From the IMG/VR virus record IMGVR_UViG_3300019886_000067, positions 1-64,000 of that record: DNA of 64,000 nt, one strand, 5' to 3'. The notes under the pieces were generated by a model. That model made no database searches. It had not been told where the DNA came from and saw only the letters and a program-made list of their open reading frames with translations. How positions within the stretch are numbered: position 1 is the first letter of the stretch; every line of letters starts with the position of its first letter. The stretch comes from a virus. Positions 1 to 64,000 of the stretch are shown piece by piece. The position numbers were made by a program, and so were the translations under genes.

Positions 1-212
1 CGGGCGGGGCATCCGGCACTATCCCAGTGGGGGCATCCGGCAATGCCACAGTGGAGGCATCCGGCAATGCCACAGTGGAGGCATCCGGCAATGCCACAGT
101 GAGGGCATCCGGCAATGCCACAGTGGAGGCATCCGGCAATGCCACAGTGAGGGCATACGAAAATGCCACAGTGGAGGCATCCGGCAATGCCACAGTGAGG
201 GCATATCGTAAT
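1..212 (+). repeat. 24-bp tandem repeat (about 8 copies, consensus GAGGCATCCGGCAATGCCACAGTG) encoding ASGNATV(E/R)
   Basis: Repeat units read directly; in frame with ORF 27..650; first copy degenerate at window edge. Confidence 0.95.
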
Positions 213-650
213 ACGTCCGTCACTGCTGGCAAGTACGTTGCCGTCCACAAGATGCCTGACCACACGCAGACAATCAATGGCGGTGTTGTCATTGAAGTTC
301 CTGAGATTGATACTGCGGAGGCTTGGCTGGATTACTACGGTGTCGAGCCTGATAGCGATGGTTGCATTACGGTCTACAAGGGCGTCAACGACGAACACCG
401 TAGTGACAATGGCGCGACTTACACCGTTGGTGACTACGCCAAATGTGATGATTGGCGAGACGACGATCAATGCGGTGGTGGTCTACACTTCTGTGCGACG
501 CCTTTCCAGACTCACAGGTACACAAGCGGGCGTAAGTACCTAGCCTGCAAGGTAGAAGTATCGAAGCTCAAAGTCATTTCACCAGACAAGCTCAAGGCTC
601 CGATTTGTTTTGTGGAGCGCGAGGTCAACATCGACGGCGATCCCGTCTAA
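27..650 (+). CDS. Phage protein with 8-aa beta-helix-type repeats and a C-terminal CGGGLHF domain; probably 5' truncated
   Basis: ASGNATV repeats followed by VYKGV...CGGGLHFC...KLKAP motif common in phage hypotheticals. Confidence 0.75.
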   Translation: MGASGNATVEASGNATVEASGNATVRASGNATVEASGNATVRAYENATVEASGNATVRAYRNTSVTAGKYVAVHKMPDHTQTINGGVVIEVPEIDTAEAWLDYYGVEPDSDGCITVYKGVNDEHRSDNGATYTVGDYAKCDDWRDDDQCGGGLHFCATPFQTHRYTSGRKYLACKVEVSKLKVISPDKLKAPICFVEREVNIDGDPV

Positions 651-670
651 GATAGGAAAAAAAACACATT

Positions 671-1180
671 ATGCCTAAGATAGCAACCCTAGATCAACTG
701 AAGGACTTCGCCAACAAGGTCCGTGAGGCAGGCGGTGGAAATCCTCTTGACGCGTTGATGCCTGCGGTTCCTAGCGACATAGACCAGTGCTTGATCGCAA
801 AGAACCTCAACTTCAATTGCAAGGTCAACACTGATGGTCCGCATGAGGATTGGATCATGGTACTGGAAGACAAAACAATCCGTGACAACATAGCTAAAGC
901 CCTGAAACTGAAAGTGTATGACATTCCGTGTGACGACGAGGAGGACGAGCTTTTCCGCGAGTATGCAGTCATCCTCCCTGTTGCGATTGGGCGTGTCGCC
1001 GCTGAGTTTGATGAGGTTTTCGCGGCAATCTCTGGTCAAGGCTCTCATGCTTGGGTTGACAAAAGCGACCGCAAGGCGCTAAATCGGCTCAAGCGCTTCT
1101 GGCCTTACTTGGAAGCGTCAGTAAAGGAGGCGTACACAAACGCCAGCTTTGTCAACGCTAGAGGAGAATTGGTACTTTGA
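671..1180 (+). CDS. Hypothetical protein
   Basis: 169-aa ORF in the + strand gene run. Confidence 0.8.
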   Translation: MPKIATLDQLKDFANKVREAGGGNPLDALMPAVPSDIDQCLIAKNLNFNCKVNTDGPHEDWIMVLEDKTIRDNIAKALKLKVYDIPCDDEEDELFREYAVILPVAIGRVAAEFDEVFAAISGQGSHAWVDKSDRKALNRLKRFWPYLEASVKEAYTNASFVNARGELVL

Positions 1181-1548
1181 CACCATCAGGCATGAAGACA
1201 TTTCCTTACCCGACTGACTGGTCAGGTATGATGATTCCGACACGTCAATGTGTGTTTAACAACACGGGCGTGGTGATCGTCTTTGACGAATGTGACGAAG
1301 AGTGCCCAATTCAGATATCAACAAGCTCGTCAGACATCATCGACGCTGAGTGGCTTGATCTAGAGGAGGTCAAACATATCAGAGATACGTTTACTCGGGT
1401 CATCGACTTCTTCAAAGACCAGCCCGACGAGCCTGTGTCTAGCTGTTGTGGCTCTGGGCCGCGTCAGCCTGAGCCAGGGACAGCGGTAGAGGAGCCAGAG
1501 CCCCAGGTGTATATCGAGCTTGGGACACTGGTACTGCTACCCGCTTAG
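1177..1548 (+). CDS. Hypothetical protein
   Basis: TTGA-coupled to the upstream gene, GGAG RBS. Confidence 0.65.
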   Translation: MTPSGMKTFPYPTDWSGMMIPTRQCVFNNTGVVIVFDECDEECPIQISTSSSDIIDAEWLDLEEVKHIRDTFTRVIDFFKDQPDEPVSSCCGSGPRQPEPGTAVEEPEPQVYIELGTLVLLPA

Positions 1549-1687
1549 CGATATGGCGTGCCTCGTGACGGAATGCGAGGCACGCCATCGCAAGCACTAC
1601 GGCCGCTAGAAGGCCCACAGGAGCCCCAGCAAGGCCGGCGGCAATACCAACTAGCCACAAGACGACGTATGCACCTATAGCAGGCAT
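1439..1687 (-). CDS. Small membrane protein
   Basis: TAATG-coupled to 1687..2091; hydrophobic N-terminal 38 aa. Confidence 0.6.
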   Translation of the reverse strand: MPAIGAYVVLWLVGIAAGLAGAPVGLLAAVVLAMACLAFRHEARHIAKRVAVPVSQARYTPGALAPLPLSLAQADAAQSHNS

Positions 1688-2091
1688 TAGCGGCTCGGTA
1701 TTGTAGGTGGAGGAGTGACCACGTTCTCACAACCAGGAGCAGGACCAACCTCTTCACGATAATGAGCGCTAGCAAGCAACGAAGCTTGTAGCTCGGATGC
1801 GCTCAGATTGAACTTCTTAGCAAAAGCGTAAGTCTGCTCATCGCTCTGAGTCAAAATGGTGCATATGACAGTGCGGACTTTCTGCCCACGTTCGTGTGAG
1901 TCTTTCAATGCTTGAGTGTTACCGTTGATGGCGTAGCCAATGCCAACTAGCAAGAGGAGAAATCCCACCGTGGCACGTCGGACGTAGGAGCGCAACAGAC
2001 CAAGAGCCTCGTTTTTAGCCTCAACTACGGCTGCTGCCTTGGCGGCGTCTACGATGATTTGCTGGTCGGGTGTTAGCTCGATAGTGGTCAC
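1687..2091 (-). CDS. Single-pass membrane protein
   Basis: TM segment ATVGFLLLLVGIGYAI; GTGA-coupled to the upstream gene. Confidence 0.75.
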   Translation of the reverse strand: MTTIELTPDQQIIVDAAKAAAVVEAKNEALGLLRSYVRRATVGFLLLLVGIGYAINGNTQALKDSHERGQKVRTVICTILTQSDEQTYAFAKKFNLSASELQASLLASAHYREEVGPAPGCENVVTPPPTIPSR

Positions 2092-2207
2092 AGTTTCAAC
2101 GATTCAAATAGATGAAGCACAAAGTCTAGTGTCACAATGATAGCAACGTACCAGCCGGTGCGAGGATGTGTGTCCAACACGGCCAGCAATTTCTTGGGCC
2201 AGTTCAA
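2088..2207 (-). CDS. 39-aa membrane peptide MNWPKKLLAVLDTHPRTGWYVAIIVTLDFVLHLFESLKL
   Basis: Translated by hand; TTG start overlaps the upstream TGA, and its stop overlaps the downstream GTG. Confidence 0.65.
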   Translation of the reverse strand: MNWPKKLLAVLDTHPRTGWYVAIIVTLDFVLHLFESLKL

Positions 2208-2386
2208 GATTTCTCACCACTTTGACGCTCTCGGCGCGAAACCCAATCGAATCCCATGATTCCGAATGCTGCCAGTATGACAGTGCCACGTTCTGCGGAG
2301 TGATCTAGCAAAAGCTCGTACAGCGCCGTGAAGGCTCCGATAGATCGTGTGGCCCAATACCACCTGGGGGTTGGAAGTTTGTTCAT
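2204..2386 (-). CDS. Small two-TM membrane protein (holin-like size)
   Basis: 60-aa ORF with two hydrophobic stretches; first gene of a coupled operon. Confidence 0.65.
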   Translation of the reverse strand: MNKLPTPRWYWATRSIGAFTALYELLLDHSAERGTVILAAFGIMGFDWVSRRERQSGEKS

Positions 2387-2438
2387 TCATTAAGGTTGGT
2401 CGTAGAAGTACATCCAATGGTACAGGACACCTAGCCGC

Positions 2439-2467
2439 TTGACAAAGCGTGACAGTTTTGCTAGGGT
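2439..2467 (+). promoter_or_regulatory. Sigma70-type promoter TTGACA-N17-TAGGGT with TG extension
   Basis: Consensus -35, exact 17-nt spacer; the same hexamers recur at 63462..63490 on the - strand. Confidence 0.75.
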
Positions 2468-2494
2468 TCTCTTAGATATCAACGAAGAGGGGTT

Positions 2495-2833
2495 ATGCCA
2501 AGCACTTCAACAACTTTTGACTACACAGACCCACGCGGACTTGACGGCGATCCTTTCCAGGTTGCGGCCGTTGCCTGTCACCAGGCCGAGAAAGTCCTTG
2601 GAGTGGCCGAAAAGGCTGTGGATGACGCTTATGTGATGGCGCGTGGCGCTCACATGGAGCGCCAGCTACAGACAGAAGACGAGCCTGATGGCGTCGGCTT
2701 TGCCAACGACCCACTAGGAGCCCGAATCTTGAGCATCCGTGACCGGACGCAAGATATGGCGAAGGCCATCAAAAACGTGGCTGTAGCGGCGAGCTACAAC
2801 CCCAGGAAACCTCCGAAGGAGTTGCCGGCCTAA
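2495..2833 (+). CDS. Hypothetical protein
   Basis: GAGGGG RBS; downstream of the promoter. Confidence 0.75.
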   Translation: MPSTSTTFDYTDPRGLDGDPFQVAAVACHQAEKVLGVAEKAVDDAYVMARGAHMERQLQTEDEPDGVGFANDPLGARILSIRDRTQDMAKAIKNVAVAASYNPRKPPKELPA

Positions 2834-3009
2834 TGGCGGATAGAGCAGCCAAGGAACGCAACAAAGCAAGCAAAGGCCGTACCGGACGCCTGACGTTCAA
2901 GAAGCGCAAGAAACTCGGCGCGGCTGTCAAGCGTACGAAGTACAAATTTCCTGACGGTTCCTGGGATTCACCACAGGGCATCGCCCGGCCGCGTCCAAAG
3001 AAAGGATGA
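2833..3009 (+). CDS. 58-aa Lys/Arg-rich protein (MADRAAKERNKASKGRTGRLTFKKRKKL...)
   Basis: Translated by hand; TAATG-coupled. Confidence 0.7.
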   Translation: MADRAAKERNKASKGRTGRLTFKKRKKLGAAVKRTKYKFPDGSWDSPQGIARPRPKKG

Positions 3010-3010
3010 C

Positions 3011-3199
3011 ATGCGTATCCGCGTAACACTCACATACGACTACGACGTGAATCCTGAGCATTATCCGGGTTGCGAGAATGCCACGCAGATGGCCGAGTTG
3101 GACATCGACTCTGACCCGGCTGTGATCCTCTCAGGTGACAACTACAATGTGTCTGCCCAGGAGATTCCCGACAAAGAGTTTGAGGGCTCTCAGGTATGA
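3011..3199 (+). CDS. Hypothetical protein
   Basis: AAGGA RBS; coupled run. Confidence 0.7.
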   Translation: MRIRVTLTYDYDVNPEHYPGCENATQMAELDIDSDPAVILSGDNYNVSAQEIPDKEFEGSQV

Positions 3200-3399
3200 G
3201 CAGTTATTTCCAAATTGAGTTTTCCCCGGTTACGCTTGGTGTTGAAGATATATGGCCTGACGGTGACGATCCACCATCACCATCGGCAGAGGATGCTATT
3301 GCTAAGATGAAAGAGCACAACATCAGTGCTGCTGGTGTCATTAATGAATGGGGACTGATCCCAGCTACATTTGATGTTAATGGAGTTCCTTTCCGGTGA
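3196..3399 (+). CDS. Hypothetical protein
   Basis: ATGA overlap. Confidence 0.7.
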   Translation: MSSYFQIEFSPVTLGVEDIWPDGDDPPSPSAEDAIAKMKEHNISAAGVINEWGLIPATFDVNGVPFR

Positions 3400-3569
3400 T
3401 CTATAAATATGATCTACGTTATTTTGCTGAACAATCCGCAAAGGAAGTAGTTGCCAAAGCTGAAAGCCAAAGAGCAAGATTCACGAGAAGTGATCGCTCA
3501 GAGCTTGTGCGCCGGCTACGACAAGAGATTGAATACCACATTGAGCGCTACCAAGAGAAAGAGTCGTAA
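3396..3569 (+). CDS. 57-aa hypothetical protein (MIYKYDLRYFAEQ...)
   Basis: Translated by hand; GTGA and TAATG overlaps on both sides. Confidence 0.65.
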   Translation: MIYKYDLRYFAEQSAKEVVAKAESQRARFTRSDRSELVRRLRQEIEYHIERYQEKES

Positions 3570-3859
3570 TGGGTAAAGGAATTTGTATGTGCGTGACAGG
3601 GCCACCAGTCGGCGGCGTCTGTGGGGCGTGTGGCGCAGTTGGGCCTCCGCTCCCGATGCCGGTTCCCGTGACTGTCCCTTATCCTGTGCCCTATCCGGTA
3701 CCACTTCCAGCCCCATTCCCGAAACGGCCGCATGTGCCTTATCCAGGCGAACCTCTGTCTCCGTGGAAACCACGCTGGTATCACGGCGCTTGGATGGAGA
3801 AGGGCTCCCGCTTTAGGCTGCCGTTGCAGCTTGTTACGCGGAACAAAACGACTGTCTAG
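3569..3859 (+). CDS. Pro-rich protein with CxC/CxxC motifs
   Basis: TAATG-coupled ORF. Confidence 0.6.
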   Translation: MGKGICMCVTGPPVGGVCGACGAVGPPLPMPVPVTVPYPVPYPVPLPAPFPKRPHVPYPGEPLSPWKPRWYHGAWMEKGSRFRLPLQLVTRNKTTV

Positions 3860-3915
3860 CACGACAGTCGGATTTATGCTAGTCTACTCGAAACTCGAAA
3901 GGAGCGCATAGCCAT

Positions 3916-4140
3916 ATGACTAACTCACAACAGGATGTACTCAACGTGCTCGATAAGCATGGCCCGATGTCCGATCAAGCGCTTGTGCCGTTGGCACAGC
4001 ACATGGGCTCAGTCCATCAATCTTCGTCCGGCATTCGGTCGCGCCGTGCTGAGCTTGTCCGTCTGGGCGAGGTCGTACAAGTGGGCACCATTCCGCTGCC
4101 GAGCGGCCGTGATGCGGCTGTATGGGCAGTCAAAGCATAA
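3916..4140 (+). CDS. Winged-HTH DNA-binding protein
   Basis: SGIRSRRAELVRLGEV...SGRDAAVW pattern; AAGGAG RBS. Confidence 0.75.
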   Translation: MTNSQQDVLNVLDKHGPMSDQALVPLAQHMGSVHQSSSGIRSRRAELVRLGEVVQVGTIPLPSGRDAAVWAVKA

Positions 4141-4319
4141 TGCAGGTTCGTGTATTTGACGATCACGACTCTGATCCTATAGAGTTCGACGGTATTGACC
4201 AAGTTTATTTCATCAACGAGGAAACTCATTCGGACGCCACGAGGCTTGCGCAGCGTGGAAATGATGAGACAATTTTGTTTGTAAATGCGCGCCTTGCTTT
4301 GGCGGTAGAGCTTAAGTGA
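4140..4319 (+). CDS. Hypothetical protein
   Basis: TAATG-coupled; start reassigned to ATG 4140. Confidence 0.65.
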   Translation: MQVRVFDDHDSDPIEFDGIDQVYFINEETHSDATRLAQRGNDETILFVNARLALAVELK

Positions 4320-4606
4320 GCGCGCCAGCTTTGATCCTCATGGATTCCTATGAAGATGGATACTGTGAGGAAATAGGATGGGTAGAGACGAGCGTGACTG
4401 AGGATGAGGCGCGTGACGCCCTAGCGGAGTTTTGCTTCGATGAAGACGGCAATGCTCCGTACCGTCCTGACTGTGGTCCGGCTGTGAAGGTATGGTTGCA
4501 GCCGGACCCAGCGGATACAACGCCGTACGATGACGAAAAGCCGTGGATAAAATGCGGCGCACACGATCCGGGTTCACTAGAGTTTTGGGAGATAAAAGTC
4601 GTATGA
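4316..4606 (+). CDS. Acidic hypothetical protein
   Basis: GTGA overlap. Confidence 0.7.
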   Translation: MSAPALILMDSYEDGYCEEIGWVETSVTEDEARDALAEFCFDEDGNAPYRPDCGPAVKVWLQPDPADTTPYDDEKPWIKCGAHDPGSLEFWEIKVV

Positions 4607-4953
4607 CCCATTATCCGGCAACGCTGAGAGCAATCGCTGATTATTGCGATGGGCTCGACTACATAGAAAAGACTATTTGTAGCGACAACCCGAACAAAAT
4701 TGGATTCGGTGACTCATTGCCAGTCACATCCAACGGTGAGTGTGTCGGTCGTTTTGTAAATACCAGCGAGACAGGATGGGCGTTTGAGCCGTTCAAGACT
4801 GACTTTGATGAGAAGCTGACACAGCGTGCGTATCAATGGTTGGGCAATGATCCCGGCCACATTATTAGCATAACTATAAATCAGTCGATAGGAGAGCCTA
4901 CACGAGTTGACGCTTCCTTTGTGAAGCCAGGGCCTACATGCCAGCGCACCTAA
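4603..4953 (+). CDS. Hypothetical protein
   Basis: ATGA overlap; start reassigned to 4603. Confidence 0.65.
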   Translation: MTHYPATLRAIADYCDGLDYIEKTICSDNPNKIGFGDSLPVTSNGECVGRFVNTSETGWAFEPFKTDFDEKLTQRAYQWLGNDPGHIISITINQSIGEPTRVDASFVKPGPTCQRT

Positions 4954-6797
4954 CGTTGACAGAGGAGGCCCTAGAGCTTGACCTGACTAACTGCAAAGGC
5001 AGTGAGTTTATGGACACTTTGGCGAAGGTCAAGGAGGTCCCAGGACGCCGTTTTGATGGCGACCGCAAGCTCTGGCTTATGCCGCCGGAACCGCTTGTGG
5101 CCGAGCGTGTTATCTACGCCATTCAGCCGACGCATGATGCTTCACTCGCGGAGTGGGCCAGGAGTGCGCGTCAGCAGACAGAGCGCGAGCTTGTCTCGCC
5201 GCTGCCGGAAGACGGCACGCTGACGATCCCGTGGTCAACCGAGCGCGCCTCCTGGCAACCCCAGGAAGTCAACGGAGAACCGTTCATTGGCTTGAAGGCA
5301 CATCAGCGCGCCATAGTCGAGGCTGTGGCGCAGGGAGCGCTTAGGGCTGTCATAGCGGACGATATGGGGCTCGGCAAGACGGGCACTGCACTAGCGGCCG
5401 TATCTGAGGCTGCCTCTAAGCTGCTCGACGCAGGTATTGTCCCGGCCGGCGAGGATGAAGCTCGCTACTACACTGGTGATGATCCCAGGCTCATAGTCTG
5501 CCCCAACAGTGTCAAGGGTGTCTGGGCACGAGAGATTGAGCGTTGGCTTGGGCCTAATGAGCCCGTGCAGATCATTGACGGCACGACCCCGGCCGTGCGG
5601 CATAAACAGATCGTAGACGCATTGAGCGATCCTACGTGGGTTGTCGTGAACTACGAGCAACTACGTGTGATGAAGGAAAAGAAGAAGCTCCGCAACGGTG
5701 GCACGAAGACAGTGACCGTGATGAAGGAGCCTCTGTTTGAGAGTGCCAATTGGTTTGCTGTGATTGCAGACGAGGCGCACCGTGCCAAGAACCGCAAGGC
5801 AGCACAGACCAAGGGTCTCTTCCGAATTCAAGGTCAGATCATGCTTGCGCTGACGGGCACGCCATTGATGAACGCTCCTGACGAGCTTTGGTCTCTTCTT
5901 CACTGGCTATTCCCGAAGGACTACACAAGCTACTGGCGTTTCTACGAGCAATACGTTGACTACATCGAGGGGTATTTCGGTAAGGTCATCACTGGCGTAA
6001 AAAACCCTGATGCTCTGCGTTTTGAGTTGAACAAACGACTTTACCGCAGGACGAAGGCACAAGTGCTAGACTTGCCGGAAAAGACGCGCGTGACAATCCC
6101 TGTCAAGCTTGATTCCAAGCAACGTAAAATATACACCGAAGCAGAAAAGGGGCTATGGCTTGAGATTGAGAAGGCGATTGAGAAGGGCGATCAAACGGCT
6201 GCGCGACTCGTACAGGCGGCGGACACCGGAAAGAATATCTACACCATTCCCAACGGCGCTGCAAGGACTGTACGACTACGGCAGATACTCTCAACCCCAG
6301 CACTGCTAGGAGGCGAGGACCATTCAGCCAAGATGGATGCTTTGGTCGAGAACATTCTCGACAACAAGCACAAGCCGCACGACGTTTTCTCTGAGTTTGT
6401 TCAGTCGTGCGACATATTGGCTGACCGTCTACGGACCCACGGCCTTTCTGTCGAGACGTACACAGGAGAAACAGAGGAGCACGTCCGCACAGAACTTGAG
6501 GACGAGTTCCAACGGGGCAACATCAATGTACTGGTCGGGACCATCGGCGCAATGCGGGAAGGTATCACTCTCACCGCTTCCGATACATCCCATTTCCTAG
6601 AGCGCGCATGGGTGCCCGGCTGGAACGAGCAGGCAGAGGACCGTAAACATAGGATCGGCCAACGCGCTTCTGTTACTATTTACATCTACGAGGTAGAAAA
6701 CTCCGTAGACGACGGCAAGATAGCACCAACGAACCGTCTCAAGGAGCGTATAGTAAAGACTGTGCTCCCCAAGGACACAATTAAGGAGGAACGCTAG
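4938..6797 (+). CDS. SNF2-family helicase/translocase (HARP/SMARCAL1-like)
   Basis: IADDMGLGKT, DEAH, LTGTP, EQAEDRKHRIGQ motifs. Confidence 0.95.
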   Translation: MPAHLTLTEEALELDLTNCKGSEFMDTLAKVKEVPGRRFDGDRKLWLMPPEPLVAERVIYAIQPTHDASLAEWARSARQQTERELVSPLPEDGTLTIPWSTERASWQPQEVNGEPFIGLKAHQRAIVEAVAQGALRAVIADDMGLGKTGTALAAVSEAASKLLDAGIVPAGEDEARYYTGDDPRLIVCPNSVKGVWAREIERWLGPNEPVQIIDGTTPAVRHKQIVDALSDPTWVVVNYEQLRVMKEKKKLRNGGTKTVTVMKEPLFESANWFAVIADEAHRAKNRKAAQTKGLFRIQGQIMLALTGTPLMNAPDELWSLLHWLFPKDYTSYWRFYEQYVDYIEGYFGKVITGVKNPDALRFELNKRLYRRTKAQVLDLPEKTRVTIPVKLDSKQRKIYTEAEKGLWLEIEKAIEKGDQTAARLVQAADTGKNIYTIPNGAARTVRLRQILSTPALLGGEDHSAKMDALVENILDNKHKPHDVFSEFVQSCDILADRLRTHGLSVETYTGETEEHVRTELEDEFQRGNINVLVGTIGAMREGITLTASDTSHFLERAWVPGWNEQAEDRKHRIGQRASVTIYIYEVENSVDDGKIAPTNRLKERIVKTVLPKDTIKEER

Positions 6798-6802
6798 ATC
6801 AA

Positions 6803-7132
6803 ATGAGTTGGTTTCGTAAAACAAAAGAGGAGGGCACTTATCCTTCTCGTCAAACAACATTGCGCAAAGAGGCGCGCAGTCGGCGGCGCAAGCGTTTCAT
6901 TGAAAATTCGTTTACGAAGCTGCTTATTGGACTAGCAGCAATAGGCATCATAGGCGTTATTGTGCTGCTTAGTGCAGTCGTAACTTATTTTGGATGGAAC
7001 CACGGCGTTGTTAACGTCATCAAGGCTTGCGGCGGTGATGCCGGCGGCATTAGTTTGACAACGGCTGTGTTCACAAACATGGCTCTAGCTGCCCTGCGTG
7101 GTGGTAACGGAGCTAAGTTTAAAACGCAATGA
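6803..7132 (+). CDS. Membrane protein
   Basis: Basic N-terminus plus two TM segments. Confidence 0.7.
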   Translation: MSWFRKTKEEGTYPSRQTTLRKEARSRRRKRFIENSFTKLLIGLAAIGIIGVIVLLSAVVTYFGWNHGVVNVIKACGGDAGGISLTTAVFTNMALAALRGGNGAKFKTQ

Positions 7133-7548
7133 GCGACCAGGAGCGTCTAGCATCCCGCTTCCGCCGGCTCGTAGAGCTACGTGAGAAGCGGGATGAAGAC
7201 AAGACCAAAGCCGAGAAGTCAGAGGTCGAGTACCGTGAGTACGAGTCCGAGCTTTTCGAGGAGCTTCAAGATGGGCCGATGCAGGGCACCTTGCGCTTTG
7301 ATCTTGGCGGTAACATCGGCGTAGTCACCTTTACTCCTCGGGAGACAAAGTTCGGCCGTATCGTTGACGCGGAAGCGGCCGTGCAATACTTCGAGGAGCG
7401 AGAGCTTGCGCAGGAGTTCACAAAGCCGTCTATCGAGAAGCGAAAGCTGAACGAGTTGGTACGTGATCTTCTTGAGCAGGGCAAGTCAATGCCTGATGGT
7501 ATTGACTGGTATGCGAGACGTGGAATCACGATTTCGCGCAAGAGTTAA
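7129..7548 (+). CDS. Conserved phage replication-region coiled-coil protein
   Basis: N-terminal coiled coil and a C-terminal MPDGI motif. Confidence 0.7.
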   Translation: MSDQERLASRFRRLVELREKRDEDKTKAEKSEVEYREYESELFEELQDGPMQGTLRFDLGGNIGVVTFTPRETKFGRIVDAEAAVQYFEERELAQEFTKPSIEKRKLNELVRDLLEQGKSMPDGIDWYARRGITISRKS

Positions 7549-7578
7549 ACAACGGAAAACAGTGGAGGTAAACAAACC

Positions 7579-8421
7579 TTGAGCGCAAAGGGAACAGCAA
7601 TAGCAACAACGGACGAGGAGACTAGTACAGCGCTCGCCGTCGCTAACGAGACAGCCGCAGCGGTAGCAGCCGCTCAGGCTGAGGAGTTTGACGACGATCT
7701 GCTTCAGACTCCGATCCTCAAGGTGGGACAGGCTCTTACCCGTGAGGTTCAGGAGGGCGAGGCAGAGGCCGGCGAATTCATCAACACTCTTACCAATGAG
7801 GGTCTTGGCGATACTGTCGAGTTCATCGTCTCCTACTACAACAAGGGACGCTTTGCAAGCGATGACGATGGCCGCGCCTATGTCGCGTTTACGTCTGAGA
7901 TTCCTCCAAGCTGGGAGCCGCTTGTCGGCGCTGAGTTTGTCGGGGAGCCGTTCTCGGAGTATTCGGAGGCGGAGGAGCAGTTCAAGGCAGCCGTCAACGC
8001 TAAAGAGCGTGAATGGGGTAAAGGTCCGCTCGTATCCACTACTCACAACTTCACGGGCCTTGTGCTTGTGGATGGTGAGGACGGGTCTGAGTATCAGCCT
8101 GTAAGGCTGAGCCTCAAGCGCACGGACGTTCAGGCAGCCCGCAAGATCACGACGCTTCAGCGTGCAGTGCTGCGCAACAAGCCGGCGTGGGATAAGGTGC
8201 TGAAACTGTCCACGGAGAAGAAGGATTTTGGCAAGAACACTGCCTTCATCATCAGCCCTTCTCTGGTCAAGATGGTTCGTGATACGACCCCGGAGGAGAA
8301 GATTGCAGCCTCCGAAGTCGCCCTTGCCGTAATGCACGGCCGCGTCAACACCACAGGCGCAGAGGAGGCTTTGGCTGACAAGCCGGCTGAACCTGGCGAT
8401 GGTGGTGGCCTGGCTGTATAA
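7579..8421 (+). CDS. Hypothetical protein, possibly ssDNA-binding/annealing
   Basis: GGAGG RBS; position in the replication module; PILKVGQALT..GEF motif; function inferred only. Confidence 0.55.
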   Translation: MSAKGTAIATTDEETSTALAVANETAAAVAAAQAEEFDDDLLQTPILKVGQALTREVQEGEAEAGEFINTLTNEGLGDTVEFIVSYYNKGRFASDDDGRAYVAFTSEIPPSWEPLVGAEFVGEPFSEYSEAEEQFKAAVNAKEREWGKGPLVSTTHNFTGLVLVDGEDGSEYQPVRLSLKRTDVQAARKITTLQRAVLRNKPAWDKVLKLSTEKKDFGKNTAFIISPSLVKMVRDTTPEEKIAASEVALAVMHGRVNTTGAEEALADKPAEPGDGGGLAV

Positions 8422-8518
8422 GTGATTTTCAGTGAGGCGGTACAAGTCCGCCGTAAGCTATTTGTCGAGCCAATTTGGCCGGGATGCTACTCACTGAGAA
8501 CTACTAAGGAGGAACAAC

Positions 8519-8776
8519 TTGGTCGTGGCAACTATGGATAAGACCGAAGATACACCACGCTTCACAGAGGAGCAGCTTTGCGCCGACAGGGCGATTCAGC
8601 GCACGGGAGCAAAGCAGCCGTCTATGACAGCGTTGATGCAGGCCATGAGAAAGTATGGCCCCGATGGCATACTTGAGTCAGCGATCCACCTTGACGAAGA
8701 GCAATATGATAAGCTCGCCGTTGCGGTAAAGAAAATGAAATTCAATAGACGAGCGAGGAAGTGGGAAGCTGCCTAA
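8519..8776 (+). CDS. Hypothetical protein
   Basis: AAGGAGG RBS with TTG start. Confidence 0.75.
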   Translation: MVVATMDKTEDTPRFTEEQLCADRAIQRTGAKQPSMTALMQAMRKYGPDGILESAIHLDEEQYDKLAVAVKKMKFNRRARKWEAA

Positions 8777-9083
8777 TGAGCCTCAACCCGTAGTCAAGGC
8801 CGGCGTATTTCCTGTTTTCATACTTGACCAGGAAAACGTTTGGGTCGATCCCCAGGGATACGCGCACCGCATTGATCTTCTCTCCGAAGAAGACGTGCTT
8901 TGGTGCATTGACTACGCGCTCGCTAATGCCAGGTGGCTACGCGACGCTTGGGCTAAGGACAAAAAGGAGACGTTCGACGTTGCTGTTAGAGCACGACGTT
9001 GGGTGTTGGATCGCAAGGTCACACGAAAGCTGATGCGCCGGCTAGTGGAATTGGAAGGAGAGAACGATCAAAGGCATATTTGA
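8769..9083 (+). CDS. Hypothetical protein (probable CTG start)
   Basis: Frame of ORF 8895..9083 is open back to 8769 with no ATG/GTG/TTG. Confidence 0.55.
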   Translation: MPNEPQPVVKAGVFPVFILDQENVWVDPQGYAHRIDLLSEEDVLWCIDYALANARWLRDAWAKDKKETFDVAVRARRWVLDRKVTRKLMRRLVELEGENDQRHI

Positions 9084-9402
9084 CATAACAGCCGTCCCGC
9101 AGTTTGGTAAAAGGCTTTGGCGTGCTCACGGCTATGTGGACGTTTACCACGATAAGTCATGGGCGTCTTTTGAGGGCCACTTTATTTCTCCTGAAGCTGT
9201 TAACGGAGAATTTAGGAACACTTGGCAGCCTCATGCTATGCGTGGCGCTTGGTCACGCGATCCTCAGCGCGCAATCGCTAAGGTCAAGATAAAGCTATGT
9301 AAGGCGCGGAGCCAAGACGAGGATTACCAGATAGCAGACGAGAAGCGCGAGCGTCGCAAGGTGCGCGTAGAGTGGAATCCAGATGAGGAGTGCCCGTTTT
9401 GA
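9067..9402 (+). CDS. Hypothetical protein (probable ATC start)
   Basis: AAGGAG 6 nt before an in-frame ATC; in-frame stop at 9043. Confidence 0.55.
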   Translation: MKGIFDITAVPQFGKRLWRAHGYVDVYHDKSWASFEGHFISPEAVNGEFRNTWQPHAMRGAWSRDPQRAIAKVKIKLCKARSQDEDYQIADEKRERRKVRVEWNPDEECPF

Positions 9403-10337
9403 GCCAACTAAATGACTTCATGCGACTGTTCTGCGGCCGTACAGACGCCTACGGCACAGGCAAGGGCCAGTGGATCAAGAAAGAGCCCACAGCGGCCGTC
9501 TACACTGAGCATCTTGCGGGCAAAGGCTACGGGCTCGGCATCGCGCCGTTGCTTGATGACGCCACGGTTCACTTCGCTGCCATCGACCTTGATGAGCCCG
9601 ACTTTGACGCTGCGCGTGAAATGCAGGAGTTCCTTAGCTTCGGCACGACTTGGGTTGAGGAAAGTCGCTCGGGTAACGCACACGTCTGGGCGTTCTTTGA
9701 GAAGCCTATTGAGGCGTGGATTACGCGCGGTGTGATGCGCGAAGCTACGGCCGCCATTGGTAAGCCCACAGTCGAGGTATTTCCGAAGCAAGATCGTTTG
9801 CTTGAGGGAATGGTGGGCAATTACATCAACCTGCCTTACCACGGCGACAAACGGCCGATGCTAACTCGCTCTGGCGACAATCCTTACAGCTTGCGTGGAT
9901 TCCTTAGCGCAGCTTTGGAGAAACTAAACTCGCCGGCCGATTGGCGTAAGCGCGCTGATTGGTTGATGGTCACGCCACCGGATCAGCGGAAGACAGAACG
10001 TCAAGATTTCGGCACAGGTAAAGAACTTCATATGTGTGCGGAGTGGATCATCGCTAATCGTGATGAGTGCCCAATAGCTGAAGGGCATCGTAACGTGGTG
10101 TACTTCAATCTGGCGAAGATGCTCAGCCACTACGAGGGATTCGACCATGAGGAGGCGTGGGATTTGCTCTGCATGGTCAGGGATAGCTCAGACGCCCAAG
10201 GGGTGGATCACGTTGCAAACACTGAGCTTCGAAGGATTTTGCGCAACGCAGAGCGCGGTGGATTTACGAGTACCGGCTGTGACGACCCACTCATGCAGCC
10301 GTACGTCCATCCCGACTGTCCTATAGCTCATGGGTAA
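9399..10337 (+). CDS. AEP-superfamily primase(-polymerase) with PriCT-like, Cys-containing C-terminus
   Basis: AAIDLD, SRSGNAHVW, EVFPKQD..GNYINLPY motifs. Confidence 0.85.
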   Translation: MSQLNDFMRLFCGRTDAYGTGKGQWIKKEPTAAVYTEHLAGKGYGLGIAPLLDDATVHFAAIDLDEPDFDAAREMQEFLSFGTTWVEESRSGNAHVWAFFEKPIEAWITRGVMREATAAIGKPTVEVFPKQDRLLEGMVGNYINLPYHGDKRPMLTRSGDNPYSLRGFLSAALEKLNSPADWRKRADWLMVTPPDQRKTERQDFGTGKELHMCAEWIIANRDECPIAEGHRNVVYFNLAKMLSHYEGFDHEEAWDLLCMVRDSSDAQGVDHVANTELRRILRNAERGGFTSTGCDDPLMQPYVHPDCPIAHG

Positions 10338-10460
10338 GACTTTCCTTGCTATGGCTGTTATAGGATTCGTCGGCCTTGGCATTGTTGAGGCATGTGAAGG
10401 CGACTACAAGAAGGGCATATCTTCGCTGCTGTTGGCAATAGTAAATGGAGCGCTGCTTTC

Positions 10461-10904
10461 TTGATAGTGCAGGATAAGCCTCTGGGCGGCTTGCGTGGAT
10501 TGCCGCGTCCTCTCTGCAACCAAGCAGAGACGATGCGGCCGGTTCCGTGGAGCCAAGGGGCATCCTGGGGGAGTGCAGACGCTCATCGTAAACAGATAGC
10601 AATTGTCCAGAGCAGGTGTCTCGTGTGTGGTGAAATTGTGCGCGAGGGAGTTGTTTTCGTGCGTACACAAAAGAGTGATAAGGCTAAACCAGGCCATCCG
10701 CCAGTCAAGGATTCATACGACATTAACGACTTGCAACATGAAAATGTGGTTGTCGAAGGTGCCCTCCATGAGAAGTGTGCTACATTGACGCGCGCTCATT
10801 GCAAGCCTATTCAAGAAAGATTGCGTGACGGAATTTATGCCCAACGGCCGTATGAGCGGAAACGCTATAAGCCCGGCACGAAGCTAAGGATTGAGTATCA
10901 ATGA
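10461..10904 (+). CDS. Hypothetical Cys/His (Zn-binding?) protein
   Basis: CLVCG...LHEKCA..AHC. Confidence 0.65.
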   Translation: MIVQDKPLGGLRGLPRPLCNQAETMRPVPWSQGASWGSADAHRKQIAIVQSRCLVCGEIVREGVVFVRTQKSDKAKPGHPPVKDSYDINDLQHENVVVEGALHEKCATLTRAHCKPIQERLRDGIYAQRPYERKRYKPGTKLRIEYQ

Positions 10905-12079
10905 CTGAGAGCATCGTAGATCAGTTCGCGGCGCTCCTAGCCGCCGAGCCTAACGACGCTAAGCGTGCGCAGATAATCCAGCGCGCCAAGATGCTCGCCA
11001 TGAACACGGCTAAGGTCGAGGTTTTCGAGCCTCCGATTATGTCGCTAGGTGAGTACCTTGACACGCCCATCGAGATACCCCCCGCGCTTGTCGGCCCGAC
11101 CATCGTAGTCCGAGGCGAGCTAACCGCAACTCTCGGCCGCGCTGGCTACGGCAAGACGACGATGAACCTCAACAGGATTCTTCGGTGGGCAGCCGGCAAG
11201 CCTCTCTTCGACACCTTCACGGACGCAGACGGTGGCGCATATCTCAAGCCAGACCATCCTCTCCGCATTCTCATCATCGAGAACGAGGGCAGCGCCGGCA
11301 TGTTTCATCACAAGATGGGCGTCATGGTCAATAACTGCGGCCCGATTCTCGATGATGAGGACCGTGACCTTATTCGTGAGAACGTGCTCGTGTGGGGCGA
11401 CGGTGGATACTCTGGATTGAAGCTGGACGATCCCACCATGCTCGGCAAGGTGCGCGCCGGCTGTGAGAAGTTCGAGCCTGAGATTGTCTTTATCGAGCCC
11501 TTCCGTTCGCTGTGGAAAGGCGAGGAGAATTCGTCTACTGATATGGCGAATATGGTAGACAACCTAGTTGCCTTGGCTACAGACTACGGCGCAGGGATCA
11601 TCCTCAGCCACCATGAGCGCAAGAGCGGTGCAGGCGAGGACGGCGAGCTTATGTCAGCCGGCCGTGGTTCTACGGTGCTTGAGGGCGTCGTAGCGCTGAT
11701 GGAGAATTTTCAGAAGGCCAAGGGTGGCGACTTCCGTGAAATCACATGGTCAAAGGCGCGCTACTTGCAGCCGCCGCCGCCCACGCGCATGAAGTACGAG
11801 CCTGCAAATCATTGGTACAATCACGTACCGCTCGATGAAATCGAGAACAGCATCTTGGTCGCTCTAGGTGATAATTCCGAAGAGCCCATGACTGCAACAA
11901 CGCTTGCCGAAGAGCTTAGTGAGAAGAAGACAAAGTTGTATCCAGTTCTCACTAGGCTTGCCAGTGAGGGTAGATTGCGTAAGCTGCCGTCTGTGAGTAA
12001 CGGCGAAGGATCAACAGGGCCACGATACAGGTTGCCCACAGGTGACAACGAGACAGAACACGGAGGACTAGCACTGTGA
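10901..12079 (+). CDS. RepA/AAA_25 RecA-like replicative helicase with C-terminal wHTH
   Basis: Walker A GRAGYGKT, IIENE, VFIEP, HHERK, GRGS. Confidence 0.88.
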   Translation: MTESIVDQFAALLAAEPNDAKRAQIIQRAKMLAMNTAKVEVFEPPIMSLGEYLDTPIEIPPALVGPTIVVRGELTATLGRAGYGKTTMNLNRILRWAAGKPLFDTFTDADGGAYLKPDHPLRILIIENEGSAGMFHHKMGVMVNNCGPILDDEDRDLIRENVLVWGDGGYSGLKLDDPTMLGKVRAGCEKFEPEIVFIEPFRSLWKGEENSSTDMANMVDNLVALATDYGAGIILSHHERKSGAGEDGELMSAGRGSTVLEGVVALMENFQKAKGGDFREITWSKARYLQPPPPTRMKYEPANHWYNHVPLDEIENSILVALGDNSEEPMTATTLAEELSEKKTKLYPVLTRLASEGRLRKLPSVSNGEGSTGPRYRLPTGDNETEHGGLAL

Positions 12080-12693
12080 GCGATTCAGATACATTGTTCA
12101 ATGACCTTGTGAGAGGCGTTGTGTATGGTGACGGAGATCGGCAGTGGCCTACGGCTGCAATGCACTTGCTTGAGCTAGTGCAGACAATCTCCAAGTCCGG
12201 CGACCCCAGCGAGCCTTTCTTTTACTTGGGTGGTCCCATGACTGGAATCCCACAGTTCAACTTTCCTCACTTCGATCACGTCGCTGGGGTGCTGCGGGAG
12301 CGTGGCTACAACATCATTTCACCAGCCGAGCTTGATGAGCCAGAGACGCGTGACGCGGCGCTAGCGTCCTCAGATGGTGCGCCAGGATCAGGCGCAGCGA
12401 ACGACGAGCCCTACGAGTCTTTCCTTGCACGAGACCTAATCATCGTGTCGATGCCTGCGTGCATCGGTGGTATCTTTATCAACGGCTGGCAGCACTCGCG
12501 CGGTGCTCGTGGTGAGAGTTGGGTTCTACAATTCCTGAACAAGGATTTGTATGAGTACGACGAGTTTGACGGCAGCCCCGTGTTGACCGCAATCTCACAC
12601 AGAGACGACCGCTTGACAGAGCTTGGTGTGGACGCACAGGGCGTCCCGCTTGATCTGCCGGGCGTTAAGACAGCGGAGGCTTACCGTGGCTAA
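12076..12693 (+). CDS. DUF4406 / nucleoside deoxyribosyltransferase-like protein
   Basis: YLGGPMTGIPQFNFPHF..SPAE..GWQHSRGARGE. Confidence 0.85.
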   Translation: MSDSDTLFNDLVRGVVYGDGDRQWPTAAMHLLELVQTISKSGDPSEPFFYLGGPMTGIPQFNFPHFDHVAGVLRERGYNIISPAELDEPETRDAALASSDGAPGSGAANDEPYESFLARDLIIVSMPACIGGIFINGWQHSRGARGESWVLQFLNKDLYEYDEFDGSPVLTAISHRDDRLTELGVDAQGVPLDLPGVKTAEAYRG

Positions 12694-13198
12694 TCTTGGA
12701 TTCGTAGATATCGAGACGACAGGGCTTGACCCGGACAAGCATCAGGTTCTTGAGGTTGCAATACTGACAGAGCCGTTTGGGGATCAGGTCCACATTAGCC
12801 TCCCTATCAACCCTGGGAATGCCTCTGAGCAGGCACTAGAGACCAACGGCTACTACGCGCGGCGGAATGAGTTGCTTGAGATACAGCACACGCGAGAAGA
12901 GGCAGCCGAAATAGTACGTGACGCCCTTCAAGGTCACGTATTCATTGCAAACAATCCGTCATTCGATGCGGCTTTCTTGTCACGGCTACTGAGGGACTTC
13001 GGATACGGGCCTTCCTGGCACTACCACTTGGTAGACATCAAGTCTCTGGTGGCAGGTTACTTCGGCGTAGCCCCACCGTGGAACACAGCAAAGATAGCCG
13101 AGCTAGCCAACGTACCGCTGCCGGCCGACGCGCACACAGCGCTGGCGGACGCACAGTGGAACTTGGCGGTATACAAGTCTCTTGGGTTGGAGGGCTAA
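12686..13198 (+). CDS. DEDDh 3'-5' exonuclease (DnaQ/oligoribonuclease/RNase T superfamily)
   Basis: DIETTGL, NPSFD, HTALADA. Confidence 0.9.
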   Translation: MANLGFVDIETTGLDPDKHQVLEVAILTEPFGDQVHISLPINPGNASEQALETNGYYARRNELLEIQHTREEAAEIVRDALQGHVFIANNPSFDAAFLSRLLRDFGYGPSWHYHLVDIKSLVAGYFGVAPPWNTAKIAELANVPLPADAHTALADAQWNLAVYKSLGLEG

Positions 13199-13199
13199 G

Positions 13200-13580
13200 T
13201 TGCCTTATCTAACTGACCAGCGTAAGTTTGACATCGACAACGATCCTAAGCACCCGCTGGTGGGTGCTGGTGACTTGACGTACGTGTTCACACGCACTGC
13301 ACTCGATACTCCCGATGGAGAATTCTCGGACGCTCTACTGGACGCAATTAAGCGCTACATGCCACGACAGCCGCGCTACGAAAATTACGCGATTGTGCTA
13401 GGATGCTTGGACAGCACAAGGAGAGAGCTTCGCCGCAGGGAAGATTCTCAGACCACGGCTCGCAAGAACCGAATCAATCATGCCTGGTACAGGCTGACGC
13501 TGTTCTCGGAAAGCTATTACAAGAACGTAATTGCTCCGTACGAGAATGAGAAGATCAAGCAGAACGGAGACGTGTTCTAG
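13200..13580 (+). CDS. Conserved phage nucleotide-metabolism-region protein
   Basis: MPY..GDLTY..ELRRR..PYENEKIKQNGDV motif. Confidence 0.75.
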   Translation: MPYLTDQRKFDIDNDPKHPLVGAGDLTYVFTRTALDTPDGEFSDALLDAIKRYMPRQPRYENYAIVLGCLDSTRRELRRREDSQTTARKNRINHAWYRLTLFSESYYKNVIAPYENEKIKQNGDVF

Positions 13581-13780
13581 TGGACGACGATCTTGTAGAG
13601 GTTTGGTTCGACGGATCAATCAAGCTCCCCCGATTTAACATACGTCTTGCTCAGGGAGATTTCACTCAAGCCGTGCAGAATGAGCTTGGTTCCAGCGGCG
13701 CTGTAATTGAGAGCGCTCAGGACGAAAACGATTGCTACACACTTGAGCAGCACGAAGCAGATGAGGAGAATAAAGGTTGA
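13580..13780 (+). CDS. Hypothetical protein
   Basis: Coupled ORF. Confidence 0.6.
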   Translation: MDDDLVEVWFDGSIKLPRFNIRLAQGDFTQAVQNELGSSGAVIESAQDENDCYTLEQHEADEENKG

Positions 13781-14382
13781 GACTAATCGGAATTAATGGC
13801 TACAAGACGGCTGGCAAGGATTCAACATTCCAAGCGGTGCAGGCACGTGTCAGTGACCGCTTGAATGTTCAGCGGGCCGGATTCGCTGACAAGCTCAAGA
13901 TCATGGCGGCGAAGGCTATTGGTTACGATGCTCCCGACGAGGATTTGATCGCATGGATGGACGAGGCTAAGCAGTGCTGGGAGTTCAACGTCATCAGGAA
14001 ACCAGAGTGTGAGACAATTTCACAGTTCAGCGGCCGGCAGTACCTTCAATGGTTTGGTGGTCACGCGCGCACGGTCTTCGGTGATTCTTTTTGGGTAGAT
14101 CAAGTTCTACCTAAACCAATAGGCGATCCAATAGGTAACTCTCTTGCACTAAAGCGTCGCTACCCAGGCATTGATATTCTCTGTGTGACAGACGTGCGCT
14201 ATCCGAACGAGGCTCACCGCGTACTTGACCTTGGAGGCGAGGTATGGGTTGTCGAGCGTCCGGGCCTAGAGAGCGACGGCCATTCTTCCGAGGAGCCGCT
14301 GCCGGCCGAGCTTGTCAACTTCACAATTCCAAATGACGGCACGCTTTTGGAGTTGGAGGAAAGAGTGGCTGCTTTCGTATGA
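13777..14382 (+). CDS. Deoxynucleoside monophosphate kinase
   Basis: GINGYKTAGKDS, FADKLK, RQYLQWFG, TDVRYPNE, HSSE. Confidence 0.92.
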   Translation: MRLIGINGYKTAGKDSTFQAVQARVSDRLNVQRAGFADKLKIMAAKAIGYDAPDEDLIAWMDEAKQCWEFNVIRKPECETISQFSGRQYLQWFGGHARTVFGDSFWVDQVLPKPIGDPIGNSLALKRRYPGIDILCVTDVRYPNEAHRVLDLGGEVWVVERPGLESDGHSSEEPLPAELVNFTIPNDGTLLELEERVAAFV

Positions 14383-15014
14383 GGGTCTATACACGGGTAA
14401 AGCCCGATGTCGATAGAGTTCTTGACGCCGAACTACTATGTACGGTGTGCGATGAATGGCAGCCCAAGGATGAGTTCTACACAAGGAAAGGCGGCGGTAG
14501 GACCAAAAACGCCTCTGAGAAATATAGTCATCGCTGCAAGGACTGTCAGAAACTTTATCATGGGCTGAGTGCTATAAACGGAGCGTGTCCTACAGTCACG
14601 CAGATGCGTGAGAGCCTGAACAGAGGGGCATACAGCATCGTCGCCTCGCTCAATCAAGCACGTCATCCGCAGCGCGAGATAACGCCTCTGTCTCCAGAGG
14701 AGTTGAAGCTGCGTCGTGAGCGCCAGGAAGCTAAAGAACTAGCGGCTGGCAAGCCCGACCTATGCTATCTCGTAGGTATGGAGGGTGATGATACGGCCGT
14801 GAAGATCGGACACAGCACCAATCCTCCTGCGCGTCTTGGCGAGTACCAGGCCGGCAACCCCAGGAAACTTACGGTGCTGGCGACTATAGACGGCGGTCAG
14901 CAGCGAGAGCGCGAGCTTCACCAGCGCTTCATCCGTAATCATCAGGATTGGATGGTTGGTGAGTGGTTCGCCAAGGACCCTGCAATCCTGAACGAGTTCA
15001 AAGTTACTATATGA
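14379..15014 (+). CDS. GIY-YIG (T5orf172/MUG113-like) nuclease with N-terminal Zn finger
   Basis: CTVC..CKDC; VKIGHS..RLGEYQAGNP..ERELHQRF..GEWF. Confidence 0.88.
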   Translation: MRVYTRVKPDVDRVLDAELLCTVCDEWQPKDEFYTRKGGGRTKNASEKYSHRCKDCQKLYHGLSAINGACPTVTQMRESLNRGAYSIVASLNQARHPQREITPLSPEELKLRRERQEAKELAAGKPDLCYLVGMEGDDTAVKIGHSTNPPARLGEYQAGNPRKLTVLATIDGGQQRERELHQRFIRNHQDWMVGEWFAKDPAILNEFKVTI

Positions 15015-15214
15015 ACCTCGTGATTAACTATCAATGTTGTCCTACCTGTGGTGTCGTAGTACACATATACGGAGAGGGAGAAACTGCTAGTAAGTTGGCT
15101 CAAACAGTGCATGACGTGTGGCACAAGCAGCTTGACGAGCGTATCAGGTCGGCCGCGTCTGTTGGTATGTCCGGCGACAGAGCAGCACAGATGTCACAGC
15201 CGCTAGGAGGCTAA
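15011..15214 (+). CDS. Small Zn-ribbon protein
   Basis: CPTCG..HDVWH; ATGA overlap. Confidence 0.6.
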   Translation: MNLVINYQCCPTCGVVVHIYGEGETASKLAQTVHDVWHKQLDERIRSAASVGMSGDRAAQMSQPLGG

Positions 15215-15216
15215 CC

Positions 15217-17052
15217 TTGATTGACTTTGACGTAGAGACGACCGGGCTTCAGCCCTGGTCAGGCAAACAAGAAGCCTTCATGTATCAGTTCTTCGACCCC
15301 GAGGTATCTGATACGGCCGAGGCTCTGTTCCCTGGTGTAGATGATGCACGCATTCAGTGGTGGTTTGATCGTGGCGCTAAAGTTGGCATCAGAGCTTGGA
15401 ATACTAAGTTCGACCGTGCGTTTGCGGATATCTCGCCTTACAGCATCCCTGGGGATGGCGTATGGTACGACGGTATGCTTGTGGCTCACGCCGTCAACGA
15501 GCGTCGGAGCGTCGCTCTGAAGAACGTTGCAGAGGAAATGCTAGGCGAGCAGGCCAAGGACACACAAAAGGAGGTCAAGAGTTGGCTTACCGCTGAGCGC
15601 GCCCGCCGCAAGAAGGTAGCCGCTGAGGCCGGCGAGGAGCTTGTCGAGCCGGATTACTCCACAGTGCCGCGCGAGTTGATGATTCCGTATGGGCTTGAAG
15701 ATGTGTACCTCACGAGGAACATTTCTGACAGCTACGATGGCCTGCTTGAGCAGCAACCGGATCTTCAAGGTGTGTACGACTTTGAGCGCGAGGTACTTGA
15801 CGCTCTGTACGCGATGGAGAAGCGCGGGCTGCCGGCAGATGAGCTTGGCTATCGCAAGCTAGAGGTAGAGGTAATCAACAAACTGGACGCCCTTGAGGAG
15901 AACGTTCAGCGCCTCGCCGGCTCAGAGGACTTCAACCCAAAGTCGTCTGCTCAGGTCATCAAAGCGCTCGAAGATCGTGGCGCAGATATGTCCTACATGG
16001 CAACGTCAGATGGCGTGGTGAAGTCGGCGGACAAAGAGAACCTAGAAGCCGTCGATGACGAGCTTGCTACGGCCATCTTGGAGTTCCGCGCTGAGTTCAA
16101 GACATTGAGCACATACGTCCGACCGTACATCGGCAGGCACTATGACTCTGGCCTGCGCATGTGGTTCGAGCCGTTCGTCGGACCAGACGGCCGTATCCAC
16201 GCCAACTACCGCCAGGTAGGTGCGCGCACAGGCCGTATGTCCTGCTCTGCGCCGAACATGCAGAACCAGCCACGAGACGATCTACGGCTGCGCTACAACG
16301 TGTGTGCAGAAGAGGGCTACAAGCTTGTAGCGTGCGATCTGAGCAACATTGAGATGCGGTTGTTCGCTGCCTACGCGGGCGAAGGCCGGATGCTTGATGC
16401 TGTGCGGGAAGGCGCAGACCTTCACGTCCAGACTGCCGAGTTCATCGGGATCAAGGACCGCAAGCGTGCCGGCGGCGCAGTCGAGAGCGCCCGTCAGCGC
16501 GGAAAGACGTTCAACTTCTCCATTGTCTACGGCGGCGGCTTGCGTACGATCAAGCGTCAGCAGCGCGTAGACCAGGCAGAAGCGCGTCTCATGCGCCGTC
16601 GCTACTACGATGCTTACCCCGAGGTTGAAAAGCTACAGCAGCGTGTAGAATTTCGACTGCAAGACCAGGGGTACATCAAGGATATGTGGGGTCGTCGCTA
16701 CCGCTGTGACAACCCACGCAAGGAAGCGTACAAGTTCGTCAACTATCTGATTCAGGGAACAGCCGCGCAGGTGCTAAAGGACGCGGTTGTAAGTCTACAC
16801 AAGGACGGTGTTCCTGTGGTGGCTTTGGTTCACGATGAGGTCGTGGCCCATGTACCTGAGAAAGACGCTGAGGAAGTAAAGCAGCTAATCATCAAGCGTC
16901 TGACTGAGCAAGCGCAACCAGGAGGGAAGCTATGGGTAGGGGACAAAGCAATAGTGCCGCTTGACGCCGAGGGTGACATCGTTGACCGTTGGTCTGACGC
17001 TAAGCCAATGAAAGACGGCAAACTGTTCGTCCCGAATTGGGCACAGGCATGA
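15217..17052 (+). CDS. polA: Family A DNA polymerase with 3'-5' exonuclease
   Basis: DVETTG, RTGRMSC..PNMQN, DLSNIEMR, RQRGKTFNFSIVYG, NYLIQGTAA, VHDE. Confidence 0.97.
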   Translation: MIDFDVETTGLQPWSGKQEAFMYQFFDPEVSDTAEALFPGVDDARIQWWFDRGAKVGIRAWNTKFDRAFADISPYSIPGDGVWYDGMLVAHAVNERRSVALKNVAEEMLGEQAKDTQKEVKSWLTAERARRKKVAAEAGEELVEPDYSTVPRELMIPYGLEDVYLTRNISDSYDGLLEQQPDLQGVYDFEREVLDALYAMEKRGLPADELGYRKLEVEVINKLDALEENVQRLAGSEDFNPKSSAQVIKALEDRGADMSYMATSDGVVKSADKENLEAVDDELATAILEFRAEFKTLSTYVRPYIGRHYDSGLRMWFEPFVGPDGRIHANYRQVGARTGRMSCSAPNMQNQPRDDLRLRYNVCAEEGYKLVACDLSNIEMRLFAAYAGEGRMLDAVREGADLHVQTAEFIGIKDRKRAGGAVESARQRGKTFNFSIVYGGGLRTIKRQQRVDQAEARLMRRRYYDAYPEVEKLQQRVEFRLQDQGYIKDMWGRRYRCDNPRKEAYKFVNYLIQGTAAQVLKDAVVSLHKDGVPVVALVHDEVVAHVPEKDAEEVKQLIIKRLTEQAQPGGKLWVGDKAIVPLDAEGDIVDRWSDAKPMKDGKLFVPNWAQA

Positions 17053-17357
17053 CGGTAAACGGAGACACGATCAAGGCCCTTGAGAGCGTCTACGCTGAGC
17101 GCCAGCGTCAAGACGCTAAGTGGGGCTCACAGCGGGAGTTGCCTGATCCTGTCTGGCTTGCGATCCTCACAGAGGAGGTAGGTGAGTCAGCGCAAGAGGT
17201 ACTGACTCGCATACCAGGCAACGAGGAGGCCGGCAAAGGCCACGGCGACTTGCGCGAAGAGCTTGTGCAAGTCGCCGCCGTGGCTGTTGCTTGGGTTGAG
17301 GCTCTTGACATCAAAGACAGAGAAGATACGTTGGTGCTATGCGCGACATCCTCTTGA
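17049..17357 (+). CDS. MazG-like NTP pyrophosphohydrolase
   Basis: ERQRQDAKWG, ILTEEVGE, REELVQVAAVA. Confidence 0.88.
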   Translation: MTVNGDTIKALESVYAERQRQDAKWGSQRELPDPVWLAILTEEVGESAQEVLTRIPGNEEAGKGHGDLREELVQVAAVAVAWVEALDIKDREDTLVLCATSS

Positions 17358-17755
17358 GCAACGATGTACCTTTGACAGAGAAAGATGTTGAAGACATCTT
17401 TGCTAAGTGGGTGAAGCGTCTACGCCTGCGGCATTGGCAGTTTGATCTTTGCTTTGACCAACAACCAAATAAAGAGAGCCAAGAGGCCGAAATAATCATG
17501 CCGGCCGACTATGACTACGGCCAGGTGCTTTTTGCTTCTAACTGGCAGGATTGGTCTAACGAACTTGTCAATGAGGTTTTGGTGCATGAGTTGATCCATG
17601 CTTGTCTGCATAAAATCCATGTTGCGGGGCTTGAAGGTAAGAACGGTTACAGTCCAGAAGCCGCTAAGCTGTATGTTCGGCGGTTCATTCACGAGATAGA
17701 GCGCGCCACGGACGCATTGACAGTAACGTTGATTCACCATCTTGGTAACGTCTGA
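17339..17755 (+). CDS. HExxH zincin-like protein
   Basis: VLVHELIH motif. Confidence 0.7.
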   Translation: MRDILLSNDVPLTEKDVEDIFAKWVKRLRLRHWQFDLCFDQQPNKESQEAEIIMPADYDYGQVLFASNWQDWSNELVNEVLVHELIHACLHKIHVAGLEGKNGYSPEAAKLYVRRFIHEIERATDALTVTLIHHLGNV

Positions 17756-17775
17756 TCTGGTACGATAGGGGTAAC

Positions 17776-17967
17776 GTGGGATATCTAGACAAACGCAGAG
17801 AGCTAAGAATTGAGCTTTATTCGCGCCGTATTGCTGAGCTTACCGAGGCAATAGAAGGCATTGATGAGGAGCTTTACGCCACAACCCTGTATGAACTTAA
17901 AGAGAGGCGCAAGCGTCTAGCTGTTAAGCGCTCAGACCTAATCAAGAAGAGAGGAACATCACTGTGA
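17776..17967 (+). CDS. Coiled-coil hypothetical protein
   Basis: ORF following a TGG-TACGAT box. Confidence 0.6.
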   Translation: MGYLDKRRELRIELYSRRIAELTEAIEGIDEELYATTLYELKERRKRLAVKRSDLIKKRGTSL

Positions 17968-18356
17968 GTTACCCAGCCGGCACCATCCTATCCCGTAAGG
18001 TTCCATTTGAGGAGCCAGAGAGTGGAGAGCCTGACCTTACTGCGTACAACGACATTCAGATCATCGGGCCGAGCCCGATTCAGACTAATGTTCGTATGGG
18101 TGAGTGGGTAGGTCAGCAAGGAGACAAGCTTTCCTTCAAGCCACTTAGCTTTGGTGAGGTTCTTGATCGTCCGCAGGGCGAGCTTGAACAGGACTACGAG
18201 GTAGTCTCCGAACCTGCAAAGGTCCGGCCGCTGACTCATACAATCGAGGTCATCGAGCCAGGTCCGAGCCCTGAGTCGATATTCCGCGCAGAGGACGCAG
18301 CCGCCGGCCTTGTCAAGTCGGAGACGCGCCAGGAGACTCCGCTTGAAGCCGTATAA
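17964..18356 (+). CDS. Hypothetical protein
   Basis: GAGG RBS, GTGA overlap. Confidence 0.75.
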   Translation: MSYPAGTILSRKVPFEEPESGEPDLTAYNDIQIIGPSPIQTNVRMGEWVGQQGDKLSFKPLSFGEVLDRPQGELEQDYEVVSEPAKVRPLTHTIEVIEPGPSPESIFRAEDAAAGLVKSETRQETPLEAV

Positions 18357-18519
18357 GACACGCGCGCAGCGCATAGAGGCAAAGCGCAAGCGTCGTCTCT
18401 ATCGTCAGCGCAACAGGACGCCAGAGCAAGAGGCAAAACGCCTCCTGCGCATGAAGAAGACGCTTGAGGCAGGCGTCGTTGCGTGTTACCCAAAGAAAGC
18501 TGAGCCAGATGCTTCGTAG
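18343..18519 (+). CDS. Small Arg/Lys-rich protein
   Basis: GGAG RBS with TTG start; MKPYKTRAQRIEAKRKRR. Confidence 0.55.
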   Translation: MKPYKTRAQRIEAKRKRRLYRQRNRTPEQEAKRLLRMKKTLEAGVVACYPKKAEPDAS

Positions 18520-18715
18520 CGCGGCTGTAGCCCAAATAGAAGAGTGGGCGGCCGAGGCTGAAAACGGCAACTACCATGATTTCTCTGCTGTGCTTAGTGC
18601 GCTAGCGGAATCTGTCAAGGAGTGCTATGGTCTCGAAGTTATGACGATCATCAAGTCTTATGATGCGTACCCTCCGAGGAACAACATAGTGGAGTTGGTG
18701 ATAGAAGATGAGTAA
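18509..18715 (+). CDS. Hypothetical protein
   Basis: Overlapping ORF in the run. Confidence 0.6.
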   Translation: MLRSAAVAQIEEWAAEAENGNYHDFSAVLSALAESVKECYGLEVMTIIKSYDAYPPRNNIVELVIEDE

Positions 18716-18998
18716 GCGCAATCGTCGTAACGCAAAGAAGCTTAAAAAGTTGCGGAAAGCGCTCCGCAAAGATACGCTGCCGGTCTACATTGACCTTGTA
18801 AGGTGGCTGATGGATCGTAAAGAGGCAAACACTGTTGGCGGCGCAAAGAAGATCATTGCCGCCGGTCGTGTGCGCTCTGAGTCTCACACGCTGGGGCTGA
18901 CTACGATCCCACTTGAGGACGGCAAAGAGCTACAGGTGCCGGCGCGGTACATTTCCGCTCGTCATCGTCACTCTATTTCCGTCGTACCCGCAATCTAA
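18708..18998 (+). CDS. Putative S4-like RNA-binding protein
   Basis: DLVRWL..ANTVGGAKKIIAAGRVR resembles the S4 motif; basic N-terminus. Confidence 0.55.
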   Translation: MSKRNRRNAKKLKKLRKALRKDTLPVYIDLVRWLMDRKEANTVGGAKKIIAAGRVRSESHTLGLTTIPLEDGKELQVPARYISARHRHSISVVPAI

Positions 18999-19013
18999 AG
19001 GAGTTGTTCGTCT

Positions 19014-19442
19014 ATCAGACTTCGTAACGCCCTAGCGGCACTCAGTCTCACACTCGCTTTTTCCACAACCCCAGGGATCACAGGAACATCAGCAGCGGAA
19101 AAGATACACTGGCATGAGGCGGGCGCGAGCATTTACGGCGGCTTCTGTGACGAAAGCCAAACCAAAGGATATCGTGGTACTTACCTCCCTGGGAATCCTT
19201 GGGGCTTTGCTGAGCTTGGTATGGGAAGCGCGATGGGTGGCCTGCCAAATGGCACGCGCGTTCGTGTCCTCAGTCCGGTCACGCACAGGCGCAAGTGGAT
19301 AACGAAGGATGACATCGGAGCCGGCGGTGATTCCGTTGAAGGGCTTCCGAGGGTGATTGATTTGTACGCTCCCGTGGCAGCATACTTGGCAGGCGCAAGT
19401 TGCTCGTGGACCGGCCGCATACTCTGGCGTCTCAAAGGCTAA
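19014..19442 (+). CDS. Secreted RlpA/DPBB(3D)-like lytic transglycosylase-type protein (ATC start)
   Basis: Signal peptide RLRNALAALSLTLAF; ASIYGG, LPNGTRVRV, DIGAGG, RVIDL motifs; AAGGAG RBS. Confidence 0.7.
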   Translation: MRLRNALAALSLTLAFSTTPGITGTSAAEKIHWHEAGASIYGGFCDESQTKGYRGTYLPGNPWGFAELGMGSAMGGLPNGTRVRVLSPVTHRRKWITKDDIGAGGDSVEGLPRVIDLYAPVAAYLAGASCSWTGRILWRLKG

Positions 19443-19459
19443 CCTGATAACCTTTAGGT

Positions 19460-19678
19460 ATGCAGACTAGCGCGAATCTACAACCTCCCGGTAAGTATTT
19501 CACTCTACAGCTTACCATCACTGATGTATCAGAGGATGACATACGGGCGGCTGTAGCCGACGACGACTGCAACGCTATCCTCGTCAAACAGCTAGGCGTG
19601 CAAGCCGAACAAGCAATCAGACGCGCGCTAAGCGCGTCGAACATCCTTGAGACAGCGCTAGGTGACTTTGATGGGTAA
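19460..19678 (+). CDS. Hypothetical protein
   Basis: TAACCT-N6-ATG leaderless arrangement. Confidence 0.6.
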   Translation: MQTSANLQPPGKYFTLQLTITDVSEDDIRAAVADDDCNAILVKQLGVQAEQAIRRALSASNILETALGDFDG

Positions 19679-20014
19679 TCCTCCCGCAGCACTACTTATA
19701 GCTCTGCCTTTGGACAAGCAGTTGGTAGAGGAAGCCGTCGTAGACCACCTTGGAGCCAAAGAGGACTTGATCCTCCAACTCATTGACTCCGCCGAGGAAG
19801 AAATTCGTCGTGCTTGTGCTGGGGACAGAATCCGCAACCTATTGGAGGACATTTCAAGTGGAGCCTAATCCAGACAACACAGTCACTACAGTAGGGCTAG
19901 AAATCCCCGTTGCCTCAGCGATGCTGAAGGATGCACAATTTGATTTCAAATTCAGGGATGCTCTCATAGATTTGATGCTTGCTTCGTGCCGCCGTCAACT
20001 AGAGGTCATTCTGA

Positions 20015-20539
20015 ATGGACAATAACAGCCGTTGGCTTTGTGTTGATCCCGGTGAGACTACTGGTTGGTCACTCTGGAAGGGTGAGCGCCTACTTGGTGG
20101 CGGTCAGACACCGCTCTGGGCGTTTGCTCACGATGTCTACGACGCAATCAAAGACAACGTAGGTCCGCTCGCTACTGGCGAGACCGATCTGCTTGCGGCC
20201 GGTGTCAATGCTGAGGACAATGTAGGACAGATAGAGCTTGTCGTGTGTGAGAAGTTCGCTTTGTACCCGTGGGCCGCAAAAGACTTGGCGTTTGATGAAT
20301 TCCGCACATCACAATTGATCGGGGCGCTCACTTTCACATGCGCGCTGCATCAAGTTGAGCTTCATAAGCAGCCTGCTTCGATCAAGGAGCGCGCTATGGC
20401 TGGCGGAGCCAAGGAGTTGTTCGTCCGGCCGCTACACGAAAATCGGCATCAGAACGACAGCATCATGCACGGAGTTTTCTACTACCAAGTTGAGATACGT
20501 GGCGTGAACCTTCAGATACCAGACGGGACAAAGAAGTGA
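20015..20539 (+). CDS. RuvC-like Holliday junction resolvase / RNase H-fold nuclease
   Basis: CVDPGETTGW, VVCEKF, HQNDSIMH. Confidence 0.8.
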   Translation: MDNNSRWLCVDPGETTGWSLWKGERLLGGGQTPLWAFAHDVYDAIKDNVGPLATGETDLLAAGVNAEDNVGQIELVVCEKFALYPWAAKDLAFDEFRTSQLIGALTFTCALHQVELHKQPASIKERAMAGGAKELFVRPLHENRHQNDSIMHGVFYYQVEIRGVNLQIPDGTKK

Positions 20540-20903
20540 TCGACCCCAGGGATCATGTGATGAAGAACGGCAAGAACATCGTGCTCAATCTAGGATGGTG
20601 TGGGCTGATATTTTCCTGGGGAACCTGGGGCGAATTTCTTGACAAATTCAAGCTGCAACAGCGCCGTGACTTCTATGACGCTTAAAGCCTGGTGGCATGT
20701 GATTCTCTACACGATAGGATTTAGGAAACGCTGATGCCTCATAAGCTGTACTTTGGACAGTTCGCTCGCACTGATGAGGATGTCGTATTGCGCGCGTCGG
20801 TTGAACTGCGTGAAATGCTCATCAAAATGGTGCCCAACGAAACCTTGACGATTACTCGTAATGACTTGCAGGCAGGACCAACGGCGTTTACGGTGTCATT
20901 TGC

Positions 20904-21338
20904 ATGATTGATCCGTGTATGTACCTCTTCGTAAACCGTGGCCTGTGGATGTCTCCTGGGAAGATTGCGGCGCAGGCTGCTCATGCAGCCGTCGAGGCGT
21001 ACCGCATTTCTGACCAGGAAAGCAACATCTTCCGGCTGTGGTATCGAGGCGGTCACTACAAGAAGATTGTCCTGCTCGGGAGAGACGAGAACCATATGCG
21101 CAACATCGAGGCATATCTTACCGCTCGGGACATTCCTTTGGTAACTATCATTGATGAGGGACATACAGAGATTGCGCCGCTAAGTATCACTGCTATCGGC
21201 TGCGCTGTGCTCGACAAGGCACACGCAAACAACGCGGCGATCTTCTCTACGTTTGAGCTTTACAAGGATGAGCCGCCGCCTAAGAAAGACAATCGCTCTC
21301 CTTGGCAGAAGTTCAAAGACTTTCTAAGCGAAAGCTGA
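20904..21338 (+). CDS. pth2: Peptidyl-tRNA hydrolase type 2
   Basis: MSPGKIAAQAAHA, KKIVL, IIDEGHTEI motifs. Confidence 0.93.
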   Translation: MIDPCMYLFVNRGLWMSPGKIAAQAAHAAVEAYRISDQESNIFRLWYRGGHYKKIVLLGRDENHMRNIEAYLTARDIPLVTIIDEGHTEIAPLSITAIGCAVLDKAHANNAAIFSTFELYKDEPPPKKDNRSPWQKFKDFLSES

Positions 21339-21397
21339 TATAGTATTTCTTATGGTCATGGTTATGGTGACTAGAAAACCAAACCGACCAGAGAGCC

Positions 21398-21730
21398 GTG
21401 ACCATGAGAGTACAACTACTAGGAGACTACGATCCTCAACCCGAGGAAAGCATCAATGGGCAGGGTGAGCCGCGCGTGCTTACTTGTGATGTGGCTGCTG
21501 TGCTACAGCCTGTCGTCCGGCCTGACGATGATGACTCAGGTTCTTCAGTCTCTTTGATAGCAGAGAAGGCAGAAACCAGCACACGCACAGTCTACCGGGT
21601 GCTCTCACTGCACACTGACACGATCAACCTAGACCTAGCAGACAGGCTATGCCTAGCGGCCGGCGACCACCTGGCAAGCTGCCGACTCAAGCACTCAGAC
21701 GGCACGATTCGGGCGTACTTCAGTCTATAA
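21398..21730 (+). CDS. HTH DNA-binding protein
   Basis: IAEKAETSTRTVYRVL..LADRLC. Confidence 0.7.
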   Translation: MTMRVQLLGDYDPQPEESINGQGEPRVLTCDVAAVLQPVVRPDDDDSGSSVSLIAEKAETSTRTVYRVLSLHTDTINLDLADRLCLAAGDHLASCRLKHSDGTIRAYFSL

Positions 21731-21739
21731 TTAATACAC

Positions 21740-22225
21740 ATGGCTGACAACACTTCCAACTTGAAGCCTTTCACTGGTGGGCCTGACCCACGCCGAGGCG
21801 CTGCGCAAAGTCCAGTGCTAGATGACGAGGCCAAGTTTGATCTGTTCGTTATATCTCTCTGTGATGGTGCTACAAACGGAGAGCTTGCAGAGGTTTTCGG
21901 AGTTAGTACGCGGTCGATCACTAACTATAAGCGCGATCCTCGCGTCCGGGCTGCTTCCCTAAAGCTGATAGAAGATCGCGTTCTCCGTATTGCGCGCAGG
22001 ACTGATTCCATCATCGAGCAGCGCCTACAAGACGCTGAGCAGCTTGACACCGACACGCTGTTGAAGATTCGTAAGGAGTTCCTTGGCGGAGCATTCAGAC
22101 TGCAAACCCAGGGAGGCAAGACGGACGCCAAAACGATCAACGATGCAATGGATGAGATTGAGGAGAATCCTGAGTTTGCTAAGGAGCTACAGGAGCTTCT
22201 AGCGCGTCAGCCAGCCAAGGGGTAG
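21740..22225 (+). CDS. terS: Terminase small subunit
   Basis: NLKPF..DPRR N-terminus, HTH, directly upstream of TerL; TATAAT-N8-ATG. Confidence 0.8.
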   Translation: MADNTSNLKPFTGGPDPRRGAAQSPVLDDEAKFDLFVISLCDGATNGELAEVFGVSTRSITNYKRDPRVRAASLKLIEDRVLRIARRTDSIIEQRLQDAEQLDTDTLLKIRKEFLGGAFRLQTQGGKTDAKTINDAMDEIEENPEFAKELQELLARQPAKG

Positions 22226-22228
22226 CCG

Positions 22229-23680
22229 GTGGCTTCTAACAAGCTACGCGCCTTGGCAGAGGCCGACCCAGAGGGCGCTAGGGCGCTCCTAGAAAAACTG
22301 CAAGCCAAGGTAGTCATACCCCACGCGGGCGGTCAGCAGGAGATTATGGAAGACGAAACACGCTTTCAGATCGTGTGCTGCGGCCGTCGATTCGGAAAGA
22401 CTGTGGTTGGCGCTAAGAAGGCGCTAAAGAAGTGTCGCTCACATAATCAGATGGTGTGGTGGGTTGCGCCCACATACAAGGTTGTCAAGCGTGGATATAA
22501 AGAGGTTCTACGCCAGCTTCCAGACAACGTACTAACCCACGCTCCGCCGAACGATTCAGCGTTTGACGCCGGCCGCAGTGTCGTACTGAAGTTCCAAAAC
22601 GGCAGTAAGATGGAGTTCTACTCCGCCGAGCGTCCAGAGGGAATGCTTGGAGAGGGCGTCGATTACGTGGTGCTGGACGAGGCGGCTACTATGCCTAAGC
22701 ACGTCTGGGAGACGGTCGTGCGTCCTACGCTGATCGACCGTGAGGGCCAAGCCCTGATGATCTCTACGCCGCGTGGGCGCAACTGGTTCTACTACCTATG
22801 GCTACGAGGCCAGAAGGACGGCACTGGCTACAAGTCATGGCGCTTCCCCACGGCCGCTAACCCACACTTGCCGCCATCTGAGATAGAGGATATGAAGGCG
22901 ACGATGCCGCTTGTGACGTTCCAGCAGGAGGTTCTAGCTGAGTTCATCGCTTCCGCCGGCAGCGTGTTCAGGTTCAACGCCGATATCATCATAGAGCAAA
23001 TGCGACCCCAGGGAAGAGTTGTCGTTGGGGTTGACTTGGCGAAGACAAATGATTTCACTGTGTTCAGTGCTGGCAACTCTAGCGATATGACGCCTTGCGG
23101 GTTTGATCGTTTCAACGAGGTCGCCTGGAAAGTCCAACGCGAGCGCCTAAAGCAATTTGTAAAGCAGTTGAAGAAAGAAGGAGCTACGCATGTGACGCTC
23201 TTGATGGATTCGACCGGCGTAGGCGACCCTATCGTAGAGGAAATGGAAGCAGACGGCTTCGATGTCGTCGGCATAAATTTCACCAAAACCAAGCAACACA
23301 TGGTCACTCAGCTTTCAAAGGACTTGGAAGACGGGCAAGTGCGGCTATTTGAAGGCGAAGAAATTCACGAGTTCGAGAACTACACGTACAAAATCACGGA
23401 CGCCGGCCGCTGGACCTACTCTGCGCCAGAGGGTCAGCACGACGATTGTGTGGCCGCTAAGATGCTGCAACATTGGGGGATCGTGCAGGAGGGAGCCCCA
23501 GATGTCACGTCCATATCTGCGTCTGACGACGACCCAGAAGAGGAAGACGAGGAGGATGAGTACGACTACCTACTTGATGAGGAAGCGTCCGACACGGGCA
23601 TTCCTGTCAGCGTAACGATAGAGGCAGACACCACGGCAATGCTGATGGGTCGAATGTCTGCGTGGACTGGCGAGCGCTAA
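22229..23680 (+). CDS. terL: Terminase large subunit
   Basis: GRRFGKT, VVLDEAA, ISTPRG, GVDLAK, DSTGVG, HDD. Confidence 0.96.
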   Translation: MASNKLRALAEADPEGARALLEKLQAKVVIPHAGGQQEIMEDETRFQIVCCGRRFGKTVVGAKKALKKCRSHNQMVWWVAPTYKVVKRGYKEVLRQLPDNVLTHAPPNDSAFDAGRSVVLKFQNGSKMEFYSAERPEGMLGEGVDYVVLDEAATMPKHVWETVVRPTLIDREGQALMISTPRGRNWFYYLWLRGQKDGTGYKSWRFPTAANPHLPPSEIEDMKATMPLVTFQQEVLAEFIASAGSVFRFNADIIIEQMRPQGRVVVGVDLAKTNDFTVFSAGNSSDMTPCGFDRFNEVAWKVQRERLKQFVKQLKKEGATHVTLLMDSTGVGDPIVEEMEADGFDVVGINFTKTKQHMVTQLSKDLEDGQVRLFEGEEIHEFENYTYKITDAGRWTYSAPEGQHDDCVAAKMLQHWGIVQEGAPDVTSISASDDDPEEEDEEDEYDYLLDEEASDTGIPVSVTIEADTTAMLMGRMSAWTGER

Positions 23681-23739
23681 TGCGTCTTATCTGATGCCTT
23701 ACGGCCGTATACGGGCTTAAAGCGTCACTTTAGGCACAC

Positions 23740-23766
23740 AAAGGGCCGCTCAGTGAGCGGCCCTTT
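23740..23766. terminator. Bidirectional intrinsic terminator
   Basis: AAAGGGCCGCTCA-G-TGAGCGGCCCTTT between convergent modules. Confidence 0.85.
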
Positions 23767-23812
23767 GGCTAGATGGATCGCCTCCTTTCCTTGCGGTTAG
23801 GAAGACTTCAAC

Positions 23813-24301
23813 CTACGGGGTAGTCGTTGTAGTGGTTACTCCTGTTGCGGCTTGATCCGCTGCTGGTGCAGCCGGATCAATGCCTGCCGGATTGGCTGGG
23901 TCTACTGGTGTCACGTCCGGCTGGGCCGGCGTGTCTGTGGTTGGCGCAGCATCGACAGGTGCATCAGCAGGAGACGTCTGGTCTGCCGGTGTCTCAGCGC
24001 CAGTCGTTGCAGCAGCAAGCGTGTTGCTTGCGGCCGTCAGATCAGCGGTCAAGCCGTCGATCTGGTCCTGCGTGACGTTGCCTGCCTCAAGCGCAGCAAC
24101 CTTGTCCGCAAGAGAAGCAAGCTCCGTAGAAGCTGCTGCATCTGCGTCCTGTGCTGCCTTCACTGCCACCTGAAGCGCGGTTAGATCGGTCACTAGTTTG
24201 TTTACCTTTCGTACGAGTCGTTGAACTGTCTTGTATAGCTGGTGGTGAGAGAATTGCTCGAACGCGCCAAGCTCATCAATCTCATCCTCCTCAACCCACA
24301 T
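23813..24301 (-). CDS. Coiled-coil, Ala/Pro/Thr-rich lysis-region protein (possible internal GTG start near 24192)
   Basis: Follows the holin; coiled coil then low-complexity tail. Confidence 0.65.
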   Translation of the reverse strand: MWVEEDEIDELGAFEQFSHHQLYKTVQRLVRKVNKLVTDLTALQVAVKAAQDADAAASTELASLADKVAALEAGNVTQDQIDGLTADLTAASNTLAAATTGAETPADQTSPADAPVDAAPTTDTPAQPDVTPVDPANPAGIDPAAPAADQAATGVTTTTTTP

Positions 24302-24304
24302 GGG

Positions 24305-24709
24305 CTACTCCGGTGCGCCTGGCGAGGAGACGAACGGAATGCCGTTCTTCGCAATGCCACGCGCTACTGCGTAAACAGCCGCTAGGCCGGTTAGCGCAAC
24401 CTTATCAGTTGGCGGCAGCGTAGAGATAACGTCGTTCAGTGCCGCAGCAATGCCGGCCCAAAACTCAGTTGTCTTCCATCCTGCCTTTGACTCCTTGATG
24501 AGAGGCGGAAGATCCGTCTCAAGGGCATGGACAGTAGGGCTTGCGGCAACTGCCTCCGCTGCCTGCAATGCCTCTACTCCGCTAGCAACCCCAGGGGACC
24601 TAACAACGTCCTCAACAGCGGCTACAGCGTTGTCCTGCACCGCCTGTGAAGTCTGCCCTGCTGGGGTATCTGGTGTAGCGGCCGACTCTGGGCCTAGTGT
24701 ATCTGCCAT
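24305..24709 (-). CDS. Holin
   Basis: KAGWKTTEFW + TM + AVYAVARGIAK pattern; downstream of the endolysin. Confidence 0.75.
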   Translation of the reverse strand: MADTLGPESAATPDTPAGQTSQAVQDNAVAAVEDVVRSPGVASGVEALQAAEAVAASPTVHALETDLPPLIKESKAGWKTTEFWAGIAAALNDVISTLPPTDKVALTGLAAVYAVARGIAKNGIPFVSSPGAPE

Positions 24710-24715
24710 AGTCTT

Positions 24716-25078
24716 TCAATTCTCCTTACGTGGATGATGACTAAGCTCCTGAGCCAAGCATTCTTCGATCTTAGCTTTACGCCTGTCTCCCATAAATGGT
24801 AGCACACGGAGCATCAAAGTTTCTGCTTGTTGCGCCCCCCACTGGACTGCATAAACTGGCTTCTCTTTGGGCCTATTCTTACGCCCATCACAACAGATTG
24901 TGCCTTTATAGTTGGTGTACTCTGCTGCTCGTTCCAATATATCTATGTCAGTCATTTGGAGGCTAACGCGTAGATTAGGACGCCAGCCATCCTTAGCCTT
25001 CATTGCGCGAAAACAACCCTCTCCATCCAAGAGGCCAGCAAGCCAAAGAGTCTTCTCCCTCTCTGTTAGGTCAAGAAT
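24716..25078 (-). CDS. Free-standing single-motif LAGLIDADG homing endonuclease (probable ATT start)
   Basis: WLAGLLDGEGC motif lies upstream of the called start; GGAG 8 nt before ATT. Confidence 0.85.
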   Translation of the reverse strand: MLDLTEREKTLWLAGLLDGEGCFRAMKAKDGWRPNLRVSLQMTDIDILERAAEYTNYKGTICCDGRKNRPKEKPVYAVQWGAQQAETLMLRVLPFMGDRRKAKIEECLAQELSHHPRKEN

Positions 25079-25737
25079 AGGTTTCTCTCCGCCTCACGAC
25101 GATTCAATAGCCCTTGTAGCACTTTCCCGCCGGCCCTTGACCATTCTAGCAAAGAGTTAGCAGCAGCGCGGTAGTTTTTGTCCCGTAGGTTTTTGCCTAC
25201 ATGAGTGCTTGTGCTAACTCCACCAACGCCTACGTTGTAGACGAAGCTGGTTAGTGCATCAAACTCATTCTGATCTAGTTTGACGCCGATGGCACGCACG
25301 GCTGGCGCGTAATGCTGGTTTAGATCGTTGTGAAGAAGAGTCGTTGCCTCCGGCTCTGTCAGACGGCCGGCACGACGTTGACCCTTGGCCCACACTGCGC
25401 CAGGATGGACATTCTCTGTGTGACCATAGCCAACTGTCGGCACGCCAACGCTGTCGTGATAGATCGTGCCGCTGAATCCCTCGAAGTGCTTGATGAAGTT
25501 GACACCATGATCGCTGACTTCTCTGGCGTTGGAGAACTTTGCTTTCTGTTGTGCAAGCTTGCGATCTAGGGCGACACGCTTCTGATGAGCTTCGGAGTAG
25601 AGCACCCACCACTTCGCACGCAGGGAGTGGATCGCTGGGGTTCCTGTCTGGTGGCGGTACTTGAACCACTGCCCATAACGATAGTTCTCGCGTGCGCGCC
25701 AAATTGCTCGGGATGCTACAAGTGTCGGCTTTGCCAT
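25066..25737 (-). CDS. Endolysin, GH24 phage lysozyme
   Basis: IKHFEG..YHDSVGVPTVGYGH, QNEFDALTSFVYNVG, GLLNRREAE. Confidence 0.95.
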   Translation of the reverse strand: MAKPTLVASRAIWRARENYRYGQWFKYRHQTGTPAIHSLRAKWWVLYSEAHQKRVALDRKLAQQKAKFSNAREVSDHGVNFIKHFEGFSGTIYHDSVGVPTVGYGHTENVHPGAVWAKGQRRAGRLTEPEATTLLHNDLNQHYAPAVRAIGVKLDQNEFDALTSFVYNVGVGGVSTSTHVGKNLRDKNYRAAANSLLEWSRAGGKVLQGLLNRREAERNLFLT

Positions 25738-25740
25738 GCT

Positions 25741-26265
25741 TTACCTTTTAGTTCGGTAGTAGTTTGCAAGGCGCTTGCGGGCGTTAGCCACAGGCGAGCG
25801 ACGGAAGCACATATGATGCGCCTCAGAGGTTGTCGGGTACGGACGGTACACGTCGTATCCACTACGGTTTAGCCAGTCCACAAGAGGACCGCAGTCGTTC
25901 GGACGGCCGGCGCTTTCTACGTCTATGCCAAGCTGGAACGGCTGTAGTTTCTCGTAAAGGCGGCCGACTACTCCATCCCCGATCAGCAAGTGAGTTCCAC
26001 GATTAGGCGGATTTGCAGGCAAAAAGCCTGGTAGACCTTTGGCAAACCCTTCATAGAGATACTGCTGGTCGTGGAGATTAGTGCCGTACTTGCGGTTAAA
26101 CGAAGAGATTGTAGAGCGCCTACGATCACCGCTGGACACTCTAAACTTTTGTCCGTGGTAACGGGCATCAAGTAGAGCCCAAGCCTGGGCACGGTAAATC
26201 GGAACGTCGTAGTAATTGACGATGTGATAAGCCGGCGAGAGAATACTAAGAGGAGAGCGAGCCAT
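25741..26265 (-). CDS. Putative M15-type Zn peptidase (second cell-wall hydrolase)
   Basis: SGDRR..Q.YLY..ANPP..THL..G.D..EAHH pattern. Confidence 0.65.
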   Translation of the reverse strand: MARSPLSILSPAYHIVNYYDVPIYRAQAWALLDARYHGQKFRVSSGDRRRSTISSFNRKYGTNLHDQQYLYEGFAKGLPGFLPANPPNRGTHLLIGDGVVGRLYEKLQPFQLGIDVESAGRPNDCGPLVDWLNRSGYDVYRPYPTTSEAHHMCFRRSPVANARKRLANYYRTKR

Positions 26266-26281
26266 ACAAGTAGTCTATCAC

Positions 26282-26743
26282 TTATCCCAGACTTGCGACG
26301 AAAGATATGCTGTAAAGGGAAATCCAAGAGCCAGTAGCGCCAGTATTAGTCGTACCGCCAATTGAGCCTCCTATCAAGATAGTCCCATCGGACCTGACAG
26401 GAACGTATGCACTACCAACATTCGTCCCATCAAAGTAGAAAGACGGGAAAAGGATGTTCAGTGCCGGACGATAGCCTTCCGGCAGCGTAGCGATAGTTGC
26501 CCCATATGAGTAAGGGCTAGTTGCTTTAACAAGTCCTTGTATCCGAACGATGCCATTAGAATCCTTCGAATACTTACAAGTGACGTTGCCCAATTCGTAG
26601 TTGGCAAAGCCAGCATTGAATGGAAGACCATTCCATGCTGTAGTGCGCGCCCCTTCAATCTGAGTCAAGCGCTGTTCAATTTCAGCTAGGCGTTGGGCCA
26701 TAGCCTGTTCGCGGTTGATTGGCTGAGGATTTCTTAGGCCCAT
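26282..26743 (-). CDS. Minor tail protein
   Basis: GIVRIQGLV..IATLPEGYRP motif typical of tail tip/fiber domains. Confidence 0.75.
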   Translation of the reverse strand: MGLRNPQPINREQAMAQRLAEIEQRLTQIEGARTTAWNGLPFNAGFANYELGNVTCKYSKDSNGIVRIQGLVKATSPYSYGATIATLPEGYRPALNILFPSFYFDGTNVGSAYVPVRSDGTILIGGSIGGTTNTGATGSWISLYSISFVASLG

Positions 26744-26744
26744 T

Positions 26745-27860
26745 TTAGCTTGTGTTAGACAACGTTAGTGTCTGTGTCTCCTTGAAGTTTTCATCGAGCG
26801 CGTATTCCGCTCCCCACACACGCACCATTGCATCGAAGTGTATCACTTCCTTCTGTACGATACGCACGCGCACACTGTCTCCGATTTTGTAATCAACACC
26901 GACACTAGGGACAGGAGAGACGCCAGTCAAAGCATTAGGTGCAACATTCGTGGACGGCTGAAAGACTATTGTCTGACGTGGATTCTTGCGGACTTCAATA
27001 TTCTCATTGACGAGAGCTTGCCGTAGAGTTGTGTTCAAGATGTTGGCCGTAACAAGAGCTTCCTGTAGACCATATGTCGAAATGCTTGAGGCATTTTCAG
27101 CACTCACAGTCGGAGCGCCGGCCGCTTCCGGGCCTGCGGCAGTAAAGTTGTAAGCACGGTTAGCCAAAGTCGTACGATCTACCGTGCGCGTAAACGAAGC
27201 AATGTTATTGCGGCCGACTCCCCACTCAAACACAGCGTTGGCCTGTTCGACGTTAATCTCATTGGCGATGATAATACGCCCGATCTTTTGGCTCACCACT
27301 AGGCCATTGATGTAGTTCTCCTGCGGGATGATGTCCCAATCGAAGCCTTCAGCCGTGTTGGACATATCATCTAGCACTTCGGCTAGCGTTCTGTAAGGCG
27401 TGGATTCGTAGATGGCCGTACTGCCGCCGCTAATTGGTCCTGTCGTGTAGTCAATATGCGTCTCACCCTCAGCGTTGGCAGAAGCAAGATGTTCGATGAA
27501 CTTGGCAGACCTAGCATTGGCTCCCAGCGTTTTGATACCTGAAGCCTGACGACCGCGTAGACGTTGAGTAAATATCCACTCAGGACCAGAAGCATTGACT
27601 TGAATGGTCGCATTGTCTCCTGCTCCTACTTCTGCCACGGTGATAAGCGGGCCGTAGAAGAGTAGTACCTTGTTCCGGTAAATCTTCAAATAGCCGAGGT
27701 CGCTAATCATGCTTACGGCTAGTGGATTGTCTAGCCTAATGTTAAAGCTAGCCGTGTTAACTTTGTTCAACGGTAGAGTTAGCTTAGCTTCACGGAAATT
27801 AAGTATATCTCCAAGAGGCTTAAATGTTGAATCAGTTAGTTGCCAGGACCATTCAGTCAT
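26745..27860 (-). CDS. Minor tail / baseplate hub protein (Gp37-like)
   Basis: Position after Dit; YKIGDSV..RV motif. Confidence 0.75.
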   Translation of the reverse strand: MTEWSWQLTDSTFKPLGDILNFREAKLTLPLNKVNTASFNIRLDNPLAVSMISDLGYLKIYRNKVLLFYGPLITVAEVGAGDNATIQVNASGPEWIFTQRLRGRQASGIKTLGANARSAKFIEHLASANAEGETHIDYTTGPISGGSTAIYESTPYRTLAEVLDDMSNTAEGFDWDIIPQENYINGLVVSQKIGRIIIANEINVEQANAVFEWGVGRNNIASFTRTVDRTTLANRAYNFTAAGPEAAGAPTVSAENASSISTYGLQEALVTANILNTTLRQALVNENIEVRKNPRQTIVFQPSTNVAPNALTGVSPVPSVGVDYKIGDSVRVRIVQKEVIHFDAMVRVWGAEYALDENFKETQTLTLSNTS

Positions 27861-27861
27861 G

Positions 27862-30726
27862 CTAAATCCAGGCGTTGCGCCATTCCACAATAGCGCTCAT
27901 ACTTTCGGCTTTCAATTGTGCCACAATCTCAATCCTATTTTCCCCAGGCACTAGCCCAAACCATTCAGTAGCAGCAAAGTTGACCGAGCCATAGATAGAG
28001 CCGGTAGCCGTTGATACCGTCCGGTTTAGCGTGTCAATAACGCCGGTAAATGTAGGTTCTGTCAGACTAATTGTGTTCACTGTGCCTGTGAGAGCATTAA
28101 TCCATGTGGCGTTAGACGCGCTAACGAATATGCCTCGTGGTTCAGCTTGTCCAGCAACCCATTCATTTTCTACTTCCGTGCCAGTTATTGTAGAGCGGCC
28201 TATGGTGCCGCTGGCAGTATTAGTCCAGTAAATATGTCCAGCATCTACAGCTATACTAGTAGCTTTAGTCCCAGAAACGATTGTTTTAGGGCTGGCTCCG
28301 CTGAGAAGAGATTCCTTGATTTCTCCTGTAGTAGTAGCCCACCATAGTTTTGTGGCTGTTACAAGAATCCCTGAGCCTTTGAGCATATTAGCGCCGGCAA
28401 TGATTGTTGTTTTTTCAGTTCCAGTTAGGGTCGTCCTGTTGATGTTGGTTCTGTCCCCATAGAATAGATTTGATTCATTCGCGGCTATGCCAAAGATTTC
28501 TTCTGGCAAAGTTGCAGTAAACACAAATTCATCAGAGAAAAAGCCCTTTAGGGTTGAGTGAACACTGTAGTTGCCTCCCCCTGGGTTGTTGAAGCAGACA
28601 TACATCTTAGTCCCATTTGCTGCTAGACCTGACGGAACAGCAGGCGTGAGGCTATTCCATGTGTTATTTAGTCCTGTTCCATTTATGCCTATCTTACCAA
28701 AAGCAATTGAGTTGTATGTGTACCAAAATGTGCTGCCGTCGTTTGCTACATAGGAGACGCCGCTGGACAAACCTCCCGCAAGCTGAATAGACAATGCTGG
28801 GTTGTAGTTGATAACAACCTGTTGTTTGGTTGTGGCATTGACTACTTCAAAGTTACGTGGTTTGCCTGTAAATATTATTAGCGGGTAAGTGATAACACTA
28901 CCTGTATTAGTAACTACCTTATACCCTGTGATTGGCACAGAGGAGATCGTACCTTCATTGAAGTTCGTAATAAAGAGGGTAGCTGTTTCGCCTGTTCCAG
29001 TGATCGCACTTCCATATGGGCCGGCCGCGCCAGAGTTGATGAAGTCTTCCATTATGTTTTCGCCATTAAGGTCAGCCCGTCTTACCTGACCACCTGCGTA
29101 GCAGCACCAATAGATATTTGTGGCACTAACGCAAGGATAAGCGGGTTCATTGCCTCCTTTAGAGATCCAAGAGTTTTCTATGCTTGCTCCGGCTATTGTG
29201 GCACGCCCAATCAAGCCATTTTTACGATCAGCCCAATATATATGCCCAGCATCAACACAAATACCGGATACATTGTTGAGCGGAAACAACCAGTTAGCTT
29301 CGATAGTGCCGCCGGCAACCGTCATGCGGCCGATAGCAAATTCCTTGGCCCAATAAATATGACCTGCGTCAACTGCAATACCTGCGCCGCCGGTAGTTAC
29401 AGCCTGCCACACACTTTCGATTGTTCCTCCCGCAACTGTGCAGCGACCTATGCCTTTTGTGCTGTTCCAATAGACGTGACCAGCATCTACAGCAACCCCA
29501 TTAGAGGATTCAGCTATAGTGACCCATTTAGGTTCAACGGAACCTCCTGAAATGGTAGCCCGACCAATGAAAGCTTCTCCCGAGCACCAATAAACATGCA
29601 CGCCATCTGTGGCAACTGCCTTGGGATGTATACCAGTGGAAAGTAGTTGCTGAACAATAGCCGGAAAAACATTTGCGCTCTGAGCGGTAGTGCCATAGAG
29701 ACGAGGATCGGCCGCTACCATCAAAAGCTGAAAGCTCTTAGACCATCCACCTGTAATACGGCAAGCCTGTTGACGGCGTACTTTCACAAACTGTCGTTCT
29801 CCGCCGGCCGGTGTCCATTCCAGCGTGGCATCTTCGCGCATGGCATTTGAAGCCTGAAGCAGTTTGGTGATCTTGATGTTACGATCTTCATTGCTGGTGA
29901 CGTTGTATATCGTGCCAGAAAGAGTAATCGGGCGACGACCGTGGAAGAAACTTCCATGAACACCACCGTCCATGCCTGTGATGTTCTCCGCGTTCTCGCG
30001 CACTTCCGGCGAATCAAGTCCAGTAGCTTCCGTGATAGAGCCAACGAAGTTAGGATCGAATGGGTCGTTGAACGTCGCAATAGTTCCGTCCGGGCCGGTG
30101 AGCGTGTACTTGGTCGAAAGCTGAGGACCGGACGGCAGAATAGCCCCAGGATGGTTAAGCCTGTTCCAGAAGTTTGTAGCAGACTTTCCAGCAGCGCCGG
30201 CCCATTCGTATCCCTCAACATCACCATCTACATAACTTTCAGTGGCGCTAACAGCAGTAAAGATTATTTTCAGTGCAGCAGGCGTAACAGGAGTACGAAT
30301 TGTAAAAAAGGCTGTTCCTGTTTTAGTCGGTGTCAGCGTAACAAAGCGACGATTCCAACCTAGAGCAGTCTGCGTCCATGCAACAAGGTTATTGCCTACA
30401 ACGCTAGAACCAAGACCCGCTTCAAGTTTATGCCCGGCAATTTCTTCATACACCGAGAACCATACAGTGATCGGAATTCCTTCTACAACAGGAATTTCTT
30501 CGATCATTGTTCCTTCAAATGTAGCTGTGCCGGCAGTCGTTATGTTGCAATAGCTTGTTAGGCCAAAAATACTTGCAGACTGGCTATACCCAGGAATTTG
30601 CTGCACCAAAGTGGTTGCTCCCAAGTTGACGAAGAAAGATGATGTGGTGCGCCAGCCAAACGCAGACGTAGCCCCATTGCCGTCATGCGAGAATCCTGGG
30701 TTTATGATTGGGTTTACAGCGGCCAT
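27862..30726 (-). CDS. Distal tail protein with CBM-like N-terminus and inserted beta-propeller repeats
   Basis: GRRPITLSG, AADPRLYG, LVPGENRI Dit motifs; repeated AVDAGHIYW blades. Confidence 0.8.
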   Translation of the reverse strand: MAAVNPIINPGFSHDGNGATSAFGWRTTSSFFVNLGATTLVQQIPGYSQSASIFGLTSYCNITTAGTATFEGTMIEEIPVVEGIPITVWFSVYEEIAGHKLEAGLGSSVVGNNLVAWTQTALGWNRRFVTLTPTKTGTAFFTIRTPVTPAALKIIFTAVSATESYVDGDVEGYEWAGAAGKSATNFWNRLNHPGAILPSGPQLSTKYTLTGPDGTIATFNDPFDPNFVGSITEATGLDSPEVRENAENITGMDGGVHGSFFHGRRPITLSGTIYNVTSNEDRNIKITKLLQASNAMREDATLEWTPAGGERQFVKVRRQQACRITGGWSKSFQLLMVAADPRLYGTTAQSANVFPAIVQQLLSTGIHPKAVATDGVHVYWCSGEAFIGRATISGGSVEPKWVTIAESSNGVAVDAGHVYWNSTKGIGRCTVAGGTIESVWQAVTTGGAGIAVDAGHIYWAKEFAIGRMTVAGGTIEANWLFPLNNVSGICVDAGHIYWADRKNGLIGRATIAGASIENSWISKGGNEPAYPCVSATNIYWCCYAGGQVRRADLNGENIMEDFINSGAAGPYGSAITGTGETATLFITNFNEGTISSVPITGYKVVTNTGSVITYPLIIFTGKPRNFEVVNATTKQQVVINYNPALSIQLAGGLSSGVSYVANDGSTFWYTYNSIAFGKIGINGTGLNNTWNSLTPAVPSGLAANGTKMYVCFNNPGGGNYSVHSTLKGFFSDEFVFTATLPEEIFGIAANESNLFYGDRTNINRTTLTGTEKTTIIAGANMLKGSGILVTATKLWWATTTGEIKESLLSGASPKTIVSGTKATSIAVDAGHIYWTNTASGTIGRSTITGTEVENEWVAGQAEPRGIFVSASNATWINALTGTVNTISLTEPTFTGVIDTLNRTVSTATGSIYGSVNFAATEWFGLVPGENRIEIVAQLKAESMSAIVEWRNAWI

Positions 30727-33700
30727 TACAACGCAGCCCCAAGCTCCCAGGCAACGCCCTGAGACCAGGCGTGCGGCTCAGGTGGTGGCTGCTGGAAGTG
30801 GTTGTTTACGTGCATGTTCACTACGTTTGGCTGTGCTGTGGTTTGGGCTACGGCGTTTTGTCCGCCGCCGCCCGTGAAAGCTGGCTGTGCCGGCACTTGC
30901 GTAGGAGCCTGCGCCCAAATAGGCTTGAAGTTACCGCCGTAGTTGGTATAGAGTTCCTGACGAACTTGGCTAAAGTTTACCATATCGTTGTAAGCGTTGC
31001 TTTCAGCGACGCCCTTATCCTGGGCGACTTGTTCTGCAAGCCCCTGATACGTGCCACGGGCGGATGTCACATCGTTAGCAATTTCAGTGATTGTTTCGTC
31101 CGGTGCTCCGCCTGCCTCAGCCTTAGCAAGCACACCTTCCCAAAAGCTTTGTAGGTTCAAGGAGGACGCAAGGTCATCCTGAATCGTTGGAAGCTCCTCG
31201 TTCTGAGGCGTGTTCGGATTGTCTGGCATGTTGTTGGTTTGCGCAATAGCGTAAGCCTTGTTTAGGCTCGCTAGGGTGCCCTTCATCCCAAGCTCTTCAA
31301 CATACTTGTCGGCGCTCGGGGGACCTTCAGCTTCGGCAGCAGACGATCCTTCTGGGCCGTAAGTTTCCATCGAAGTAGTTTCAACGCTCGCGCTTTCAGT
31401 TGCAGCTTCTTCTTTTTCAATGCTGTCTATTAGCGCCGTAAAGGCTGCGCTAGGGTACTTGGAAGCGATAGCCTGCGCCGTACGCTTAGCATTGCCAAGG
31501 ATGCCCTGTAGCTTACCGATTGATCCACGACGGTCTCCCAGGATTGCATTCCAGCCATTTGCGCCTTCCTTGAGTTTATTGTCTCCTGTCCTGTTGTATT
31601 CGGAAGCAATGTTCTGAAGTCGTGTTTGATCTGTACCGATCACATTGTTCAGATGTTCAATTTCTTTGTTGGCTGCCTCTAGCCTTCCCTTGTCGGCGTG
31701 CGCCGTCCTAGAGTCAGCTTCTAGTTGTGGAATGGACTTGTAGTTGACGTGACGATATACACCGCCGGTCTTCTCGACTACGCGAATGCCGCGCTCGTAT
31801 TCCGCAAGAGTTTCTTCTGCGTGCTTAGTAGATTTCTTAGCGGATGCAAGGCTCTTGCCCTTCTTGCCGTGCTCTGATTCCTTCGCATGATGCAAAGACT
31901 TCAGAGCAGAGTCCTTCTGATTCTTGAGCGTGACAAGCTTGTTTTTCTCAGAGCTTAGAGCCTGGTCGATCTTGCTGGTTATTTCTTCTACCTGGCCCAT
32001 CGGCACGGCCGCAGCCGAGTACGGGTCTGGTATTTTCAGAGCGACGATTGCTTTAGCGGTCGTGCCTGTTCCTGGCGCAGAGTCTCCGGTGGCTGCTTTG
32101 CCTTTACCTTTTTTAGCCGGCGCTTTTTTAGCCGATTTCTTGCCCTTAGCGGCTTCGTCCACGTTGTAGCCGAGAGCGTCCGCAGCTTCCTTCAGGTAAA
32201 CAACGTTGTCCCCACGGTAAGCAGGATTAGTAGCGATGACATACTCGTTGCGGTTCTCCTCACCTACAAGCAGCGTCGGACGATTGTACTTTCCGCCGGT
32301 TGTCTTTTCCCAAGGTTCGTGAACGCCGCCCTCTGCTTTGCCAAATACTTTGCTGACCGCATTAGTCACCGTGTTGACCGTATGAGTGGCGATTGTTACT
32401 GTCTTGGAAGCAATGCCGGCGATTGCGTCTCCTAGAGACTGCACAGCCCCAAGGCCAGAAACATCGGCCGTAACTTTGGAGTTGTGCTGAGTCGGAACGC
32501 CCAGGATTGCAGCAGCCGCGCGGCGGGCTATGGCAGAGACGCCATCGTGTCCAACAATGTTGCTGTTCTTGGTTGGGATTTTGATTCCAAGTATGTGATC
32601 TAGCGTCGCCACGGCCGCAGGGCCACCGTGACTAATAATCGCTACCTGCTTAGCAGACAGTTTGATGCCATCAATGTGCTGTAGAAGTGCCACAACCTTC
32701 GGGCCGTCCGAGGCGCTGATGTGAACGTACTTAGCTGCAATCTGAGCATTCGATAGAGACTGAAGAGCCTGCTTAGCGCTAGACGCATCCGCCACAACCT
32801 TCATAACGACCTTCTGGCTTAGGCCAGCGCCAAGTGCCGAGCTTGCAGCCTTGGAGACAGACGCCACGTCGTTGCTGCTTGTGAACTTGGTTGCGATTTT
32901 CAGCGCGATTGGCTTGCTGCCGGTTCGCGCTAGGTTGCCAATGGCCTGTTCAGCCTGCTTGGAAAGTTCAGGCAAGCCACGGTACGAGCGTACGAGGTTA
33001 GAACTAACGGCAGCCTGGCGGTTCAATGCTTGCGTAAGCTGACCAGCCTGGTAGATACGCTGTTCTTCGATCTTGGCAAGTTCCTTGGCGTCAGAAAACT
33101 CCTTGACTCCGCCGAGCTTAGTCTTGTCTTCCTTCATCTGCTGGTGCTTAGACGCAGAGAGCTTCTGCGTAGCAGCAACAGCCTTTTCAAGACCTTCAAC
33201 GTCCTTACCTGATGCAGTTTCGGCGGCTTTAGATTGTGTCTGGTATTCGCTGCGCAGGCGGATGTTCTGACGCAGGGCTTCGTTGTAGGATAGTTCGGCG
33301 CGCTCGTGCTCTACTGTGCCCTTGTGTGTATGGTCAAGCTGCTCCTTGAGTTCCTTCAAGCCAATGTTGGAGGCGTGTAGCTGAGACCCAGATTCAGTCA
33401 TCGCCGTCGTTAGGCCACCCCAGGAAGCCTTGAGACGCGCGTTAGCCGTGGCTCCCTGGTGTAGCTGACCTTCAAGTTCAGACGCGGCATCCTTGGTTTT
33501 GAGGAAGTGGAAGGCTAGTAGGCCGGCTCCTGCTACCAAAGCAGAGATTCCAAGGGTCTCAGGTGCCAGGACGGCTCCGAGGCCCGCTACGGACGCTGTA
33601 AGGCCCTCTGTGGCGACCTCAGCGGTGCCGATCTCGGACGCTGCCGCTGCTCCGCCGCCTGCACCGAAGATTCCCTTGACAAAGTTGAGGCCCTTGCCGA

Positions 33701-36020
33701 GCAAGCCGCCGCCTGCGGCTGCCCCAGCGGCACCCTCAGCCGCACTTGCAGCGCCGCCGGCCGCTCCACCTGCTGCCTCAGCGGTGCCAATCTCCGCCCC
33801 TGCTGCTGCGCCGCCGCTCATCAGCGCGGCGCGTATCTCAGCGGCTACGGCCGAGCCAGCCTCCGTCATCGACACAGCTATGGTTGCGCCGGCCGTGCGA
33901 GCCCCGCCGACTAGACCGCTTCCAATGTTGAACGCGCCAGTACCTAGAGCCTTGATTGTTCCTATTGCGCCAAGCTCACGCATCAAGGACACAGCCTTGA
34001 CAAGCATCCCAATAAAGCTGCCAATCTTATTGACCGCAAAGATCGCACCGATGGTCGCTCCAAGAGCGCCTAGTGGGCCACCTAGACCCACTAGTTTTGT
34101 GATGCCCTCAATGAGCCTTGCCACAAAGCTAATTCCGTGTAGAAGTCCTGTAGTGAATGGGGCAAGTAGGTTGCTCCACTGCACAAACGAAGCGATAAGC
34201 GGGCCAAGCGCGCCGGCCAACGCCTTCACATCATCAGCCGAGCGGTTGAAGAAGCGCGTCATATCCTGCTGACCCTTACCAGTCTGCAAGAATTTGTTCC
34301 ACGAATCAGTAGCGTGGCTCATGGAGCGCACGAGATTGTCGCCCGCATCCGCGCTGCCGTTTAGGACAGTGCCAAGTAGTTTACCGAGTGAGCCGAATAG
34401 GTGTATCAAGTCGCCAGCGTGCGAGCCCAGGCGCGTAATCTCACCGTCGAGCTTAGCGCCAGGCTGAGTTGCCTTGTCAAGATCGGACGCCCATTTGCGG
34501 AATCCATCGCCGGCCGGACCAGCAAAGATACGTGCGCCCGCCTCGCCTACGTGGATGAAAGCCGCTCCAATGTGCTGAAGCCCAGACAGCGCCGGCAAAA
34601 GGAACTTGTTAGCGCTAGACCCCAGGGAATCAAACATTTTGATACCACTCGGGGAGCGCATCTTAGCCAGCACGTTATCCAAGCGCGAGGATACGATGTT
34701 CATAGTTGTGTCTGTGTTGTGCGCAAGCCCTGGCATGAGCTTCGCGGCAGTTTCGATTCCGTGGGAGAGCACAGAACCGAAGTCACGCTTGGCCGTTGCA
34801 CCTGTTAGGTGTGCCCACTCTGTGCTCATCAGGTGTAGCCCGATTGCAGCATCACGGGCTTGCGGGCTGACGCTCTTCAGCGTCGAATTCATCTGGTCCT
34901 GGGCTGTCTTGGCTTGCTTGGAATCCTTGCCGTACTTCTGAATGGCAGTAGCGTAAGCCTTAGTAGCCGCCTCAGCCGCAGAGAAATCAGCGATTGCCGG
35001 CTTGAGAGCAGCAAACATTCCACCAAAGTTGAGTGCAAGTCCGGTAACTACACCACTAGCCACACTAGCGGCTCCAACAAAGCCTGTCCCTAGTACCCCA
35101 ATCAGGGACACGAGCCCTCCTCCAAGGCTCGTTAGGATCGGAGATAGGGCCGCCGCCGCAGCCGCAAGTGTTCGCGCCGTGCCGGAAATCGGTCCGGCGC
35201 TGATACGGATGTTGCCGATGTTGTCGGCCTTGTTGCCGATGTCATTCAGGAATCCAAGCAGTTTGATCTTCGTGCGCTGCAAGAATCCCTCATCGGTGTC
35301 AACCTTGACGTGTACCGGCGGGTGCCCACCAATAGCATTTAGCTCCGCCTTCACAGCCGCCATGCGCGAGCGTAGGAAGTCCTCATCAAGGCCAAGCTTG
35401 ATCTTCGCCTCCTTACCAAACGGCGTACGCTGCTGCGCAACCTTCTCGATCTTGTCTGTAAGGCCGGCGTACTCCTTGCGAAGCTGAGCGATTCGCTGCT
35501 GTTGCTTGGCTGCCGCAAGCTCAGCGCGCGTGGCTGCTGTGCTCTCAAGATAAGCTGCCTTTTCAGCATCCTTAGAAGCACGAGCCTCCGCTGCCTGAAC
35601 TTGCGCGCGGCGGCGAGAATAAGTGTCGTATGCTTTCTGACGGTCAGACTCAGCCTTGGCGATTGCAGCCTCGGCCGCAAGAGCCTTCTCGGCACCTTGT
35701 ACCTCGATCTTGACCTCAGCCTTGCGGCCATTCAAGCGAGTGAGAGAAAGTTCAGCAGCCGCTATCTTGCGGTCAAGGTCATCCTTATTAGCCTTGACGA
35801 CTACCTCTGCACGCTCAGCCTTGAGCGAGTCGATCTTAGCTTTTACGCGATCAACAGCCTCATCGAAGCGTGCGGTCTCCGCGTCGATCTTAGCCTTAGC
35901 CTCCATGCGGCTGATAGCCGCCATTTTGGCCTGAAACTCTGCCTCTACACGATCTAGGCCAGCGCGAGCATCACCGTCGTTTAGGGTGATATTGATATCG
36001 CCTTTTGCAACCTCTGTCAT
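30726..36020 (-). CDS. Tape measure protein
   Basis: 1764 aa, Ala/Gly-rich helical, follows the tail chaperones. Confidence 0.93.
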   Translation of the reverse strand: MTEVAKGDINITLNDGDARAGLDRVEAEFQAKMAAISRMEAKAKIDAETARFDEAVDRVKAKIDSLKAERAEVVVKANKDDLDRKIAAAELSLTRLNGRKAEVKIEVQGAEKALAAEAAIAKAESDRQKAYDTYSRRRAQVQAAEARASKDAEKAAYLESTAATRAELAAAKQQQRIAQLRKEYAGLTDKIEKVAQQRTPFGKEAKIKLGLDEDFLRSRMAAVKAELNAIGGHPPVHVKVDTDEGFLQRTKIKLLGFLNDIGNKADNIGNIRISAGPISGTARTLAAAAAALSPILTSLGGGLVSLIGVLGTGFVGAASVASGVVTGLALNFGGMFAALKPAIADFSAAEAATKAYATAIQKYGKDSKQAKTAQDQMNSTLKSVSPQARDAAIGLHLMSTEWAHLTGATAKRDFGSVLSHGIETAAKLMPGLAHNTDTTMNIVSSRLDNVLAKMRSPSGIKMFDSLGSSANKFLLPALSGLQHIGAAFIHVGEAGARIFAGPAGDGFRKWASDLDKATQPGAKLDGEITRLGSHAGDLIHLFGSLGKLLGTVLNGSADAGDNLVRSMSHATDSWNKFLQTGKGQQDMTRFFNRSADDVKALAGALGPLIASFVQWSNLLAPFTTGLLHGISFVARLIEGITKLVGLGGPLGALGATIGAIFAVNKIGSFIGMLVKAVSLMRELGAIGTIKALGTGAFNIGSGLVGGARTAGATIAVSMTEAGSAVAAEIRAALMSGGAAAGAEIGTAEAAGGAAGGAASAAEGAAGAAAGGGLLGKGLNFVKGIFGAGGGAAAASEIGTAEVATEGLTASVAGLGAVLAPETLGISALVAGAGLLAFHFLKTKDAASELEGQLHQGATANARLKASWGGLTTAMTESGSQLHASNIGLKELKEQLDHTHKGTVEHERAELSYNEALRQNIRLRSEYQTQSKAAETASGKDVEGLEKAVAATQKLSASKHQQMKEDKTKLGGVKEFSDAKELAKIEEQRIYQAGQLTQALNRQAAVSSNLVRSYRGLPELSKQAEQAIGNLARTGSKPIALKIATKFTSSNDVASVSKAASSALGAGLSQKVVMKVVADASSAKQALQSLSNAQIAAKYVHISASDGPKVVALLQHIDGIKLSAKQVAIISHGGPAAVATLDHILGIKIPTKNSNIVGHDGVSAIARRAAAAILGVPTQHNSKVTADVSGLGAVQSLGDAIAGIASKTVTIATHTVNTVTNAVSKVFGKAEGGVHEPWEKTTGGKYNRPTLLVGEENRNEYVIATNPAYRGDNVVYLKEAADALGYNVDEAAKGKKSAKKAPAKKGKGKAATGDSAPGTGTTAKAIVALKIPDPYSAAAVPMGQVEEITSKIDQALSSEKNKLVTLKNQKDSALKSLHHAKESEHGKKGKSLASAKKSTKHAEETLAEYERGIRVVEKTGGVYRHVNYKSIPQLEADSRTAHADKGRLEAANKEIEHLNNVIGTDQTRLQNIASEYNRTGDNKLKEGANGWNAILGDRRGSIGKLQGILGNAKRTAQAIASKYPSAAFTALIDSIEKEEAATESASVETTSMETYGPEGSSAAEAEGPPSADKYVEELGMKGTLASLNKAYAIAQTNNMPDNPNTPQNEELPTIQDDLASSLNLQSFWEGVLAKAEAGGAPDETITEIANDVTSARGTYQGLAEQVAQDKGVAESNAYNDMVNFSQVRQELYTNYGGNFKPIWAQAPTQVPAQPAFTGGGGQNAVAQTTAQPNVVNMHVNNHFQQPPPEPHAWSQGVAWELGAAL

Positions 36021-36045
36021 ATGATTTCACCCCCTAGATCACAAC

Positions 36046-36080
36046 GACCGCACGAAACGTATAGTACGTTTCGTGCGGTC
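36046..36080. terminator. 16-bp perfect hairpin upstream of the tape measure gene
   Basis: GACCGCACGAAACGTA-TAG-TACGTTTCGTGCGGTC. Confidence 0.65.
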
Positions 36081-36102
36081 TCGATTGCTGTGAATGAGTA
36101 CA

Positions 36103-36315
36103 TCATGCTCCTACGCGCTGCCTTAGATCGTCTGTATTTTTCTGCCAATCCTTCTTCTTTGCTTCCTCTTCGGCAGCTTTTCTTTCCTGCAAATACTTCA
36201 ATGTGACTGCCTCAGTGACCATGTAGTCGATCACATCGTCATCTGAGAATTTTGGAAACGGCCGTCCAGCCTCCTTGCTAATCGCCAGAATCCTCGTAGC
36301 TATAGGGGAGGCCAC
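36103..36315 (-). CDS. Tail assembly chaperone frameshift extension (gpT-like)
   Basis: Overlaps the chaperone 3' end in the +1 frame at TCC TTT CGT. Confidence 0.75.
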   Translation of the reverse strand: MASPIATRILAISKEAGRPFPKFSDDDVIDYMVTEAVTLKYLQERKAAEEEAKKKDWQKNTDDLRQRVGA

Positions 36316-36733
36316 GAAAGGAGCGCCACTCTTTTACACTCTCCAATCCTGCCAAATGATGTCCAACGGCATCAAGATCGCGTTGCCTGGTAGCAATCTC
36401 CACTATCATTTCCTTGTCCTCAAAAGGAATAGCGCCGCTGGAAAAGTCCTCTTCTGTGACGGTTGGTGCCTTCACAGTAAGCACGCAGAGCTTGTTGAAG
36501 AAGTCTGCTTGCTGAACGATGTCCTCGCGTGTAACATCACGCTTGCCGGCGGCTACCTTGATAGCCATATCAACAAGCTCGTTTGGAATCTGGCCTGTCT
36601 TTACAAGGCCAGGAAGGTCGGGAACCTCAATCTCAACGACCGTGCTAGAAGGCAATGTGATCGTGTGAGTTTTGTTCTTCTTCCACTGCGCTAGCGAAGT
36701 GGGCTTAGCTGGACTGTCTAGTGCTGTCGGCAT
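36278..36733 (-). CDS. Tail assembly chaperone (gpG-like)
   Basis: Between tail tube and TMP genes; GAGGAGG RBS. Confidence 0.8.
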   Translation of the reverse strand: MPTALDSPAKPTSLAQWKKNKTHTITLPSSTVVEIEVPDLPGLVKTGQIPNELVDMAIKVAAGKRDVTREDIVQQADFFNKLCVLTVKAPTVTEEDFSSGAIPFEDKEMIVEIATRQRDLDAVGHHLAGLESVKEWRSFRGLPYSYEDSGD

Positions 36734-36933
36734 TCGTTGTGTCCTCCTCGGACTGTACGGTGTTTAGTGTGTCTCTGATACGCGCAAGGTCGCGTACTAC
36801 AATCCTACTCTCTTTAGAGACGCGCTTAGCGTTAGCGAGAGCTAGATCGACCTGTGCGTTAAGGCTGTGATCGGCCATACATCAATGCTAGGCCATGACT
36901 AGCCAAAAAGAAGAGCCCCTAACGGGGCTCTTC

Positions 36934-37047
36934 TTATTTCTTCTTGGAAGACTTCTTTCGAGTCTTCTTGGCTGGTTTTGCGGCCGTAGCCTTCTTTTTG
37001 TAGCCTGGAAGGAACTGAGGAGGGACTTTGCCCTTCTTAGCCGCCAT
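36934..37047 (-). CDS. 37-aa Lys-rich peptide MAAKKGKVPPQFLPGYKKKATAAKPAKKTRKKSSKKK
   Basis: Translated by hand; followed by a hairpin/T-tract terminator at about 36905..36932. Confidence 0.65.
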   Translation of the reverse strand: MAAKKGKVPPQFLPGYKKKATAAKPAKKTRKKSSKKK

Positions 37048-37048
37048 C

Positions 37049-37246
37049 TTAGATCGTGCCCGAATAACCTGGCGCGTTGGCCGGCTTAGGTGCTGGCTTC
37101 AGAGACCTTTTGAAGGTCGGACGAGCCGGGGGCACAGGCTTGGAAACTGTTCCCTGTCCTGTGACAGTCACAGAAGCAAGCGGGCTCTGTCCGAATCCTG
37201 GCTTTGTAAGACGTGGGTCTGGTTTAGTCTGGTATTTGTTCGCCAT
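37049..37246 (-). CDS. Small Pro/Lys-rich protein
   Basis: GAGGA RBS after the tail tube gene. Confidence 0.65.
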   Translation of the reverse strand: MANKYQTKPDPRLTKPGFGQSPLASVTVTGQGTVSKPVPPARPTFKRSLKPAPKPANAPGYSGTI

Positions 37247-37256
37247 TTCATTCCTC

Positions 37257-38231
37257 TTAGTAGCTAGCTACCTGATTCTTCACGACAGCCGTGATGATGC
37301 TGCCGGATGTCGGACGCTGACCCACAGCACGGACGGAAGCTGTGATCGGGGCACCGGAAGCGTCTGGCGCTACCGGGAACTCCTCGTAAGCAATAGTCGG
37401 AAGCGTGAACTTGACCTGATTGTTTGCGCCGTTGTCAAACTGGAAGTCAGCAGACGTAGTGAAAATCTGGTTAGAGATTTCGGTTCCCGATTCCCCGCCG
37501 TAATGGAACTTGTTGTACTCAGCAAGAGTTTCGAAAATGATGTCGAACGAAAGGCTGATCTGGCGCTGCCCAACAACAACATCATACGGAAGGAAGTCAT
37601 CCGTTTGCTGTACTGTGACGTTGTTGTCGATGGTCAAGTCCATGCTGGAAATCAGCGCAGTTGCTCCACCGCCAAGCGTGACAGTCGCGTTGTTGTAGTT
37701 GTATACATAGCCGTTTTGAAGGCTAATTACCGGAGAGGTAGACGGATCAGAAGTAAGACGCGTGCTCTTGAGCCCCATGATGTTAGCCTGCGCTGTGAGC
37801 GGCTGCCCTGCGCTAGTCTTGACCTCAAGGGACGAAAGGAAACAATCCTGATGACGCTCAAAGAGCGTGTCAGATAGATCATTCCAGAATGTGACATAAG
37901 GAATCGACTGAGCGGCCGTGATCGTATGCGTGTAGTTAGCTGCACCCGTTACGGCATCAGCGCCTAGCACGTAGAAAAGGAAAGCCCCAATGCTAGCATC
38001 ACGAACATAGACTTCTGGGTTGCCAGAAACGCCGCCGGTCTTGACGAAGGATACTCCCTGGTCACGGTTGGAGTCGGTCTCTGCTAGCTGGTCAAATTCA
38101 CGGGTAGGTGCAATCGCGCCGCCAACATACGGAGACTTGAAAGCCTTGAGGGCTTCAACGGTAGCTGGTGTACCCTTGACTGTCTGCTTCTGGTACATCA
38201 ACCATGCTGTATTCCCGCGTAGACCGGCCAT
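37257..38231 (-). CDS. Major tail (tube) protein
   Basis: 324 aa, beta-rich, YTHTIT motif, position. Confidence 0.85.
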   Translation of the reverse strand: MAGLRGNTAWLMYQKQTVKGTPATVEALKAFKSPYVGGAIAPTREFDQLAETDSNRDQGVSFVKTGGVSGNPEVYVRDASIGAFLFYVLGADAVTGAANYTHTITAAQSIPYVTFWNDLSDTLFERHQDCFLSSLEVKTSAGQPLTAQANIMGLKSTRLTSDPSTSPVISLQNGYVYNYNNATVTLGGGATALISSMDLTIDNNVTVQQTDDFLPYDVVVGQRQISLSFDIIFETLAEYNKFHYGGESGTEISNQIFTTSADFQFDNGANNQVKFTLPTIAYEEFPVAPDASGAPITASVRAVGQRPTSGSIITAVVKNQVASY

Positions 38232-38836
38232 TAGCTAGATGCTCCTGTCGTTGGTGTTGCAGAGCTAGACGACGAAGCGGCCGGCGTAGCTGCTGGTGAA
38301 GTTGTGTCTACCGTTGGAGCAGAGCTAGAGGAAGACGTGGAAGCTACTGCTGGGGAAGTATTTTCAGTTTTCGTGGAAACTGGCTCAACCGGAGGAGTTG
38401 CACCTGGCGCAGATGGGTCTTCCGCGAACGGAAGCTCTGGCTTGGCTGCAACGCCGATAATCGTGAGAGCGTCTGCAACTGCCTGTCCGACTGGCGGAGA
38501 GCCGGCGCTTACGCTTTGCTCACCTGTAACGACCTCTTCAATGGCAGCTTGGTTGGCTGCGGCTGCTGCCTTTGCCTCTGGCGAAGCCTGAGCGCTCAAA
38601 TGGTCAGCTTCCGGGTTAGTGTGCGGGTCGTTCTTGTCAACCGGCGGAGCATCCGGGTCTACTGGCGGGGTGTCATACTCAACGTCAAGCCAAGCGTTTA
38701 CGCGCGCATTACCGATAACAGCTTGGTCATCAGTGACAAACTTCGGAGTAGCGGAACTCAGCGTAAAGTCTACGTTGCCAACGGAAAAGTTTTCTACGCC
38801 GCTTGGCGCGTCAGCAGACTTTGTGATTGTAGCCAT
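38231..38836 (-). CDS. Virion-region protein with Ser/Thr/Pro-rich tail
   Basis: TATTCT-N7-ATG; TAATG-coupled to the tail tube gene. Confidence 0.7.
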   Translation of the reverse strand: MATITKSADAPSGVENFSVGNVDFTLSSATPKFVTDDQAVIGNARVNAWLDVEYDTPPVDPDAPPVDKNDPHTNPEADHLSAQASPEAKAAAAANQAAIEEVVTGEQSVSAGSPPVGQAVADALTIIGVAAKPELPFAEDPSAPGATPPVEPVSTKTENTSPAVASTSSSSSAPTVDTTSPAATPAASSSSSATPTTGASS

Positions 38837-38871
38837 GAGATAAAGAATAGCTGGTGGGACGACAAAAACCG

Positions 38872-39327
38872 TTAGCCAGAAGTCTCGATCAAAGCCGAGT
38901 TATTTCCGCGAGCAACCACTGTTGCTTCAAAGCGTGTCTTGTTGCCAGTTGGGTCGTCTGGATAGACGATTCTCAGAAGGTCAAAGTACCACACAGCGCC
39001 CGTCCTGGGATCAGCCCCGGAGCGAATAGACTGCCTGAATCGCTCAGCCTGAGTCTCTATGACAGTAGGGGATACAGTCTGTTCGCGGTCAACCTCAAGC
39101 GTGTACTTACCAAAGAACTGTACCACTATCTCATACTCGTTCACAAACTTGTCACGAGCATTAGCCGTGGAGCGTTCTGGATACACACCAAGCATGGTAC
39201 GAGAGTCGCCCAGAGACGGATGCAGCTTATCATCCTTTACAGGGAATTGGTCAGCCGCAAACTCTGTTTCAAGCGCTGTTATCAACGCTTTACGCGCTGT
39301 AGTCTCAGGTGCGATTACTTCAGTCAC
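38872..39327 (-). CDS. Tail terminator/completion protein (putative)
   Basis: Size and synteny. Confidence 0.65.
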   Translation of the reverse strand: MTEVIAPETTARKALITALETEFAADQFPVKDDKLHPSLGDSRTMLGVYPERSTANARDKFVNEYEIVVQFFGKYTLEVDREQTVSPTVIETQAERFRQSIRSGADPRTGAVWYFDLLRIVYPDDPTGNKTRFEATVVARGNNSALIETSG

Positions 39328-39336
39328 TAGTCTATT

Positions 39337-39780
39337 CTACCCAGGATAGTAGCGCTTCGCGTAATCCATCCAAGTTGACATCATAATCAGATAAGCCGGC
39401 CGTAGATATGGGTGTGCTGGGTTTCCTGGGTGCTGAATCATATTACTGCCGGGACGCCACATTCGCCCCATCTTTTCCCAGAAGAACGACACAGCGCCAG
39501 TAATCTCGTGAGGACCAGCGCCTTTCTCTTGGTATAGAGCATGGCGAGCGTCCGCCTCCCAATGCGCAGTAGTGGCCGTAGAGGACGACCTAATAGAATC
39601 CACAATGCGAGGCGTACGAGGATCAGGCTTGTGGCCCTTTGGCGCAAATTGGCGTGACAGATCAGCGCCTTTCTCAGCGATGTCTTTCATCGTCTCAGCG
39701 CCAGCCAGCTTGCATTCAGCAATGAAGCGGCCGAATCCATTACGCGCGATCACCTTATTCGAGACGGCGATGTCGCCCAT
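39337..39780 (-). CDS. HK97 gp10-like neck protein
   Basis: ALYQEKG..HPG..HPYLRPA. Confidence 0.75.
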   Translation of the reverse strand: MGDIAVSNKVIARNGFGRFIAECKLAGAETMKDIAEKGADLSRQFAPKGHKPDPRTPRIVDSIRSSSTATTAHWEADARHALYQEKGAGPHEITGAVSFFWEKMGRMWRPGSNMIQHPGNPAHPYLRPAYLIMMSTWMDYAKRYYPG

Positions 39781-39791
39781 TTTAGACTCCT

Positions 39792-40733
39792 TTAGATTTG
39801 GAATCTAACGTAGGACGCTAGAATGTCTTGCGCCTGTGGTGGGATGGCCTGTGGAGCGCCGGAAGTGCGGTTAGACGTGGTGTAAGAGTACCCAGCGATG
39901 CTCTCGGAGACATACTCCTCTGGCTTCTCAGACATCACAGCGGCCGTCCATATAGTTGCACGCTTGACATCGGCTGGCACAGTCGGCCAACCCCAGGCAG
40001 CCGTTACCTTCACGGTAGGAATCAACCCAGGCCAACCACGATCCCTAGAAACCACATCAAGATTGTAGTTAAAGCCCATCTGCGGGCTATAGATGCCGGC
40101 CCAATGAGGAATCGTGAGGTAGTTGTATGGTGGGCCTTCCTGGGGCTCAGGACGCCAGTAGAACGTATCAATCGGAGTTTCAAAGCCGCCGAAGATAAAG
40201 GCTACGGCCGTCACAGACATACAGTCGTCAATGTCTAGGAACCCAGAAGAGTCATACTCATATGTGCGGATTCCTGGGGTTTCTGGAAGCCCAAACGCGC
40301 GATCAGCAAACTTACGGATAGCGGCCGAAGCGCCTTCAATCGCTGATATTAGTTTTGCATCGCGTACTGTGTCAGGGTCGCCGGCTGCTATGTTCATGGC
40401 AGCCTTTAGTTCGTCTAGGGTTATGAGATTAGGAGGTTCGGTAGTGCCTGGTGCAGGACCAGAAAACACTTCTAGGACGTCAGAGGCTACGTGCCCACTG
40501 CCATCCTTCCATACAATCGCATAGGAACCAGCCGTAGCAGGAGCAGTAATCCTTGTGTAGTAGATGCCAGACCCGGCAGGGACCTCGCTGATCCCGGCTG
40601 TAGAAGGTGCAATTGCTACTGTGTCGTCAGATAGCTTGATTACTTCAACAGTAATCGTCCCTACAAGTCCAGTTTCAGCACCATCAACGGCGCTCTCTAC
40701 ATGCTGTCCTGGGTTTGCCGGAATGTAAGACAT
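39792..40733 (-). CDS. Head-tail adaptor with N-terminal Ig-like extension
   Basis: ITLDELK, WGWPTVPADVKRA, SESIAGYSY. Confidence 0.8.
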   Translation of the reverse strand: MSYIPANPGQHVESAVDGAETGLVGTITVEVIKLSDDTVAIAPSTAGISEVPAGSGIYYTRITAPATAGSYAIVWKDGSGHVASDVLEVFSGPAPGTTEPPNLITLDELKAAMNIAAGDPDTVRDAKLISAIEGASAAIRKFADRAFGLPETPGIRTYEYDSSGFLDIDDCMSVTAVAFIFGGFETPIDTFYWRPEPQEGPPYNYLTIPHWAGIYSPQMGFNYNLDVVSRDRGWPGLIPTVKVTAAWGWPTVPADVKRATIWTAAVMSEKPEEYVSESIAGYSYTTSNRTSGAPQAIPPQAQDILASYVRFQI

Positions 40734-40742
40734 ATCTATAGC

Positions 40743-41111
40743 TTACTGTGTGTCGAATACTTTGTCGTCAAACACAGGAATCCAAGAAACAATTTCTAGT
40801 GTTGCTGCTATTTTTCCGTCAGGAAGCACAGCCAACAAAGTAAACAAACCAGGAATATTTCCGTTGCCGCAGGTAATAAGCACCTTAGCTTTCGGCCACA
40901 TGGTGTTGCTAGCTATCTGAGCGACTGCCTGTCCGGCGGTATATGTTTTAGCTTCACCAAGACCTCGAAGACAAACTAGTCCTTGGTCTGTCAACGCTGC
41001 CGCTGGGGCTCTATATGGTTCCCCAAAGGCTGCTATACCAGTCAGAGAATGAAAAGAAAGAGGGGTAGCTTCGCCTTCTCCTGTTTTTTCTTTGCTGGGA
41101 AATTTAGCCAT
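40743..41111 (-). CDS. Hypothetical virion protein
   Basis: TAAACT-N6-ATG. Confidence 0.7.
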   Translation of the reverse strand: MAKFPSKEKTGEGEATPLSFHSLTGIAAFGEPYRAPAAALTDQGLVCLRGLGEAKTYTAGQAVAQIASNTMWPKAKVLITCGNGNIPGLFTLLAVLPDGKIAATLEIVSWIPVFDDKVFDTQ

Positions 41112-41186
41112 AGAACAAGTTTAGTCTTAGAAATGGCGAAACCGGCACAAGGCCGGCTTCGAGAGGGAGGAGAGTATGGCGGTTAC

Positions 41187-41579
41187 TTACTCAGCAGCGA
41201 AAACATCCTCTGGCGCACGGGCATCGGCGTAAGCAGCACCGATTGGCGTCAGAGCATCGCCCCGACCTTGCGGCGGGACCTGCACTGCAAGAGGGTCACT
41301 GGTGTCTGTGATGACACGATCCGCTTTGACGTGCGTCTCATGTACCGGGACTACAGACTGCGGAGCAGCCGGCGTACCCTGAACCTGAGCCGTTGTCGTA
41401 CCGGACGTAACCTGTACGCTAACCGGACCATCTGGGTCTGTTACGGCCGCAGAAGGCTCCGTAGCAGACGCACCATCTGGTAGCGGTGGCGTTACTGGTG
41501 TGACTGGCGCAGCGGGAGTCACTGCGCTAGTCGTGTCAGCAGCGGTTGTGTCAGTTGTAGTTGTTGTCTCGTCAGCCAT
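41187..41579 (-). CDS. Thr/Pro-rich protein after the capsid gene
   Basis: RBS; immediately after the MCP. Confidence 0.7.
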   Translation of the reverse strand: MADETTTTTDTTAADTTSAVTPAAPVTPVTPPLPDGASATEPSAAVTDPDGPVSVQVTSGTTTAQVQGTPAAPQSVVPVHETHVKADRVITDTSDPLAVQVPPQGRGDALTPIGAAYADARAPEDVFAAE

Positions 41580-41590
41580 GTTCTTTCCCC

Positions 41591-42979
41591 TTAGCCGTTT
41601 GCCAGTCCTGTGCCGCCAATTACGTTGAACGCCAGCGGGCTACGGGCTGCCGTGAAGCCTACGCGGCTCTCGGCACGGAATACGGTCTGGTTGGTCGTGA
41701 AGTAGACGTGCGGGCTCTCGTCAACTGTGATTCCCTGGCGGTCAAGGATCAAAGCCTCACGGAAGTCACCGATGATGACACGGGACTCGTTTGTGCCTGC
41801 TCCAAGGTTAGTCGGGACACGGTTGGACAGAATGACTTCTACTCCAAATAGTGTCTGCTGAGGACCGTTGACGAATGTGCGCGGAGTGCTTGGGTCGTAA
41901 CCTGCACCGAAGTTGCTGCGCGGGGCAATCGTGTAGTGGCCTACCGAGTCACGGGACTTGAGGATACGAGTCCAGGTTCGCGGGTGCATGACAATTGCGG
42001 ACGGCTGACCCCAAGAAGTCTGTACCGAAGCGATTGCGTCAAGGATTTTATCCAGTAGCGCGCCTTCAGCAGCAGGGTCTTTCGGAGAAGCTTCCGTGAT
42101 CGTCGTAGTACCGATGCCCGGAGTGTTCAGGATGCCAAGTGGCTGTCCTGTGCCGGAACCGATCATAAACGCTGTCTCTTCAAGAGCAACAAGGCGCTTC
42201 GCAAGATCAGTTGTTACCAACTGGTCTACGGCCGGGTTGGAATCCTGAAGAAGCTGGTTAGAAATCGTAGCAAGACCGGCTGCTGTGAACACGGAAGCCG
42301 TGATCGTAGCCAGTGTCATCGCTGTGCTCTCAGGCTTCGTTGCAAGCTCGGCTACCCATCCGGCAGTCGTGCTGAGTCCTAGCTGGTCAAGCTGGATTGC
42401 GTTAGTGTTGACATTCAGAGAAGAGCAAAGCCCACGAAGAACGTTGTCCTGCTCACGAGCGAGAACTAGCTGACGCTCAAGAAGCGGCTGAACAAGGTAT
42501 CCACCCTGAGAGCCGGTGCCCTCAGTCATAGCCTTGCCCTCTGCTGTGGTGCTAAACCCAGCGTCAGAGTAAGACTTGGCACCTAGAGCAAGACGCTCCT
42601 GGGCTGCCGGATTACCTTTGTTGGCAAGATGAATGTCCACATACGGAGAGAACTCGCCCGTTGTGTATGGGTTGTCAGGATCGTCCGCAGCCTTACCCTC
42701 TGTGGTTGCTGCTACAACGAATCCCTCGCCTGGCTTACGGAGGTTAGCGATAATCTCCTGAAGCGTTCCAACCTCGGCAGTAAGAGACTTTACCTCTTCA
42801 GCGTTGAGAGCGGTGTCACGCTCCTTGAAAAGGAGGTCAAGCTGTGGCTTGATGTCTTTCTCAATCAGACCCTTGACCTCTGCTACCTGGCCGTTGTCTG
42901 CCTCTGCTGTAGCTAGGAGAGCAGTTGCCTTCTCCTGAAGCTCAGTAATCTTCGCTGTGATCTGCTCTGTGGTCTCCAT
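41591..42979 (-). CDS. HK97-fold major capsid protein with delta domain
   Basis: GGYLV, GSGTGQPLGI, MHPRTW, IGDF, FRAESRVG. Confidence 0.95.
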   Translation of the reverse strand: METTEQITAKITELQEKATALLATAEADNGQVAEVKGLIEKDIKPQLDLLFKERDTALNAEEVKSLTAEVGTLQEIIANLRKPGEGFVVAATTEGKAADDPDNPYTTGEFSPYVDIHLANKGNPAAQERLALGAKSYSDAGFSTTAEGKAMTEGTGSQGGYLVQPLLERQLVLAREQDNVLRGLCSSLNVNTNAIQLDQLGLSTTAGWVAELATKPESTAMTLATITASVFTAAGLATISNQLLQDSNPAVDQLVTTDLAKRLVALEETAFMIGSGTGQPLGILNTPGIGTTTITEASPKDPAAEGALLDKILDAIASVQTSWGQPSAIVMHPRTWTRILKSRDSVGHYTIAPRSNFGAGYDPSTPRTFVNGPQQTLFGVEVILSNRVPTNLGAGTNESRVIIGDFREALILDRQGITVDESPHVYFTTNQTVFRAESRVGFTAARSPLAFNVIGGTGLANG

Positions 42980-43019
42980 GTCTATTCCTAAATTTAGTGG
43001 TCAGTGTGACAAATCGAAA

Positions 43020-43934
43020 CTAGCAGGTTTCAATTTGAGGAAGTGGTCCTAGTTCTGCGGCCAAAGCATGTGCTTCACGCGCGATTCCATCAAGGTAGTT
43101 CTTTACTCGTGCCACAAGAGCGTCGATACGCTCATCTTCAGCACCATGCCCATTATCCTTAGTCGTAGACAGGGAATTGGTCTGCTGCTCAAGCTTCAAA
43201 AGCAATGCTAGGAACCACAAATCTTCAGGGCTGCCCTTCACGGACTTTCCCTCTGGGTACCTAGTGCTTATTGTGTCCAACGTAGAATCAAGGCTGTTCA
43301 GCAAGTCAGAGATACCACTAAAGTCTCCGACCAACTCGGACTGAGTAGGCTCAGGCACGACAATATCTCCTAGCGCCTTTCCGGCGACAATAGAAAAGGC
43401 CGGCGCAGAATGCACGGGAACTGGCGTAACGCTAATCTCTGTGAAGTCCATATCAGAAATGCGGGTTCCCAGCTTTGTAAGCTTACGCTTGAAGAAGCCG
43501 CCGACGCTCAAAGCAGTGAGAGTGCCTTTCTTGATCTGGTTGTAGTACGTGCCAAGCTCAGGATGTGTGCGAATCGCACCATCTACTCGGGCGCGCATAC
43601 GAAGGCCCTTGCCCTCAACCTCTTCAAGGTCAAGTACCTTGCCGAGAATCTTTTCGTGTTTGTGGTGGAAACACAAAGCGGCCGGACCACTCAGGAATGC
43701 CTTGATGCCACGCTGGAAAGCTCCGTCAGTGAAGTTCTCGCCTTGGCGGTCAACTCCATCAAACGTTGCAGCCCAACCCTCGATAATCAAGTCCCCGTCG
43801 TCAAGCTCTGTAACTACGTTTCCTGGTGTGCCGTCCTCTAGGGCCTTAGCCTCTAGTTGGAACGGGAAATTGAAGGCAACAATGTCGCTATCGCTGTCGA
43901 GCGTACGAACGAAAAGCTCTGTTGGCAAATCCAT
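43020..43934 (-). CDS. HK97-type prohead protease
   Basis: IEGWAATF..DRQGE..HH..LSVGG..EISVTPVP. Confidence 0.92.
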   Translation of the reverse strand: MDLPTELFVRTLDSDSDIVAFNFPFQLEAKALEDGTPGNVVTELDDGDLIIEGWAATFDGVDRQGENFTDGAFQRGIKAFLSGPAALCFHHKHEKILGKVLDLEEVEGKGLRMRARVDGAIRTHPELGTYYNQIKKGTLTALSVGGFFKRKLTKLGTRISDMDFTEISVTPVPVHSAPAFSIVAGKALGDIVVPEPTQSELVGDFSGISDLLNSLDSTLDTISTRYPEGKSVKGSPEDLWFLALLLKLEQQTNSLSTTKDNGHGAEDERIDALVARVKNYLDGIAREAHALAAELGPLPQIETC

Positions 43935-44005
43935 ACACAAATAATACGTCCCACAACGACAACGAGCCGCCCGAAGGCGGCTCGAAGACAACTTACAAGT
44001 AGTGG

Positions 44006-44734
44006 CTATTTCTTCAGAACGCTAGATGTCTGCGTATAAACCGTGAATGTGCCTGCCACACCGCCGGCAGCTTCAGATTTCAGAGACAAGCGAAGTTGAG
44101 GCCCGAACTGTTTACCTTCAAAGTTTGCCGCCGTAAAGACAGGGGTTGCAGCGGCGATTGCAGCCGTTTCAGCAAACGACGCAGATGCCTCCCAAGTTTT
44201 GCCGCCATCAAAGGAATCTTCAAGGGCAACCTTGACTTTAGGAGTACCTTCAATTTCGCCAAAGTTTGTCTCTACAGTCACGTAGTCATACGGAGAATAG
44301 TCTCCCTGCAACGCAACCTTTAGTGTTTCGGCCCCTGCAAACTTCAAATACGAAGCAGGAGATTTGATTTCTGCTACTTTTAGGGAACCTACAGGAACAG
44401 ACTCAAAGAGGCGACCGCTTGCCTTGGTGGCCGAAGAAACAGGCCAGAACACAAATGTTTCTGTTGTTTCGGACGTGCCGGCATTAGCGCCTGATGGCGT
44501 GCTAACAACAACCCCAACAGGACCAGTGATGTACTTAGTCCCGTTCGCATTAATGCTCTGAGGACTTACAGCTTTGATTTCAGTAGCAGATTCTACTTTG
44601 AACGACGCAGCCGCCAATTTACCGAAGGAAACAGACGTAGCGCCTGTGAATTCCGTGCCGGCAATAATGACTGTTGTTCCACCCGTAGGAGGACCACCGT
44701 TGTTAGTTACTGAAGTTACTGTAGGAGCAGCCAT
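44006..44734 (-). CDS. IPT/TIG Ig-like domain protein (decoration)
   Basis: PTVTSV..GPPTGGTTVIIAG..FTGATSVSFG. Confidence 0.85.
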   Translation of the reverse strand: MAAPTVTSVTNNGGPPTGGTTVIIAGTEFTGATSVSFGKLAAASFKVESATEIKAVSPQSINANGTKYITGPVGVVVSTPSGANAGTSETTETFVFWPVSSATKASGRLFESVPVGSLKVAEIKSPASYLKFAGAETLKVALQGDYSPYDYVTVETNFGEIEGTPKVKVALEDSFDGGKTWEASASFAETAAIAAATPVFTAANFEGKQFGPQLRLSLKSEAAGGVAGTFTVYTQTSSVLKK

Positions 44735-44765
44735 AAGAATAATCTACTTTGCTGAGTGCCAGAGC

Positions 44766-44990
44766 CTACTCTAGCTCGGATGGTTCGACAGAAGACACCT
44801 TGCTTGCGTTGATCGCAATTTGCGTATTAGCCTTTGTGGCTCTGTCAAAGTAGACAAACGGAGTACGCCTTTGAGGAGTCTCTGCGTCCTCCAAAGCCCA
44901 CGACAGTTGTTTCTCAACCTCTGAAACACTTCCAACTACATAATAGGAAGCGCGGTCACACCAAATACGTGAAGTAATTTGCTCAGACAT
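44766..44990 (-). CDS. Hypothetical protein
   Basis: AAGGAG RBS. Confidence 0.7.
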   Translation of the reverse strand: MSEQITSRIWCDRASYYVVGSVSEVEKQLSWALEDAETPQRRTPFVYFDRATKANTQIAINASKVSSVEPSELE

Positions 44991-45026
44991 TCAGTTTTCT
45001 CCTTTTGTGTGTGTAGGAGAGACTAA

Positions 45027-46736
45027 CTATACACCACAGACGCCACCGACGCAGGTTTCCTCATTGCCCTCAAACACGGTTCCCTCGTGCTCAAGCGCCC
45101 ATGCAAGGTCAACTGGATTGCGTGGTTGGCCGGCACGCGCACCATCTGGATACACAGTAATGCCACGCAGATCAGGCAAGAAACGTAGCATTACATTGCT
45201 AAACGTACTACTTTCCTCCTCGTCAGTGATAGGTTTAGCAAGATTCACTGTAGAACTGATGGCATGATCGGTGTGTGCTTGCAAATACGCCTGTTGCGCC
45301 ATGCGGCGCTCTGGCATGAGAGAGAGCGTGTGCGCGTCCTCTATTTGCTCTGGCTTGATTCCTTCTCGTACAAGGCGCGCGGCCGTAGGGTCAACGACCA
45401 CATGCTGAGTGTGGTAGTTGGCGTTTGGTTTAGCCACGACGACATTTCGCTTCTCAGCGGCAGAGAAGAGAGGATCAGCCGATGGTGTGGACTCGGCAAT
45501 AATGCCGATTGTGCCGTTAGGAGCTATGGCAGTAGCAGCAATAGAGCGCGATAGACCAAGCTTGTCCTGCTGTTCGTTCGCATACTCAAGCGCACGGGAA
45601 TATTGCTCCATGTAGGGAGACAATACGTCAAAAGCGTCGTCTGTGCCATATTTCACGCCCTTCTTGATTAGGAACTCATGGACGCCAATCAAGCCCAGGC
45701 CAAGCCGGCGATTCTTGTCACGCACTTCCTTGATCTTGTCGTAGGGCACATCTGAGTAGAGGCTGCCGGCTGTCAAGAACAGCACAGCATCGCGCACTGC
45801 GCCGCCGAACTGTGCAGGCGACTCAAAGCGTGGCATCACCAGGCTACCCAAATTGCAGATGTCAGAATCGTCCGCAGAAGTTATCTCTGTGCAGGCGTTG
45901 CGCAGAACCTCGTCTTTGTATTGGCCTGTGTCAATCGTGAAACCAGGCTCGCCGTGCTTGAGCATGTGGCCGACCGCTGTCTTATACACGCGATTCGCCC
46001 AAGAATGCCAGTCTCCTCCGTCAGGAGCAATTGCATCACAGCGGTCGCGCAAAGCGTTCTCGTGCTCAAGGCAGTGAAAGAAGGCGTCATCTAGCGTAAC
46101 ACTAATGTTCGTCGTGTCCATCGGCGCAGGGAAATTCCAGTCCTTTTCCTTGAGCGCACGAATCTCATCAGACCAATCCTTGCAAGTAATAAATGCAAAG
46201 ATATCGGGATGCCACCAAGGAAGCCCAGCCCATATAGCCGAGCGGCGATTCCCGCCCTGTAGATAGCAACGTCCCTGGTCGTTCACAAGCTGCATGAGCG
46301 CCTGTGGCCCGGAGGCTGTGCCCCCGGTACGACTGATCGGAGCCCCAGACTCACGGATATCTCCATACCAGACACCAATCCCAGCGCCGGTCATCAACGC
46401 CATAGCGCTCTTGTAAGCCAAGTCAGCCCAACCCTCACGGGAATCCTCGGCGCGCAGTAGAACGCAGTTGCAGACTTGATGCAGGTCACGTCCGGCTGCG
46501 TATAGATAGCGCCCGCCAGCGATGAACTGCCGGCGGCTGTGGAGGCCATATAGCCGGTCTGCCACGTCTTGTATGAAGGATACGTTGCCTTGGGCGCTAG
46601 GAGCCCCGTAGAGAGCCCCTGTGACGGCTCCTACGACACGCTTGCTAGTCCCGTTCCAATCGCCATCCTGGGGATGCTTGTATCGTGCCTCGTAAATGCT
46701 TTGCGCGAATGGCGAATCGAACGTCTGAGAGTGCAA
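45027..46736 (-). CDS. nrdJ: Ribonucleotide reductase, class II (B12-dependent)
   Basis: GGRYL, CNC, GGNRRSA, NACTEI, APNGTI, C-terminal CVGGVC; no beta subunit in window. Confidence 0.88.
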   Translation of the reverse strand: MHSQTFDSPFAQSIYEARYKHPQDGDWNGTSKRVVGAVTGALYGAPSAQGNVSFIQDVADRLYGLHSRRQFIAGGRYLYAAGRDLHQVCNCVLLRAEDSREGWADLAYKSAMALMTGAGIGVWYGDIRESGAPISRTGGTASGPQALMQLVNDQGRCYLQGGNRRSAIWAGLPWWHPDIFAFITCKDWSDEIRALKEKDWNFPAPMDTTNISVTLDDAFFHCLEHENALRDRCDAIAPDGGDWHSWANRVYKTAVGHMLKHGEPGFTIDTGQYKDEVLRNACTEITSADDSDICNLGSLVMPRFESPAQFGGAVRDAVLFLTAGSLYSDVPYDKIKEVRDKNRRLGLGLIGVHEFLIKKGVKYGTDDAFDVLSPYMEQYSRALEYANEQQDKLGLSRSIAATAIAPNGTIGIIAESTPSADPLFSAAEKRNVVVAKPNANYHTQHVVVDPTAARLVREGIKPEQIEDAHTLSLMPERRMAQQAYLQAHTDHAISSTVNLAKPITDEEESSTFSNVMLRFLPDLRGITVYPDGARAGQPRNPVDLAWALEHEGTVFEGNEETCVGGVCGV

Positions 46737-46844
46737 CTGATCCTCCTGCTGAAGGTGTGTTTTGGTCTATGTGTCACCCTCAAAGCGGTGAAGAGCGATT
46801 TAGGAATACTAGCAAGATTCGGAGCACATGGTACGAGCGCGTAA

Positions 46845-47255
46845 TCAATCGTTCCACGCACGTACCAGTGCTACCGCCAGCCTATCTACAAGCTGCTCCT
46901 CGGCGCGCACATATGACGCCTCTACTACCTCGTACACATCTTTATGTAGCTTCTCTTCAAAGGTGTCTTCAACTCTACGAATGTCTCGCGTGTGGCAATG
47001 AAGAAGCTCGTGAACGATGCTCTTCTCAAGAAAGAAGTCATCTAGCTCAGGACCAAACCACTCTTCAGGCTTCGCCCAATCAACCAAGTCAGGCTTGACA
47101 ACTAGCGTGGCCTGCTCATACTGAGAAGACCGATGGCACTCCATCGCTGCTGTCTCTTCTTCAGGCTCCTCAAAGCGAACATCAATCATCCACTGGTCGA
47201 GCCCTAGCCGGGCCTGCCATTCAGACGTGAGAGCTATGATTTCTTCGCGGGTCAT
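46845..47255 (-). CDS. HExxH zincin-like protein (paralog of 17339..17755)
   Basis: WQARLGLDQW..SIVHELLH. Confidence 0.7.
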   Translation of the reverse strand: MTREEIIALTSEWQARLGLDQWMIDVRFEEPEEETAAMECHRSSQYEQATLVVKPDLVDWAKPEEWFGPELDDFFLEKSIVHELLHCHTRDIRRVEDTFEEKLHKDVYEVVEASYVRAEEQLVDRLAVALVRAWND

Positions 47256-47509
47256 GCAGGATGCACGATTTCAATGCCGAGAGCCGCACAGTCCTCGTCA
47301 GTCAATGGAGTCAAATCAGGCTCATGCTGGGAAGCGTAATAGCTCTCAAATTCAGCATGGCGCTTTGTGCTAAGTGCGTCTTTCTTGTCCAAAGGTTTGA
47401 CTCCTCGATATCGTTTTGTCTCTGTTCGACAAGTTGGGCAAATCTCGTACTCGTCGTCATCAGGCCACGTCTCACAGCCCATCGCACATCTGCGGCCGAA
47501 CTGAATCAC
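47252..47509 (-). CDS. Zn-ribbon protein
   Basis: CAMGC..CPTC. Confidence 0.65.
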   Translation of the reverse strand: MIQFGRRCAMGCETWPDDDEYEICPTCRTETKRYRGVKPLDKKDALSTKRHAEFESYYASQHEPDLTPLTDEDCAALGIEIVHPA

Positions 47510-47636
47510 GCGGCTAGCGTCGGCAGAAAGAACTCAATAGCGCCGGCTACTAGCGCCAGGATCGCGCCCAAAATTGGATTGAACAGAGCAAGCAGCACAG
47601 CCGCTACGAGAACGCATGTGACGGCAGGTGCAGGCA

Positions 47637-47828
47637 TTACTCCGCCACCTCCTCAATGATGAGAATGTTCGGGACGTTGACCATGACGTGACCGCCGTTC
47701 ATATCATCCATCGACATAAACGTCTTCCCCTGCGCGGAAGCCATATTCAGTTGATTCATCGCCTGTGTGTAATCCTCGTCAAGTTCGCGCTGCGTGAGCA
47801 CGTCCTTCATAGTCACGACTATAGCCAT
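47637..47828 (-). CDS. Hypothetical protein
   Basis: GAGGA RBS. Confidence 0.65.
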   Translation of the reverse strand: MAIVVTMKDVLTQRELDEDYTQAMNQLNMASAQGKTFMSMDDMNGGHVMVNVPNILIIEEVAE

Positions 47829-47838
47829 TTCAATCCTC

Positions 47839-48216
47839 TCAAGGGTTCTGGTACGACCTACTAGATACTACTCCCTGAAAACGCGGCCAAAGCCCGATTG
47901 CGTCGTCCACGGCGCACACGCGCACCATACCCTTGTCAAGTTTCTCACCAACATGCTCGACAATGCAAACGTCTGAGTCCTCATCATCCATCAGCCGGAC
48001 GTGGAGTTTCGGGTCATACGGAACGTCGGCTAGCGCCGACTCGTCGCAATGGACAGTAGAGAAACACTTCCAGACCATTTTGCCAGATGGATCAGGCTGC
48101 TTGAGCCTAAACACATGGCCGGAGCATGGCTCTGGTGGAAGGTTTCCGCCTTCGGCTTCAATGGCGTTGCAGAGCGCCACGTAATCGTCAGGGTGATAGT
48201 TCATATTGGTCCTCAA
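47839..48216 (-). CDS. Hypothetical protein
   Basis: ORF in the - strand run. Confidence 0.65.
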   Translation of the reverse strand: MRTNMNYHPDDYVALCNAIEAEGGNLPPEPCSGHVFRLKQPDPSGKMVWKCFSTVHCDESALADVPYDPKLHVRLMDDEDSDVCIVEHVGEKLDKGMVRVCAVDDAIGLWPRFQGVVSSRSYQNP

Positions 48217-48418
48217 GAAAGCGCGTGAATTTGGACGGCTTCAGGACTCGTCCTGTACTCGACCCAAAGACCGACTCTCCGTTGACTTTGAGAGCCCACA
48301 GCCGCCAGACAGGATGCTCAGTAGTGGTGTCCACTCCACGCGAAAACTCAATCTTGACCGGCCCGCAGACCAGATCATAGTCGTCGTTTCCCTTGTCTAG
48401 GAACTGAAGCTCGCTCAC
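48188..48418 (-). CDS. Hypothetical protein
   Basis: TACGCT-N6-GTG leaderless arrangement. Confidence 0.65.
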   Translation of the reverse strand: MSELQFLDKGNDDYDLVCGPVKIEFSRGVDTTTEHPVWRLWALKVNGESVFGSSTGRVLKPSKFTRFLEDQYELSP

Positions 48419-48442
48419 CCGAGAAGCGTACCAGAAAACGAC

Positions 48443-48607
48443 TTAGTGCGCCGGCTTCTTACGTTTGTAGCCATCGACACGAACTACTGGCTTGCGCCTG
48501 CCTTTGGAATAGTTCGATCCACGGGGCGAACGAGTATGGCCCTTGACGCCAACTGCGTTTCCTGCACGCGGTGAGCGCTTACGTGGTGCGCGTCCCTTGG
48601 TAGCCAT
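48443..48607 (-). CDS. 54-aa basic protein with VKGHTR / VDGYKR motifs
   Basis: Translated by hand; TAATG-coupled to the portal gene. Confidence 0.7.
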   Translation of the reverse strand: MATKGRAPRKRSPRAGNAVGVKGHTRSPRGSNYSKGRRKPVVRVDGYKRKKPAH

Positions 48608-50913
48608 TAGGTCGCCACCGCTGGGACGAATGCTCTACGACAGCGCGGGTGCTCAAGCGGATTCTCGCGGGCCTGCTCAATCGTCCATAGCTGGCCGTCT
48701 GCCTCTGCGCAAGGCTCATCGCTGTCTGTACCGTCGCTCACCACCACATGAGTATAGCCAGAGCCCTCAGCAACCGCTAGCGTACCTTCGTTGTAGCCGC
48801 GCGTCGCCTCAGTCAGAGCTATGCCAGAAGCATCGCCCTCAACCCAATCGGCTACGGCCGCTTGGACCTCGGCCTGAATGTCCGCAAGCGTAGACTCGCT
48901 AGTGCGGTTGGCCTTCACAGCCTCGGCAATCTTCTTCTTGAATGTCGATGTGACCGCCTGGACGCCAGAGTCCTTGCGCGCCACAAGCTCATCTACGAGC
49001 GCTTCATAGTCGATTTCGCCGGCCGGCTTGAGGCCGATCTGAGCATGATGAATCGCTGCGGCCGACATCACGCGCAGCAGCGCTTTCTCGTAGGCTTCCG
49101 TGGCAAGTTCGTTGAAGCTCTTCCACGCCTCAGAGTTGCGCAGGCGAGAGACCACATCAGAAGCCTTGAATGCCTTGCCCTCCGCTGTATCTATAAGTCC
49201 ACGCTCAAGCACGCGCGCAGCCTTACCCAGATCGCTTTCGAAGTCAGACACGATGGCATCAACCTCTTCGACTCGCTTTCCTGCTAGCGCGTCTTCTGGG
49301 CGTACCTCACTATCAAGCTTTGGCCCCACACTGACTTTTGCCGGCTGTGTCAATGCCTTATGCTCAATCTCCTGCAAACGGCCAAGCACTTCATCAACAC
49401 TGAACGACCTTTTCGCCTTGCGGCTATGAATGTTGCCGTTCTTGCGGTTACTCAAACGCAAACTCTCAACTAGATCGTCTAGTGCCTTTTTGCCGGCGAT
49501 TGCCTTAGCGCCGGACGGAAGAGCCTTACCTGGCTTCGGAAAGGCTTTCGTGTTCGAGCGGTTAGGCGGACGCCCAGGCTCGCCCGGCAGGCCAGGATCA
49601 GGGAAACCCTGGCCTTCTGCTAGTTCGCCGCCTTCAGCCTCTTCGCCAGGCAGATTGAGTGTGATTTCGCCTATCTCTTTGTCAGGGTGCGGGCCAAGTC
49701 CGGCGAGCTTGCGAAGCTCGTCTACAATGATGCCCGGTAGTTGCCCAAACGAACCCGCCATGTGTGCCTGCTCTTCTGGTGATAGTTGATATTCATAGTC
49801 AATCGCGTATACTAGTCCCCAAGCCGCAACTAGTTCGGCCGTGATCTTCTTCTGAAGCTTGTTCATCAGCGGCCGTGCTGTCTTTGCGTCGAAGTGCTGT
49901 TGGGCTTCATGGAGCGGTTCAGTAGTCGCCTCGTCAGAGATTCCCAGGAGCTTCGGGTTCATACGGAACCACGAGAAGATACGATCACGGCTCATTTTCG
50001 AAAGCTCAGCAAACCCAGCATCCCCAGCATTCGGAGCAAACGAGTTGAGCTTTAGCCCAGCCTCAAGCACGAGAAGTTCTCCCGCATTTTTAGGACCGGC
50101 CGCACGAGCGCGTAGCTGAGCGCGAATCTTCTTGAATACATCCCTGGGGACGCGGCGCTCGGATTCAATAGCGACAGACGGCATCGCTTTGTTCTCCATA
50201 AACGAAGCCTGCGTATCTGTCAAAGCAATCTCAAGATCGGCTGCGCGGCCGGCACCTTGGATCAGGCCAACCCCGTAGTACGGATTCTCCGGGTCAGGGT
50301 TTCCCATTCGGAAATGAATGACATCCTTGGGTTCAATCGCCAACTTGTCAGCATTTGGAATTTGGTAGACGTATGCGGCTGGACCCCACGGCTTCGTGAC
50401 GACTTCAACGTACGGCGGAGCTAGACGGTAGAGCGCCAGAGGACGGCCGGCATCGTTGTTGCGCCACTTGAACCAATACGAGTTGCCTACCAGCAGCAAG
50501 TCCATCACAAGCAGTTCCATCATTTCGATGTAATCCATATACGGATTTGGCTTCTCAAGAAGCTGTGCCAAGCCTTCCGGCGGAGCTACAGGATCGCCAG
50601 GGACGCGAACCGGCGATAGAGGCGCAGGCTTCTCAAAGTGGTATTCGGCGCTGGCGACCGTATCTGCCACGAAGCGCGTGCAGTCCATGACCCAATCCAT
50701 CGCTTGGTTGCCGCCGTAGGCACTCAGGTAGCGGCCGGCTCCGCGCTGCGCGAGTCGTGGCCCTCCTGGGACCGCATCGTTCGGACTCTTGCCTGGGACC
50801 TTGCCGAGATTCAGGTCTGTGAGCCCAACCGGCCTTCCTGGGTCCATGAACGCAGGATGAGGCCCAAGGGCCTTTCCTTCTACCTGAATGCGCGCAAGCT
50901 CCTTCAAATCCAC
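48607..50913 (-). CDS. HK97-family portal protein fused to a MuF-like minor head domain
   Basis: KPNPYM, LLVGNSY, VIHFR..PYYGVG; C-terminal TEATRGYN..DEPC..HPRCRR. Confidence 0.9.
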   Translation of the reverse strand: MDLKELARIQVEGKALGPHPAFMDPGRPVGLTDLNLGKVPGKSPNDAVPGGPRLAQRGAGRYLSAYGGNQAMDWVMDCTRFVADTVASAEYHFEKPAPLSPVRVPGDPVAPPEGLAQLLEKPNPYMDYIEMMELLVMDLLLVGNSYWFKWRNNDAGRPLALYRLAPPYVEVVTKPWGPAAYVYQIPNADKLAIEPKDVIHFRMGNPDPENPYYGVGLIQGAGRAADLEIALTDTQASFMENKAMPSVAIESERRVPRDVFKKIRAQLRARAAGPKNAGELLVLEAGLKLNSFAPNAGDAGFAELSKMSRDRIFSWFRMNPKLLGISDEATTEPLHEAQQHFDAKTARPLMNKLQKKITAELVAAWGLVYAIDYEYQLSPEEQAHMAGSFGQLPGIIVDELRKLAGLGPHPDKEIGEITLNLPGEEAEGGELAEGQGFPDPGLPGEPGRPPNRSNTKAFPKPGKALPSGAKAIAGKKALDDLVESLRLSNRKNGNIHSRKAKRSFSVDEVLGRLQEIEHKALTQPAKVSVGPKLDSEVRPEDALAGKRVEEVDAIVSDFESDLGKAARVLERGLIDTAEGKAFKASDVVSRLRNSEAWKSFNELATEAYEKALLRVMSAAAIHHAQIGLKPAGEIDYEALVDELVARKDSGVQAVTSTFKKKIAEAVKANRTSESTLADIQAEVQAAVADWVEGDASGIALTEATRGYNEGTLAVAEGSGYTHVVVSDGTDSDEPCAEADGQLWTIEQARENPLEHPRCRRAFVPAVAT

Positions 50914-51146
50914 CAGTAGAAGTTTACGGCCGCCACTGGCTAAGTGGTACGAAGCCCAATTAGCACGAACACCGAACGGCGTGCCGCCACTAACCTGTAG
51001 ACCCTCTAAGAGGGTCTACTACGGCTTCGTGGCCGCAAGCCGCATAACTAAGCCAATCTCAAAGAGTACATTCGTACCACTTGCACCCCAAACGTACCAC
51101 GTAAATAACGGCCGCAAAGAGTCGGCCGATGTGGTACGCTTCCGAT

Positions 51147-51455
51147 ATGAAGCTAAGGCAGACCCAAACTGAAATGCTTGAGGACGCGGATAAGGCGATT
51201 GAGAACGCTCGCGCTGTGCGTGAGTTTCACGCCAAGCGCAACAAGCGCGGGAGCCGGCAGCGCGAGACCGATATCAGGCTGGCGCTAGAGCGCCTTAGAG
51301 ACGCCATGAAGCCGATTCGGCGCGCGATAGCTAAATTCCCCTACGATCCTACTGGATTGGACGCAGAGAGCCTTAAAACCGCCTCTCAGGACATCCAAAA
51401 GGAGCGCCGCAAGCTCTGGAAGATGAAGGCCACAAAAAGGAAGAGGAAAAATTGA
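51147..51455 (+). CDS. Basic helical hypothetical protein
   Basis: TGG-TACGCT-N6-ATG. Confidence 0.7.
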   Translation: MKLRQTQTEMLEDADKAIENARAVREFHAKRNKRGSRQRETDIRLALERLRDAMKPIRRAIAKFPYDPTGLDAESLKTASQDIQKERRKLWKMKATKRKRKN

Positions 51456-52108
51456 CTCAGGAAATAGCAAACGGCTGCCAAGTCCACAAGAACCTAGACG
51501 GTGGCGTGACAATTGTCCAAAGAGACAACGGCACCATACACCTCAGCCGCAAAGAGCTTGTTGAGTTTGTGATCTTTGCCTCAAACCATATAAGGCATAC
51601 GAGAGCCGAACACTCTCAGTCAGTCCTTTTGATGGGAGGCCCGTATCACGGCGAATGGAGAGAGATTCCAGCGGCCGTACAGATTCTTACGTTCCCGCAG
51701 CTAGACAAGCCGTGTTATGTGGCTGATCTTGGAGTAACCCCAGGGACGATGGACTACACCAACCACGTCTATTCGAAAGCCAATGACATTGCCATCGGCG
51801 GGATTAGGTTTCCGTTCGAGATTTTCGAGCATTCGTCGTTGCGCGAGGCCAACATCGCTAGGGCTGCTCGTCTACTTGAGGAAGAGTTGAATGTTAACGG
51901 TACTCGGCAGACGATCACCAAACAGGACTTGGATTTTCGTAGGCAAGATATGGCTAAGGTCCAAGTTGAGGTAGAGGAGGCTAACCGCAAACGAAATTGC
52001 GCGGTCAATCAGCTAACTCAGTCCGAAAAGCGCTGCAAACAGACATACGAAGATGGATTGCGTTTGACTGCCAAGCGTCGCGCTCTTCAGTTCCATCACG
52101 GCGTTTAA
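51452..52108 (+). CDS. Hypothetical protein with a GGPYHG motif and coiled coil
   Basis: TTGA overlap. Confidence 0.7.
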   Translation: MTQEIANGCQVHKNLDGGVTIVQRDNGTIHLSRKELVEFVIFASNHIRHTRAEHSQSVLLMGGPYHGEWREIPAAVQILTFPQLDKPCYVADLGVTPGTMDYTNHVYSKANDIAIGGIRFPFEIFEHSSLREANIARAARLLEEELNVNGTRQTITKQDLDFRRQDMAKVQVEVEEANRKRNCAVNQLTQSEKRCKQTYEDGLRLTAKRRALQFHHGV

Positions 52109-52112
52109 CGCG

Positions 52113-52142
52113 GAAAGGCCCGCTGATATCAGCGGGCCTTTC
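52113..52142. terminator. Bidirectional terminator
   Basis: GAAAGGCCCGCTGATATCAGCGGGCCTTTC palindrome between convergent units. Confidence 0.85.
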
Positions 52143-52163
52143 AAGCGGGGTGATTCCTACAAG

Positions 52164-52239
52164 TACGGCGAACGAGAATCGAACTCGCATTATCCACGCT
52201 GAGAACGTGGGGTCCTAGTCCTAGTTAGACGACCGCCGC
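52164..52239 (-). tRNA. tRNA-Glu(CTC)
   Basis: Cloverleaf; anticodon arm CCACG-TTCTCAG-CGTGG. Confidence 0.92.
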
Positions 52240-52242
52240 GTA

Positions 52243-52314
52243 TAGCAGACCGAGGATTCGCGCCTCGCTCCCAGGCTTATGAGGCCCGGATGGTCACTAG
52301 ACCACCTGTCTGCA
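52243..52314 (-). tRNA. Atypical tRNA-Met(CAT), initiator-like 1:72 mismatch
   Basis: CGGGC-CTCATAA-GCCTG; T-loop CGCGAAT. Confidence 0.7.
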
Positions 52315-52315
52315 A

Positions 52316-52387
52316 AGTCCCTGTCGGGATTCGAACCCGAACCATTCGCTTAGGAGGCAAACGCGCTATCCATTACGCCACAAGGAC
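52316..52387 (-). tRNA. tRNA-Arg(CCT)
   Basis: Cloverleaf; loop CTCCTAA. Confidence 0.9.
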
Positions 52388-52390
52388 ATA

Positions 52391-52459
52391 TCTCCCTACT
52401 GAGAATCGAACTCAGCCTAACAGATTAGAAGTCCGCCGTCCCGATCCACGGGCAAGGAG
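52391..52459 (-). tRNA. tRNA-Arg(TCT), compact D arm
   Basis: GCGGA-CTTCTAA-TCTGT; 69 nt. Confidence 0.8.
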
Positions 52460-52463
52460 TAAG

Positions 52464-52532
52464 TCCCAAGAGCAGGATTCGAACCTGCACCGCGCGGCTT
52501 ATGAGTCCGCCGTGTCACCTAGACATCCTGGG
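52464..52532 (-). tRNA. tRNA-Met/Ile2(CAT), compact D arm
   Basis: Loop CTCATAA; canonical T arm; 69 nt. Confidence 0.8.
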
Positions 52533-52537
52533 TAGAG

Positions 52538-52606
52538 CGGGGAAGCAACGAATCGAACGCTGGCCTGCGGGTTTGGAATCCGCTTGGTCTCCATGACCTC
52601 TTCCCC
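52538..52606 (-). tRNA. tRNA-Trp(CCA)
   Basis: GCGGA-TTCCAAA-CCCGC; 69 nt. Confidence 0.85.
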
Positions 52607-52653
52607 TGGTTTCGTGTGCCCACCCACTATCGGGGGTAACACGACACACGAAA

Positions 52654-52729
52654 GGGTGTCTGACGGGATTCGAACCCGCATCGAACCGGATCACAACCGG
52701 CGGACTTAACCACTTAGACCACAGACACC
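52654..52729 (-). tRNA. tRNA-His(GTG)
   Basis: Loop TTGTGAT; G-1:C73. Confidence 0.92.
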
Positions 52730-52734
52730 GTGTA

Positions 52735-52803
52735 TCCCCTTACTGAGAGTCGAACTCAGCACTCAGGCTTCGGAGGCCCGAGACACGATCCGCGTGTAAG
52801 GAG
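52735..52803 (-). tRNA. tRNA-Arg(CCG), compact D arm
   Basis: CGGGC-CTCCGAA-GCCTG; 69 nt. Confidence 0.8.
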
Positions 52804-52864
52804 TTGTCACTAGTGGGCTCGCGGGAAGCCCTTTATGAGGGACCTATCTCCCTCGCTAGTGTAG

Positions 52865-52939
52865 CGCTGATGATGGGACTCGAACCCACGACATTCCGCT
52901 CGACAGGCGGACGCTCTGACCAAACTGAGCTACATCAGC
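52865..52939 (-). tRNA. tRNA-Asp(GTC)
   Basis: Canonical cloverleaf. Confidence 0.95.
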
Positions 52940-52945
52940 GTAAAG

Positions 52946-53019
52946 CCTCCCCGACAGGATTCGAACCTGTAACCTCTGGTTTCGTAGACCAGCGCGCTAT
53001 CCAATTACGCTACGGAGAG
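52946..53019 (-). tRNA. tRNA-Arg(ACG)
   Basis: Canonical cloverleaf. Confidence 0.95.
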
Positions 53020-53022
53020 TTA

Positions 53023-53106
53023 TGCGAGTGGTGGGAGTCGAACCCACATGGCCCTTCGGCCGGCGCGGTTTGAACGCACTGCGTATCCCAATTCCACCAC
53101 ACTCGC
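53023..53106 (-). tRNA. tRNA-Leu(CAA)
   Basis: Long variable arm; GTGCG-TTCAAAC-CGCGC. Confidence 0.9.
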
Positions 53107-53109
53107 GTA

Positions 53110-53192
53110 TACGTTCGGAGGGAGTCGAACCCTCAATCCCGATGGGCACTGGCTTCTAAGACCAGCGTGTATACCAATTCCACCACGAACGC
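53110..53192 (-). tRNA. tRNA-Leu(TAG)
   Basis: Long variable arm; loop CTTAGAA. Confidence 0.92.
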
Positions 53193-53195
53193 TCA

Positions 53196-53278
53196 TGCGA
53201 TTGACAAGAGTCGAACTTGCACATTCCGAAGAACACTGCCTCCTCAAGGCAGGGCGTCTACCATTCCGCCACAATCGC
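53196..53278 (-). tRNA. tRNA-Leu(GAG)
   Basis: Long variable arm; loop TTGAGGA. Confidence 0.92.
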
Positions 53279-53284
53279 TTAAAG

Positions 53285-53358
53285 TCAGGATGGCTGGATT
53301 TGAACCAGCGGCTTCCTCCGTCCGAGGGAGGCACGCTACCAGGCTGCGTCACATCCTG
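53285..53358 (-). tRNA. tRNA-Pro(CGG)
   Basis: Cloverleaf; C1. Confidence 0.92.
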
Positions 53359-53363
53359 TTGAG

Positions 53364-53438
53364 TCGGGATAGAAGGATTTGAACCTTCGGCTTCACCGCC
53401 CCAAACGGCGCGCTCTGACCAGACTGAGCTATATCCCG
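53364..53438 (-). tRNA. tRNA-Pro(TGG)
   Basis: Canonical cloverleaf. Confidence 0.95.
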
Positions 53439-53444
53439 AAAAAG

Positions 53445-53517
53445 CTCTTGCGCTAGGATTCGAACCTAGACCTAACGGGTTAACAGCCCGTCGTGCTGCC
53501 GTTGACACCACGCAAGA
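53445..53517 (-). tRNA. tRNA-Asn(GTT)
   Basis: ACGGG-CTGTTAA-CCCGT. Confidence 0.93.
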
Positions 53518-53523
53518 TCGAAG

Positions 53524-53595
53524 CTGGGGAGGTAGGATTCGAACCTACATCGGGCCGGGTCAGAGCCGTCCATCTTGCCATTAGACCACTCCCCA
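53524..53595 (-). tRNA. tRNA-Gln(CTG)
   Basis: Cloverleaf; U1-A72. Confidence 0.92.
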
Positions 53596-53600
53596 GGGTA

Positions 53601-53672
53601 ATGCGGAGGCTGGATTCGAACCAGCATCGAATGGGTTCAAGGCCCACCATCATGCCGTTAGACCACTCCGCA
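53601..53672 (-). tRNA. tRNA-Gln(TTG) with C33
   Basis: GTGGG-CCTTGAA-CCCAT. Confidence 0.88.
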
Positions 53673-53846
53673 GCAGAAAGAACAACATAGCACATCTTCG
53701 TGCCAAAGGTCGGGTCGTCCGGTCCCAATTCGGGATGGAACCGGACGACCGTCGCAAGAGTGCGCTCTCTGGGCTAGCTCTCCAACCCTACGCGCACCAG
53801 GAACGCAACTAATGGGCTGTACGTGCTCTAGGCGTCTCTGCCGAAG

Positions 53847-53898
53847 ACTGTAGCAGATTCTTTGCGGTGTTGCACGTCAAGCGAATCTGTGGTACGGT
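53847..53898. promoter_or_regulatory. Divergent promoters: TGC-TACAGT (-, tRNA array 1) and TTGCAC-N17-TACGGT-N6-ATG (+, cca, leaderless)
   Basis: Hexamers and spacings read directly. Confidence 0.7.
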
Positions 53899-53904
53899 TC
53901 CCCC

Positions 53905-55347
53905 ATGAAGACAACTCCCGATCAGTTCATGGCGAGCCTTGGCTTGCCAGAGGTATATCGCGTTGGAGGTTCAGTCCGAGACGAAGTTCTCGGCCGGCGC
54001 TCCAAAGACTCCGACTATATGGTTCGGGGCTCCACGCTTAATGAGATTAGGTCGGCTGTCGGGCGCGCGGGTGCTAAGCCGAGCAAGCTCAAGCTACGCA
54101 CAGGTGTTGAGGTAGGTGTACGGGCCGCAGTCAAGGGGCTCGGCTTGCTTGAGATTGTTCTGCCGCGCACAGAGCGCTCAACTGGACCCGGCCGGCACGA
54201 TTTCGAGATTCATTGTTCGCCTGATATCCGACTTGAGGAAGATGCTCTTCGTCGTGACTTCAAAATGAATGCGATCTACCTCAACATCGCTTCTCAGCAC
54301 TATGTTGATCCGCTTGGTGGGCTTGATGATATAAAACGTAAACTCATCAACACCACACATGCTGATTCCTTCAAGGAAGACCCGCTTCGCACGCTTCGAG
54401 CGCTGCGTTTCTGTTCTACGTTGCCAGGATTTTGTCTGTCAGGAACTACACACAACCAAATGTGCGACCATGCGCCGGCCGTAACTGGTCTGACGACGAA
54501 AGGTGTCTCTGCTACCGCATTTGATGAGCTTTGCAAGCTGCTCATGGGCAGTCGGCCAAGCTTGGCGCTGGAATTGATGGCCGAAACAGGCGTTATGGCG
54601 GTTTTCCTGCCTGAGCTTGTGCCAATGCTTGACTTCGAGCAGCGTTCGCGCTACCACGAGAAGACAACAAGCAAGCACACGTTCGATGCTGTGCAGGCGG
54701 CGGCTAATATGCACCAACACGCGCCGCTTCGCGTACGTTTGGCACTACTTTTCCACGATTCCGGCAAGCCTTTGATGGCTTGGACAGGCGAGGACGGCCT
54801 TCAGCATTACTACGCGCTTGATCCAAAGCGAGCAGTAGAGCTAAATGCACCAATCGCCGCACTTGAATCACACGAGGCATGGGGCGTCAAGCAAGCGCAC
54901 GCTGCTCTAACGCGCCTTGGCGCTCCAAAGAAGCTACGCCAAGACGTTGAAACACTGATTGCGCGCCATATGTTGCCGCTGCATGAGAACTTTAGGCCGA
55001 TCAAGGTACGCAAGTTGCGTGCAGAGCTTGGCGACGAGCTTTTGCGTGACCTAATCACGCATCGGCTGGCTGATGTGCTCGGCAAGGGCGGTGACACAAC
55101 GGCCGCTGTAGAAGTTCTGACGTGGATTGCCAACGAGCAAGACAGGGCCATCGCCGGCCATGTGCCGCTAAGTCCGAAGGAACTTGATATAAGTGGCCGT
55201 GAACTTGTTGCGCTAGGTTTGAACGGCCGCGAAATCGGACGCGTGCAGAAGCAGCTACTACACGAGGTACTTGCTCAGCCTAAGCTCAACACAAACGAGT
55301 GGCTTGTCAATCGAGCCAAGGTCATACGCCACAAGGATATGAAATGA
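53905..55347 (+). CDS. cca: CCA-adding tRNA nucleotidyltransferase with HD domain
   Basis: VGGSVRD..DSD, EDALRRDF.MNA, EDPLRTLRALRF, LFHDSGK. Confidence 0.93.
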   Translation: MKTTPDQFMASLGLPEVYRVGGSVRDEVLGRRSKDSDYMVRGSTLNEIRSAVGRAGAKPSKLKLRTGVEVGVRAAVKGLGLLEIVLPRTERSTGPGRHDFEIHCSPDIRLEEDALRRDFKMNAIYLNIASQHYVDPLGGLDDIKRKLINTTHADSFKEDPLRTLRALRFCSTLPGFCLSGTTHNQMCDHAPAVTGLTTKGVSATAFDELCKLLMGSRPSLALELMAETGVMAVFLPELVPMLDFEQRSRYHEKTTSKHTFDAVQAAANMHQHAPLRVRLALLFHDSGKPLMAWTGEDGLQHYYALDPKRAVELNAPIAALESHEAWGVKQAHAALTRLGAPKKLRQDVETLIARHMLPLHENFRPIKVRKLRAELGDELLRDLITHRLADVLGKGGDTTAAVEVLTWIANEQDRAIAGHVPLSPKELDISGRELVALGLNGREIGRVQKQLLHEVLAQPKLNTNEWLVNRAKVIRHKDMK

Positions 55348-55547
55348 GCGCTCCGATTTATCCTCCGTGGACGAAGAAGTACAAGCTAAGCTACCTTGGC
55401 TTCAATAACTACGAGGTAATAGAGGAGTCATCAAAAGACATACTCGCGGTCGGTCCTTTGGAGTATGGCGAGGCACAAGACATTGCTGATCGCGCCAATT
55501 CCGAACTCACAGCCGAACGTGTCAAGAACAGAAACAAGGCCAAATGA
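55344..55547 (+). CDS. Hypothetical protein
   Basis: ATGA overlap with cca. Confidence 0.65.
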   Translation: MSAPIYPPWTKKYKLSYLGFNNYEVIEESSKDILAVGPLEYGEAQDIADRANSELTAERVKNRNKAK

Positions 55548-55719
55548 TAAATCTGGCCTTTGTCTGCGCCGGCCTGCTGGGTGTTTTGATGTTCATGTGT
55601 CTCGCGCACGAACGCGAGCTTGAGCGTGAAGAGTGCCCACATCTTAATTGCCGCGAATTTGGAAGCTCCTACAATATCACTATCTGTTTTTGCCCAGATT
55701 GCGGAAAGGTAGACCTACT

Positions 55720-56163
55720 ATGATCCTGCGTAACCAAGCCATATGTACGCTGTGTGGCGACCACATCAAGTCGATACACAAACATGATTTCAAATCTTGT
55801 TTATGTGGAGCGCTATCAGTTGACGGCGGCACTGAGTATCTGCGCCGGCTCGGCAACCCAGGAGAGTACAGAGACACGTCTATTTGTATTCCCGAGCAGC
55901 TTCCGATCAAGGAGGCCGCAAAGTATCTCGGCGTCGTAGTGGCGCTGGGAGATACGGCCGTTGCAGGAACTTCGTGGCTAGAAGGCCAGTTGATAGGTCA
56001 GTTCAAGACTAAGCCTTGGTTCAAGCCGCCGAAGGACAAACGACAACTACTCAAGTGGTGTCGGAAGCTCGTGGAATGGGAGTTGGTTGATGAGCTTACG
56101 ACTAAGGGCGACGCTCAGTGCTATTGGAAATCCAAAGTCGAGCTAGCTACTTGGACTGATTAA
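55720..56163 (+). CDS. Zn-finger phage protein
   Basis: NQAICTLCGDHIKS..HDFKSCLCG..SVDGG motif. Confidence 0.8.
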   Translation: MILRNQAICTLCGDHIKSIHKHDFKSCLCGALSVDGGTEYLRRLGNPGEYRDTSICIPEQLPIKEAAKYLGVVVALGDTAVAGTSWLEGQLIGQFKTKPWFKPPKDKRQLLKWCRKLVEWELVDELTTKGDAQCYWKSKVELATWTD

Positions 56164-56164
56164 T

Positions 56165-56231
56165 TATGCACGATCACGCAGATTAGATGATGTTCTCTTC
56201 GCCTAGAAGTAAATCTGCGTGATCGTGCATA
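56165..56231. repeat. 20-bp perfect inverted repeat between convergent genes
   Basis: TATGCACGATCACGCAGATT-N27-AATCTGCGTGATCGTGCATA. Confidence 0.9.
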
Positions 56232-56235
56232 CGAC

Positions 56236-56556
56236 TTAGTTAGTCTTGGTGACTACTCCGCCTGCCTGGGATTCCTGGGCAGCCAGCGGCAAAGGAGTGG
56301 CCTGCGCTGCTGCTGGTGCAGCCGGCGGAAAAGTAAGTTTCGCAAGCTCATTCTCAGACGTGTCGATACGGCTCTTGACCGTATCTAGGTAGCTCTCAAG
56401 CTGAGCGCTCTGAGAAGCAAGCGCGGAAAGCTGAGAAGTCGCACGAACGAACTCTGCCTTATGTGACTCAAGAAGTTGCTCGGCTGCTGCAATCTTGTGA
56501 GCTACAGTGCCCGGCACAAGCTTCTCGACAAAGTTCAATGCGTCAGAGATATTCAT
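56236..56556 (-). CDS. Coiled-coil hypothetical protein
   Basis: GAAGGA RBS; downstream of tRNA array 2. Confidence 0.7.
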   Translation of the reverse strand: MNISDALNFVEKLVPGTVAHKIAAAEQLLESHKAEFVRATSQLSALASQSAQLESYLDTVKSRIDTSENELAKLTFPPAAPAAAQATPLPLAAQESQAGGVVTKTN

Positions 56557-56610
56557 TGGTACAGTGCATCCTTCCCGTGGTTTTGTAGTAGGAGAAGGAT
56601 ACCATTAGAG

Positions 56611-56696
56611 CGGAAGGAGTGGGACTCGAACCCACACGCCGGCTCACGCCGACCTCAGCACTTTCCAGGCGCAGTACCGCTCCTTTGGGTCCTTCC
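56611..56696 (-). tRNA. tRNA-Ser(GGA), weak D arm
   Basis: Loop CTGGAAA; long variable arm. Confidence 0.85.
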
Positions 56697-56704
56697 GAAA
56701 GAGA

Positions 56705-56775
56705 AGAGCACGGTTGGATTCGAACCAACGTGAGACGGGTTGCAACCGCCGGCTTCGCCCCTCAGCCACGCACTC
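56705..56775 (-). tRNA. tRNA-Cys(GCA)
   Basis: Loop TTGCAAC; U73. Confidence 0.92.
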
Positions 56776-56850
56776 ATAAGCGGGATGCACTTTGGCGCGC
56801 TCCCGAGTGCGCCTCGCTCTAGACGGCCGCAACCGACGAGCGATACTAAG

Positions 56851-56939
56851 CGGTAGGTCAGGGATTCGAACCCTGGGAACACCATTAGATGTTCGCTGGT
56901 TTAGCAAACCAGTCCATTCGGCCGCTCTGGCAACCTACC
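56851..56939 (-). tRNA. tRNA-Ser(GCT)
   Basis: CTGGT-TTGCTAA-ACCAG; long variable arm. Confidence 0.94.
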
Positions 56940-56945
56940 GGAAAG

Positions 56946-57028
56946 CGGAGGGTAAGCGAATCGAACACTCACGCGGTTAGTCGTGCCCTGGGTTTCGAAT
57001 CCAGTTTGCCGCCTTGGCGGTACCCTCC
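56946..57028 (-). tRNA. tRNA-Ser(CGA), atypical D arm
   Basis: Loop TTCGAAA; long variable arm. Confidence 0.82.
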
Positions 57029-57032
57029 GAAA

Positions 57033-57112
57033 TGGAAACGTGAGGAATCGAACCTCATAGTACGAGACAGCGGGGTTACAGCCCACTTGGCGGTCCCAGC
57101 GCCAACGTTTCC
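57033..57112 (-). tRNA. tRNA-Tyr(GTA)
   Basis: GTGGG-CTGTAAC-CCCGC. Confidence 0.9.
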
Positions 57113-57174
57113 GAACGAAGAAGGACTATAGCATACGCTCGACACATTCGCGCCAGATGTGGTACAGTTCTTCC

Positions 57175-57384
57175 ATGAGCAACGTACAGGCCCTAGTAGG
57201 CAAGCCACTCACATTCTACGCCCGAGGCAAGAAGCGCAACATAGGCACGATCACGGATGTATCTGTCGTAGACAACGGCGTCCGATTCGCCGCAACCGTG
57301 ACTGACAGCGAGGTAGCCAAGCTTCTAGGCGTTGATCCTCCTGTTGAGATAAGCGGTGGTGCTGGCGATGTCTCAAGCACCTAA
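57175..57384 (+). CDS. Hypothetical protein
   Basis: TGG-TACAGT-N6-ATG. Confidence 0.7.
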   Translation: MSNVQALVGKPLTFYARGKKRNIGTITDVSVVDNGVRFAATVTDSEVAKLLGVDPPVEISGGAGDVSST

Positions 57385-57979
57385 ACTTGATCCTGCAAGT
57401 ACGTGGCTTGTATCTGACACGCACTTTGGGCACGAAAACATCGTCGGCTTCGCCCGCCGCCCGCACGACCATGAGCAAGTCATTATGGAGGAATGGGCAC
57501 AAACTGTTCCCGACGACGGAACGGTACTGCATCTAGGCGACTTGTCTTATAGAAATAACTCGTTCTTCAAGAACATGATCGCCAAGCACTTGACTGGCGC
57601 TCAGAAGCTCTTGATCCAAGGCAACCATGATCGTCAGCGGCCGAACTTCTATCGTGATAGCGGCTTCAAGATCGTTAAGCCTTTTGAGATTCGCTATGTC
57701 ACGCCGAAGGCTGGTGTCTGGACAGTCTCGTTCTCTCACTATCCCCTAAAGAAGTCAGCACATCCGCTTGCATCAGCAGGCGGCCTAAGACGCGTTCATA
57801 TACACGGCCACATTCACAATAACGGGTATGGCGGCAAGAATTCTCCGTTTGTTCCGTTCAGCGCAGGGCAAATCAACATCAGCGTTGAGCAGATGCACTA
57901 TCGCCCCTGCAAACTAGACGACCTTCTCAACGGCTACATAGAAGGTTGCTACGAGCCTCCGAAGGTCGAGGACAAGTGA
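57368..57979 (+). CDS. Calcineurin-like metallophosphoesterase
   Basis: SDTHFGH, HLGD, GNHD, SHYP, HGHIH. Confidence 0.93.
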   Translation: MSQAPKLDPASTWLVSDTHFGHENIVGFARRPHDHEQVIMEEWAQTVPDDGTVLHLGDLSYRNNSFFKNMIAKHLTGAQKLLIQGNHDRQRPNFYRDSGFKIVKPFEIRYVTPKAGVWTVSFSHYPLKKSAHPLASAGGLRRVHIHGHIHNNGYGGKNSPFVPFSAGQINISVEQMHYRPCKLDDLLNGYIEGCYEPPKVEDK

Positions 57980-58326
57980 ACCTGCCGCCGCTCTATCATT
58001 GGTCGCCCAGCGAGCGCCGCGTCGAAATACTGCAAGATGGGCTCAAGGTGTTCTCTGAGCCAGTCGTTCATGGAGCCGGCCGCGCTCCGTATCTGTGCTT
58101 TGGAACGTGCCCGCGCCAAGCATGGAGTCTATCTGGCGATTTGGATTGGGTGTCAGAAAAAGAGGAATGGGACCTCTGGCAAATCATCCTCTCAAAAGAC
58201 GATGATGTGCATATCAGGATGGAGAGTGGCACATATATTTACGAGGTACGAACGTTCAACTCAATTCCGGCTGATCGTGTGTGGCTTGTTGCGCAACGTG
58301 AGCCGGCGGTCTTCATCGAGCGGTAG
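57976..58326 (+). CDS. Putative ADP-ribosyltransferase/Tpt1(KptA)-like fold protein
   Basis: LYHWS...ILQDGLK..YLCF..IPADRV resembles ART-fold H-S/T motif proteins. Confidence 0.5.
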   Translation: MNLPPLYHWSPSERRVEILQDGLKVFSEPVVHGAGRAPYLCFGTCPRQAWSLSGDLDWVSEKEEWDLWQIILSKDDDVHIRMESGTYIYEVRTFNSIPADRVWLVAQREPAVFIER

Positions 58327-58404
58327 AATGGACAGAATACTTGCGTTTGCGCTACCTTTTTGCCCATACTGCAACTACATCCCGAGCTTCAAGTAACCGC
58401 TGCT

Positions 58405-58734
58405 ATGCCCCGCGAAAAAGTTCTGACTGTTCGTATTTCTGATTGTGAGATTCAGACGTTCAAAGCCACCGGCAAAGGTGGGCAGAACCGAGACAAACGC
58501 GATACGGCCGTTCGTATAATCCACCATCAGTCCGGGGCGCGTGGTGAATCACGTGAAGAGCGTGACCAGCTTTCCAACAAGCGCAAAGCCTTTGTCCGCA
58601 TGGCGAACTCAAAGGCATTCAAGGACTGGCTTACAAGAGAGCATAGCCGTCGTATAGCCGACGTAGATGCCTGGCTTGATGAGCAGATGAAGCCAGAGAA
58701 CCTTGATGTTGAGTATGGCTCGGATACCAACTAG
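58405..58734 (+). CDS. Stand-alone RF-1 (GGQ) domain peptidyl-tRNA hydrolase, ArfB/PrfH-like
   Basis: TFKATGKGGQNRDKRDTAVRIIH..SREERDQLSNKRKAF. Confidence 0.9.
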   Translation: MPREKVLTVRISDCEIQTFKATGKGGQNRDKRDTAVRIIHHQSGARGESREERDQLSNKRKAFVRMANSKAFKDWLTREHSRRIADVDAWLDEQMKPENLDVEYGSDTN

Positions 58735-58975
58735 CTCAAACAACATGCGTGTGTTTAGCGAAGCGCACAAACACAATAACCACTGGCTAGTTGAAGCTGA
58801 ATGGCACGGCAAAATGCGGATTGTCCACAGTGGCCTTGACATCTACGCTGTACTTCGCTGGGCGACCCAGCATGGCTACCACGAGAAAAGCCCTGCCTAA
58901 AAGAGCAATTCTGCAACATAGTTGCAACAAAGCTAAATTAGACAGGACCGCAATGGACACCCGTCTTTCCAACGA

Positions 58976-59048
58976 TGCAACCTGTAGGAATCGAACCTAC
59001 GACGCCCGGCTTTTCAGGCCGGCGCTCTACCGTCTGAGCTAAGGTTGC
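58976..59048 (-). tRNA. tRNA-Phe(GAA)
   Basis: Canonical cloverleaf. Confidence 0.95.
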
Positions 59049-59053
59049 TTGTA

Positions 59054-59125
59054 AGCGCGTGACGAGATTCGAACTCGTTCTTCTTGGTTGGAAGCCAAGT
59101 GTGCCGCCATGAACACTTCACACGC
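59054..59125 (-). tRNA. tRNA-Gly(TCC)
   Basis: CTTGG-CTTCCAA-CCAAG. Confidence 0.92.
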
Positions 59126-59200
59126 GAAAGGCCGGGCTCTCACCGGACTACAAGCGACCACGCTTGCCTTATGGGTCGGTACTTCCCGACAGTAACTTAA

Positions 59201-59272
59201 AGCTCTCACCGAGAATCGAACTCGATACTGACGATTACGAAACGTCCGTGTCACCAACAACACCTTGAGAGC
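59201..59272 (-). tRNA. tRNA-Thr(CGT)
   Basis: Loop TTCGTAA. Confidence 0.9.
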
Positions 59273-59275
59273 ACA

Positions 59276-59342
59276 AGCCCCATATCGGAATCGAACCGAT
59301 TCTAGCTGATTACAAAACAGCCGCCAGACCATCAGATAGGGC
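59276..59342 (-). tRNA. tRNA-Thr(TGT), reduced D arm
   Basis: Loop TTTGTAA; 67 nt. Confidence 0.8.
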
Positions 59343-59431
59343 GTATCCACAGGCTGCCTACTTCTCCTGCTAAGAGGGTCGGCATTTAAAAGGATGTCCA
59401 AAGCAATAAGGACAAGCATTCACCTGTTAGA

Positions 59432-59503
59432 AGCTGATGACGAGAGTCGAACTCGTAACCCCTCCCATACCAAGGGAGTGCTATACCGTTAAGCCACACC
59501 AGC
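59432..59503 (-). tRNA. tRNA-Thr(GGT)
   Basis: CTCCC-TTGGTAT-GGGAG. Confidence 0.93.
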
Positions 59504-59584
59504 GGGCGTGGCGCTCTAACCAGATTTGAGCTACACCCGAGCAAAGCTCGCGCGGTGGGCTTCGATCCCACAACCTCCACTAAG
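59504..59584 (-). ncRNA. Circularly permuted, anticodon-less tRNA-like RNA
   Basis: Order is T arm, acceptor stem closed by a TTT loop, then D arm; ends GTGG/CCAC pair. Confidence 0.8.
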
Positions 59585-59657
59585 TACCCCCGCAAGGAAT
59601 CGAACCTTGTTCGCTGGCTTAAGAGGCCAGTGCTCATCCTGTTAAAGCTTCGGAGGC
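59585..59657 (-). tRNA. tRNA-Lys(CTT)
   Basis: CTGGC-CTCTTAA-GCCAG. Confidence 0.92.
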
Positions 59658-59663
59658 TTGTAG

Positions 59664-59755
59664 TGCGCCTGATGGGACTCGAACCCACATCCGTTGGTGT
59701 GAAAAACCAATGCTGGGGACAACTCAGTTGCCTCTACCATTTCAGCTACAGACGC
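59664..59755 (-). tRNA. tRNA-Glu(TTC) with hairpin insertion in the D loop
   Basis: TTGGT-TTTTCAC-ACCAA; 92 nt. Confidence 0.8.
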
Positions 59756-59761
59756 TTAAAG

Positions 59762-59835
59762 TGCCCCCTCTGGGATTCGAACCCAGTTCTCACCGCTTAA
59801 AAGGCGGGGTTCTAACACACATGAACTAAGGAGGC
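59762..59835 (-). tRNA. tRNA-Lys(TTT)
   Basis: Loop CTTTTAA. Confidence 0.92.
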
Positions 59836-59840
59836 GTGCA

Positions 59841-59913
59841 AGCAACAGACGGGATTCGAACCCGCAACCTTCGACATGGCAAGCCGACGCACTACCGAAC
59901 GTGCTCCTGTTGC
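59841..59913 (-). tRNA. tRNA-Gly(GCC)
   Basis: TCGGC-TTGCCAT-GTCGA. Confidence 0.92.
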
Positions 59914-59918
59914 GTAAG

Positions 59919-59992
59919 TACGCCCCCAAGGATTTGAACCTTGAACCAACACCTTATAAGGATGCTGCTCTAACCAATTGAGCTAGAGGCGC
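59919..59992 (-). tRNA. tRNA-Ile(TAT)
   Basis: GCATC-CTTATAA-GGTGT; canonical D and T arms. Confidence 0.9.
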
Positions 59993-59997
59993 GAGAG

Positions 59998-60072
59998 TGG
60001 ATCGAGAAGGATTTGAACCTTCGACAGTTCGCGTATCAGACGAATGCTCTAACCTGACTGAGCTACCGATCC
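59998..60072 (-). tRNA. tRNA-Ile(GAT)
   Basis: Loop CTGATAC. Confidence 0.93.
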
Positions 60073-60077
60073 ATGAG

Positions 60078-60151
60078 TGGACAATCTCGGACTCGAACCG
60101 AGGACTTCCGCCTTGTAAAAGCGGCGCTCTAACCAACTGAGCTAATCGTCC
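60078..60151 (-). tRNA. tRNA-Val(TAC)
   Basis: Loop TTTACAA. Confidence 0.94.
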
Positions 60152-60155
60152 ATAA

Positions 60156-60224
60156 ACGGGAAGGCTGGACTCGGACCAGCATCTACCGGCCCCACGCCGG
60201 CCGCTCTAATTGAGCTACCTCCCT
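60156..60224 (-). tRNA. Degenerate tRNA-like gene (Pro TGG-like loop CGTGGGG)
   Basis: All stems pair, but no U33, no D-loop GG, T loop TCCGAGT and a 1:72 mismatch. Confidence 0.6.
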
Positions 60225-60226
60225 AG

Positions 60227-60299
60227 TGGTCAATGCTGGACTCGAACCAGCGACTTCGGCGATGTCACCGCCGCGCTCTCCCAACTGAGCTAATCGACC
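60227..60299 (-). tRNA. tRNA-Val(GAC)
   Basis: CGGCG-GTGACAT-CGCCG. Confidence 0.92.
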
Positions 60300-60305
60300 A
60301 AGAAG

Positions 60306-60378
60306 TGGAGAAGATGGGATTCGAACCCACGACATCCTGCTTGCAAAACAGGCGCTCTACCAACTGAGCTACATCCCC
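60306..60378 (-). tRNA. tRNA-Ala(TGC)
   Basis: G3:U70; canonical. Confidence 0.95.
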
Positions 60379-60505
60379 TTGGAGCGCCAGGCATTACCCG
60401 TGGCGCGTGGTACGGTCAGAGTAGAGGCTGGGACTGGACCGATAGGGCCAGGAGCGTTCTCAAACCGTGAGTAGAACTCTAGCACATCTACGCGACACAT
60501 GCTGA

Positions 60506-60721
60506 CTAGCGCACGCGAGTGATCCTGTTCTTGAATGGTTCGTATGAATTGAGTATCTTGGACTCTTCAGGATCGGATGTTTCGTAGGCATGGCCGGGGC
60601 TCATTTTAGCCGCCATGACTTTGCCGTTTGGCTCTGCGGCCATCAACAGCGTTTCGCCGCCGGCCAACGGCAGATAGGCCGGCGGTTCATGTTTGAGGTT
60701 GGCGAACAACAGCGCTAGCAT
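60506..60721 (-). CDS. Small protein with a YETSDP motif
   Basis: TAATG-coupled. Confidence 0.65.
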   Translation of the reverse strand: MLALLFANLKHEPPAYLPLAGGETLLMAAEPNGKVMAAKMSPGHAYETSDPEESKILNSYEPFKNRITRVR

Positions 60722-61581
60722 TAGTCGCCTAGTCTAATGGCCTGCAAGCTAAAGAACGCCTGTGCTCCCGCTCCGTTGACGTATTCTACGCGAACCCAGC
60801 GGGTACTTGGGCGATGAATTATCTCGCCGTAGAATTCACATCCAGTAGCTTTCGCAAGTTCGACTGTCTTTACCTTCTTGAAGGTTATGTTGTCACGGCT
60901 GACTTCTAGAAAGATAGTTCCGATAACATCGGCTGTTGCGCTGACACGGAACTCGTATTGCCCGAGGCTTCCGTTTGAGAAGCCCGTCGCTGTGGCAGTT
61001 GTGGTCAAATCAATAGAGGCTGACTGAACTTTGGCGGCAGAGCCGAGTGTAGTAGAGGAAAGATCGGTCCACTGACCCGGAGCAAATGTGCCACCGACGA
61101 TAGTTCCAGAAGCAGCGAACACCACTCCGACAACTGTCTCATAATTGGACGCACCCTGCGCCACCGATACTTCTACTGTGCCAGATGTGTAAGCCGTGCA
61201 GTGAACGCGAATGTGCGTGGAACCTGCCGGAATCGCTGCCTCCCATGCCACAGTGCTGTTCGTGGCTGCGGAAAGCGGAGTCGTGGTCGGAGAACCAGAA
61301 GCTACGTTAGCGCCTTGAAATCCCATCCATGTTGTGCCGCCGTCATGGCTTGCTTCGCAAATAGCCGTAACACCAGCGTATACACCTTTGAAGTAGAAGA
61401 CACACATAGTTTGTCCTGCTTCTACAGGCGCTATGACTTCTGCGCCGGCACCTGCTGTGCCGGTCAGCGTGCCGTTTACTACGCTATCAGCCTGCTTAGA
61501 TGTCTGCTGTATAAGCTGATTCGAGGCGTTTTCGTTGAAGAGAACGAGTTGCCCCGAGGGCAGTAGGACTGTTGCAGACAT
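60721..61581 (-). CDS. Beta-rich putative virion decoration protein
   Basis: EASHDGGTTW, HIRV, LEVSRD..RWVRVEYVNG jelly-roll-like motifs. Confidence 0.7.
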   Translation of the reverse strand: MSATVLLPSGQLVLFNENASNQLIQQTSKQADSVVNGTLTGTAGAGAEVIAPVEAGQTMCVFYFKGVYAGVTAICEASHDGGTTWMGFQGANVASGSPTTTPLSAATNSTVAWEAAIPAGSTHIRVHCTAYTSGTVEVSVAQGASNYETVVGVVFAASGTIVGGTFAPGQWTDLSSTTLGSAAKVQSASIDLTTTATATGFSNGSLGQYEFRVSATADVIGTIFLEVSRDNITFKKVKTVELAKATGCEFYGEIIHRPSTRWVRVEYVNGAGAQAFFSLQAIRLGD

Positions 61582-61600
61582 TGTAACCTACTATACCTGG

Positions 61601-62617
61601 CTATTCGACTTTCACAACAACCCCAGGAAAGTCGTTTTCCAGTACCTTGATTGTCTGTGGGTCTTCCGTTTCATACGGGGTTCCAGAGTTTAGAACTGCT
61701 GTCACTAGTTGACCGTTTGCAGCCTTGACTTTCTCAATCGTCAGTTTCGTGCCGCTTTTGGTCGGTTCAAACAGCGCTGCGGCTACGGTGTAGGAGAATG
61801 TAGCCGTTGTGGTGCCGCCAGAGTTGTTTTCGGCCGTGACTTTGATGCTGTAGCTTCCAGTCGTTGTAAGCGAGCCCGTGATAAGGCCAGTAATGTTGTT
61901 GATGGTGAGACCAGGAGGCAAGCCACTCGCGCTGTAAAATACAGCGCGAGTGGCAATAATCTGGATTGAAACTTTGCTCCCGGTGGCTTTTTTCTGCGTC
62001 CCTGGGTTCGTAACTTCTGGTGCAGCTTCTTCAGCTTGTTCAGCGGCCATGAAGTTCGTAAATAGCGGGTAGGAGCCTTGGCCGTCAGAGCCAACGAATC
62101 CGGCAGTGAATGGCGTGTTCGGGTCTTTCGCGTTCAAAACGAGAACCCACGAGCCGGAACCTTCAGGCCGGCGGTAAGCTTCTAGTTTGTTGCCCTGCTT
62201 CCAAAGTGCGAATTCATCACCAGCGGCCGGACTTATAGAGCCAGAAAGGCCAATGCTTGATTCAACGCCGCTTTCAACACGGAATATACCAATTAGGAGA
62301 GTAGATGACGTGTTGTGGTAAAACTGGACTCGATAGCCTGAGTGCGTCGTGTTGTTGTAGCAAAGCCACAAGCATCCGAATCGTTCGGCAATATCCGAGC
62401 CGAGTGACCGCTTGATCGTCACAGCATGGTTGTTTTTGAATTCTTTAGCGTTCCAGTAAGACCCAGAAGACAACCCAAAACCCGAGTATGACATTCCGCC
62501 GGCCGCACTTTTCAGAGCACCCGTAGCCCATGTCATCTTACTCCAATTTGCTTTTTCATACCAAGTAGTTTCGGCATGTTGAAGGTTGTCTTGGAGCGTA
62601 AGTTCTTCTAGGAACAC
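61601..62617 (-). CDS. Lectin-like plus putative Ig (He_PIG) domain virion protein
   Basis: VTNPGTQ..YSASGLPPGLTINNITGLITG. Confidence 0.8.
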   Translation of the reverse strand: MFLEELTLQDNLQHAETTWYEKANWSKMTWATGALKSAAGGMSYSGFGLSSGSYWNAKEFKNNHAVTIKRSLGSDIAERFGCLWLCYNNTTHSGYRVQFYHNTSSTLLIGIFRVESGVESSIGLSGSISPAAGDEFALWKQGNKLEAYRRPEGSGSWVLVLNAKDPNTPFTAGFVGSDGQGSYPLFTNFMAAEQAEEAAPEVTNPGTQKKATGSKVSIQIIATRAVFYSASGLPPGLTINNITGLITGSLTTTGSYSIKVTAENNSGGTTTATFSYTVAAALFEPTKSGTKLTIEKVKAANGQLVTAVLNSGTPYETEDPQTIKVLENDFPGVVVKVE

Positions 62618-62655
62618 TCACCAATTCTGCCACAGCAACCGGCTTTCAGCCGTGC

Positions 62656-62704
62656 GACAATATCGTCACATACGCCCGATTCGAACGAATGTGACGATAT
62701 TGTC
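62656..62704. terminator. 16-bp perfect inverted repeat directly 3' of the RNase P RNA
   Basis: GACAATATCGTCACAT-N17-ATGTGACGATATTGTC. Confidence 0.7.
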
Positions 62705-62710
62705 ACAAAT

Positions 62711-63064
62711 GGGGTCCAGCCTGTAGCCGGGGTTCTGTTCCCAGGACGACAAACCCCTGGGCGACCACGATCTTTCTTACCGGGCTGACTAATTCCCGGC
62801 AGCCGTCCTATGACGTGCCGCTCCAAACCTTGATCGCCCCCGCTATGCTTCGGGCGTCTGTTCTTGGATCGCACCCAGCCTTGGCAACTCGCGCGTGCGC
62901 GCGTCTCGCGGTTCAAGCGTCCCGTGCTACTGTCCGCATCGCTCTCGCAACTTGGCCCCAACAAGGACTCCCGCCGGCCGGTGACGACGAGGTTAGCCCT
63001 CGTCGGGGTGCCCCGAACTTCCTCTCGCGTCCTTCAACCGCGAGCCGCAGTCCGGCTGGCCCAC
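62711..63064 (-). ncRNA. rnpB: RNase P RNA (type A-like)
   Basis: CR-I GAGGAAGTTCGGGGCAC, CR-V AACAGAACCCCGGCTAC; P1, P2, P3, P4, P5/P7, P8, P18 and P19 pair. Confidence 0.92.
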
Positions 63065-63068
63065 TAAA

Positions 63069-63180
63069 ACGAAGAGAGGGATTCGAGCCCTCTACTGCCA
63101 ACATCGCAGCCACCATACCTTGCTCCGCTCCGAAGGTTTCTGTACTTGGAGTCGTTAGACGATAATCCGTGTTGAAACCT
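63069..63180 (-). ncRNA. Unassigned structured RNA: hairpin plus D-stem-less tRNA mimic
   Basis: AGGTTTC/GAAACCT stem; GCGGAG/CTTCGT acceptor-like stem; AGAGGG-CTCGAAT-CCCTCT T arm. Confidence 0.55.
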
Positions 63181-63187
63181 ACAAACA

Positions 63188-63267
63188 TGGAGAAGGAGGG
63201 ATTCGAACCCTCGTCTTACCGCTGCGCCATTAGCGCGTTACACGGCAATCGACACCAAGCCTTCCCC
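63188..63267 (-). ncRNA. ssrA: Minimal tmRNA (tRNA-like domain only)
   Basis: GGGGAAG/CTTCTCC-A with G3:U; stemless D loop ending TCGA; P2 TTGCCG/CGGTAA; GAC; GAGGG-TTCGAAT-CCCTC. Confidence 0.85.
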
Positions 63268-63275
63268 GTCTTCAA

Positions 63276-63284
63276 ACCATATCA
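63276..63284 (-). promoter_or_regulatory. Extended -10 (TG-A-TATGGT) 8 nt upstream of the mini-tmRNA
   Basis: Same TGn-TAnnnT form as the boxes in front of the three tRNA arrays. Confidence 0.6.
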
Positions 63285-63455
63285 CGTATAGCGCTCCGGC
63301 GTCTTGGTCGGCCCAAGCAGCCATATCAAGAACTTGTAAAGCAGGTAGAGCCCAATCGCAACACCCAGCACTTCGCCTAGCGCCACGGCCGTTCCTTCGC
63401 CGCCGCCGGACGCGAATCCAACAACTATCAGTAGCAATGCGATAAGAAGTATCAT
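63282..63455 (-). CDS. 57-aa two-TM membrane protein (MILLIALLLIVVGF...)
   Basis: Translated by hand; leaderless after TTGACA-N17-TAGGGT-N6-ATG. Confidence 0.7.
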   Translation of the reverse strand: MILLIALLLIVVGFASGGGEGTAVALGEVLGVAIGLYLLYKFLIWLLGPTKTPERYT

Positions 63456-63461
63456 GCAAGC

Positions 63462-63490
63462 ACCCTAGCAAACCCAGGGAAGCTTGTCAA
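63462..63490 (-). promoter_or_regulatory. Promoter TTGACA-N17-TAGGGT
   Basis: Same hexamers as the promoter at 2439..2467. Confidence 0.75.
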
Positions 63491-63516
63491 GCGCTACGGA
63501 CCAACTTCCTCGCCAC

Positions 63517-63726
63517 TCATTTCTTCAGGACGTTCAGGTAGAAGCGAGCACGGGCGGCGTTCTTGCCTTTGCCTTTAGCGATGGCACGGACTTTGGCTTG
63601 ATTGACCTTGCCGTTCTTGTTGACGCCGGCCGCTTTGCGAAGCGCACCATTCGATTTGACCTTGAGTGGCTTGCGCTTCTTGGCTGCCGAGCGCTTCCGG
63701 GTCGTTTTCCTCCGGGCCTTAGCCAT
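63517..63726 (-). CDS. 69-aa Lys/Arg-rich protein
   Basis: GALRKAAGV..KV.AIAKG..AARARF pattern; TGATG-coupled. Confidence 0.75.
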   Translation of the reverse strand: MAKARRKTTRKRSAAKKRKPLKVKSNGALRKAAGVNKNGKVNQAKVRAIAKGKGKNAARARFYLNVLKK

Positions 63727-63839
63727 CAGGACACTAGTCCGATCACAAGGCCAATCACGAATCCCACAAAGCCACTCAGGCCGATCAGTTCAAGGTCGTA
63801 GCGTCTCCGTGCTCGTTGGATTGCGGGTATCTGAATCAT
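63726..63839 (-). CDS. 37-aa membrane peptide
   Basis: Translated by hand; ATGA and TGATG overlaps. Confidence 0.6.
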   Translation of the reverse strand: MIQIPAIQRARRRYDLELIGLSGFVGFVIGLVIGLVS

Positions 63840-64000
63840 CCGTTCATCCCGTAACGCGCTTGTTCTGCTCCGCCGAGGTCTGGGCGATTGGCTCCCTGCG
63901 CCGGCCGTTTCTGCTCTTGGGACTTGAGGCCGTCTAGGACTTTGCGGCTGATAGGACGACTTGCCCCGCTGGCCTTTACCTTCTTAGAGACCGGACGGTT

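Follow-up and report, generated by a model that had tools for sequence, protein, structure and literature searches.

The stretch of DNA analysed here, the window, comprises 64 kb of an 80,397-b linear IMG/VR virus record from soil (completeness 66% by CheckV), and family and PHROG matches identify portal, terminase and DNA polymerase A genes on this phage contig. The runs holding the sequence are DNA runs only, and the ncRNA region of the island at 52164-63284 recurs as an identical copy in a second, independent soil study. The features of the island, together with two genes lying outside it, are as follows.

12623..13198, plus strand: DEDDh/RNase T-family 3'-5' exonuclease, 191 aa, outside the island (PF00929, 44.8 bits)
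20904..21338, plus strand: Pth2-type peptidyl-tRNA hydrolase, 144 aa, outside the island (PF01981, 78.5 bits)
52163..53672, minus strand: tRNA array 1, 17 confident genes and 1 weak (ARAGORN, Rfam); Glu, Met x2, Arg x3, Trp, His, Asp, Leu x3, Pro x2, Asn, Gln x2
52734-52802, minus strand: weak gene of array 1, Arg-CCG
53905..55347, plus strand: class II CCA-adding tRNA nucleotidyltransferase, 480 aa (PF01743, 67.3 bits; PF12627, 35.8 bits)
55648..56163, plus strand: DUF7695 protein, 171 aa, Cys-rich (PF24749, 67.8 bits)
56610-56696 and 56945-57028, minus strand: weak tRNA-like genes of array 2
56705..57112, minus strand: tRNA array 2, Cys, Ser-GCU, Tyr (ARAGORN, Rfam)
57356..57979, plus strand: calcineurin-like metallophosphoesterase, 207 aa (PF12850, 30.1 bits; phrog_547, E 3e-36)
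57976..58326, plus strand: predicted single-lobe ADP-ribosyltransferase (ART)-fold protein, 116 aa (AlphaFold model, Foldseek)
58360..58734, plus strand: RF-1-domain protein with GGQ motif, 124 aa (PF00472, 52.2 bits, cut-off 35)
58976..60378, minus strand: tRNA array 3, 13 confident tRNAs and 2 weak (ARAGORN, Rfam); Phe, Gly x2, Thr x3, Lys x2, Ile x2, Val x2, Ala
59276-59342 and 60156-60225, minus strand: weak genes of array 3, Thr-UGU and Pro-UGG
62652..62708, minus strand: near-perfect 25-bp hairpin, then a small GC hairpin, directly 3' of the RNase P RNA
62712..63062, minus strand: compact class-A-type RNase P RNA, 351 nt (Rfam, comparative analysis)
63064..63184, minus strand: spacer RNA, a hairpin and a degenerate tRNA-like element
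63185..63267, minus strand: TLD-only tmRNA (RF00023, 44.6 bits, gathering score 47, E about 5e-15)

With default settings ARAGORN called 33 confident tRNAs, all on the minus strand and in three arrays, which cover 20 of 20 amino acids as the preliminary description had claimed. At 90% thresholds it added five weak minus-strand tRNA-like genes, each fitting a tRNA-sized gap exactly, so that the earlier count of 37 was about right. Inspection of the 3' ends bore out that no tRNA gene encodes a 3' CCA, and the intergenic spacers are mostly 3-5 nt (0-5 nt in array 1). Array 3 also includes structured gaps of tRNA size.

The CCA enzyme, which had been described as divergent from array 1 and equipped with an HD phosphatase, is encoded in that orientation, has PolyA_pol head and RNA-binding domains above threshold and matches phrog_2244 (E 7e-59), with all NCBIfam CCA models under their cut-offs; its C-terminal HD domain is probable, at a sub-threshold 17.1 bits against a cut-off of 22. 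The Pfam and PHROG matches agree with the metallophosphoesterase call, and the protein is a candidate RNA-end phosphatase or phosphodiesterase. The open reading frame of the ART-fold protein, as listed, starts at 57946; the protein belongs to phrog_12283 (unknown function), with 7 homologues and an atlas lead to Arr ART. Though no Pfam or NCBIfam model matches it, the AF2 model (pLDDT 80.8, pTM 0.75) finds its best structural matches in Tpt1/KptA (Foldseek E 2e-4, TM 0.57-0.61), which supports the proposed ART/Tpt1-like assignment. The GGQ factor retains the motif in its translation and matches phrog_3122 (E 8e-33) and the ArfB model at 23 bits (cut-off 100); judged by these matches it is a stand-alone peptidyl-tRNA hydrolase domain of the ArfB/ICT1/PrfH type. 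Elsewhere in the window, Pth2 (NCBIfam Pth2 model 68.7 bits, under its cut-off of 126) and the DEDDh exonuclease, a candidate tRNA 3'-trailer trimmer formerly placed at 12686, were both recovered by their Pfam families, and the supposed S4-like protein at 18708 gave no family match in Pfam or NCBIfam.

The TLD-only tmRNA was not called by ARAGORN at 63185-63267, and its Rfam match runs from model position 1 to 374, with 19 nt standing in for the 310-nt core. All TLD elements are retained, which identifies a genuine tRNA-like domain as first proposed: a 7-bp acceptor stem with G3:U70 and a discriminator A but no encoded CCA, a UGG-UCGA D-loop analogue, a T arm, and a 9-bp P2a helix whose cap, a 19-nt hairpin, stands where the mRNA-like and pseudoknot core would be. 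An ordinary phage tRNA-Ala has exactly the same T arm and 3' acceptor strand, so a recently remodelled tRNA-Ala copy is conceivable. The adjoining spacer RNA had been read as a tRNA mimic; it has a clear T arm (AGAGGG-CUCGAAU-CCCUCU at about 63075-63093) and an anticodon-arm-like hairpin, but its fold is no better than that of shuffles (z -0.7). It shows no conservation in G002, the syntenic relative described below, and is possibly a processing signal. At the other flank of the RNase P RNA, the hairpin noted at 62656 is borne out by its fold, which together with the small hairpin that follows reaches -42.7 kcal/mol (z -7.8); no U-tract terminator was called there and no blastn counterpart was found in G002, and the element may be a 3'-end or processing signal. 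The -10 box suggested at 63276 was not picked up by the promoter scan, and an upstream open reading frame stops at 63282-63284.

The Rfam RF00010 model matches 62708-63063 on the minus strand at 19.1 bits (gathering score 100, E 0.0008-0.017), with a full-length alignment in which CR-I and CR-V are matched. We located P1 (GGGCCAGCC/GGCUGGACCC), P2 (GACUGCG/CGUGGUC) and P3 (CUCGCG/CGCGAG), the CR-I-like (GAGGAAGUUCGGGG), CR-IV-like (AGAAAGAU) and CR-V-like (AACAGAACCCCGGCUA) elements, P5, P15 with GGU in its loop, a P18-like hairpin, a P19 hairpin and P4 with its bulged U, the last of which RNAalifold also predicted de novo. The specificity domain is divergent and resists alignment to the class A model. 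The core 18-mer and 16-mer, the invariant P4 strands, recur exactly, on the correct strand and 172-414 nt apart in at least 13 other viral contigs, in most of which the RNase P-like RNA lies inside or adjoins tRNA arrays on the same strand. One of these, L004, a 168-kb phage genome that is complete and has terminal repeats, encodes an RNA reaching 191 bits in Rfam; other viral family members score 27-67 bits. The RNA of the window is homologous along its whole length to that of L005 (54 bits) and shares the core with L004, and a model seeded on a minimal phage family member did not detect it.

The helices pair far better with their own strands than with another member's partner: -11.8 versus -1.6 kcal/mol for P1, -11.7 versus -3.3 for P2 and -5.4 versus -0.8 for P3. 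Over P1, P2, P3 and P18, 94.7% are paired, a figure inflated by an alignment that was fitted to the model, as against 66.1% in shuffles (0/500) and 30-44% when the strands are slid; both sides have changed in 49 of 80 pairs across the phage family, P4 shows no variation, and P5 and P15 acquire compensatory changes once the window sequence is included. The RNase P RNA call thus holds despite its 19 bits, on the recurring P4 core in viral contigs and the P1-P3/P18 covariation. These comparisons confirm the 351-nt RNA as a genuine homologue, conserved in structure, of the class A RNase P RNA of bacteria, and place it in a phage-borne lineage whose P4 core is invariant but slightly altered and whose specificity domain is reduced or divergent. 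In a set of 185,579 species genomes, the full-length-spaced phage P4 variant occurs only in 2 short MAG contigs, one of them a tRNA-array fragment. We found no paper describing a phage RNase P RNA, and blastn against 50,697 deposited phage genomes gave no match to the phage rnpB, so that its earlier description as unfamiliar was justified. Neither the contig of the window nor three complete phage genomes with an RNase P RNA yielded an RnpA gene, and the RNA therefore presumably assembles with host RnpA.

The relative G002, 60% identical and with about 50-75% protein identity to the phage of the window, shares in the same order and strands the tRNA arrays, the RNase P-like RNA, the CCA enzyme (66% identity), the phosphoesterase (58%), the GGQ protein (62%) and Pth2 (66%). 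The gene order of array 1 and the position of the RNase P RNA are the same there, the Tyr-Ser-Cys block of array 2 is kept, and the order of array 3 is common to G002 and L005. A search for co-conservation thus recovers the core set, but G002 lacks the TLD, the ART-fold protein and the DEDDh exonuclease, which are therefore accessory; the DUF7695 protein also has no tblastn match there. Because two complete RNase P-carrying phages lack the CCA enzyme, rnpB and cca form no obligate pair. The components named in the preliminary description exist, save that the S4-like protein, the -10 box of the putative ncRNA operon and the fold of the tRNA mimic found no support. Its label "self-contained" was overstated: with no gene found for RnpA, for SmpB (sought on the contig of the window) or for an RNA ligase, the phage RNAs must rely on host proteins. 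Repair of 3' ends is possible, but nothing beyond it, as the ORFs scanned include no RNA ligase or polynucleotide kinase.

We consider it reasonably probable that the island at 52164-63284 serves a large uncultured soil phage for translation support and takeover, working through the full scheme of processing and decoy set out here. RNase P separates polycistronic tRNAs, according to two reports (PMC7049720, PMC4176162), and would here cut long multi-tRNA transcripts at each tRNA 5' end, the catalytic RNA being supplied by the phage and the protein partner presumably being host RnpA. With spacers of 0-5 nt, these cuts would also part neighbouring tRNAs and leave very short 3' trailers, which host exonucleases or the phage DEDDh enzyme could trim before the phage CCA enzyme adds the CCA end, while its HD domain and the adjoining phosphoesterase may clear blocked 3' ends. 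The phage ribozyme would keep 5' processing non-limiting in the presence of about 35 extra tRNA genes or a shut-off of host transcription. The TLD-only tmRNA, by analogy with that of phage DS6A, most likely binds host SmpB and blocks tagging trans-translation, and the GGQ protein and Pth2 would allow tag-free release and the recycling of stalled peptidyl-tRNA.

That the island serves mainly to survive host defences which cleave tRNAs or damage acceptor ends seems to us unlikely. The tRNAs would then be re-supplied, the 3' ends rebuilt by the HD domain of the CCA enzyme, the phosphoesterase and the ART/Tpt1-like protein, and an own RNase P RNA brought because host processing is also targeted or shut down. 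A set of CCA-less tRNA genes for 20 amino acids would indeed give independence from host tRNA pools, the HD-type CCA enzyme lies next to the phosphoesterase and is conserved together with it, and the predicted Tpt1-like protein is encoded between them. Phage tRNAs reportedly counteract tRNA-targeting defences, and 2',3'-cyclic phosphodiesterase and phosphatase activities are known from bacterial CCA enzymes with an HD domain. However, with neither ligase nor kinase in the scanned ORFs there would be no means of resealing cleaved anticodon loops, a close relative lacks both the ART-fold protein and the exonuclease, the HD domain is sub-threshold, and the sequence indicates no particular defence system. 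This reading overlaps with our favoured explanation more than it excludes it.

Other readings concern the RNAs themselves. ArfB-type factors rescue ribosomes without any tmRNA, and the GGQ protein and Pth2 are kept in the TLD-less G002 and so do not depend on the TLD; both points speak against the quite improbable reading in which the TLD-only RNA works as a rescue adaptor, charged with alanine, entering stalled ribosomes with host SmpB, accepting the nascent chain and leaving these two proteins to free it without a degradation tag. Intact AlaRS identity elements (G3:U70, A73) and SmpB-contacting features would suit such a role, as would the encoded GGQ protein and Pth2 and the jakobid mitochondria in which CDS-less tmRNAs, retained alongside SmpB, suggest some function (PMC11915505, PMC3590771), but the only experimental precedent cited (PMC4131195) reports inhibition of tmRNA. 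It is very improbable that the RNase P-like RNA is a non-working ribozyme, whether a decoy for another partner or for host RnpA, whose sequestration would depress host tRNA maturation, or a structured RNA re-used otherwise. Such a role might be read from a P4 that differs from the bacterial consensus where this is normally invariant, a specificity domain reduced or unalignable in most family members, the lack of a detected phage RnpA and a neighbouring TLD-only tmRNA itself best read as a decoy. Yet the P4 changes preserve all pairs and the bulged U, the single-stranded joints of the catalytic core (GAGGAA, AGAU-AAU, ACAGAA) and the GGU of L15 are kept, the location, inside tRNA arrays and on the strand of the tRNAs, suits a processing enzyme, and L004 encodes a canonical class A RNA at 191 bits. 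Least probable is functionless, decaying cargo, a captured host rnpB fragment beside a broken tmRNA or tRNA-Ala copy. Both Rfam matches do fall under their gathering scores, the closest relative has neither the TLD nor the mimic, and the mimic fold is not significant. For the RNase P RNA, strong covariation and an invariant core over at least 10 lineages contradict this reading and largely refute it; the same position of that RNA in G002, the identical ncRNA region in an independent soil study, and a TLD with every element retained and its core cleanly swapped for a hairpin also speak against it.

Several points weigh against the translation-support and takeover reading: the low Rfam score of the RNase P RNA and its escape from the model seeded on a minimal family member, its unalignable specificity domain, the lack of the TLD in the closest relative and of the CCA enzyme in two complete phages, and a function that would hinge on compatibility with the proteins of the host. 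Compared with the bacterial consensus, the phage P4 deviates at almost universally conserved positions, which could mean lower or changed activity. According to PMC3985003, RNase P produces the tmRNA 5' end and the tmRNA is loaded with alanine. The preliminary description had assigned the mini-tmRNA to ribosome rescue, but the precedent of phage DS6A and the cited experiment (PMC4131195, PMC11915505) indicate that a TLD-only molecule inhibits trans-translation through titration of SmpB. The tmRNA of the window is likewise reduced to its TLD and, because the DS6A-type molecule is inhibitory, is probably a decoy that jams the host ribosome-rescue system rather than a rescuer.

At the Rfam gathering threshold the window returned tRNAs alone and no other non-coding RNA. 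Under permissive settings the RNase P RNA model RF00010 matched positions 62708-63063 on the minus strand, aligned end to end at 19.1 bits against a gathering threshold of 100, and the alignment covers the helices P1, P2 and P3 together with three joints that resemble CR-I (GAGGAAGUUCGGGG), CR-IV and CR-V (AACAGAACCCCGGCUA). RF00010 left the specificity domain unaligned both in the window and in L005, the equivalent locus of a syntenic viral record. This region is conserved among the window, L005 and a further viral locus, L006, and the canonical helices P7-P14, with their T-loop binding site, could not be mapped onto it. Taken alone the window match is weak, and relatives were therefore sought.

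An exact 18-mer spanning CR-I was present in two other viral contigs and an exact CR-V 16-mer in 22. Among the 22, 13 also carry the CR-I motif, placed 172-414 nt upstream and in the same orientation; about ten distinct sequences are represented by these 13. The RNase P RNA of locus L004, which belongs to a phage genome of 168 kb, complete and bounded by direct terminal repeats, scores 191 bits and passes the Rfam threshold, while the other relatives score 27-67 bits with RF00010. Standard annotation thresholds thus hide phage RNase P RNA genes, since all but one of the members, at 19-67 bits, fall far below the cut-off. tRNA arrays contain or adjoin most of the relatives, which share the strand of the tRNAs; two relatives have a full tmRNA gene nearby. 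A custom covariance model (R1), seeded on the smallest family member (L009/L023; 252 nt for L009), found three further phage RNase P-like RNAs with a slightly different CR-I.

RNase P-like RNAs found by the custom covariance model R1 only
L018, 865-1133, minus strand
L011, 862-1136, minus strand
L021, 7109-7358, minus strand

The CR-I variants in this set include AGGACAAGUUCGGGG, or GGGA in place of GGGG. The R1 model did not detect the window RNA even with filters off, when generic hairpins alone were returned. At L012 (3218-3531 and 6578-6966, both minus strand), in the complete 167-kb phage G004, an RNase P-like RNA passed over by the initial Rfam look lies near a tmRNA; it has both core motifs, an indistinct P1 and a near-absent P3, and the tmRNA is permuted according to ARAGORN, with the tag ANDDTFEVRLAA.

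Searching the phage RNase P RNAs by blastn against 50,697 phage records gave no match. Prokaryotes were scanned for the P4 variant of the phage RNAs, using one genome for each of 185,579 species and a single spacing class of 255-285 nt, and this returned two short contigs of metagenome-assembled genomes (MAGs) and nothing else; one of these is a tRNA-array fragment, and the other belongs to an archaeal bin.

MAG contigs with a phage-type RNase P core, from the P4-variant scan
L032, 1249-1533, minus strand
L033, 493-775, minus strand

One bin is assigned to Pseudomonadota and the other to a Nitrososphaerales archaeon. L032 has four flanking tRNAs, and the ORFs of L033 gave no PHROG match. Both are probably mis-binned viral fragments, and within the one spacing class covered the P4 variant looks virus-associated. 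Neither the window contig nor any of three complete genomes of RNase P-carrying phages yielded an RnpA gene.

The long-range helix P4, with its single bulged U, pairs AGU[U]CGGGG with CCCCGGCU; it was predicted by RNAalifold unaided, is present in the window and is invariant across the family. When members were folded with P4 held open, P1, P2, P3, a P15/16 arm and a P18-like hairpin, often with a GNRA loop, were recovered, and some members also have P19. The MAFFT alignments A1-A4 did not align the covarying helices P1-P3, and from them RNAalifold retrieved P4 and missed P1 and P2. The helices were also assessed by a cis/trans duplex test that included the window, in which the 5' strands pair with their own 3' strands and not with those of other members, the mean duplex energies for own versus other being -11.8 versus -1.6 kcal/mol for P1, -11.7 versus -3.3 kcal/mol for P2 and -5.4 versus -0.8 kcal/mol for P3. 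In an alignment of six members fitted to a covariance model, which in itself favours pairing, 94.7% of cells are paired as against 66.1% after shuffling (0/500) and 30-44% with the partners slid. Both sides have changed in 49 of its 80 pairs, including 13/14 in P1, 7/9 in P2 and 7/10 in P3, and P4 never varies. The window RNA (351 nt, 62712-63062) is homologous over its whole length to that of L005, which is included in these six.

Column-wise pair checks on alignment A4 could score P5 and P15, the internal hairpins being unscorable through alignment offsets. The P15 pairs are kept through compensatory changes in the window, L005, L006 and a fourth locus, L020, and P5 behaves likewise with the window included. 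In the alignment the 3' strand of P15 is preceded by a conserved GGU; in the known enzyme the L15 GGU motif pairs with the 3' end (CCA) of the tRNA. A second soil study contains the non-coding RNA region unchanged, together with a low-depth variant piece that has changes in the 3' strand of P1, the apex of P19 and the hairpin, and none in the CR-V strand; this piece lacks the partner strand by which compensation could be judged.

ARAGORN predicts 33 tRNAs for 20/20 amino acids, all on the minus strand, in three arrays.

tRNA arrays (ARAGORN)
52163-53672, minus strand, first array
56705-57112, minus strand, second array
58976-60378, minus strand, third array

With thresholds lowered to 90%, ARAGORN added five minus-strand tRNA-like genes that exactly fill tRNA-sized gaps, so that the figure of 37 in the preliminary description was a fair estimate. 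Its statement that CCA is not encoded also holds (0/33 tRNA genes); an apparent CCA in tRNA-Tyr was rejected, as it consists of acceptor stem and discriminator. Elsewhere on the contig no additional tRNA or non-coding RNA match was found. Most neighbouring tRNA genes are 0-5 nt apart. Within 52242-52532 (minus strand) several abut or overlap, with a Met/Arg spacer of 0 nt and a 1-nt overlap of Arg-UCU and Met, so that a single cut would give a 5' end and the neighbour's 3' end.

Several small structured elements occupy the arrays, all on the minus strand. Between tRNA-His and tRNA-Trp (52607-52653) lies a 47-nt hairpin with an 11-bp closing stem and a 3' end in ...ACCA, the sole element of the island with an encoded CCA-like end, which resembles an acceptor/T-arm minihelix (fold z -3.15). 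The gap between a weak Arg-CCG and tRNA-Asp (52803-52863) holds a 61-nt Y-shaped RNA, a closing stem with two hairpins, whose fold (z -4.5) was equalled by 0 shuffles. In an 80-nt gap at 59504-59583 a T-arm-like hairpin precedes a D-arm-like segment, the order of a permuted or half tRNA, and 59509-59579 gives a weak Y-RNA-like (YrlA) Rfam match. The tRNA-Thr(UGU) at 59663-59755 is unusually long at 93 nt and may contain a long insert or an intron; at the same position L005 has a 96-nt tRNA match (8633-8728) skipped by ARAGORN. Between the third array and the RNase P RNA, two ORFs on the tRNA strand (60721-62617) encode proteins of 286 aa, matching no family, and of 338 aa, carrying a He_PIG Ig-like domain, and the syntenic record carries a different, longer ORF set at this position.

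Among the proteins, the predicted class II CCA enzyme has both its nucleotidyltransferase head and its RNA-binding body according to Pfam (PF01743, 67.3 bits; PF12627, 35.8 bits; both above cut-offs) and belongs to phrog_2244. The HD phosphatase ascribed to it stays below threshold (17.1 bits against 22), and all NCBIfam equivalog cut-offs were missed; a specificity for CCA, as opposed to A or poly(A), is presumptive. The metallophosphoesterase, GGQ factor, Pth2 and DEDDh exonuclease of the preliminary description were borne out by Pfam and PHROG searches, and the S4-like protein at 18708 found no family match in Pfam or NCBIfam. Pth2 scores 78.5 bits with PF01981 (cut-off 23) and does not reach the NCBIfam equivalog cut-offs. 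The GGQ protein has an RF-1 domain (PF00472, 52.2 bits; cut-off 35) and the GGQ motif in its translation; the ArfB equivalog NF006718 gives 23.2 bits against a cut-off of 100, and the prfA, prfB and prfH models score higher. In ArfB a C-terminal basic tail probes the empty mRNA channel. The phage protein would be expected to work like a GGQ hydrolase, with ArfB/ICT1 as a candidate subfamily. No RNA ligase or kinase was found among the ORFs scanned.

The ORF at 57976-58326, listed at 126 aa with a likely true length of 116 aa, has no Pfam or NCBIfam match and lacks the PTS_2-RNA signature. Its AlphaFold model (pLDDT 80.8) has Tpt1/KptA as best Foldseek match (E 2e-4, TM about 0.6), and other ART folds, such as DarT and the toxin-type ART superfamily, match more weakly. 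In the model the NAD-binding ART lobe superimposes on that of the Tpt1/KptA tRNA 2'-phosphotransferases, which have two lobes, the 116 aa corresponding to about one. The label ART/Tpt1-like is consequently limited to the fold level, as the model matches Tpt1/KptA and no family does.

Upstream of the RNase P RNA, the tmRNA model RF00023 matches 63185-63267 on the minus strand over model positions 1-374, with 44.6 bits (gathering threshold 47) and an E-value of about 5e-15. This alignment takes in the acceptor stem, a D-loop analogue (UGG-UCGA), a P2a helix of 9 bp, the GAC-G junction and the T arm, and a 19-nt hairpin stands in for the 310-nt core of the model. The fold has G3:U70 and a discriminator A, with no encoded CCA. 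An mRNA-like domain (resume codon, tag frame, pseudoknots) is absent and ARAGORN finds no tag peptide; with 310 model positions replaced by 19 nt, this identifies the RNA as a derivative consisting of the tRNA-like domain (TLD) only and not a full tmRNA. An ordinary phage tRNA-Ala has exactly this T arm and 3' acceptor strand, yet the D-loop analogue and P2a are characteristic of tmRNA.

In publications on tmRNA, mycobacteriophage DS6A is entered as "TLD only" (PMC4131195; PMC11915505). Passages in these sources describe a DS6A-like molecule as a strong inhibitor of tmRNA, perhaps through titration of SmpB, and report tmRNAs without a coding sequence from jakobid mitochondria and some plastids (PMC4131195; PMC11915505; Jacob et al. 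2004 as cited there); jakobid mitochondrial genomes carry rnpB together with a reduced ssrA (PMC3590771). Likened by description, the window TLD has been cut down in the same way, leaving an acceptor stem, a D-loop analogue, the P2 helix and a T arm without any tag frame, and like that of DS6A it is phage-encoded. It differs in coming from a phage of another lineage, from a soil metagenome, and in lying directly upstream of a phage RNase P RNA. The preliminary description had made the TLD part of a ribosome-rescue system. As the DS6A-type precedent inhibits tmRNA and the window contig has no SmpB gene, we instead read it, by analogy, as likely to be an SmpB decoy and not a rescue factor.

An operon of non-coding RNAs with its own -10 box had also been proposed. 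A promoter and terminator scan found nothing above shuffled expectation at that box or at the hairpin, and the TLD starts about 15 nt past the stop codon of the upstream ORF. An operon with its own promoter is thus no more than putative. The long hairpin that follows the RNase P RNA has a highly stable fold (z -7.8) and lacks a U tract. It is equally possible that the RNAs are released from a longer transcript by tRNA-type processing.

The record is a linear IMG/VR virus of 80,397 b with an estimated CheckV completeness of 66%, and genes for a portal, a large terminase, a DNA polymerase of family A and a ribonucleotide reductase lie in the window. Its sequence occurs in public runs of soil metagenomes from two studies, and no RNA run was among the listed runs containing it. 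Against deposited phages the island gave tRNA-Pro as its sole megablast match, and the best tblastn proteins for the CCA enzyme and portal are about 25-30% identical, which indicates no cultured relative. A search for related loci seeded by the CCA enzyme alone turned up nothing related among viral contigs. L005 comes from G002, a record of 89.8 kb that shares synteny with the window phage, their proteins being about 50-75% identical. G002 has 32 tRNAs in unchanged order, an RNase P-like RNA whose relative position and strand are conserved, and orthologues of the CCA enzyme (66%), phosphoesterase (58%), GGQ protein (62%) and Pth2 (66%). Missing from it are the TLD, the tRNA-like spacer, the hairpin, the ART-fold protein, DUF7695 and the exonuclease. 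The co-conservation expected of the island thus extends to the arrays, the RNase P-like RNA and these four proteins, and not to the TLD, ART-fold protein or exonuclease. Among other RNase P-carrying phages, G006 and G010 have a CCA enzyme and the complete genomes G001 and G004 do not. Both the island itself and the conservation of its core are confirmed.

Judged from this anatomy, the phage ribozyme would work with host RnpA, and the CCA enzyme would act beside it in the phage tRNA pathway. The proposed TLD decoy would switch off the host's tagging rescue, leaving the phage GGQ hydrolase and Pth2 to take over tag-free release. A wider reading, which we offer as possible rather than probable, is that large phages have RNase P ribozymes of their own descent, compact RNAs in which P4 is re-tuned and the specificity domain minimal, fitted to cutting tightly packed CCA-less tRNA precursors of the phage, and that these are joined here by a TLD decoy and by GGQ/Pth2 replacing host translation quality control. 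If it is true, the catalytic step of tRNA 5' maturation joins the translation functions carried by viruses, and the family supplies natural minimal RNase P RNAs from which to learn which parts of the ribozyme are dispensable. Should the phage ribozyme work with little or no specificity domain, it would represent a minimal RNase P occurring in nature and a function new to host takeover by viruses. The combination of phage RNase P RNA, TLD-only tmRNA, GGQ hydrolase and Pth2 also provides a testable model of re-routed ribosome rescue.

Compared with bacterial class A RNase P RNA (RF00010; E. coli M1 RNA, rnpB), the phage RNAs have the same order of P1, P2, P3, P4, P5, P15, P18 and optional P19, and share the bulged U in P4, the GGU loop motif in P15 and CR-I-, CR-IV- and CR-V-like joints. 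They differ in being phage-encoded, beside tRNA arrays and without rnpA, in a specificity domain that is reduced or not alignable, and in P4 itself, where GUUCGGGG/CCCCGGCU replaces the bacterial consensus AGUCCGGG/CCCGGCUU. When the ungapped Rfam alignments are read against the known E. coli pairing, these changes appear to be three paired substitutions that keep helix and bulge. RNase P RNA is one of two universal ribozymes and is treated as a cellular or organellar housekeeping gene. The part of the island that we could not find in the literature is a phage-encoded RNase P RNA; the nearest case is that of two mycobacteria, Mycobacterium austroafricanum and strain YC-RL4, whose additional rnpB copies are divergent, with altered specificity domains and conserved catalytic residues, and for which the authors suspected horizontal acquisition (PMC9569102). 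Those copies, likened here by description, are on bacterial chromosomes and are not shown to be viral. From its sequences, the present family would be a phage-borne, structurally conserved lineage whose members run from about 250 to 480 nt and whose catalytic helix, though altered, is still paired. Most other components of the island are of known kinds in large phages, the TLD-only tmRNA has its published phage precedent, and tRNA arrays, CCA enzyme (phrog_2244), GGQ protein (phrog_3122) and tmRNA-related genes are individually common in large phages, T4-type tRNA clusters being one example. In the classical picture of phage tRNA clusters host RNase P cuts the phage tRNA precursors, whereas here the catalytic RNA is brought by the phage itself.

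Follow-up and report, generated by a model that had tools for sequence, protein, structure and literature searches.

A putative phage-encoded homolog of bacterial class A RNase P RNA with a complete catalytic domain and a rebuilt specificity domain

The DNA analysed here, called the window in the following, covers positions 1 to 64,000 of an IMG/VR viral contig that is 80,397 bp long and that CheckV estimates to be about 66% complete. The contig belongs to a genuine, uncultured tailed phage from soil. It encodes a portal protein, an HK97-type major capsid protein, a head-tail adaptor and a tape-measure protein, and also a DNA polymerase A, a ribonucleotide reductase, an SNF2 helicase, a phosphoesterase and a tRNA nucleotidyltransferase, i.e. 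a CCA-adding enzyme; the nearest cultured phages share at most 28% capsid identity. ARAGORN and Rfam detect 33 tRNA genes that lie in arrays at 52163..60378, all on the minus strand and mostly canonical by Rfam score. None of them encodes CCA, and the spacers within the arrays mostly measure 3-5 nt. The gene of the CCA-adding enzyme is located inside this cluster on the plus strand (53905..55347; Pfam PolyA_pol and PolyA_pol_RNAbd; PHROG 2244, E 7e-59).

On the same strand as these tRNAs, which are its presumed substrates, a gene for an RNase P RNA-like molecule is found at 62708..63063, outside the arrays and 2.3 kb away from the nearest tRNA, with phage genes on either side. Directly 5' of this gene there are two non-canonical tRNA-like elements (63066-63130 and 63188-63267), the second of which is followed by a U-rich tract that scores terminator-like too. 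Directly 3' of the RNA lies a perfect 19-bp hairpin (62652..62706, minus strand; -46.2 kcal/mol for 62620-62712, z -7.2), which is a candidate 3'-end or processing element. A search for a sigma-70-type promoter found none, and none of the open reading frames of the RNA region is conserved at the protein level in the relatives described below.

A preliminary description of the window had claimed that the phage encodes its own RNase P RNA (rnpB), and had proposed an Rfam covariance search as a check. In a permissive cmscan, this search indeed yields a match: RNaseP_bact_a (RF00010), which scores higher on this RNA than the other models of the RNase P clan, aligns over its full length (model positions 1-367) to 62708-63063 on the minus strand, a matched stretch of 356 nt. 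The match reaches 19.1 bits, with E-values of 9.4e-4 in a 1-kb search and 1.8e-5 for the 80-kb contig, and carries a high composition bias of 13.5; the score falls far below the gathering threshold of 100 bits, at which Rfam reports no RNase P match in the window. P1, P2, P3, CR-I, the 3' strand of P15 with its GGU, CR-IV and CR-V are aligned with high posterior probability, and the three conserved regions occur in the correct order and are invariant or nearly so across the four sequences of the subgroup to which the RNA belongs (the window RNA, L030, L005, which is identical to L064, and L050). The whole S-domain is passed over by the alignment as local ends. The direct match is weak, and it is joined by a chain of homology via L030, which itself matches RF00010 with 54 bits (E 3e-17). 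Together with the selection on structure and the tailed-phage nature of the contig, both lines of evidence bear out the claim, and we conclude that the window RNA is, as judged by sequence comparison, a phage-encoded homolog of bacterial class A RNase P RNA.

The fold can be followed from the 5' to the 3' end, and all helices that had been named in the preliminary description were found by script and tool checks to be present at their places on the minus strand. The 5' strand of P1 (63054..63062) pairs with 62712-62721 (GGGCCAGCC/GGCUGG-A-CCC) to a 9-bp duplex of -18.5 kcal/mol, so that P1 spans 63062-62712. The 5' strand of P2 (63045..63052) pairs with 62763-62770 at all eight positions (GACUGCGG/UCGUGGUC), and this is also seen in all four sequences with the register fixed. 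P3 (63024..63044) is a hairpin with a 6-bp stem, CUCGCG/CGCGAG, that is rebuilt in the relatives and abuts CR-I (63010..63024; GAGGAAGUUCGGGGC, RF00010 consensus GAGGAAAGUCCGGgC). CR-I holds the 5' strand of P4 (63011-63019) with the bulged U, and the 3' strand of P4 (62725-62732) is contained in CR-V (62724..62738; ACAGAACCCCGGCUA, RF00010 consensus ACAGAACCCGGCUUA), which is invariant in the four sequences. The pairing of GAGGAAGUUCGGGG with CCCCGGCU had been named in the preliminary description, and RNAalifold independently predicts it from the four-sequence alignment as a P4 of 8 bp with a bulged U. In comparison to the bacterial norm, this P4 is a compensated variant: CR-I lacks one A and has gained a G, an additional C is found in CR-V, and in consequence an outer A-U pair is lost and an inner G-C pair is gained. 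As this variant P4 is invariant in the subgroup, covariation within P4 cannot be judged.

P5 (63006-63010 with 62872-62876; GCACCC/GGGUGC) encloses the rebuilt S-domain module, which together with P5 occupies 62872..63010 and is supported by the covariance sub-model R1 and by pair statistics. The joining segment J5/15 reads GA in the window, where AA is usual. It is followed by the P15 arm (62822..62868), in which 62863-62868 pair with 62822-62827 (UCCAAG/UUUGGA) and which carries an inner P16-like hairpin. An L15-type GGU (62827-62829) immediately precedes the 3' strand of P15, and this 3' region, GGUUUGGA, is aligned to the RF00010 consensus GGUaggcc; the GGU is invariant in the four sequences, and P15 covaries and shows compensatory changes. 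The L15 GGU could pair with a tRNA 3'-RCCA; the phage tRNA genes encode no CCA. Next come an extra hairpin (62800-62820) and a P18-like hairpin (62780-62799; CCGGG/CCCGG), both found with the sub-model R2. The loop of the latter is not GNRA and has 10 nt in the window, and it is GCAA or GCGA in L005 and L050. CR-IV/J18-2 (62771..62779; UAAGAAAGA, described earlier as AGAAAGAU) corresponds to the RF00010 consensus CuAGAugAAU and reads AGAUAGAU in L030 and L005. A P19-like hairpin (62740..62761; CCCAGG/CCUGGG) is optional, as it is present in the window RNA and in L005 and L050, and absent in L030. The order of elements is thus P1, P2, P3, CR-I/P4, P5, S-module, P5', J5/15, P15, extra hairpin, P18-like hairpin, CR-IV, P2', optional P19, CR-V/P4' and P1'.

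In class A RNAs, a specificity domain with CR-II and CR-III reads the tRNA elbow. In the window RNA, the corresponding region P7-P14 with CR-II and CR-III is absent, and a module common only to L030, L005 and L050 takes its place. This module begins with a P8-like hairpin (62985-63005) of 8 bp with a GCUAA loop, which is GAAA in L030. Two short nested helices (62976-62979/62877-62880 and 62971-62974/62908-62911) then enclose a conserved GAG...UU(G/A)(G/A)A junction and a variable hairpin, the latter being enlarged in the window RNA by a specific extension of 59 nt (62912-62970) within which a GAGA tetraloop closes a small hairpin. Further on, a hairpin of 5 bp and a GCAC loop (62890-62903) is followed by the conserved AGUUGCCAA before P5' is reached. 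Between the S-domains of the window RNA and L030 there is an indel of 35 nt.

The preliminary description had called the S-domain divergent, with ACAGTAG and TTGAAC as the altered forms of its motifs. The divergence holds and goes further than was thought, since a different module is present, to which the class A model cannot be aligned. TTGAAC is indeed conserved (UUGAAC, UUAGAAC or UUGGAC), but ACAGTAG is not an equivalent of CR-II: it lies within the window-specific insertion (idx 94-152) and has no counterpart in any of the three relatives, and therefore is not a conserved element. The catalytic half of the RNA is thus complete, and its tRNA-reading half is rebuilt. What is new here, as far as sequence can tell, is the combination of a type-A-derived catalytic domain with a lineage-specific S-domain in a virus-encoded RNA, for which RNase P activity is predicted.

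Selection on this structure was assessed with two covariance sub-models that were built from the window sequence alone, R1 comprising P5 and the S-domain (141 nt) and R2 extending from P15 to CR-IV (99 nt); the pair counts refer to the alignments fitted by these models, and the subgroup consists of four sequences from three lineages. R1 matches L030 with 75.5 bits (E 6e-13), L005 with 48.5 bits and L050 with 46.5 bits, in each case over the whole model and with no non-canonical pair flagged. In the R1 alignment, all 126 of 126 cells are standard pairs and 15 of the 44 pairs are changed on both sides, statistics that were reached by none of 500 shuffles and compare with 0-3 in slid registers. 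R2 matches L030 with 37.9 bits (E 4e-6), with 98% of the cells paired and eight pairs changed on both sides versus 0-2 in slid registers; L005 and L050 were not recovered by R2 at E<=1.

The outer helices behave in the same way. P2, whose register is fixed by its neighbours, forms eight of eight pairs in all four sequences, as compared to 0-5 in slid controls, and five of its eight positions are changed on both sides. P3 is CUCGCG/CGCGAG in the window, CUAAGC/GCUUAG in L030 and CUGCG/CGUAG in L005, and P1 is formed by unrelated sequences over 9 bp in the window, 15 bp in L030 and 7 bp in L005. The P1-P2-P3 shell can be formed by 17 of 21 members of the wider family introduced below, whereas among non-cognate 5'/3' combinations the figure is 34%. 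When cognate and non-cognate strands were compared by duplex energy over wide windows, the signal was modest for P1 and absent for P2, this test being too blunt for the purpose. Whole-length alignment by MAFFT with RNAalifold misregisters several helices, and a model derived from a compact relative had an interior without a reliable fold. P1, P2, P3, P5, P15, P18 and the rebuilt S-domain are thus kept by compensatory changes, with a signal that is uniform over every helix. The comparison of these sequences indicates that the RNA structure is under selection, and that it is an RNase P RNA homolog that is being selected for is very likely.

The L030 phage is a real relative of the window phage, with identities of 58% in the phosphoesterase, 62% in the adjacent ORF and 71% in the CCA-adding enzyme (over the fragment compared), all of them accessory proteins of the tRNA cluster. 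No further relatives were found via the neighbouring He_PIG protein, and blastn of the RNA region against 50,697 GenBank phage records gave no match.

The assembly itself was examined in other metagenomes. In the likely source sample, the stretch is present within a 15-kb contig. Short contigs from a soil sample of a different study are identical, with 0 differences, over 62711-63050, 62821-63120, 63086-63391 and 62466-62690, whereby the contig covering 62821-63120 extends into the upstream element and the one covering 62466-62690 includes the start of the downstream protein gene and most of the 3' hairpin. This identity over the RNA and its flanks in an independent sample rules out a host-contig chimera, which had been named in the preliminary description as a possible source of error. 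The more general suspicion that the resemblance is accidental, or that host DNA was joined to the contig, can point to the sub-threshold Rfam score only. It is refuted by the full-length match with all helices in order, by homologs on other phage contigs, by the phage genes on both sides and by the identical sequence in the independent sample with contigs that reach the flanks, and its probability is practically nil. A further contig (62644-62795) represents a variant strain with 18 differences. Four of these fall into the P19 loop and none into the P19 stem or CR-V, and two changes in one arm of the 3' hairpin are A-to-G exchanges that keep the pairing.

How widespread are such RNAs? Scans of IMG/VR for the exact motifs gave 66 loci for the variant CR-I and 40 loci for the variant CR-V, single-motif counts that are at about chance level. 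Both motifs on one strand at a distance of 172-414 nt were found at 25 loci, which represent at least 22 distinct RNAs including that of the window. We define this variant-P4 group, to which the window RNA belongs, by CR-I GAGGAAGUUCGGGG and CR-V ACAGAACCCCGGCU on one strand of a viral contig in combination with a full-length RF00010 match. The RF00010 scores of its members form a graded series from near-canonical to compact RNAs: 255 bits for L057, which is encoded on a 300-kb contig with terminal repeats, 191 bits for L013, which lies beside tRNAs and a tmRNA on a 168-kb contig, 63.5 bits for L045, 63 bits for L012 with a length of only about 250 nt, 54 bits for L030, 28 bits for L005, 27 bits for L050 and 19 bits for the window RNA, which is the most diverged of those scored. 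The surroundings are tRNA-rich, with at least four tRNAs within 3 kb in 13 of 22 family members, and different clades of the family carry different S-domains. R1 matches none of the other 17 family members, the canonical ones included. The variant CR-I/CR-V and the association with tRNA-rich phages are shared by the window RNA, but it differs from the other phage RNase P RNAs in IMG/VR by the lowest RF00010 score (19 versus 27-255 bits), by its unique 59-nt extension and by its location outside the tRNA array. Three further scans for members of its subgroup, two with the pattern GTTCGGGGC...GGCCGGYGGGAG in viral contigs and in metagenome contigs and one with a P5/P15 junction pattern in viral contigs, returned chance matches only, which lay in GC-rich coding DNA.

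Among 185,579 prokaryote species, represented by one genome each, the two-motif variant P4 with full-size spacing was matched once, namely on a 3.65-kb MAG contig with six tRNAs, one of which is abutted by an RNase P-like RNA of 62.7 bits; this contig looks like a binned phage fragment. The variant P4 hence seems to be confined essentially to viruses. Thirty viral contigs contain the canonical bacterial motif pair. About 22 of these have it at the end of small provirus-type contigs with no or one tRNA, which fits host rnpB, and in the other eight it is part of dense tRNA arrays (10-18 tRNAs within 3 kb), the contigs being mostly 114-369 kb long. As the canonical pair is found in phage tRNA arrays and the variant group exists beside it, phages carry both kinds of RNase P RNA. 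The sole GenBank phage match to the canonical members, in "Microcystis phage MaAM05", sits among fabI, engB and mtgA, and it was set aside because this neighbourhood looks like cellular DNA.

These data also bear on the idea that the window RNA is a decaying remnant of a captured host rnpB and has no present function. A very low Rfam score and a window-specific insertion of 59 nt in the S-domain would be expected of such a remnant, but every helix is maintained by compensatory changes between phages with no more than 58-71% identity in their shared proteins, the core motifs do not vary, and the variant strain spares the stems and CR-V. Moreover, the variant P4 is virtually absent from cellular genomes, and the RNA therefore does not derive from a recent capture. 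The evidence thus stands against decay, which we regard as very improbable.

Most likely, the RNA serves as catalytic subunit in an RNase P for the maturation of the tRNAs of the phage itself, as suggested by its class A core and its genomic setting. Points that speak against this reading are the low RF00010 score with its composition bias, the class A S-domain that cannot be aligned, the GA of J5/15, the non-GNRA loop of the P18-like hairpin and the small size of the subgroup. What we infer of its transcription, catalysis, partnership with RnpA and substrates would amount to the following sequence of events. The RNA would be transcribed from the minus strand at the head of the tRNA region and fold into a complete catalytic domain, with the compact lineage-specific module in place of the ancestral P7-P14. 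It presumably pairs up with host RnpA, or acts alone. Each tRNA of the dense arrays would then be cleaved by it at the 5' end. As there is no encoded CCA and the spacing is so narrow, one endonucleolytic cut per tRNA 5' end would dismantle the arrays. The short trailers would be trimmed by host exonucleases, and the 3' ends would be completed by the CCA-adding enzyme of the phage.

With regard to the protein partner, RnpA (PF00825) gave no match in the 80-kb contig (completeness about 66%) or in any of five related viral records, of which three have a rating of 100% completeness, and Pfam scans of a non-exhaustive set of further contig ORFs revealed no other tRNA-processing proteins. If the phage indeed encodes no RnpA, the RNA must borrow that of the host or work alone; as the contig is incomplete, RnpA or a protein-only RNase P could also sit on the missing part. 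In known holoenzymes, RnpA contacts CR-IV, CR-V and P15, and these are the best conserved parts of the window RNA.

This pattern of conservation would likewise be compatible with a true homolog that is under selection as a decoy or modulator, which soaks up host RnpA or competes with host RNase P and thereby redirects or stops host RNA processing. The replacement of the substrate-reading domain and the lack of RnpA genes in the phage and the relatives examined could be understood in the same way, and such a role has been discussed for the RNase P-like RNA of poxviruses (PMC3001073). A mere protein sponge, however, would not need the full active-site architecture that is retained here, with the bulged U of P4 and the L15 GGU, nor does it account for the strong structural selection on the replacement S-domain. 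A processing role agrees with the position of family members within or next to tRNA arrays, and a blockade of RNase P would harm a phage that expresses 33 tRNAs. We therefore consider a decoy function rather unlikely.

The rebuilt S-domain could also retarget an active ribozyme, be it to the upstream tRNA-like elements, to tRNA-like structures in phage mRNAs, or to non-canonical phage tRNAs that host RNase P handles poorly. In agreement with this, the S-domain is lineage-specific and unmatched by R1 elsewhere in the family, S-domains differ between clades, and the two non-canonical tRNA-like elements are placed directly 5' of the gene. On the other hand, no alternative substrate is directly supported by the data, most of the 33 tRNAs have Rfam scores of canonical tRNAs, and RNase P RNAs with a minimal S-domain or none at all process pre-tRNAs in other organisms. 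Like the decoy, retargeting is a possibility to which we assign a low probability, and maturation of the phage's own tRNAs is the reading that we prefer.

Extending this reading to the whole group is more tentative. The variant-P4 phage RNAs might constitute a virus-specific ribozyme lineage in which a universal catalytic domain is combined with S-domains that are swapped by clade. Such RNAs could provide tRNA-rich phages with a private and possibly orthogonal tRNA 5' processing that needs only host RnpA or no protein at all, and that could be tuned to packed arrays without CCA and independent of host shut-off or of the levels of host RNase P RNA.

RNase P RNA, which trims new tRNAs at their 5' end, is considered a housekeeping ribozyme common to all cells, and the maturation of phage tRNAs is assumed to depend on the host enzyme. 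In a full-text literature search, no description of a phage-encoded RNase P RNA was found, and the orthopoxvirus RNA was the only viral precedent that came up. The huge-phage survey mentions tmRNAs and not RNase P, and the Bcheck paper does not mention phages. Order and topology of the phage RNA agree with those of class A RNase P RNA (E. coli M1 RNA/rnpB, RF00010) with respect to P1-P3, the P4 pseudoknot with bulged U, P5, P15 with GGU, the P18-like hairpin, CR-IV and the optional P19. The phage RNA differs in that P4 has one outer A fewer and one inner G-C more, J5/15 is GA, P7-P14 are replaced by a smaller module with a lineage-specific extension, an extra hairpin is inserted between P15 and P18, and no rnpA was found to accompany it.

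Other viral RNAs have been linked to RNase P or to tRNA genes before. An RNA of orthopoxviruses (camelpox) has been likened to RNase P RNA, but this similarity is a loose one of secondary structure only (PMC3001073). No pre-tRNA cleavage was observed for it in vitro, which cautions that likeness is not proof of activity (PMC3001073). Unlike that RNA, the phage RNA has conserved core sequences, a covariance-model match and graded relatives up to canonical ones. Theta ribozymes, which are minimal HDV-like ribozymes, adjoin tRNAs in gut phages and have been proposed to lessen the dependence on host RNases, and thus they are phage-encoded ribozymes tied to phage tRNA genes as well (PMC10879173). 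However, they are small and self-cleaving and are proposed to process 3' trailers in cis, whereas the window RNA is a homolog of a trans-acting 5' processing ribozyme of the multiple-turnover type; RNase P is treated as a host function in that work (PMC10879173).

If the window RNA is functional, a ribozyme joins the translation-related genes that are carried by viruses. This raises the question why tRNA-rich phages would need an RNase P of their own, for which capacity, specificity for odd tRNAs, or an escape from host shut-off or defence come into consideration. Reduced RNase P RNAs are known from cells: type T of the Thermoproteaceae lacks most of the S-domain, and small forms occur in Mollicutes and organelles. 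As in these RNAs, the catalytic domain is kept in the phage family and the S-domain is shrunk or remodelled, down to a total of about 250 nt. The cellular RNAs, however, are the sole essential copies of their cells and have their own protein subunits, whereas the phage RNA would be an accessory viral copy beside the host enzyme, and its S-domain is rebuilt and not deleted. Functional phage RNAs would represent natural experiments on how far the S-domain can be remodelled or removed, and minimal or orthogonal RNase P scaffolds could be derived from the compact variants.

Phage-borne RNase P RNAs exist in two classes. Seven IMG/VR contigs (L124, L125, L131, L134, L138, L145 and L148), most of them 114-369 kb long, carry RNase P RNAs with canonical bacterial CR-I/CR-V inside dense tRNA arrays of 10-18 tRNAs within 3 kb, and these RNAs therefore constitute a second, canonical class beside the variant-P4 class with its altered CR-I/CR-V pair. 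The phage-type P4 variant is also found in an RNase P-like RNA (1230-1567, minus strand; 62.7 bits, sub-threshold) on L116, a 3650-bp contig (JAYVGZ010000557.1) that was binned into a Pseudomonadota MAG and bears six tRNAs; this contig is probably a phage fragment, and the RNA not a cellular rnpB.

Some family members are very short. In L012 (e.g. 1003-1253, minus strand), L039 and L052, the RNA comprises about 250 nt, with a CR-I to CR-V distance of only 172 nt, and the matches to RF00010, the Rfam bacterial class A model, are still full-length at 63 bits despite this size, making them natural mini RNase P RNAs.

The RNase P RNA gene of the window is flanked by tRNA-like elements and hairpins, all on the minus strand. 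On its 5' side, an 80-nt tRNA-like element (63188-63267) combines an 8-bp acceptor-like stem and a T arm (GAGGG/UUCGAAU/CCCUC) with an atypical middle; ARAGORN called no tRNA here, Rfam returned a weak tmRNA match (12 bits), and one reading is that of a tmRNA cut down to its tRNA-like domain. A second tRNA-like remnant (63066-63130), ending 5 nt short of P1 of the RNase P RNA, contains a T-arm-like hairpin (AGAGGG/CUCGAAU/CCCUCU) and, after it, CUUCGUUUUA, which in addition has a terminator-like score; the fold of the whole remnant was not above that of shuffled sequences (z +1.1). Directly 3' of the gene lies a perfect 19-bp hairpin (62652-62706; z -7.2), whose long stem is retained in a variant strain via A>G changes that give G.U pairs, and then comes a small GC hairpin (CGGCU GAA AGCCG, 62632-62650). 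The long hairpin may serve 3'-end definition or protection of the RNA.

None of the 33 tRNA genes (52163-60378) encodes the 3'-CCA, and most spacers between them measure only 3-5 nt. Two plus-strand genes lie within this cluster, one for a CCA-adding enzyme (53905-55347), the other for a phosphoesterase (57356-57979), and the related phage L030 has both.

An unannotated RNase P S-domain-like stretch was also seen among fabI, engB and mtgA in L117, part of the deposited record of 'Microcystis phage MaAM05' (MW495066.1, 112416-118478), a region that looks cellular within this phage record. Two viral contigs combine RNase P-like RNAs and tRNA arrays with a tmRNA, which is permuted in L023 (6659-6983, minus strand; 127 bits) and standard in L013 (10443-10753, minus strand; 89 bits).

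Follow-up and report, generated by a model that had tools for sequence, protein, structure and literature searches.

We report that an 80-nt gene in the genome of a soil phage encodes the tRNA-like domain (TLD) of a transfer-messenger RNA (tmRNA) without a coding domain, and that this mini-tmRNA belongs to a large, conserved and phage-enriched family that is almost wholly unannotated. The analysis covered a stretch of DNA, hereafter the window, that makes up the first 64 kb of a soil-metagenome virus record of IMG/VR; the record is 80,397 bp long, and its completeness is estimated at about 66%. The phage genes of this contig include a portal protein and a ribonucleotide reductase (Pfam); the portal protein shares less than 30% identity with that of any cultured phage, and the virus has no close cultured relative. 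An earlier note on this DNA had read the element as a tmRNA reduced to its TLD. The sequence at 63188-63267 on the minus strand is exactly the one quoted there, and the reading is borne out by Rfam scoring, by an independent covariance model termed R2, by covariation in 77 distinct family members and by the co-membership of mycobacteriophage DS6A. The element consists of the following parts:

63188..63267, minus strand: mini-tmRNA gene, TLD only, 80 nt from G1 at 63267 to the discriminator A at 63188 (sequence, Rfam tmRNA and R2)
63261..63267, minus strand: 5' strand of the acceptor stem, GGGGAAG (read from the sequence)
63265 (G3) and 63191 (U), minus strand: G3:U pair (read from the sequence)
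63249..63260, minus strand: stemless D-loop analogue GCUUGGUGUCGA with the GG..UCGA signature (aligned to the tmRNA consensus uGGaUUCGA)
63242..63248, minus strand: 5' strand of helix P2, UUGCCGU (7 bp with GCGGUAA)
63223..63241, minus strand: central cap in place of the mRNA-like domain, comprising a GUAAC bulge, a 4-bp GCGC-UAAUG-GCGC hairpin and an A (fold)
63216..63222, minus strand: 3' strand of helix P2, GCGGUAA (fold and family model)
63213..63215, minus strand: GAC linker on the 5' side of the T arm (matches the tmRNA consensus GGAC)
63196..63212, minus strand: T arm, GAGGG-UUCGAAU-CCCUC (Rfam alignment, fold and family covariation)
63188..63195, minus strand: 3' strand of the acceptor stem, CUUCUCC, and discriminator A (read from the sequence)

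The element thus combines the features by which the TLD of a tmRNA is recognised: a 7-bp acceptor stem (GGGGAAG/CUUCUCC) with a G3:U pair, a discriminator A, a T arm, a stemless D-loop and helix P2a. The Rfam tmRNA model (RF00023) aligns from position 1 to 374 with 63185-63267(-) at 44.6 bits (E 5.8e-16), which is 2.4 bits short of the gathering score of 47 bits; the phage tRNA-Ala reaches only 25.2 bits on the same model. Both ends of the model match (1-26 and 337-374), and 19 nt take the place of 310 central positions, which leaves the RNA unable to add a degradation tag. Pseudoknots PK1-PK4 are absent from this alignment, and the mRNA-like domain, with its resume codon, tag frame and stop codon, is missing from the element, in which ARAGORN finds no tag; only about 19-20 nt lie between the two strands of P2. 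R2, from which the window was left out, gives the element 68.5 bits (E 7e-15), far above what chance would yield. The earlier note had proposed ARAGORN and the Rfam tmRNA and mt-tmRNA models as checks, and their answers diverge: RF00023 aligns end to end, ARAGORN calls the element neither a tRNA nor a tmRNA, and a search of the whole contig with the mitochondrial model RF02544 (E up to 10) gave no match.

Could the element be a non-functional relic: a tRNA-Ala of aberrant form, a tmRNA pseudogene in decay, or the end of the host ssrA gene copied into an attP site? The silence of ARAGORN and the small deficit on the Rfam tmRNA model would agree with such an origin, as would the acceptor 3' strand, which is the same as that of the phage tRNA-Ala. 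Nevertheless, we consider this scarcely credible. The element has no D stem or anticodon arm, folds as P2 plus a mini-hairpin and gives no RF00005 match at the gathering threshold; the best-scoring tRNA of the window on R2 is tRNA-Ala, at 24.5 bits, so that a better fit as an ordinary tRNA, which the earlier note had named as a possible refutation, is not what the models return. Pseudogene decay is ruled out by the family-wide covariation described below, and two diverged relatives retain the element, with compensatory changes. The integration-site reading was rejected, as both ends of the TLD are present and a tyrosine integrase occurs in just 8 of 34 mini-tmRNA phages.

A second objection anticipated by the earlier note, that a separate coding piece might pair with the TLD, finds nothing to rest on: no further tmRNA piece of any form was detected, either in the window or in the other 16 kb of this contig of 80.4 kb (about 66% complete). 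Models of the alpha, beta and cyanobacterial two-piece tmRNAs return nothing for the window (Rfam gathering threshold) or for the remainder of the contig (E up to 0.01) and, unlike in a two-piece (permuted) tmRNA, both acceptor strands lie within one 80-nt gene. When 50,697 phage records were searched with the locus by blastn, no match emerged, and the 80-nt query alone retrieved only T-arm or acceptor-end matches to tRNA-Ala genes or tmRNA 3' ends. The element is a tmRNA TLD gene without a coding domain.

The same architecture is widespread in viruses. Scanning IMG/VR with the pattern GGGG-N6-8-GG-NN-TCGA-N15-45-GGTTCGANTCC, which describes a TLD with a short middle, returned at least 120 loci. 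Among the matches listed, 108 of the 120 viral loci passed a TLD filter (an intact T stem and no more than one of the 7 acceptor pairs missing). U70 and A73 lie outside the search pattern, which fixes GGGG, GG..TCGA and the T loop; a U stands opposite G3 in 108/108 of the filtered loci and the discriminator is A in 106/108 (among the matches listed). Their modal length is 79-80 nt, and 31 of those listed encode CCA. Applied to 596 Gb of bacterial and archaeal genomes, this pattern again gave at least 120 matches, and the filter was passed by just 12 of the 120 listed, against 108 of 120 viral ones; among the matches listed, the element thus shows a strong enrichment in viruses. A scan narrowed to the subtype of the window found 37 contigs, and since 14 of these were already among the first 120 listed, a crude capture-recapture estimate suggests that roughly 300 IMG/VR contigs carry the strict pattern.

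A covariance model built from 30 sequences (R1) aligned 93 matches in 100 of the listed loci, and R2 was rebuilt from this 93-sequence alignment of other viral contigs (77 distinct rows). In the 77 distinct rows standard pairs fill 98.1% of the cells, vs 65% in shuffled alignments and 38-58% with slid partners, and the covariation score is 0.79, vs 0.15 for shuffles and at most 0.09 for slid controls; these values refer to an alignment fitted to the structure of the model, in which the pattern-fixed columns (GGGG, GG..TCGA and T loop) are uninformative. Double changes occur at all 7 P2 pairs, at 4 acceptor pairs and at 3 of the 5 T-stem pairs. The T stem is paired in 100% of the family alignment and the linker A is conserved in at least 90% of the family. 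Pair 3 is G:U in 76/76 distinct rows, and G:U is rare at the other acceptor positions. With G3:U and the discriminator A essentially invariant, the alignment indicates that charging is under selection.

The central segment of the family usually measures 16-19 nt and comprises an A-rich 5' bulge of 4-6 nt, a hairpin of 3-4 bp that in many cases has a tetraloop, and a 3' flank of 1-3 nt; the window element is typical of this major form. In a minor class, P2 is closed by a plain loop of 2-6 nt. Standard annotation is poorly suited to these RNAs: ARAGORN either misses them or mis-calls them as full tmRNAs with a bogus tag, and the Rfam tmRNA cut-off falls in the middle of the family's range of scores. 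Most carriers are phages of 40-60 kb that lack both a tRNA array and an RNase P-like RNA, and clustering around the 120 loci revealed no conserved protein neighbour (among the matches listed). The 'tmRNA' annotations of crAss-like phages and of Mycobacterium phage Nanosmite obtain weak R2 scores (27-30 bits) and were rejected as family members.

The reduced phage example mentioned in the earlier note is real. DS6A is listed with a 'TLD only' tmRNA by Hudson, Lau and Williams (PMC4131195), and it is mentioned in PMC11915505 as well. It corresponds to tmID 11587 of the tmRNA Website; the original work of Mao et al. 2009 is cited here as reported in PMC4131195 and PMC11915505. As these two papers describe it, expression of a DS6A-type molecule in E. 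coli inhibits the endogenous tmRNA; according to PMC4131195, citing Mao et al. 2009, the TLD-only molecule is a strong inhibitor, perhaps by SmpB titration, and in the same account the inhibition is independent of chargeability. Our literature search found no paper on how widespread the phage family is, with DS6A as the one phage example named. We located the DS6A element, which is unannotated in the GenBank record, at 28478-28557 with 61 bits on R2. Because R2 recognises both molecules (68.5 and 61 bits), they are of the same kind, and the window element is a new instance of the published DS6A type. Both are 80 nt long and phage-borne, with an acceptor stem that contains G3:U, a D-loop analogue of the GG..UCGA type, P2, an A-rich bulge followed by a small hairpin, a short linker 5' of the T arm (in the window, GAC) and a discriminator A; SmpB is encoded in neither phage (the window contig being about 66% complete). 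Their sequences differ outside the conserved core, and so do their settings. In DS6A, a 60.6-kb temperate mycobacteriophage, the RNA stands alone between protein genes, whereas in the soil phage, of more than 80 kb and without cultured relatives, it heads an operon with an RNase P-like RNA and 33 tRNAs. A further difference is the inhibition assay that stands behind the DS6A-type molecule.

Compared with bacterial tmRNA (SsrA, RF00023), the element retains a complete TLD, in which both the alanine identity elements and the D-loop and P2 features that face SmpB are present, but lacks the resume codon, tag frame, stop codon and pseudoknots. Full-length phage tmRNAs, such as those of Bxz1-type mycobacteriophages and Bacillus phage G (PMC4131195), are likewise ssrA-type and often accompany tRNA arrays; in the IMG/VR contig L168, a 97-bit tmRNA of this type shares an array with an RNase P RNA. 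These RNAs keep the tag frame and pseudoknots and can tag, which the window RNA cannot. Organellar tmRNAs without an mRNA-like domain, namely those of jakobid mitochondria (RF02544) and of Mallomonadaceae plastids, the latter being about 65 bp long (PMC11915505), resemble it in consisting of a TLD only and in their presumed use of SmpB without tagging. They are not viral, and the lack of an RF02544 match points to an independent reduction in the phage.

The following genes of the contig form the context of the mini-tmRNA:

63282-63455, minus strand: small membrane-protein ORF, whose stop codon lies 15 nt before the mini-tmRNA start
62708-63063, minus strand: divergent RNase P class-A-like RNA (RF00010, 19.1 bits over the full model span, with CR-I and CR-V motifs)
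52163 to 60378, all on the minus strand: tRNA array of 33 genes (ARAGORN)
58360..58734, plus strand: stand-alone GGQ (release-factor domain 3) protein (PF00472, 51.7 bits; GGQ motif in the translation)
53905..55347, plus strand: CCA-adding enzyme, inside the tRNA array (Pfam PolyA_pol head and RNA-binding domains; NCBIfam CCA tRNA nucleotidyltransferase below cut-off)
20904..21338, plus strand: PTH2-family peptidyl-tRNA hydrolase (PF01981, 78.5 bits; NCBIfam Pth2, 68.7 bits, below cut-off)

On the 3' side of the mini-tmRNA, on the same strand, a structured spacer of 124 nt, which contains a degenerate second T-arm element, leads to the RNase P-like RNA; beyond this RNA lie a long perfect hairpin, two ORFs and then the tRNA array. 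None of the 33 phage tRNAs encodes CCA, and neither does the mini-tmRNA, in which UGU comes after the discriminator A. The phage CCA-adding enzyme is a likely supplier of the 3' CCA for all of them. The GGQ and Pth2 genes that the earlier note had invoked are indeed present. The GGQ protein lies in the tRNA island and scores below every NCBIfam RF, ArfB and PrfH cut-off. Its C-terminus is acidic; that of ArfB is a basic tail. As to their roles, the GGQ protein might serve as a hydrolase for a peptidyl-TLD and PTH2 might be a partner of the mini-tmRNA, both being possible assignments suggested by the protein families.

Searching with the CCA-adding enzyme identified two distantly related viral contigs, G036 and L335 (about 46-49% identity in this enzyme); searches with the adjacent Ig-domain protein or the GGQ protein found no relatives. 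In both contigs the tRNAs follow the same order as in the window phage and the mini-tmRNA heads the array. L335 carries an 80-nt form, which R2 scores at 71.4 bits and Rfam tmRNA at 61.5 bits, the latter above the cut-off, whereas G036 carries a 59-nt form (55 bits on R2), in which the central cap is cut to a 3-nt loop; the central hairpin must therefore be dispensable. Between the window and L335, each of the four helices (acceptor stem, P2, central hairpin and T stem) shows compensatory changes, and GUAAC, G3:U and A73 are kept. Such synteny, together with the compensatory changes, indicates that in this lineage the mini-tmRNA keeps its position and is subject to purifying selection. The RNase P-like RNA follows closely in both relatives. 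In G036 it starts 4 nt past the mini-tmRNA (RF00010, 32.4 bits) and is followed by tRNA-Ala, Val, Val and the rest; in L335 it starts 2-3 nt past the mini-tmRNA, contains a P4 helix with a compensatory change and precedes tRNA-Ala.

This arrangement raises the question of whether the fold is merely a cleavage signal, for RNase P at the 5' side and an RNase Z-type activity at the 3' side, that frees the adjoining RNase P-like RNA and tRNAs and has no part in trans-translation. In the relatives just 2-4 nt separate the discriminator from the start of the first RNase P-like RNA helix, and in the window it is another T-arm-bearing element that abuts this RNA, as a handle of this type might do. However, most carriers have neither a tRNA array nor an RNase P-like RNA, tRNAs being found near the mini-tmRNA in only 33 of the 120 loci (among the matches listed), and a processing signal would have no need of the tmRNA-specific D-loop, P2 and GAC or of the invariant G3:U and A73. 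We regard this explanation as quite improbable.

Based on the above data, we propose that the mini-tmRNA acts on the trans-translation system of the host. It would be transcribed along with the downstream RNA genes and excised by tRNA-type end processing, after which CCA would be added, the phage CCA-adding enzyme being at hand. The invariant identity elements G3:U and A73 suggest that host AlaRS would alanylate it, and the tmRNA-specific D-loop, P2 and GAC features suggest that it would bind SmpB and EF-Tu. No SmpB is encoded by the contig (about 66% complete), nor by any of 34 other larger mini-tmRNA viral contigs, which makes the SmpB of the host the presumed partner. In competition with the tmRNA of the host for both SmpB and stalled ribosomes, the RNA could suppress proteolysis tagging during infection. 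On our analysis, capture of host SmpB with displacement of host tmRNA, and hence inhibition of host trans-translation, is the most likely effect, with a probability somewhat better than even. It is worth noting that the window phage, unlike most carriers, has both GGQ and PTH2, which counts against an inhibitor and fits a rescue role at least equally well. A further observation against the proposed reading is the Rfam tmRNA score just below the curated cut-off.

The strict conservation of the alanine identity elements is also instructive. Alanine identity is absolute even though inhibition reportedly needs no chargeability, and this suggests more than passive titration, such as ribosome entry or rescue without tagging. 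In the latter mechanism, alanylated TLD with host SmpB and EF-Tu would enter ribosomes stalled on broken mRNAs and accept the nascent chain; the peptidyl-TLD would then be hydrolysed by phage GGQ or PTH2, or by host ArfB or Pth, and the ribosome recycled without a degradation mark. As the conservation suggests that the charged RNA goes to the ribosome, this is a serious rival to inhibition, and we consider it possible though clearly the less probable of the two. The RNA would then act within a translation set that the phage supplies itself, consisting of 33 tRNAs, the CCA-adding enzyme, the RNase P-like RNA, GGQ and PTH2. The invariant alanine identity implies that charging and ribosome delivery matter, and the co-occurrence of a stand-alone GGQ protein in the tRNA island with PTH2 in the window phage is in line with such a pathway. 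Furthermore, G038, a complete, tRNA-rich mini-tmRNA phage of 119 kb, has a GGQ ORF too, the sole further case among tRNA-rich carriers, and CDS-less organellar tmRNAs that co-occur with SmpB have been argued to still help with incomplete mRNAs (PMC11915505).

Against rescue, RF-1/GGQ and PTH2 are each found in 0/34 other mini-tmRNA viral genomes, 14 of which are at least 90% complete, and the hydrolase would usually have to be the host's. A tblastn search with the phage GGQ, PTH2 and CCA proteins against the 120 listed loci likewise matched one CCA enzyme only. Phage hydrolases are therefore no general requirement, and host factors must normally suffice. The failure of the GGQ protein to reach the NCBIfam cut-offs and its acidic end also weaken the case for this protein, and the sole published experiment, as related in the papers cited above, shows tmRNA inhibition and not rescue. 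A more specific proposal for this lineage would make the mini-tmRNA the RNA part of a virus-encoded, tag-free rescue pathway in which phage GGQ or PTH2 frees the chain and which, in one operon with an RNase P-like ribozyme, 33 CCA-less tRNAs and the CCA-adding enzyme, would form a portable repair and rescue module; we put this forward as a doubtful idea.

Trans-translation is the main ribosome-rescue and protein-quality system of bacteria and a drug target. If the inhibitory or the rescue function were confirmed, phages would be seen to manipulate rescue and tagging routinely, and a widespread natural phage RNA acting via SmpB would provide a ready-made antagonist, or a bypass, of trans-translation. 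The present work adds a phage lineage in which the mini-tmRNA is positionally conserved beside a divergent RNase P-like RNA. The lineage is also well suited to deciding between inhibition and tag-free rescue, as its mini-tmRNA co-occurs with GGQ and PTH2 hydrolases.

An altogether different role would be that of a decoy, which does not act on the ribosome and instead engages defences or nucleases that recognise tmRNA, SmpB-type or tRNA-like RNA, for instance systems in which SmpB-like domains or the regulation of RNase R are involved. The circumstantial evidence for such a function is that SmpB-like domains are present in CoCoNuT restriction systems (PMC11090510) and that tmRNA fragments have been found in an anti-CRISPR complex (PMC11662646). 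Neither the window locus nor the 120 listed loci show a link to such systems, however, and selection on the alanine identity elements would be left unexplained, which makes this role highly improbable.

Lastly, a hidden short tag was considered. A 6-codon frame (GCG CUA AUG GCG CAG CGG UAA) runs through the centre of the element; we dropped this reading because the frame lies buried within the hairpin and the P2 helix and is absent from the L335 orthologue. A promoter scan found no sigma-70-type site upstream of the element, and the terminator-like matches are simply the T arms. The contigs of a second soil sample (DNA) carry an identical element and hence display no variation.

The mini-tmRNA, an 80-nt tmRNA gene reduced to its tRNA-like domain, is directly followed downstream by a divergent RNA resembling RNase P RNA of class A, whose match to the Rfam model RF00010 reaches 19.1 bits and covers the full model span. 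The elements around the mini-tmRNA, by window position, are as follows.

63726-63839, small hydrophobic ORF
63517-63726, minus strand, 69-aa ORF just upstream of the RNA operon
63282-63455, small hydrophobic ORF
63064-63187, minus strand, structured spacer separating the mini-tmRNA from the RNase P-like RNA
62708-63063, minus strand, divergent RNase P class A-like RNA
62652-62708, near-perfect 57-nt inverted repeat immediately after the RNase P-like RNA

Three conserved regions can be recognized in the RNase P-like RNA, namely CR-I (GAGGAAGUUCGGGGC), CR-IV (AGAAAGAU) and CR-V (ACAGAACCCCGGCUA); no alignment of its specificity domain was possible. A homologue occupies the equivalent position in both related viral contigs that carry a mini-tmRNA at the head of the same tRNA array. 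That of L333 (G036; 1391-1681) scores 32.4 bits, and that of L335 (about 14735-15012) has a P4 helix with a compensatory G-to-A/C-to-U change.

Scanning IMG/VR with a pattern consisting of CR-I, 260-290 nt and then CR-V retrieved 42 viral contigs (L148-L189; 2-497 kb), in many of which the matching locus sits within a tRNA array of up to 26 genes. Rfam assigned RNase P class A, at 48 to 280 bits, to 14 of the 17 loci run through it; L166 gave no Rfam match at E up to 1e-6. A literature search for phage-encoded RNase P RNA turned up no paper. In one 94-kb contig (L168), a full-length tmRNA (97 bits in Rfam) shares a single tRNA array with an RNase P RNA (262 bits), so that both full and tag-less forms of tmRNA are found in such RNA islands.

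In the spacer, a long hairpin is followed by a tRNA-like element of about 60 nt. There GCGGAG pairs with CUUCGU in a stem, a hairpin of 5 bp closes the loop GAUGUUG, and the T arm reads AGAGGG-CUCGAAU-CCCUCU, in which position T54 is occupied by C. This element, which may be a processing handle, was called by no tool used, and its fold energy is no better than that of shuffled sequences (z -0.43). The inverted repeat probably acts as a terminator or processing hairpin; matches to miRNA families at this site are spurious. On the other side of the mini-tmRNA, the 69-aa ORF is extremely basic, being rich in Lys, Arg and Ala, has no Pfam match and is flanked by the two small hydrophobic ORFs.

CCA is absent from all 33 tRNA genes of the phage (window 52163-60378), in which the discriminator is usually followed by C then T, or by T. 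Four protein genes lie within this array, on the strand opposite to the tRNAs, and a hydrolase gene is found elsewhere in the window.

58360-58734, plus strand, stand-alone GGQ (release-factor domain 3) protein, about 110-124 aa
57356-57979, metallophosphoesterase
55648-56163, DUF7695 protein
53905-55347, CCA-adding enzyme
20904-21338, plus strand, PTH2-family hydrolase

The GGQ protein has an acidic C-terminus and scores under every NCBIfam cut-off for RF, PrfH and ArfB. Together with the PTH2 hydrolase, it is unusual phage cargo.

In L333, the mini-tmRNA is directly preceded by a further tRNA-like element (1252-1325), which ARAGORN reports as an odd 97-nt tRNA-Pro and which scores 30.6 bits on the mini-tmRNA covariance model; this element could be a second degenerate tRNA-like domain or an aberrant tRNA. 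In four IMG/VR loci from the mini-tmRNA pattern scan (L017, L052, L079 and L109), ARAGORN fuses the 3' end of the mini-tmRNA with an unrelated upstream stretch, yielding a 'tmRNA' of 320-400 nt with an implausible tag peptide. Because of these joined-up calls, annotation pipelines may wrongly give mini-tmRNAs the label of full tmRNAs. ARAGORN makes a fifth call, in L096, which lies away from the pattern match of that locus.
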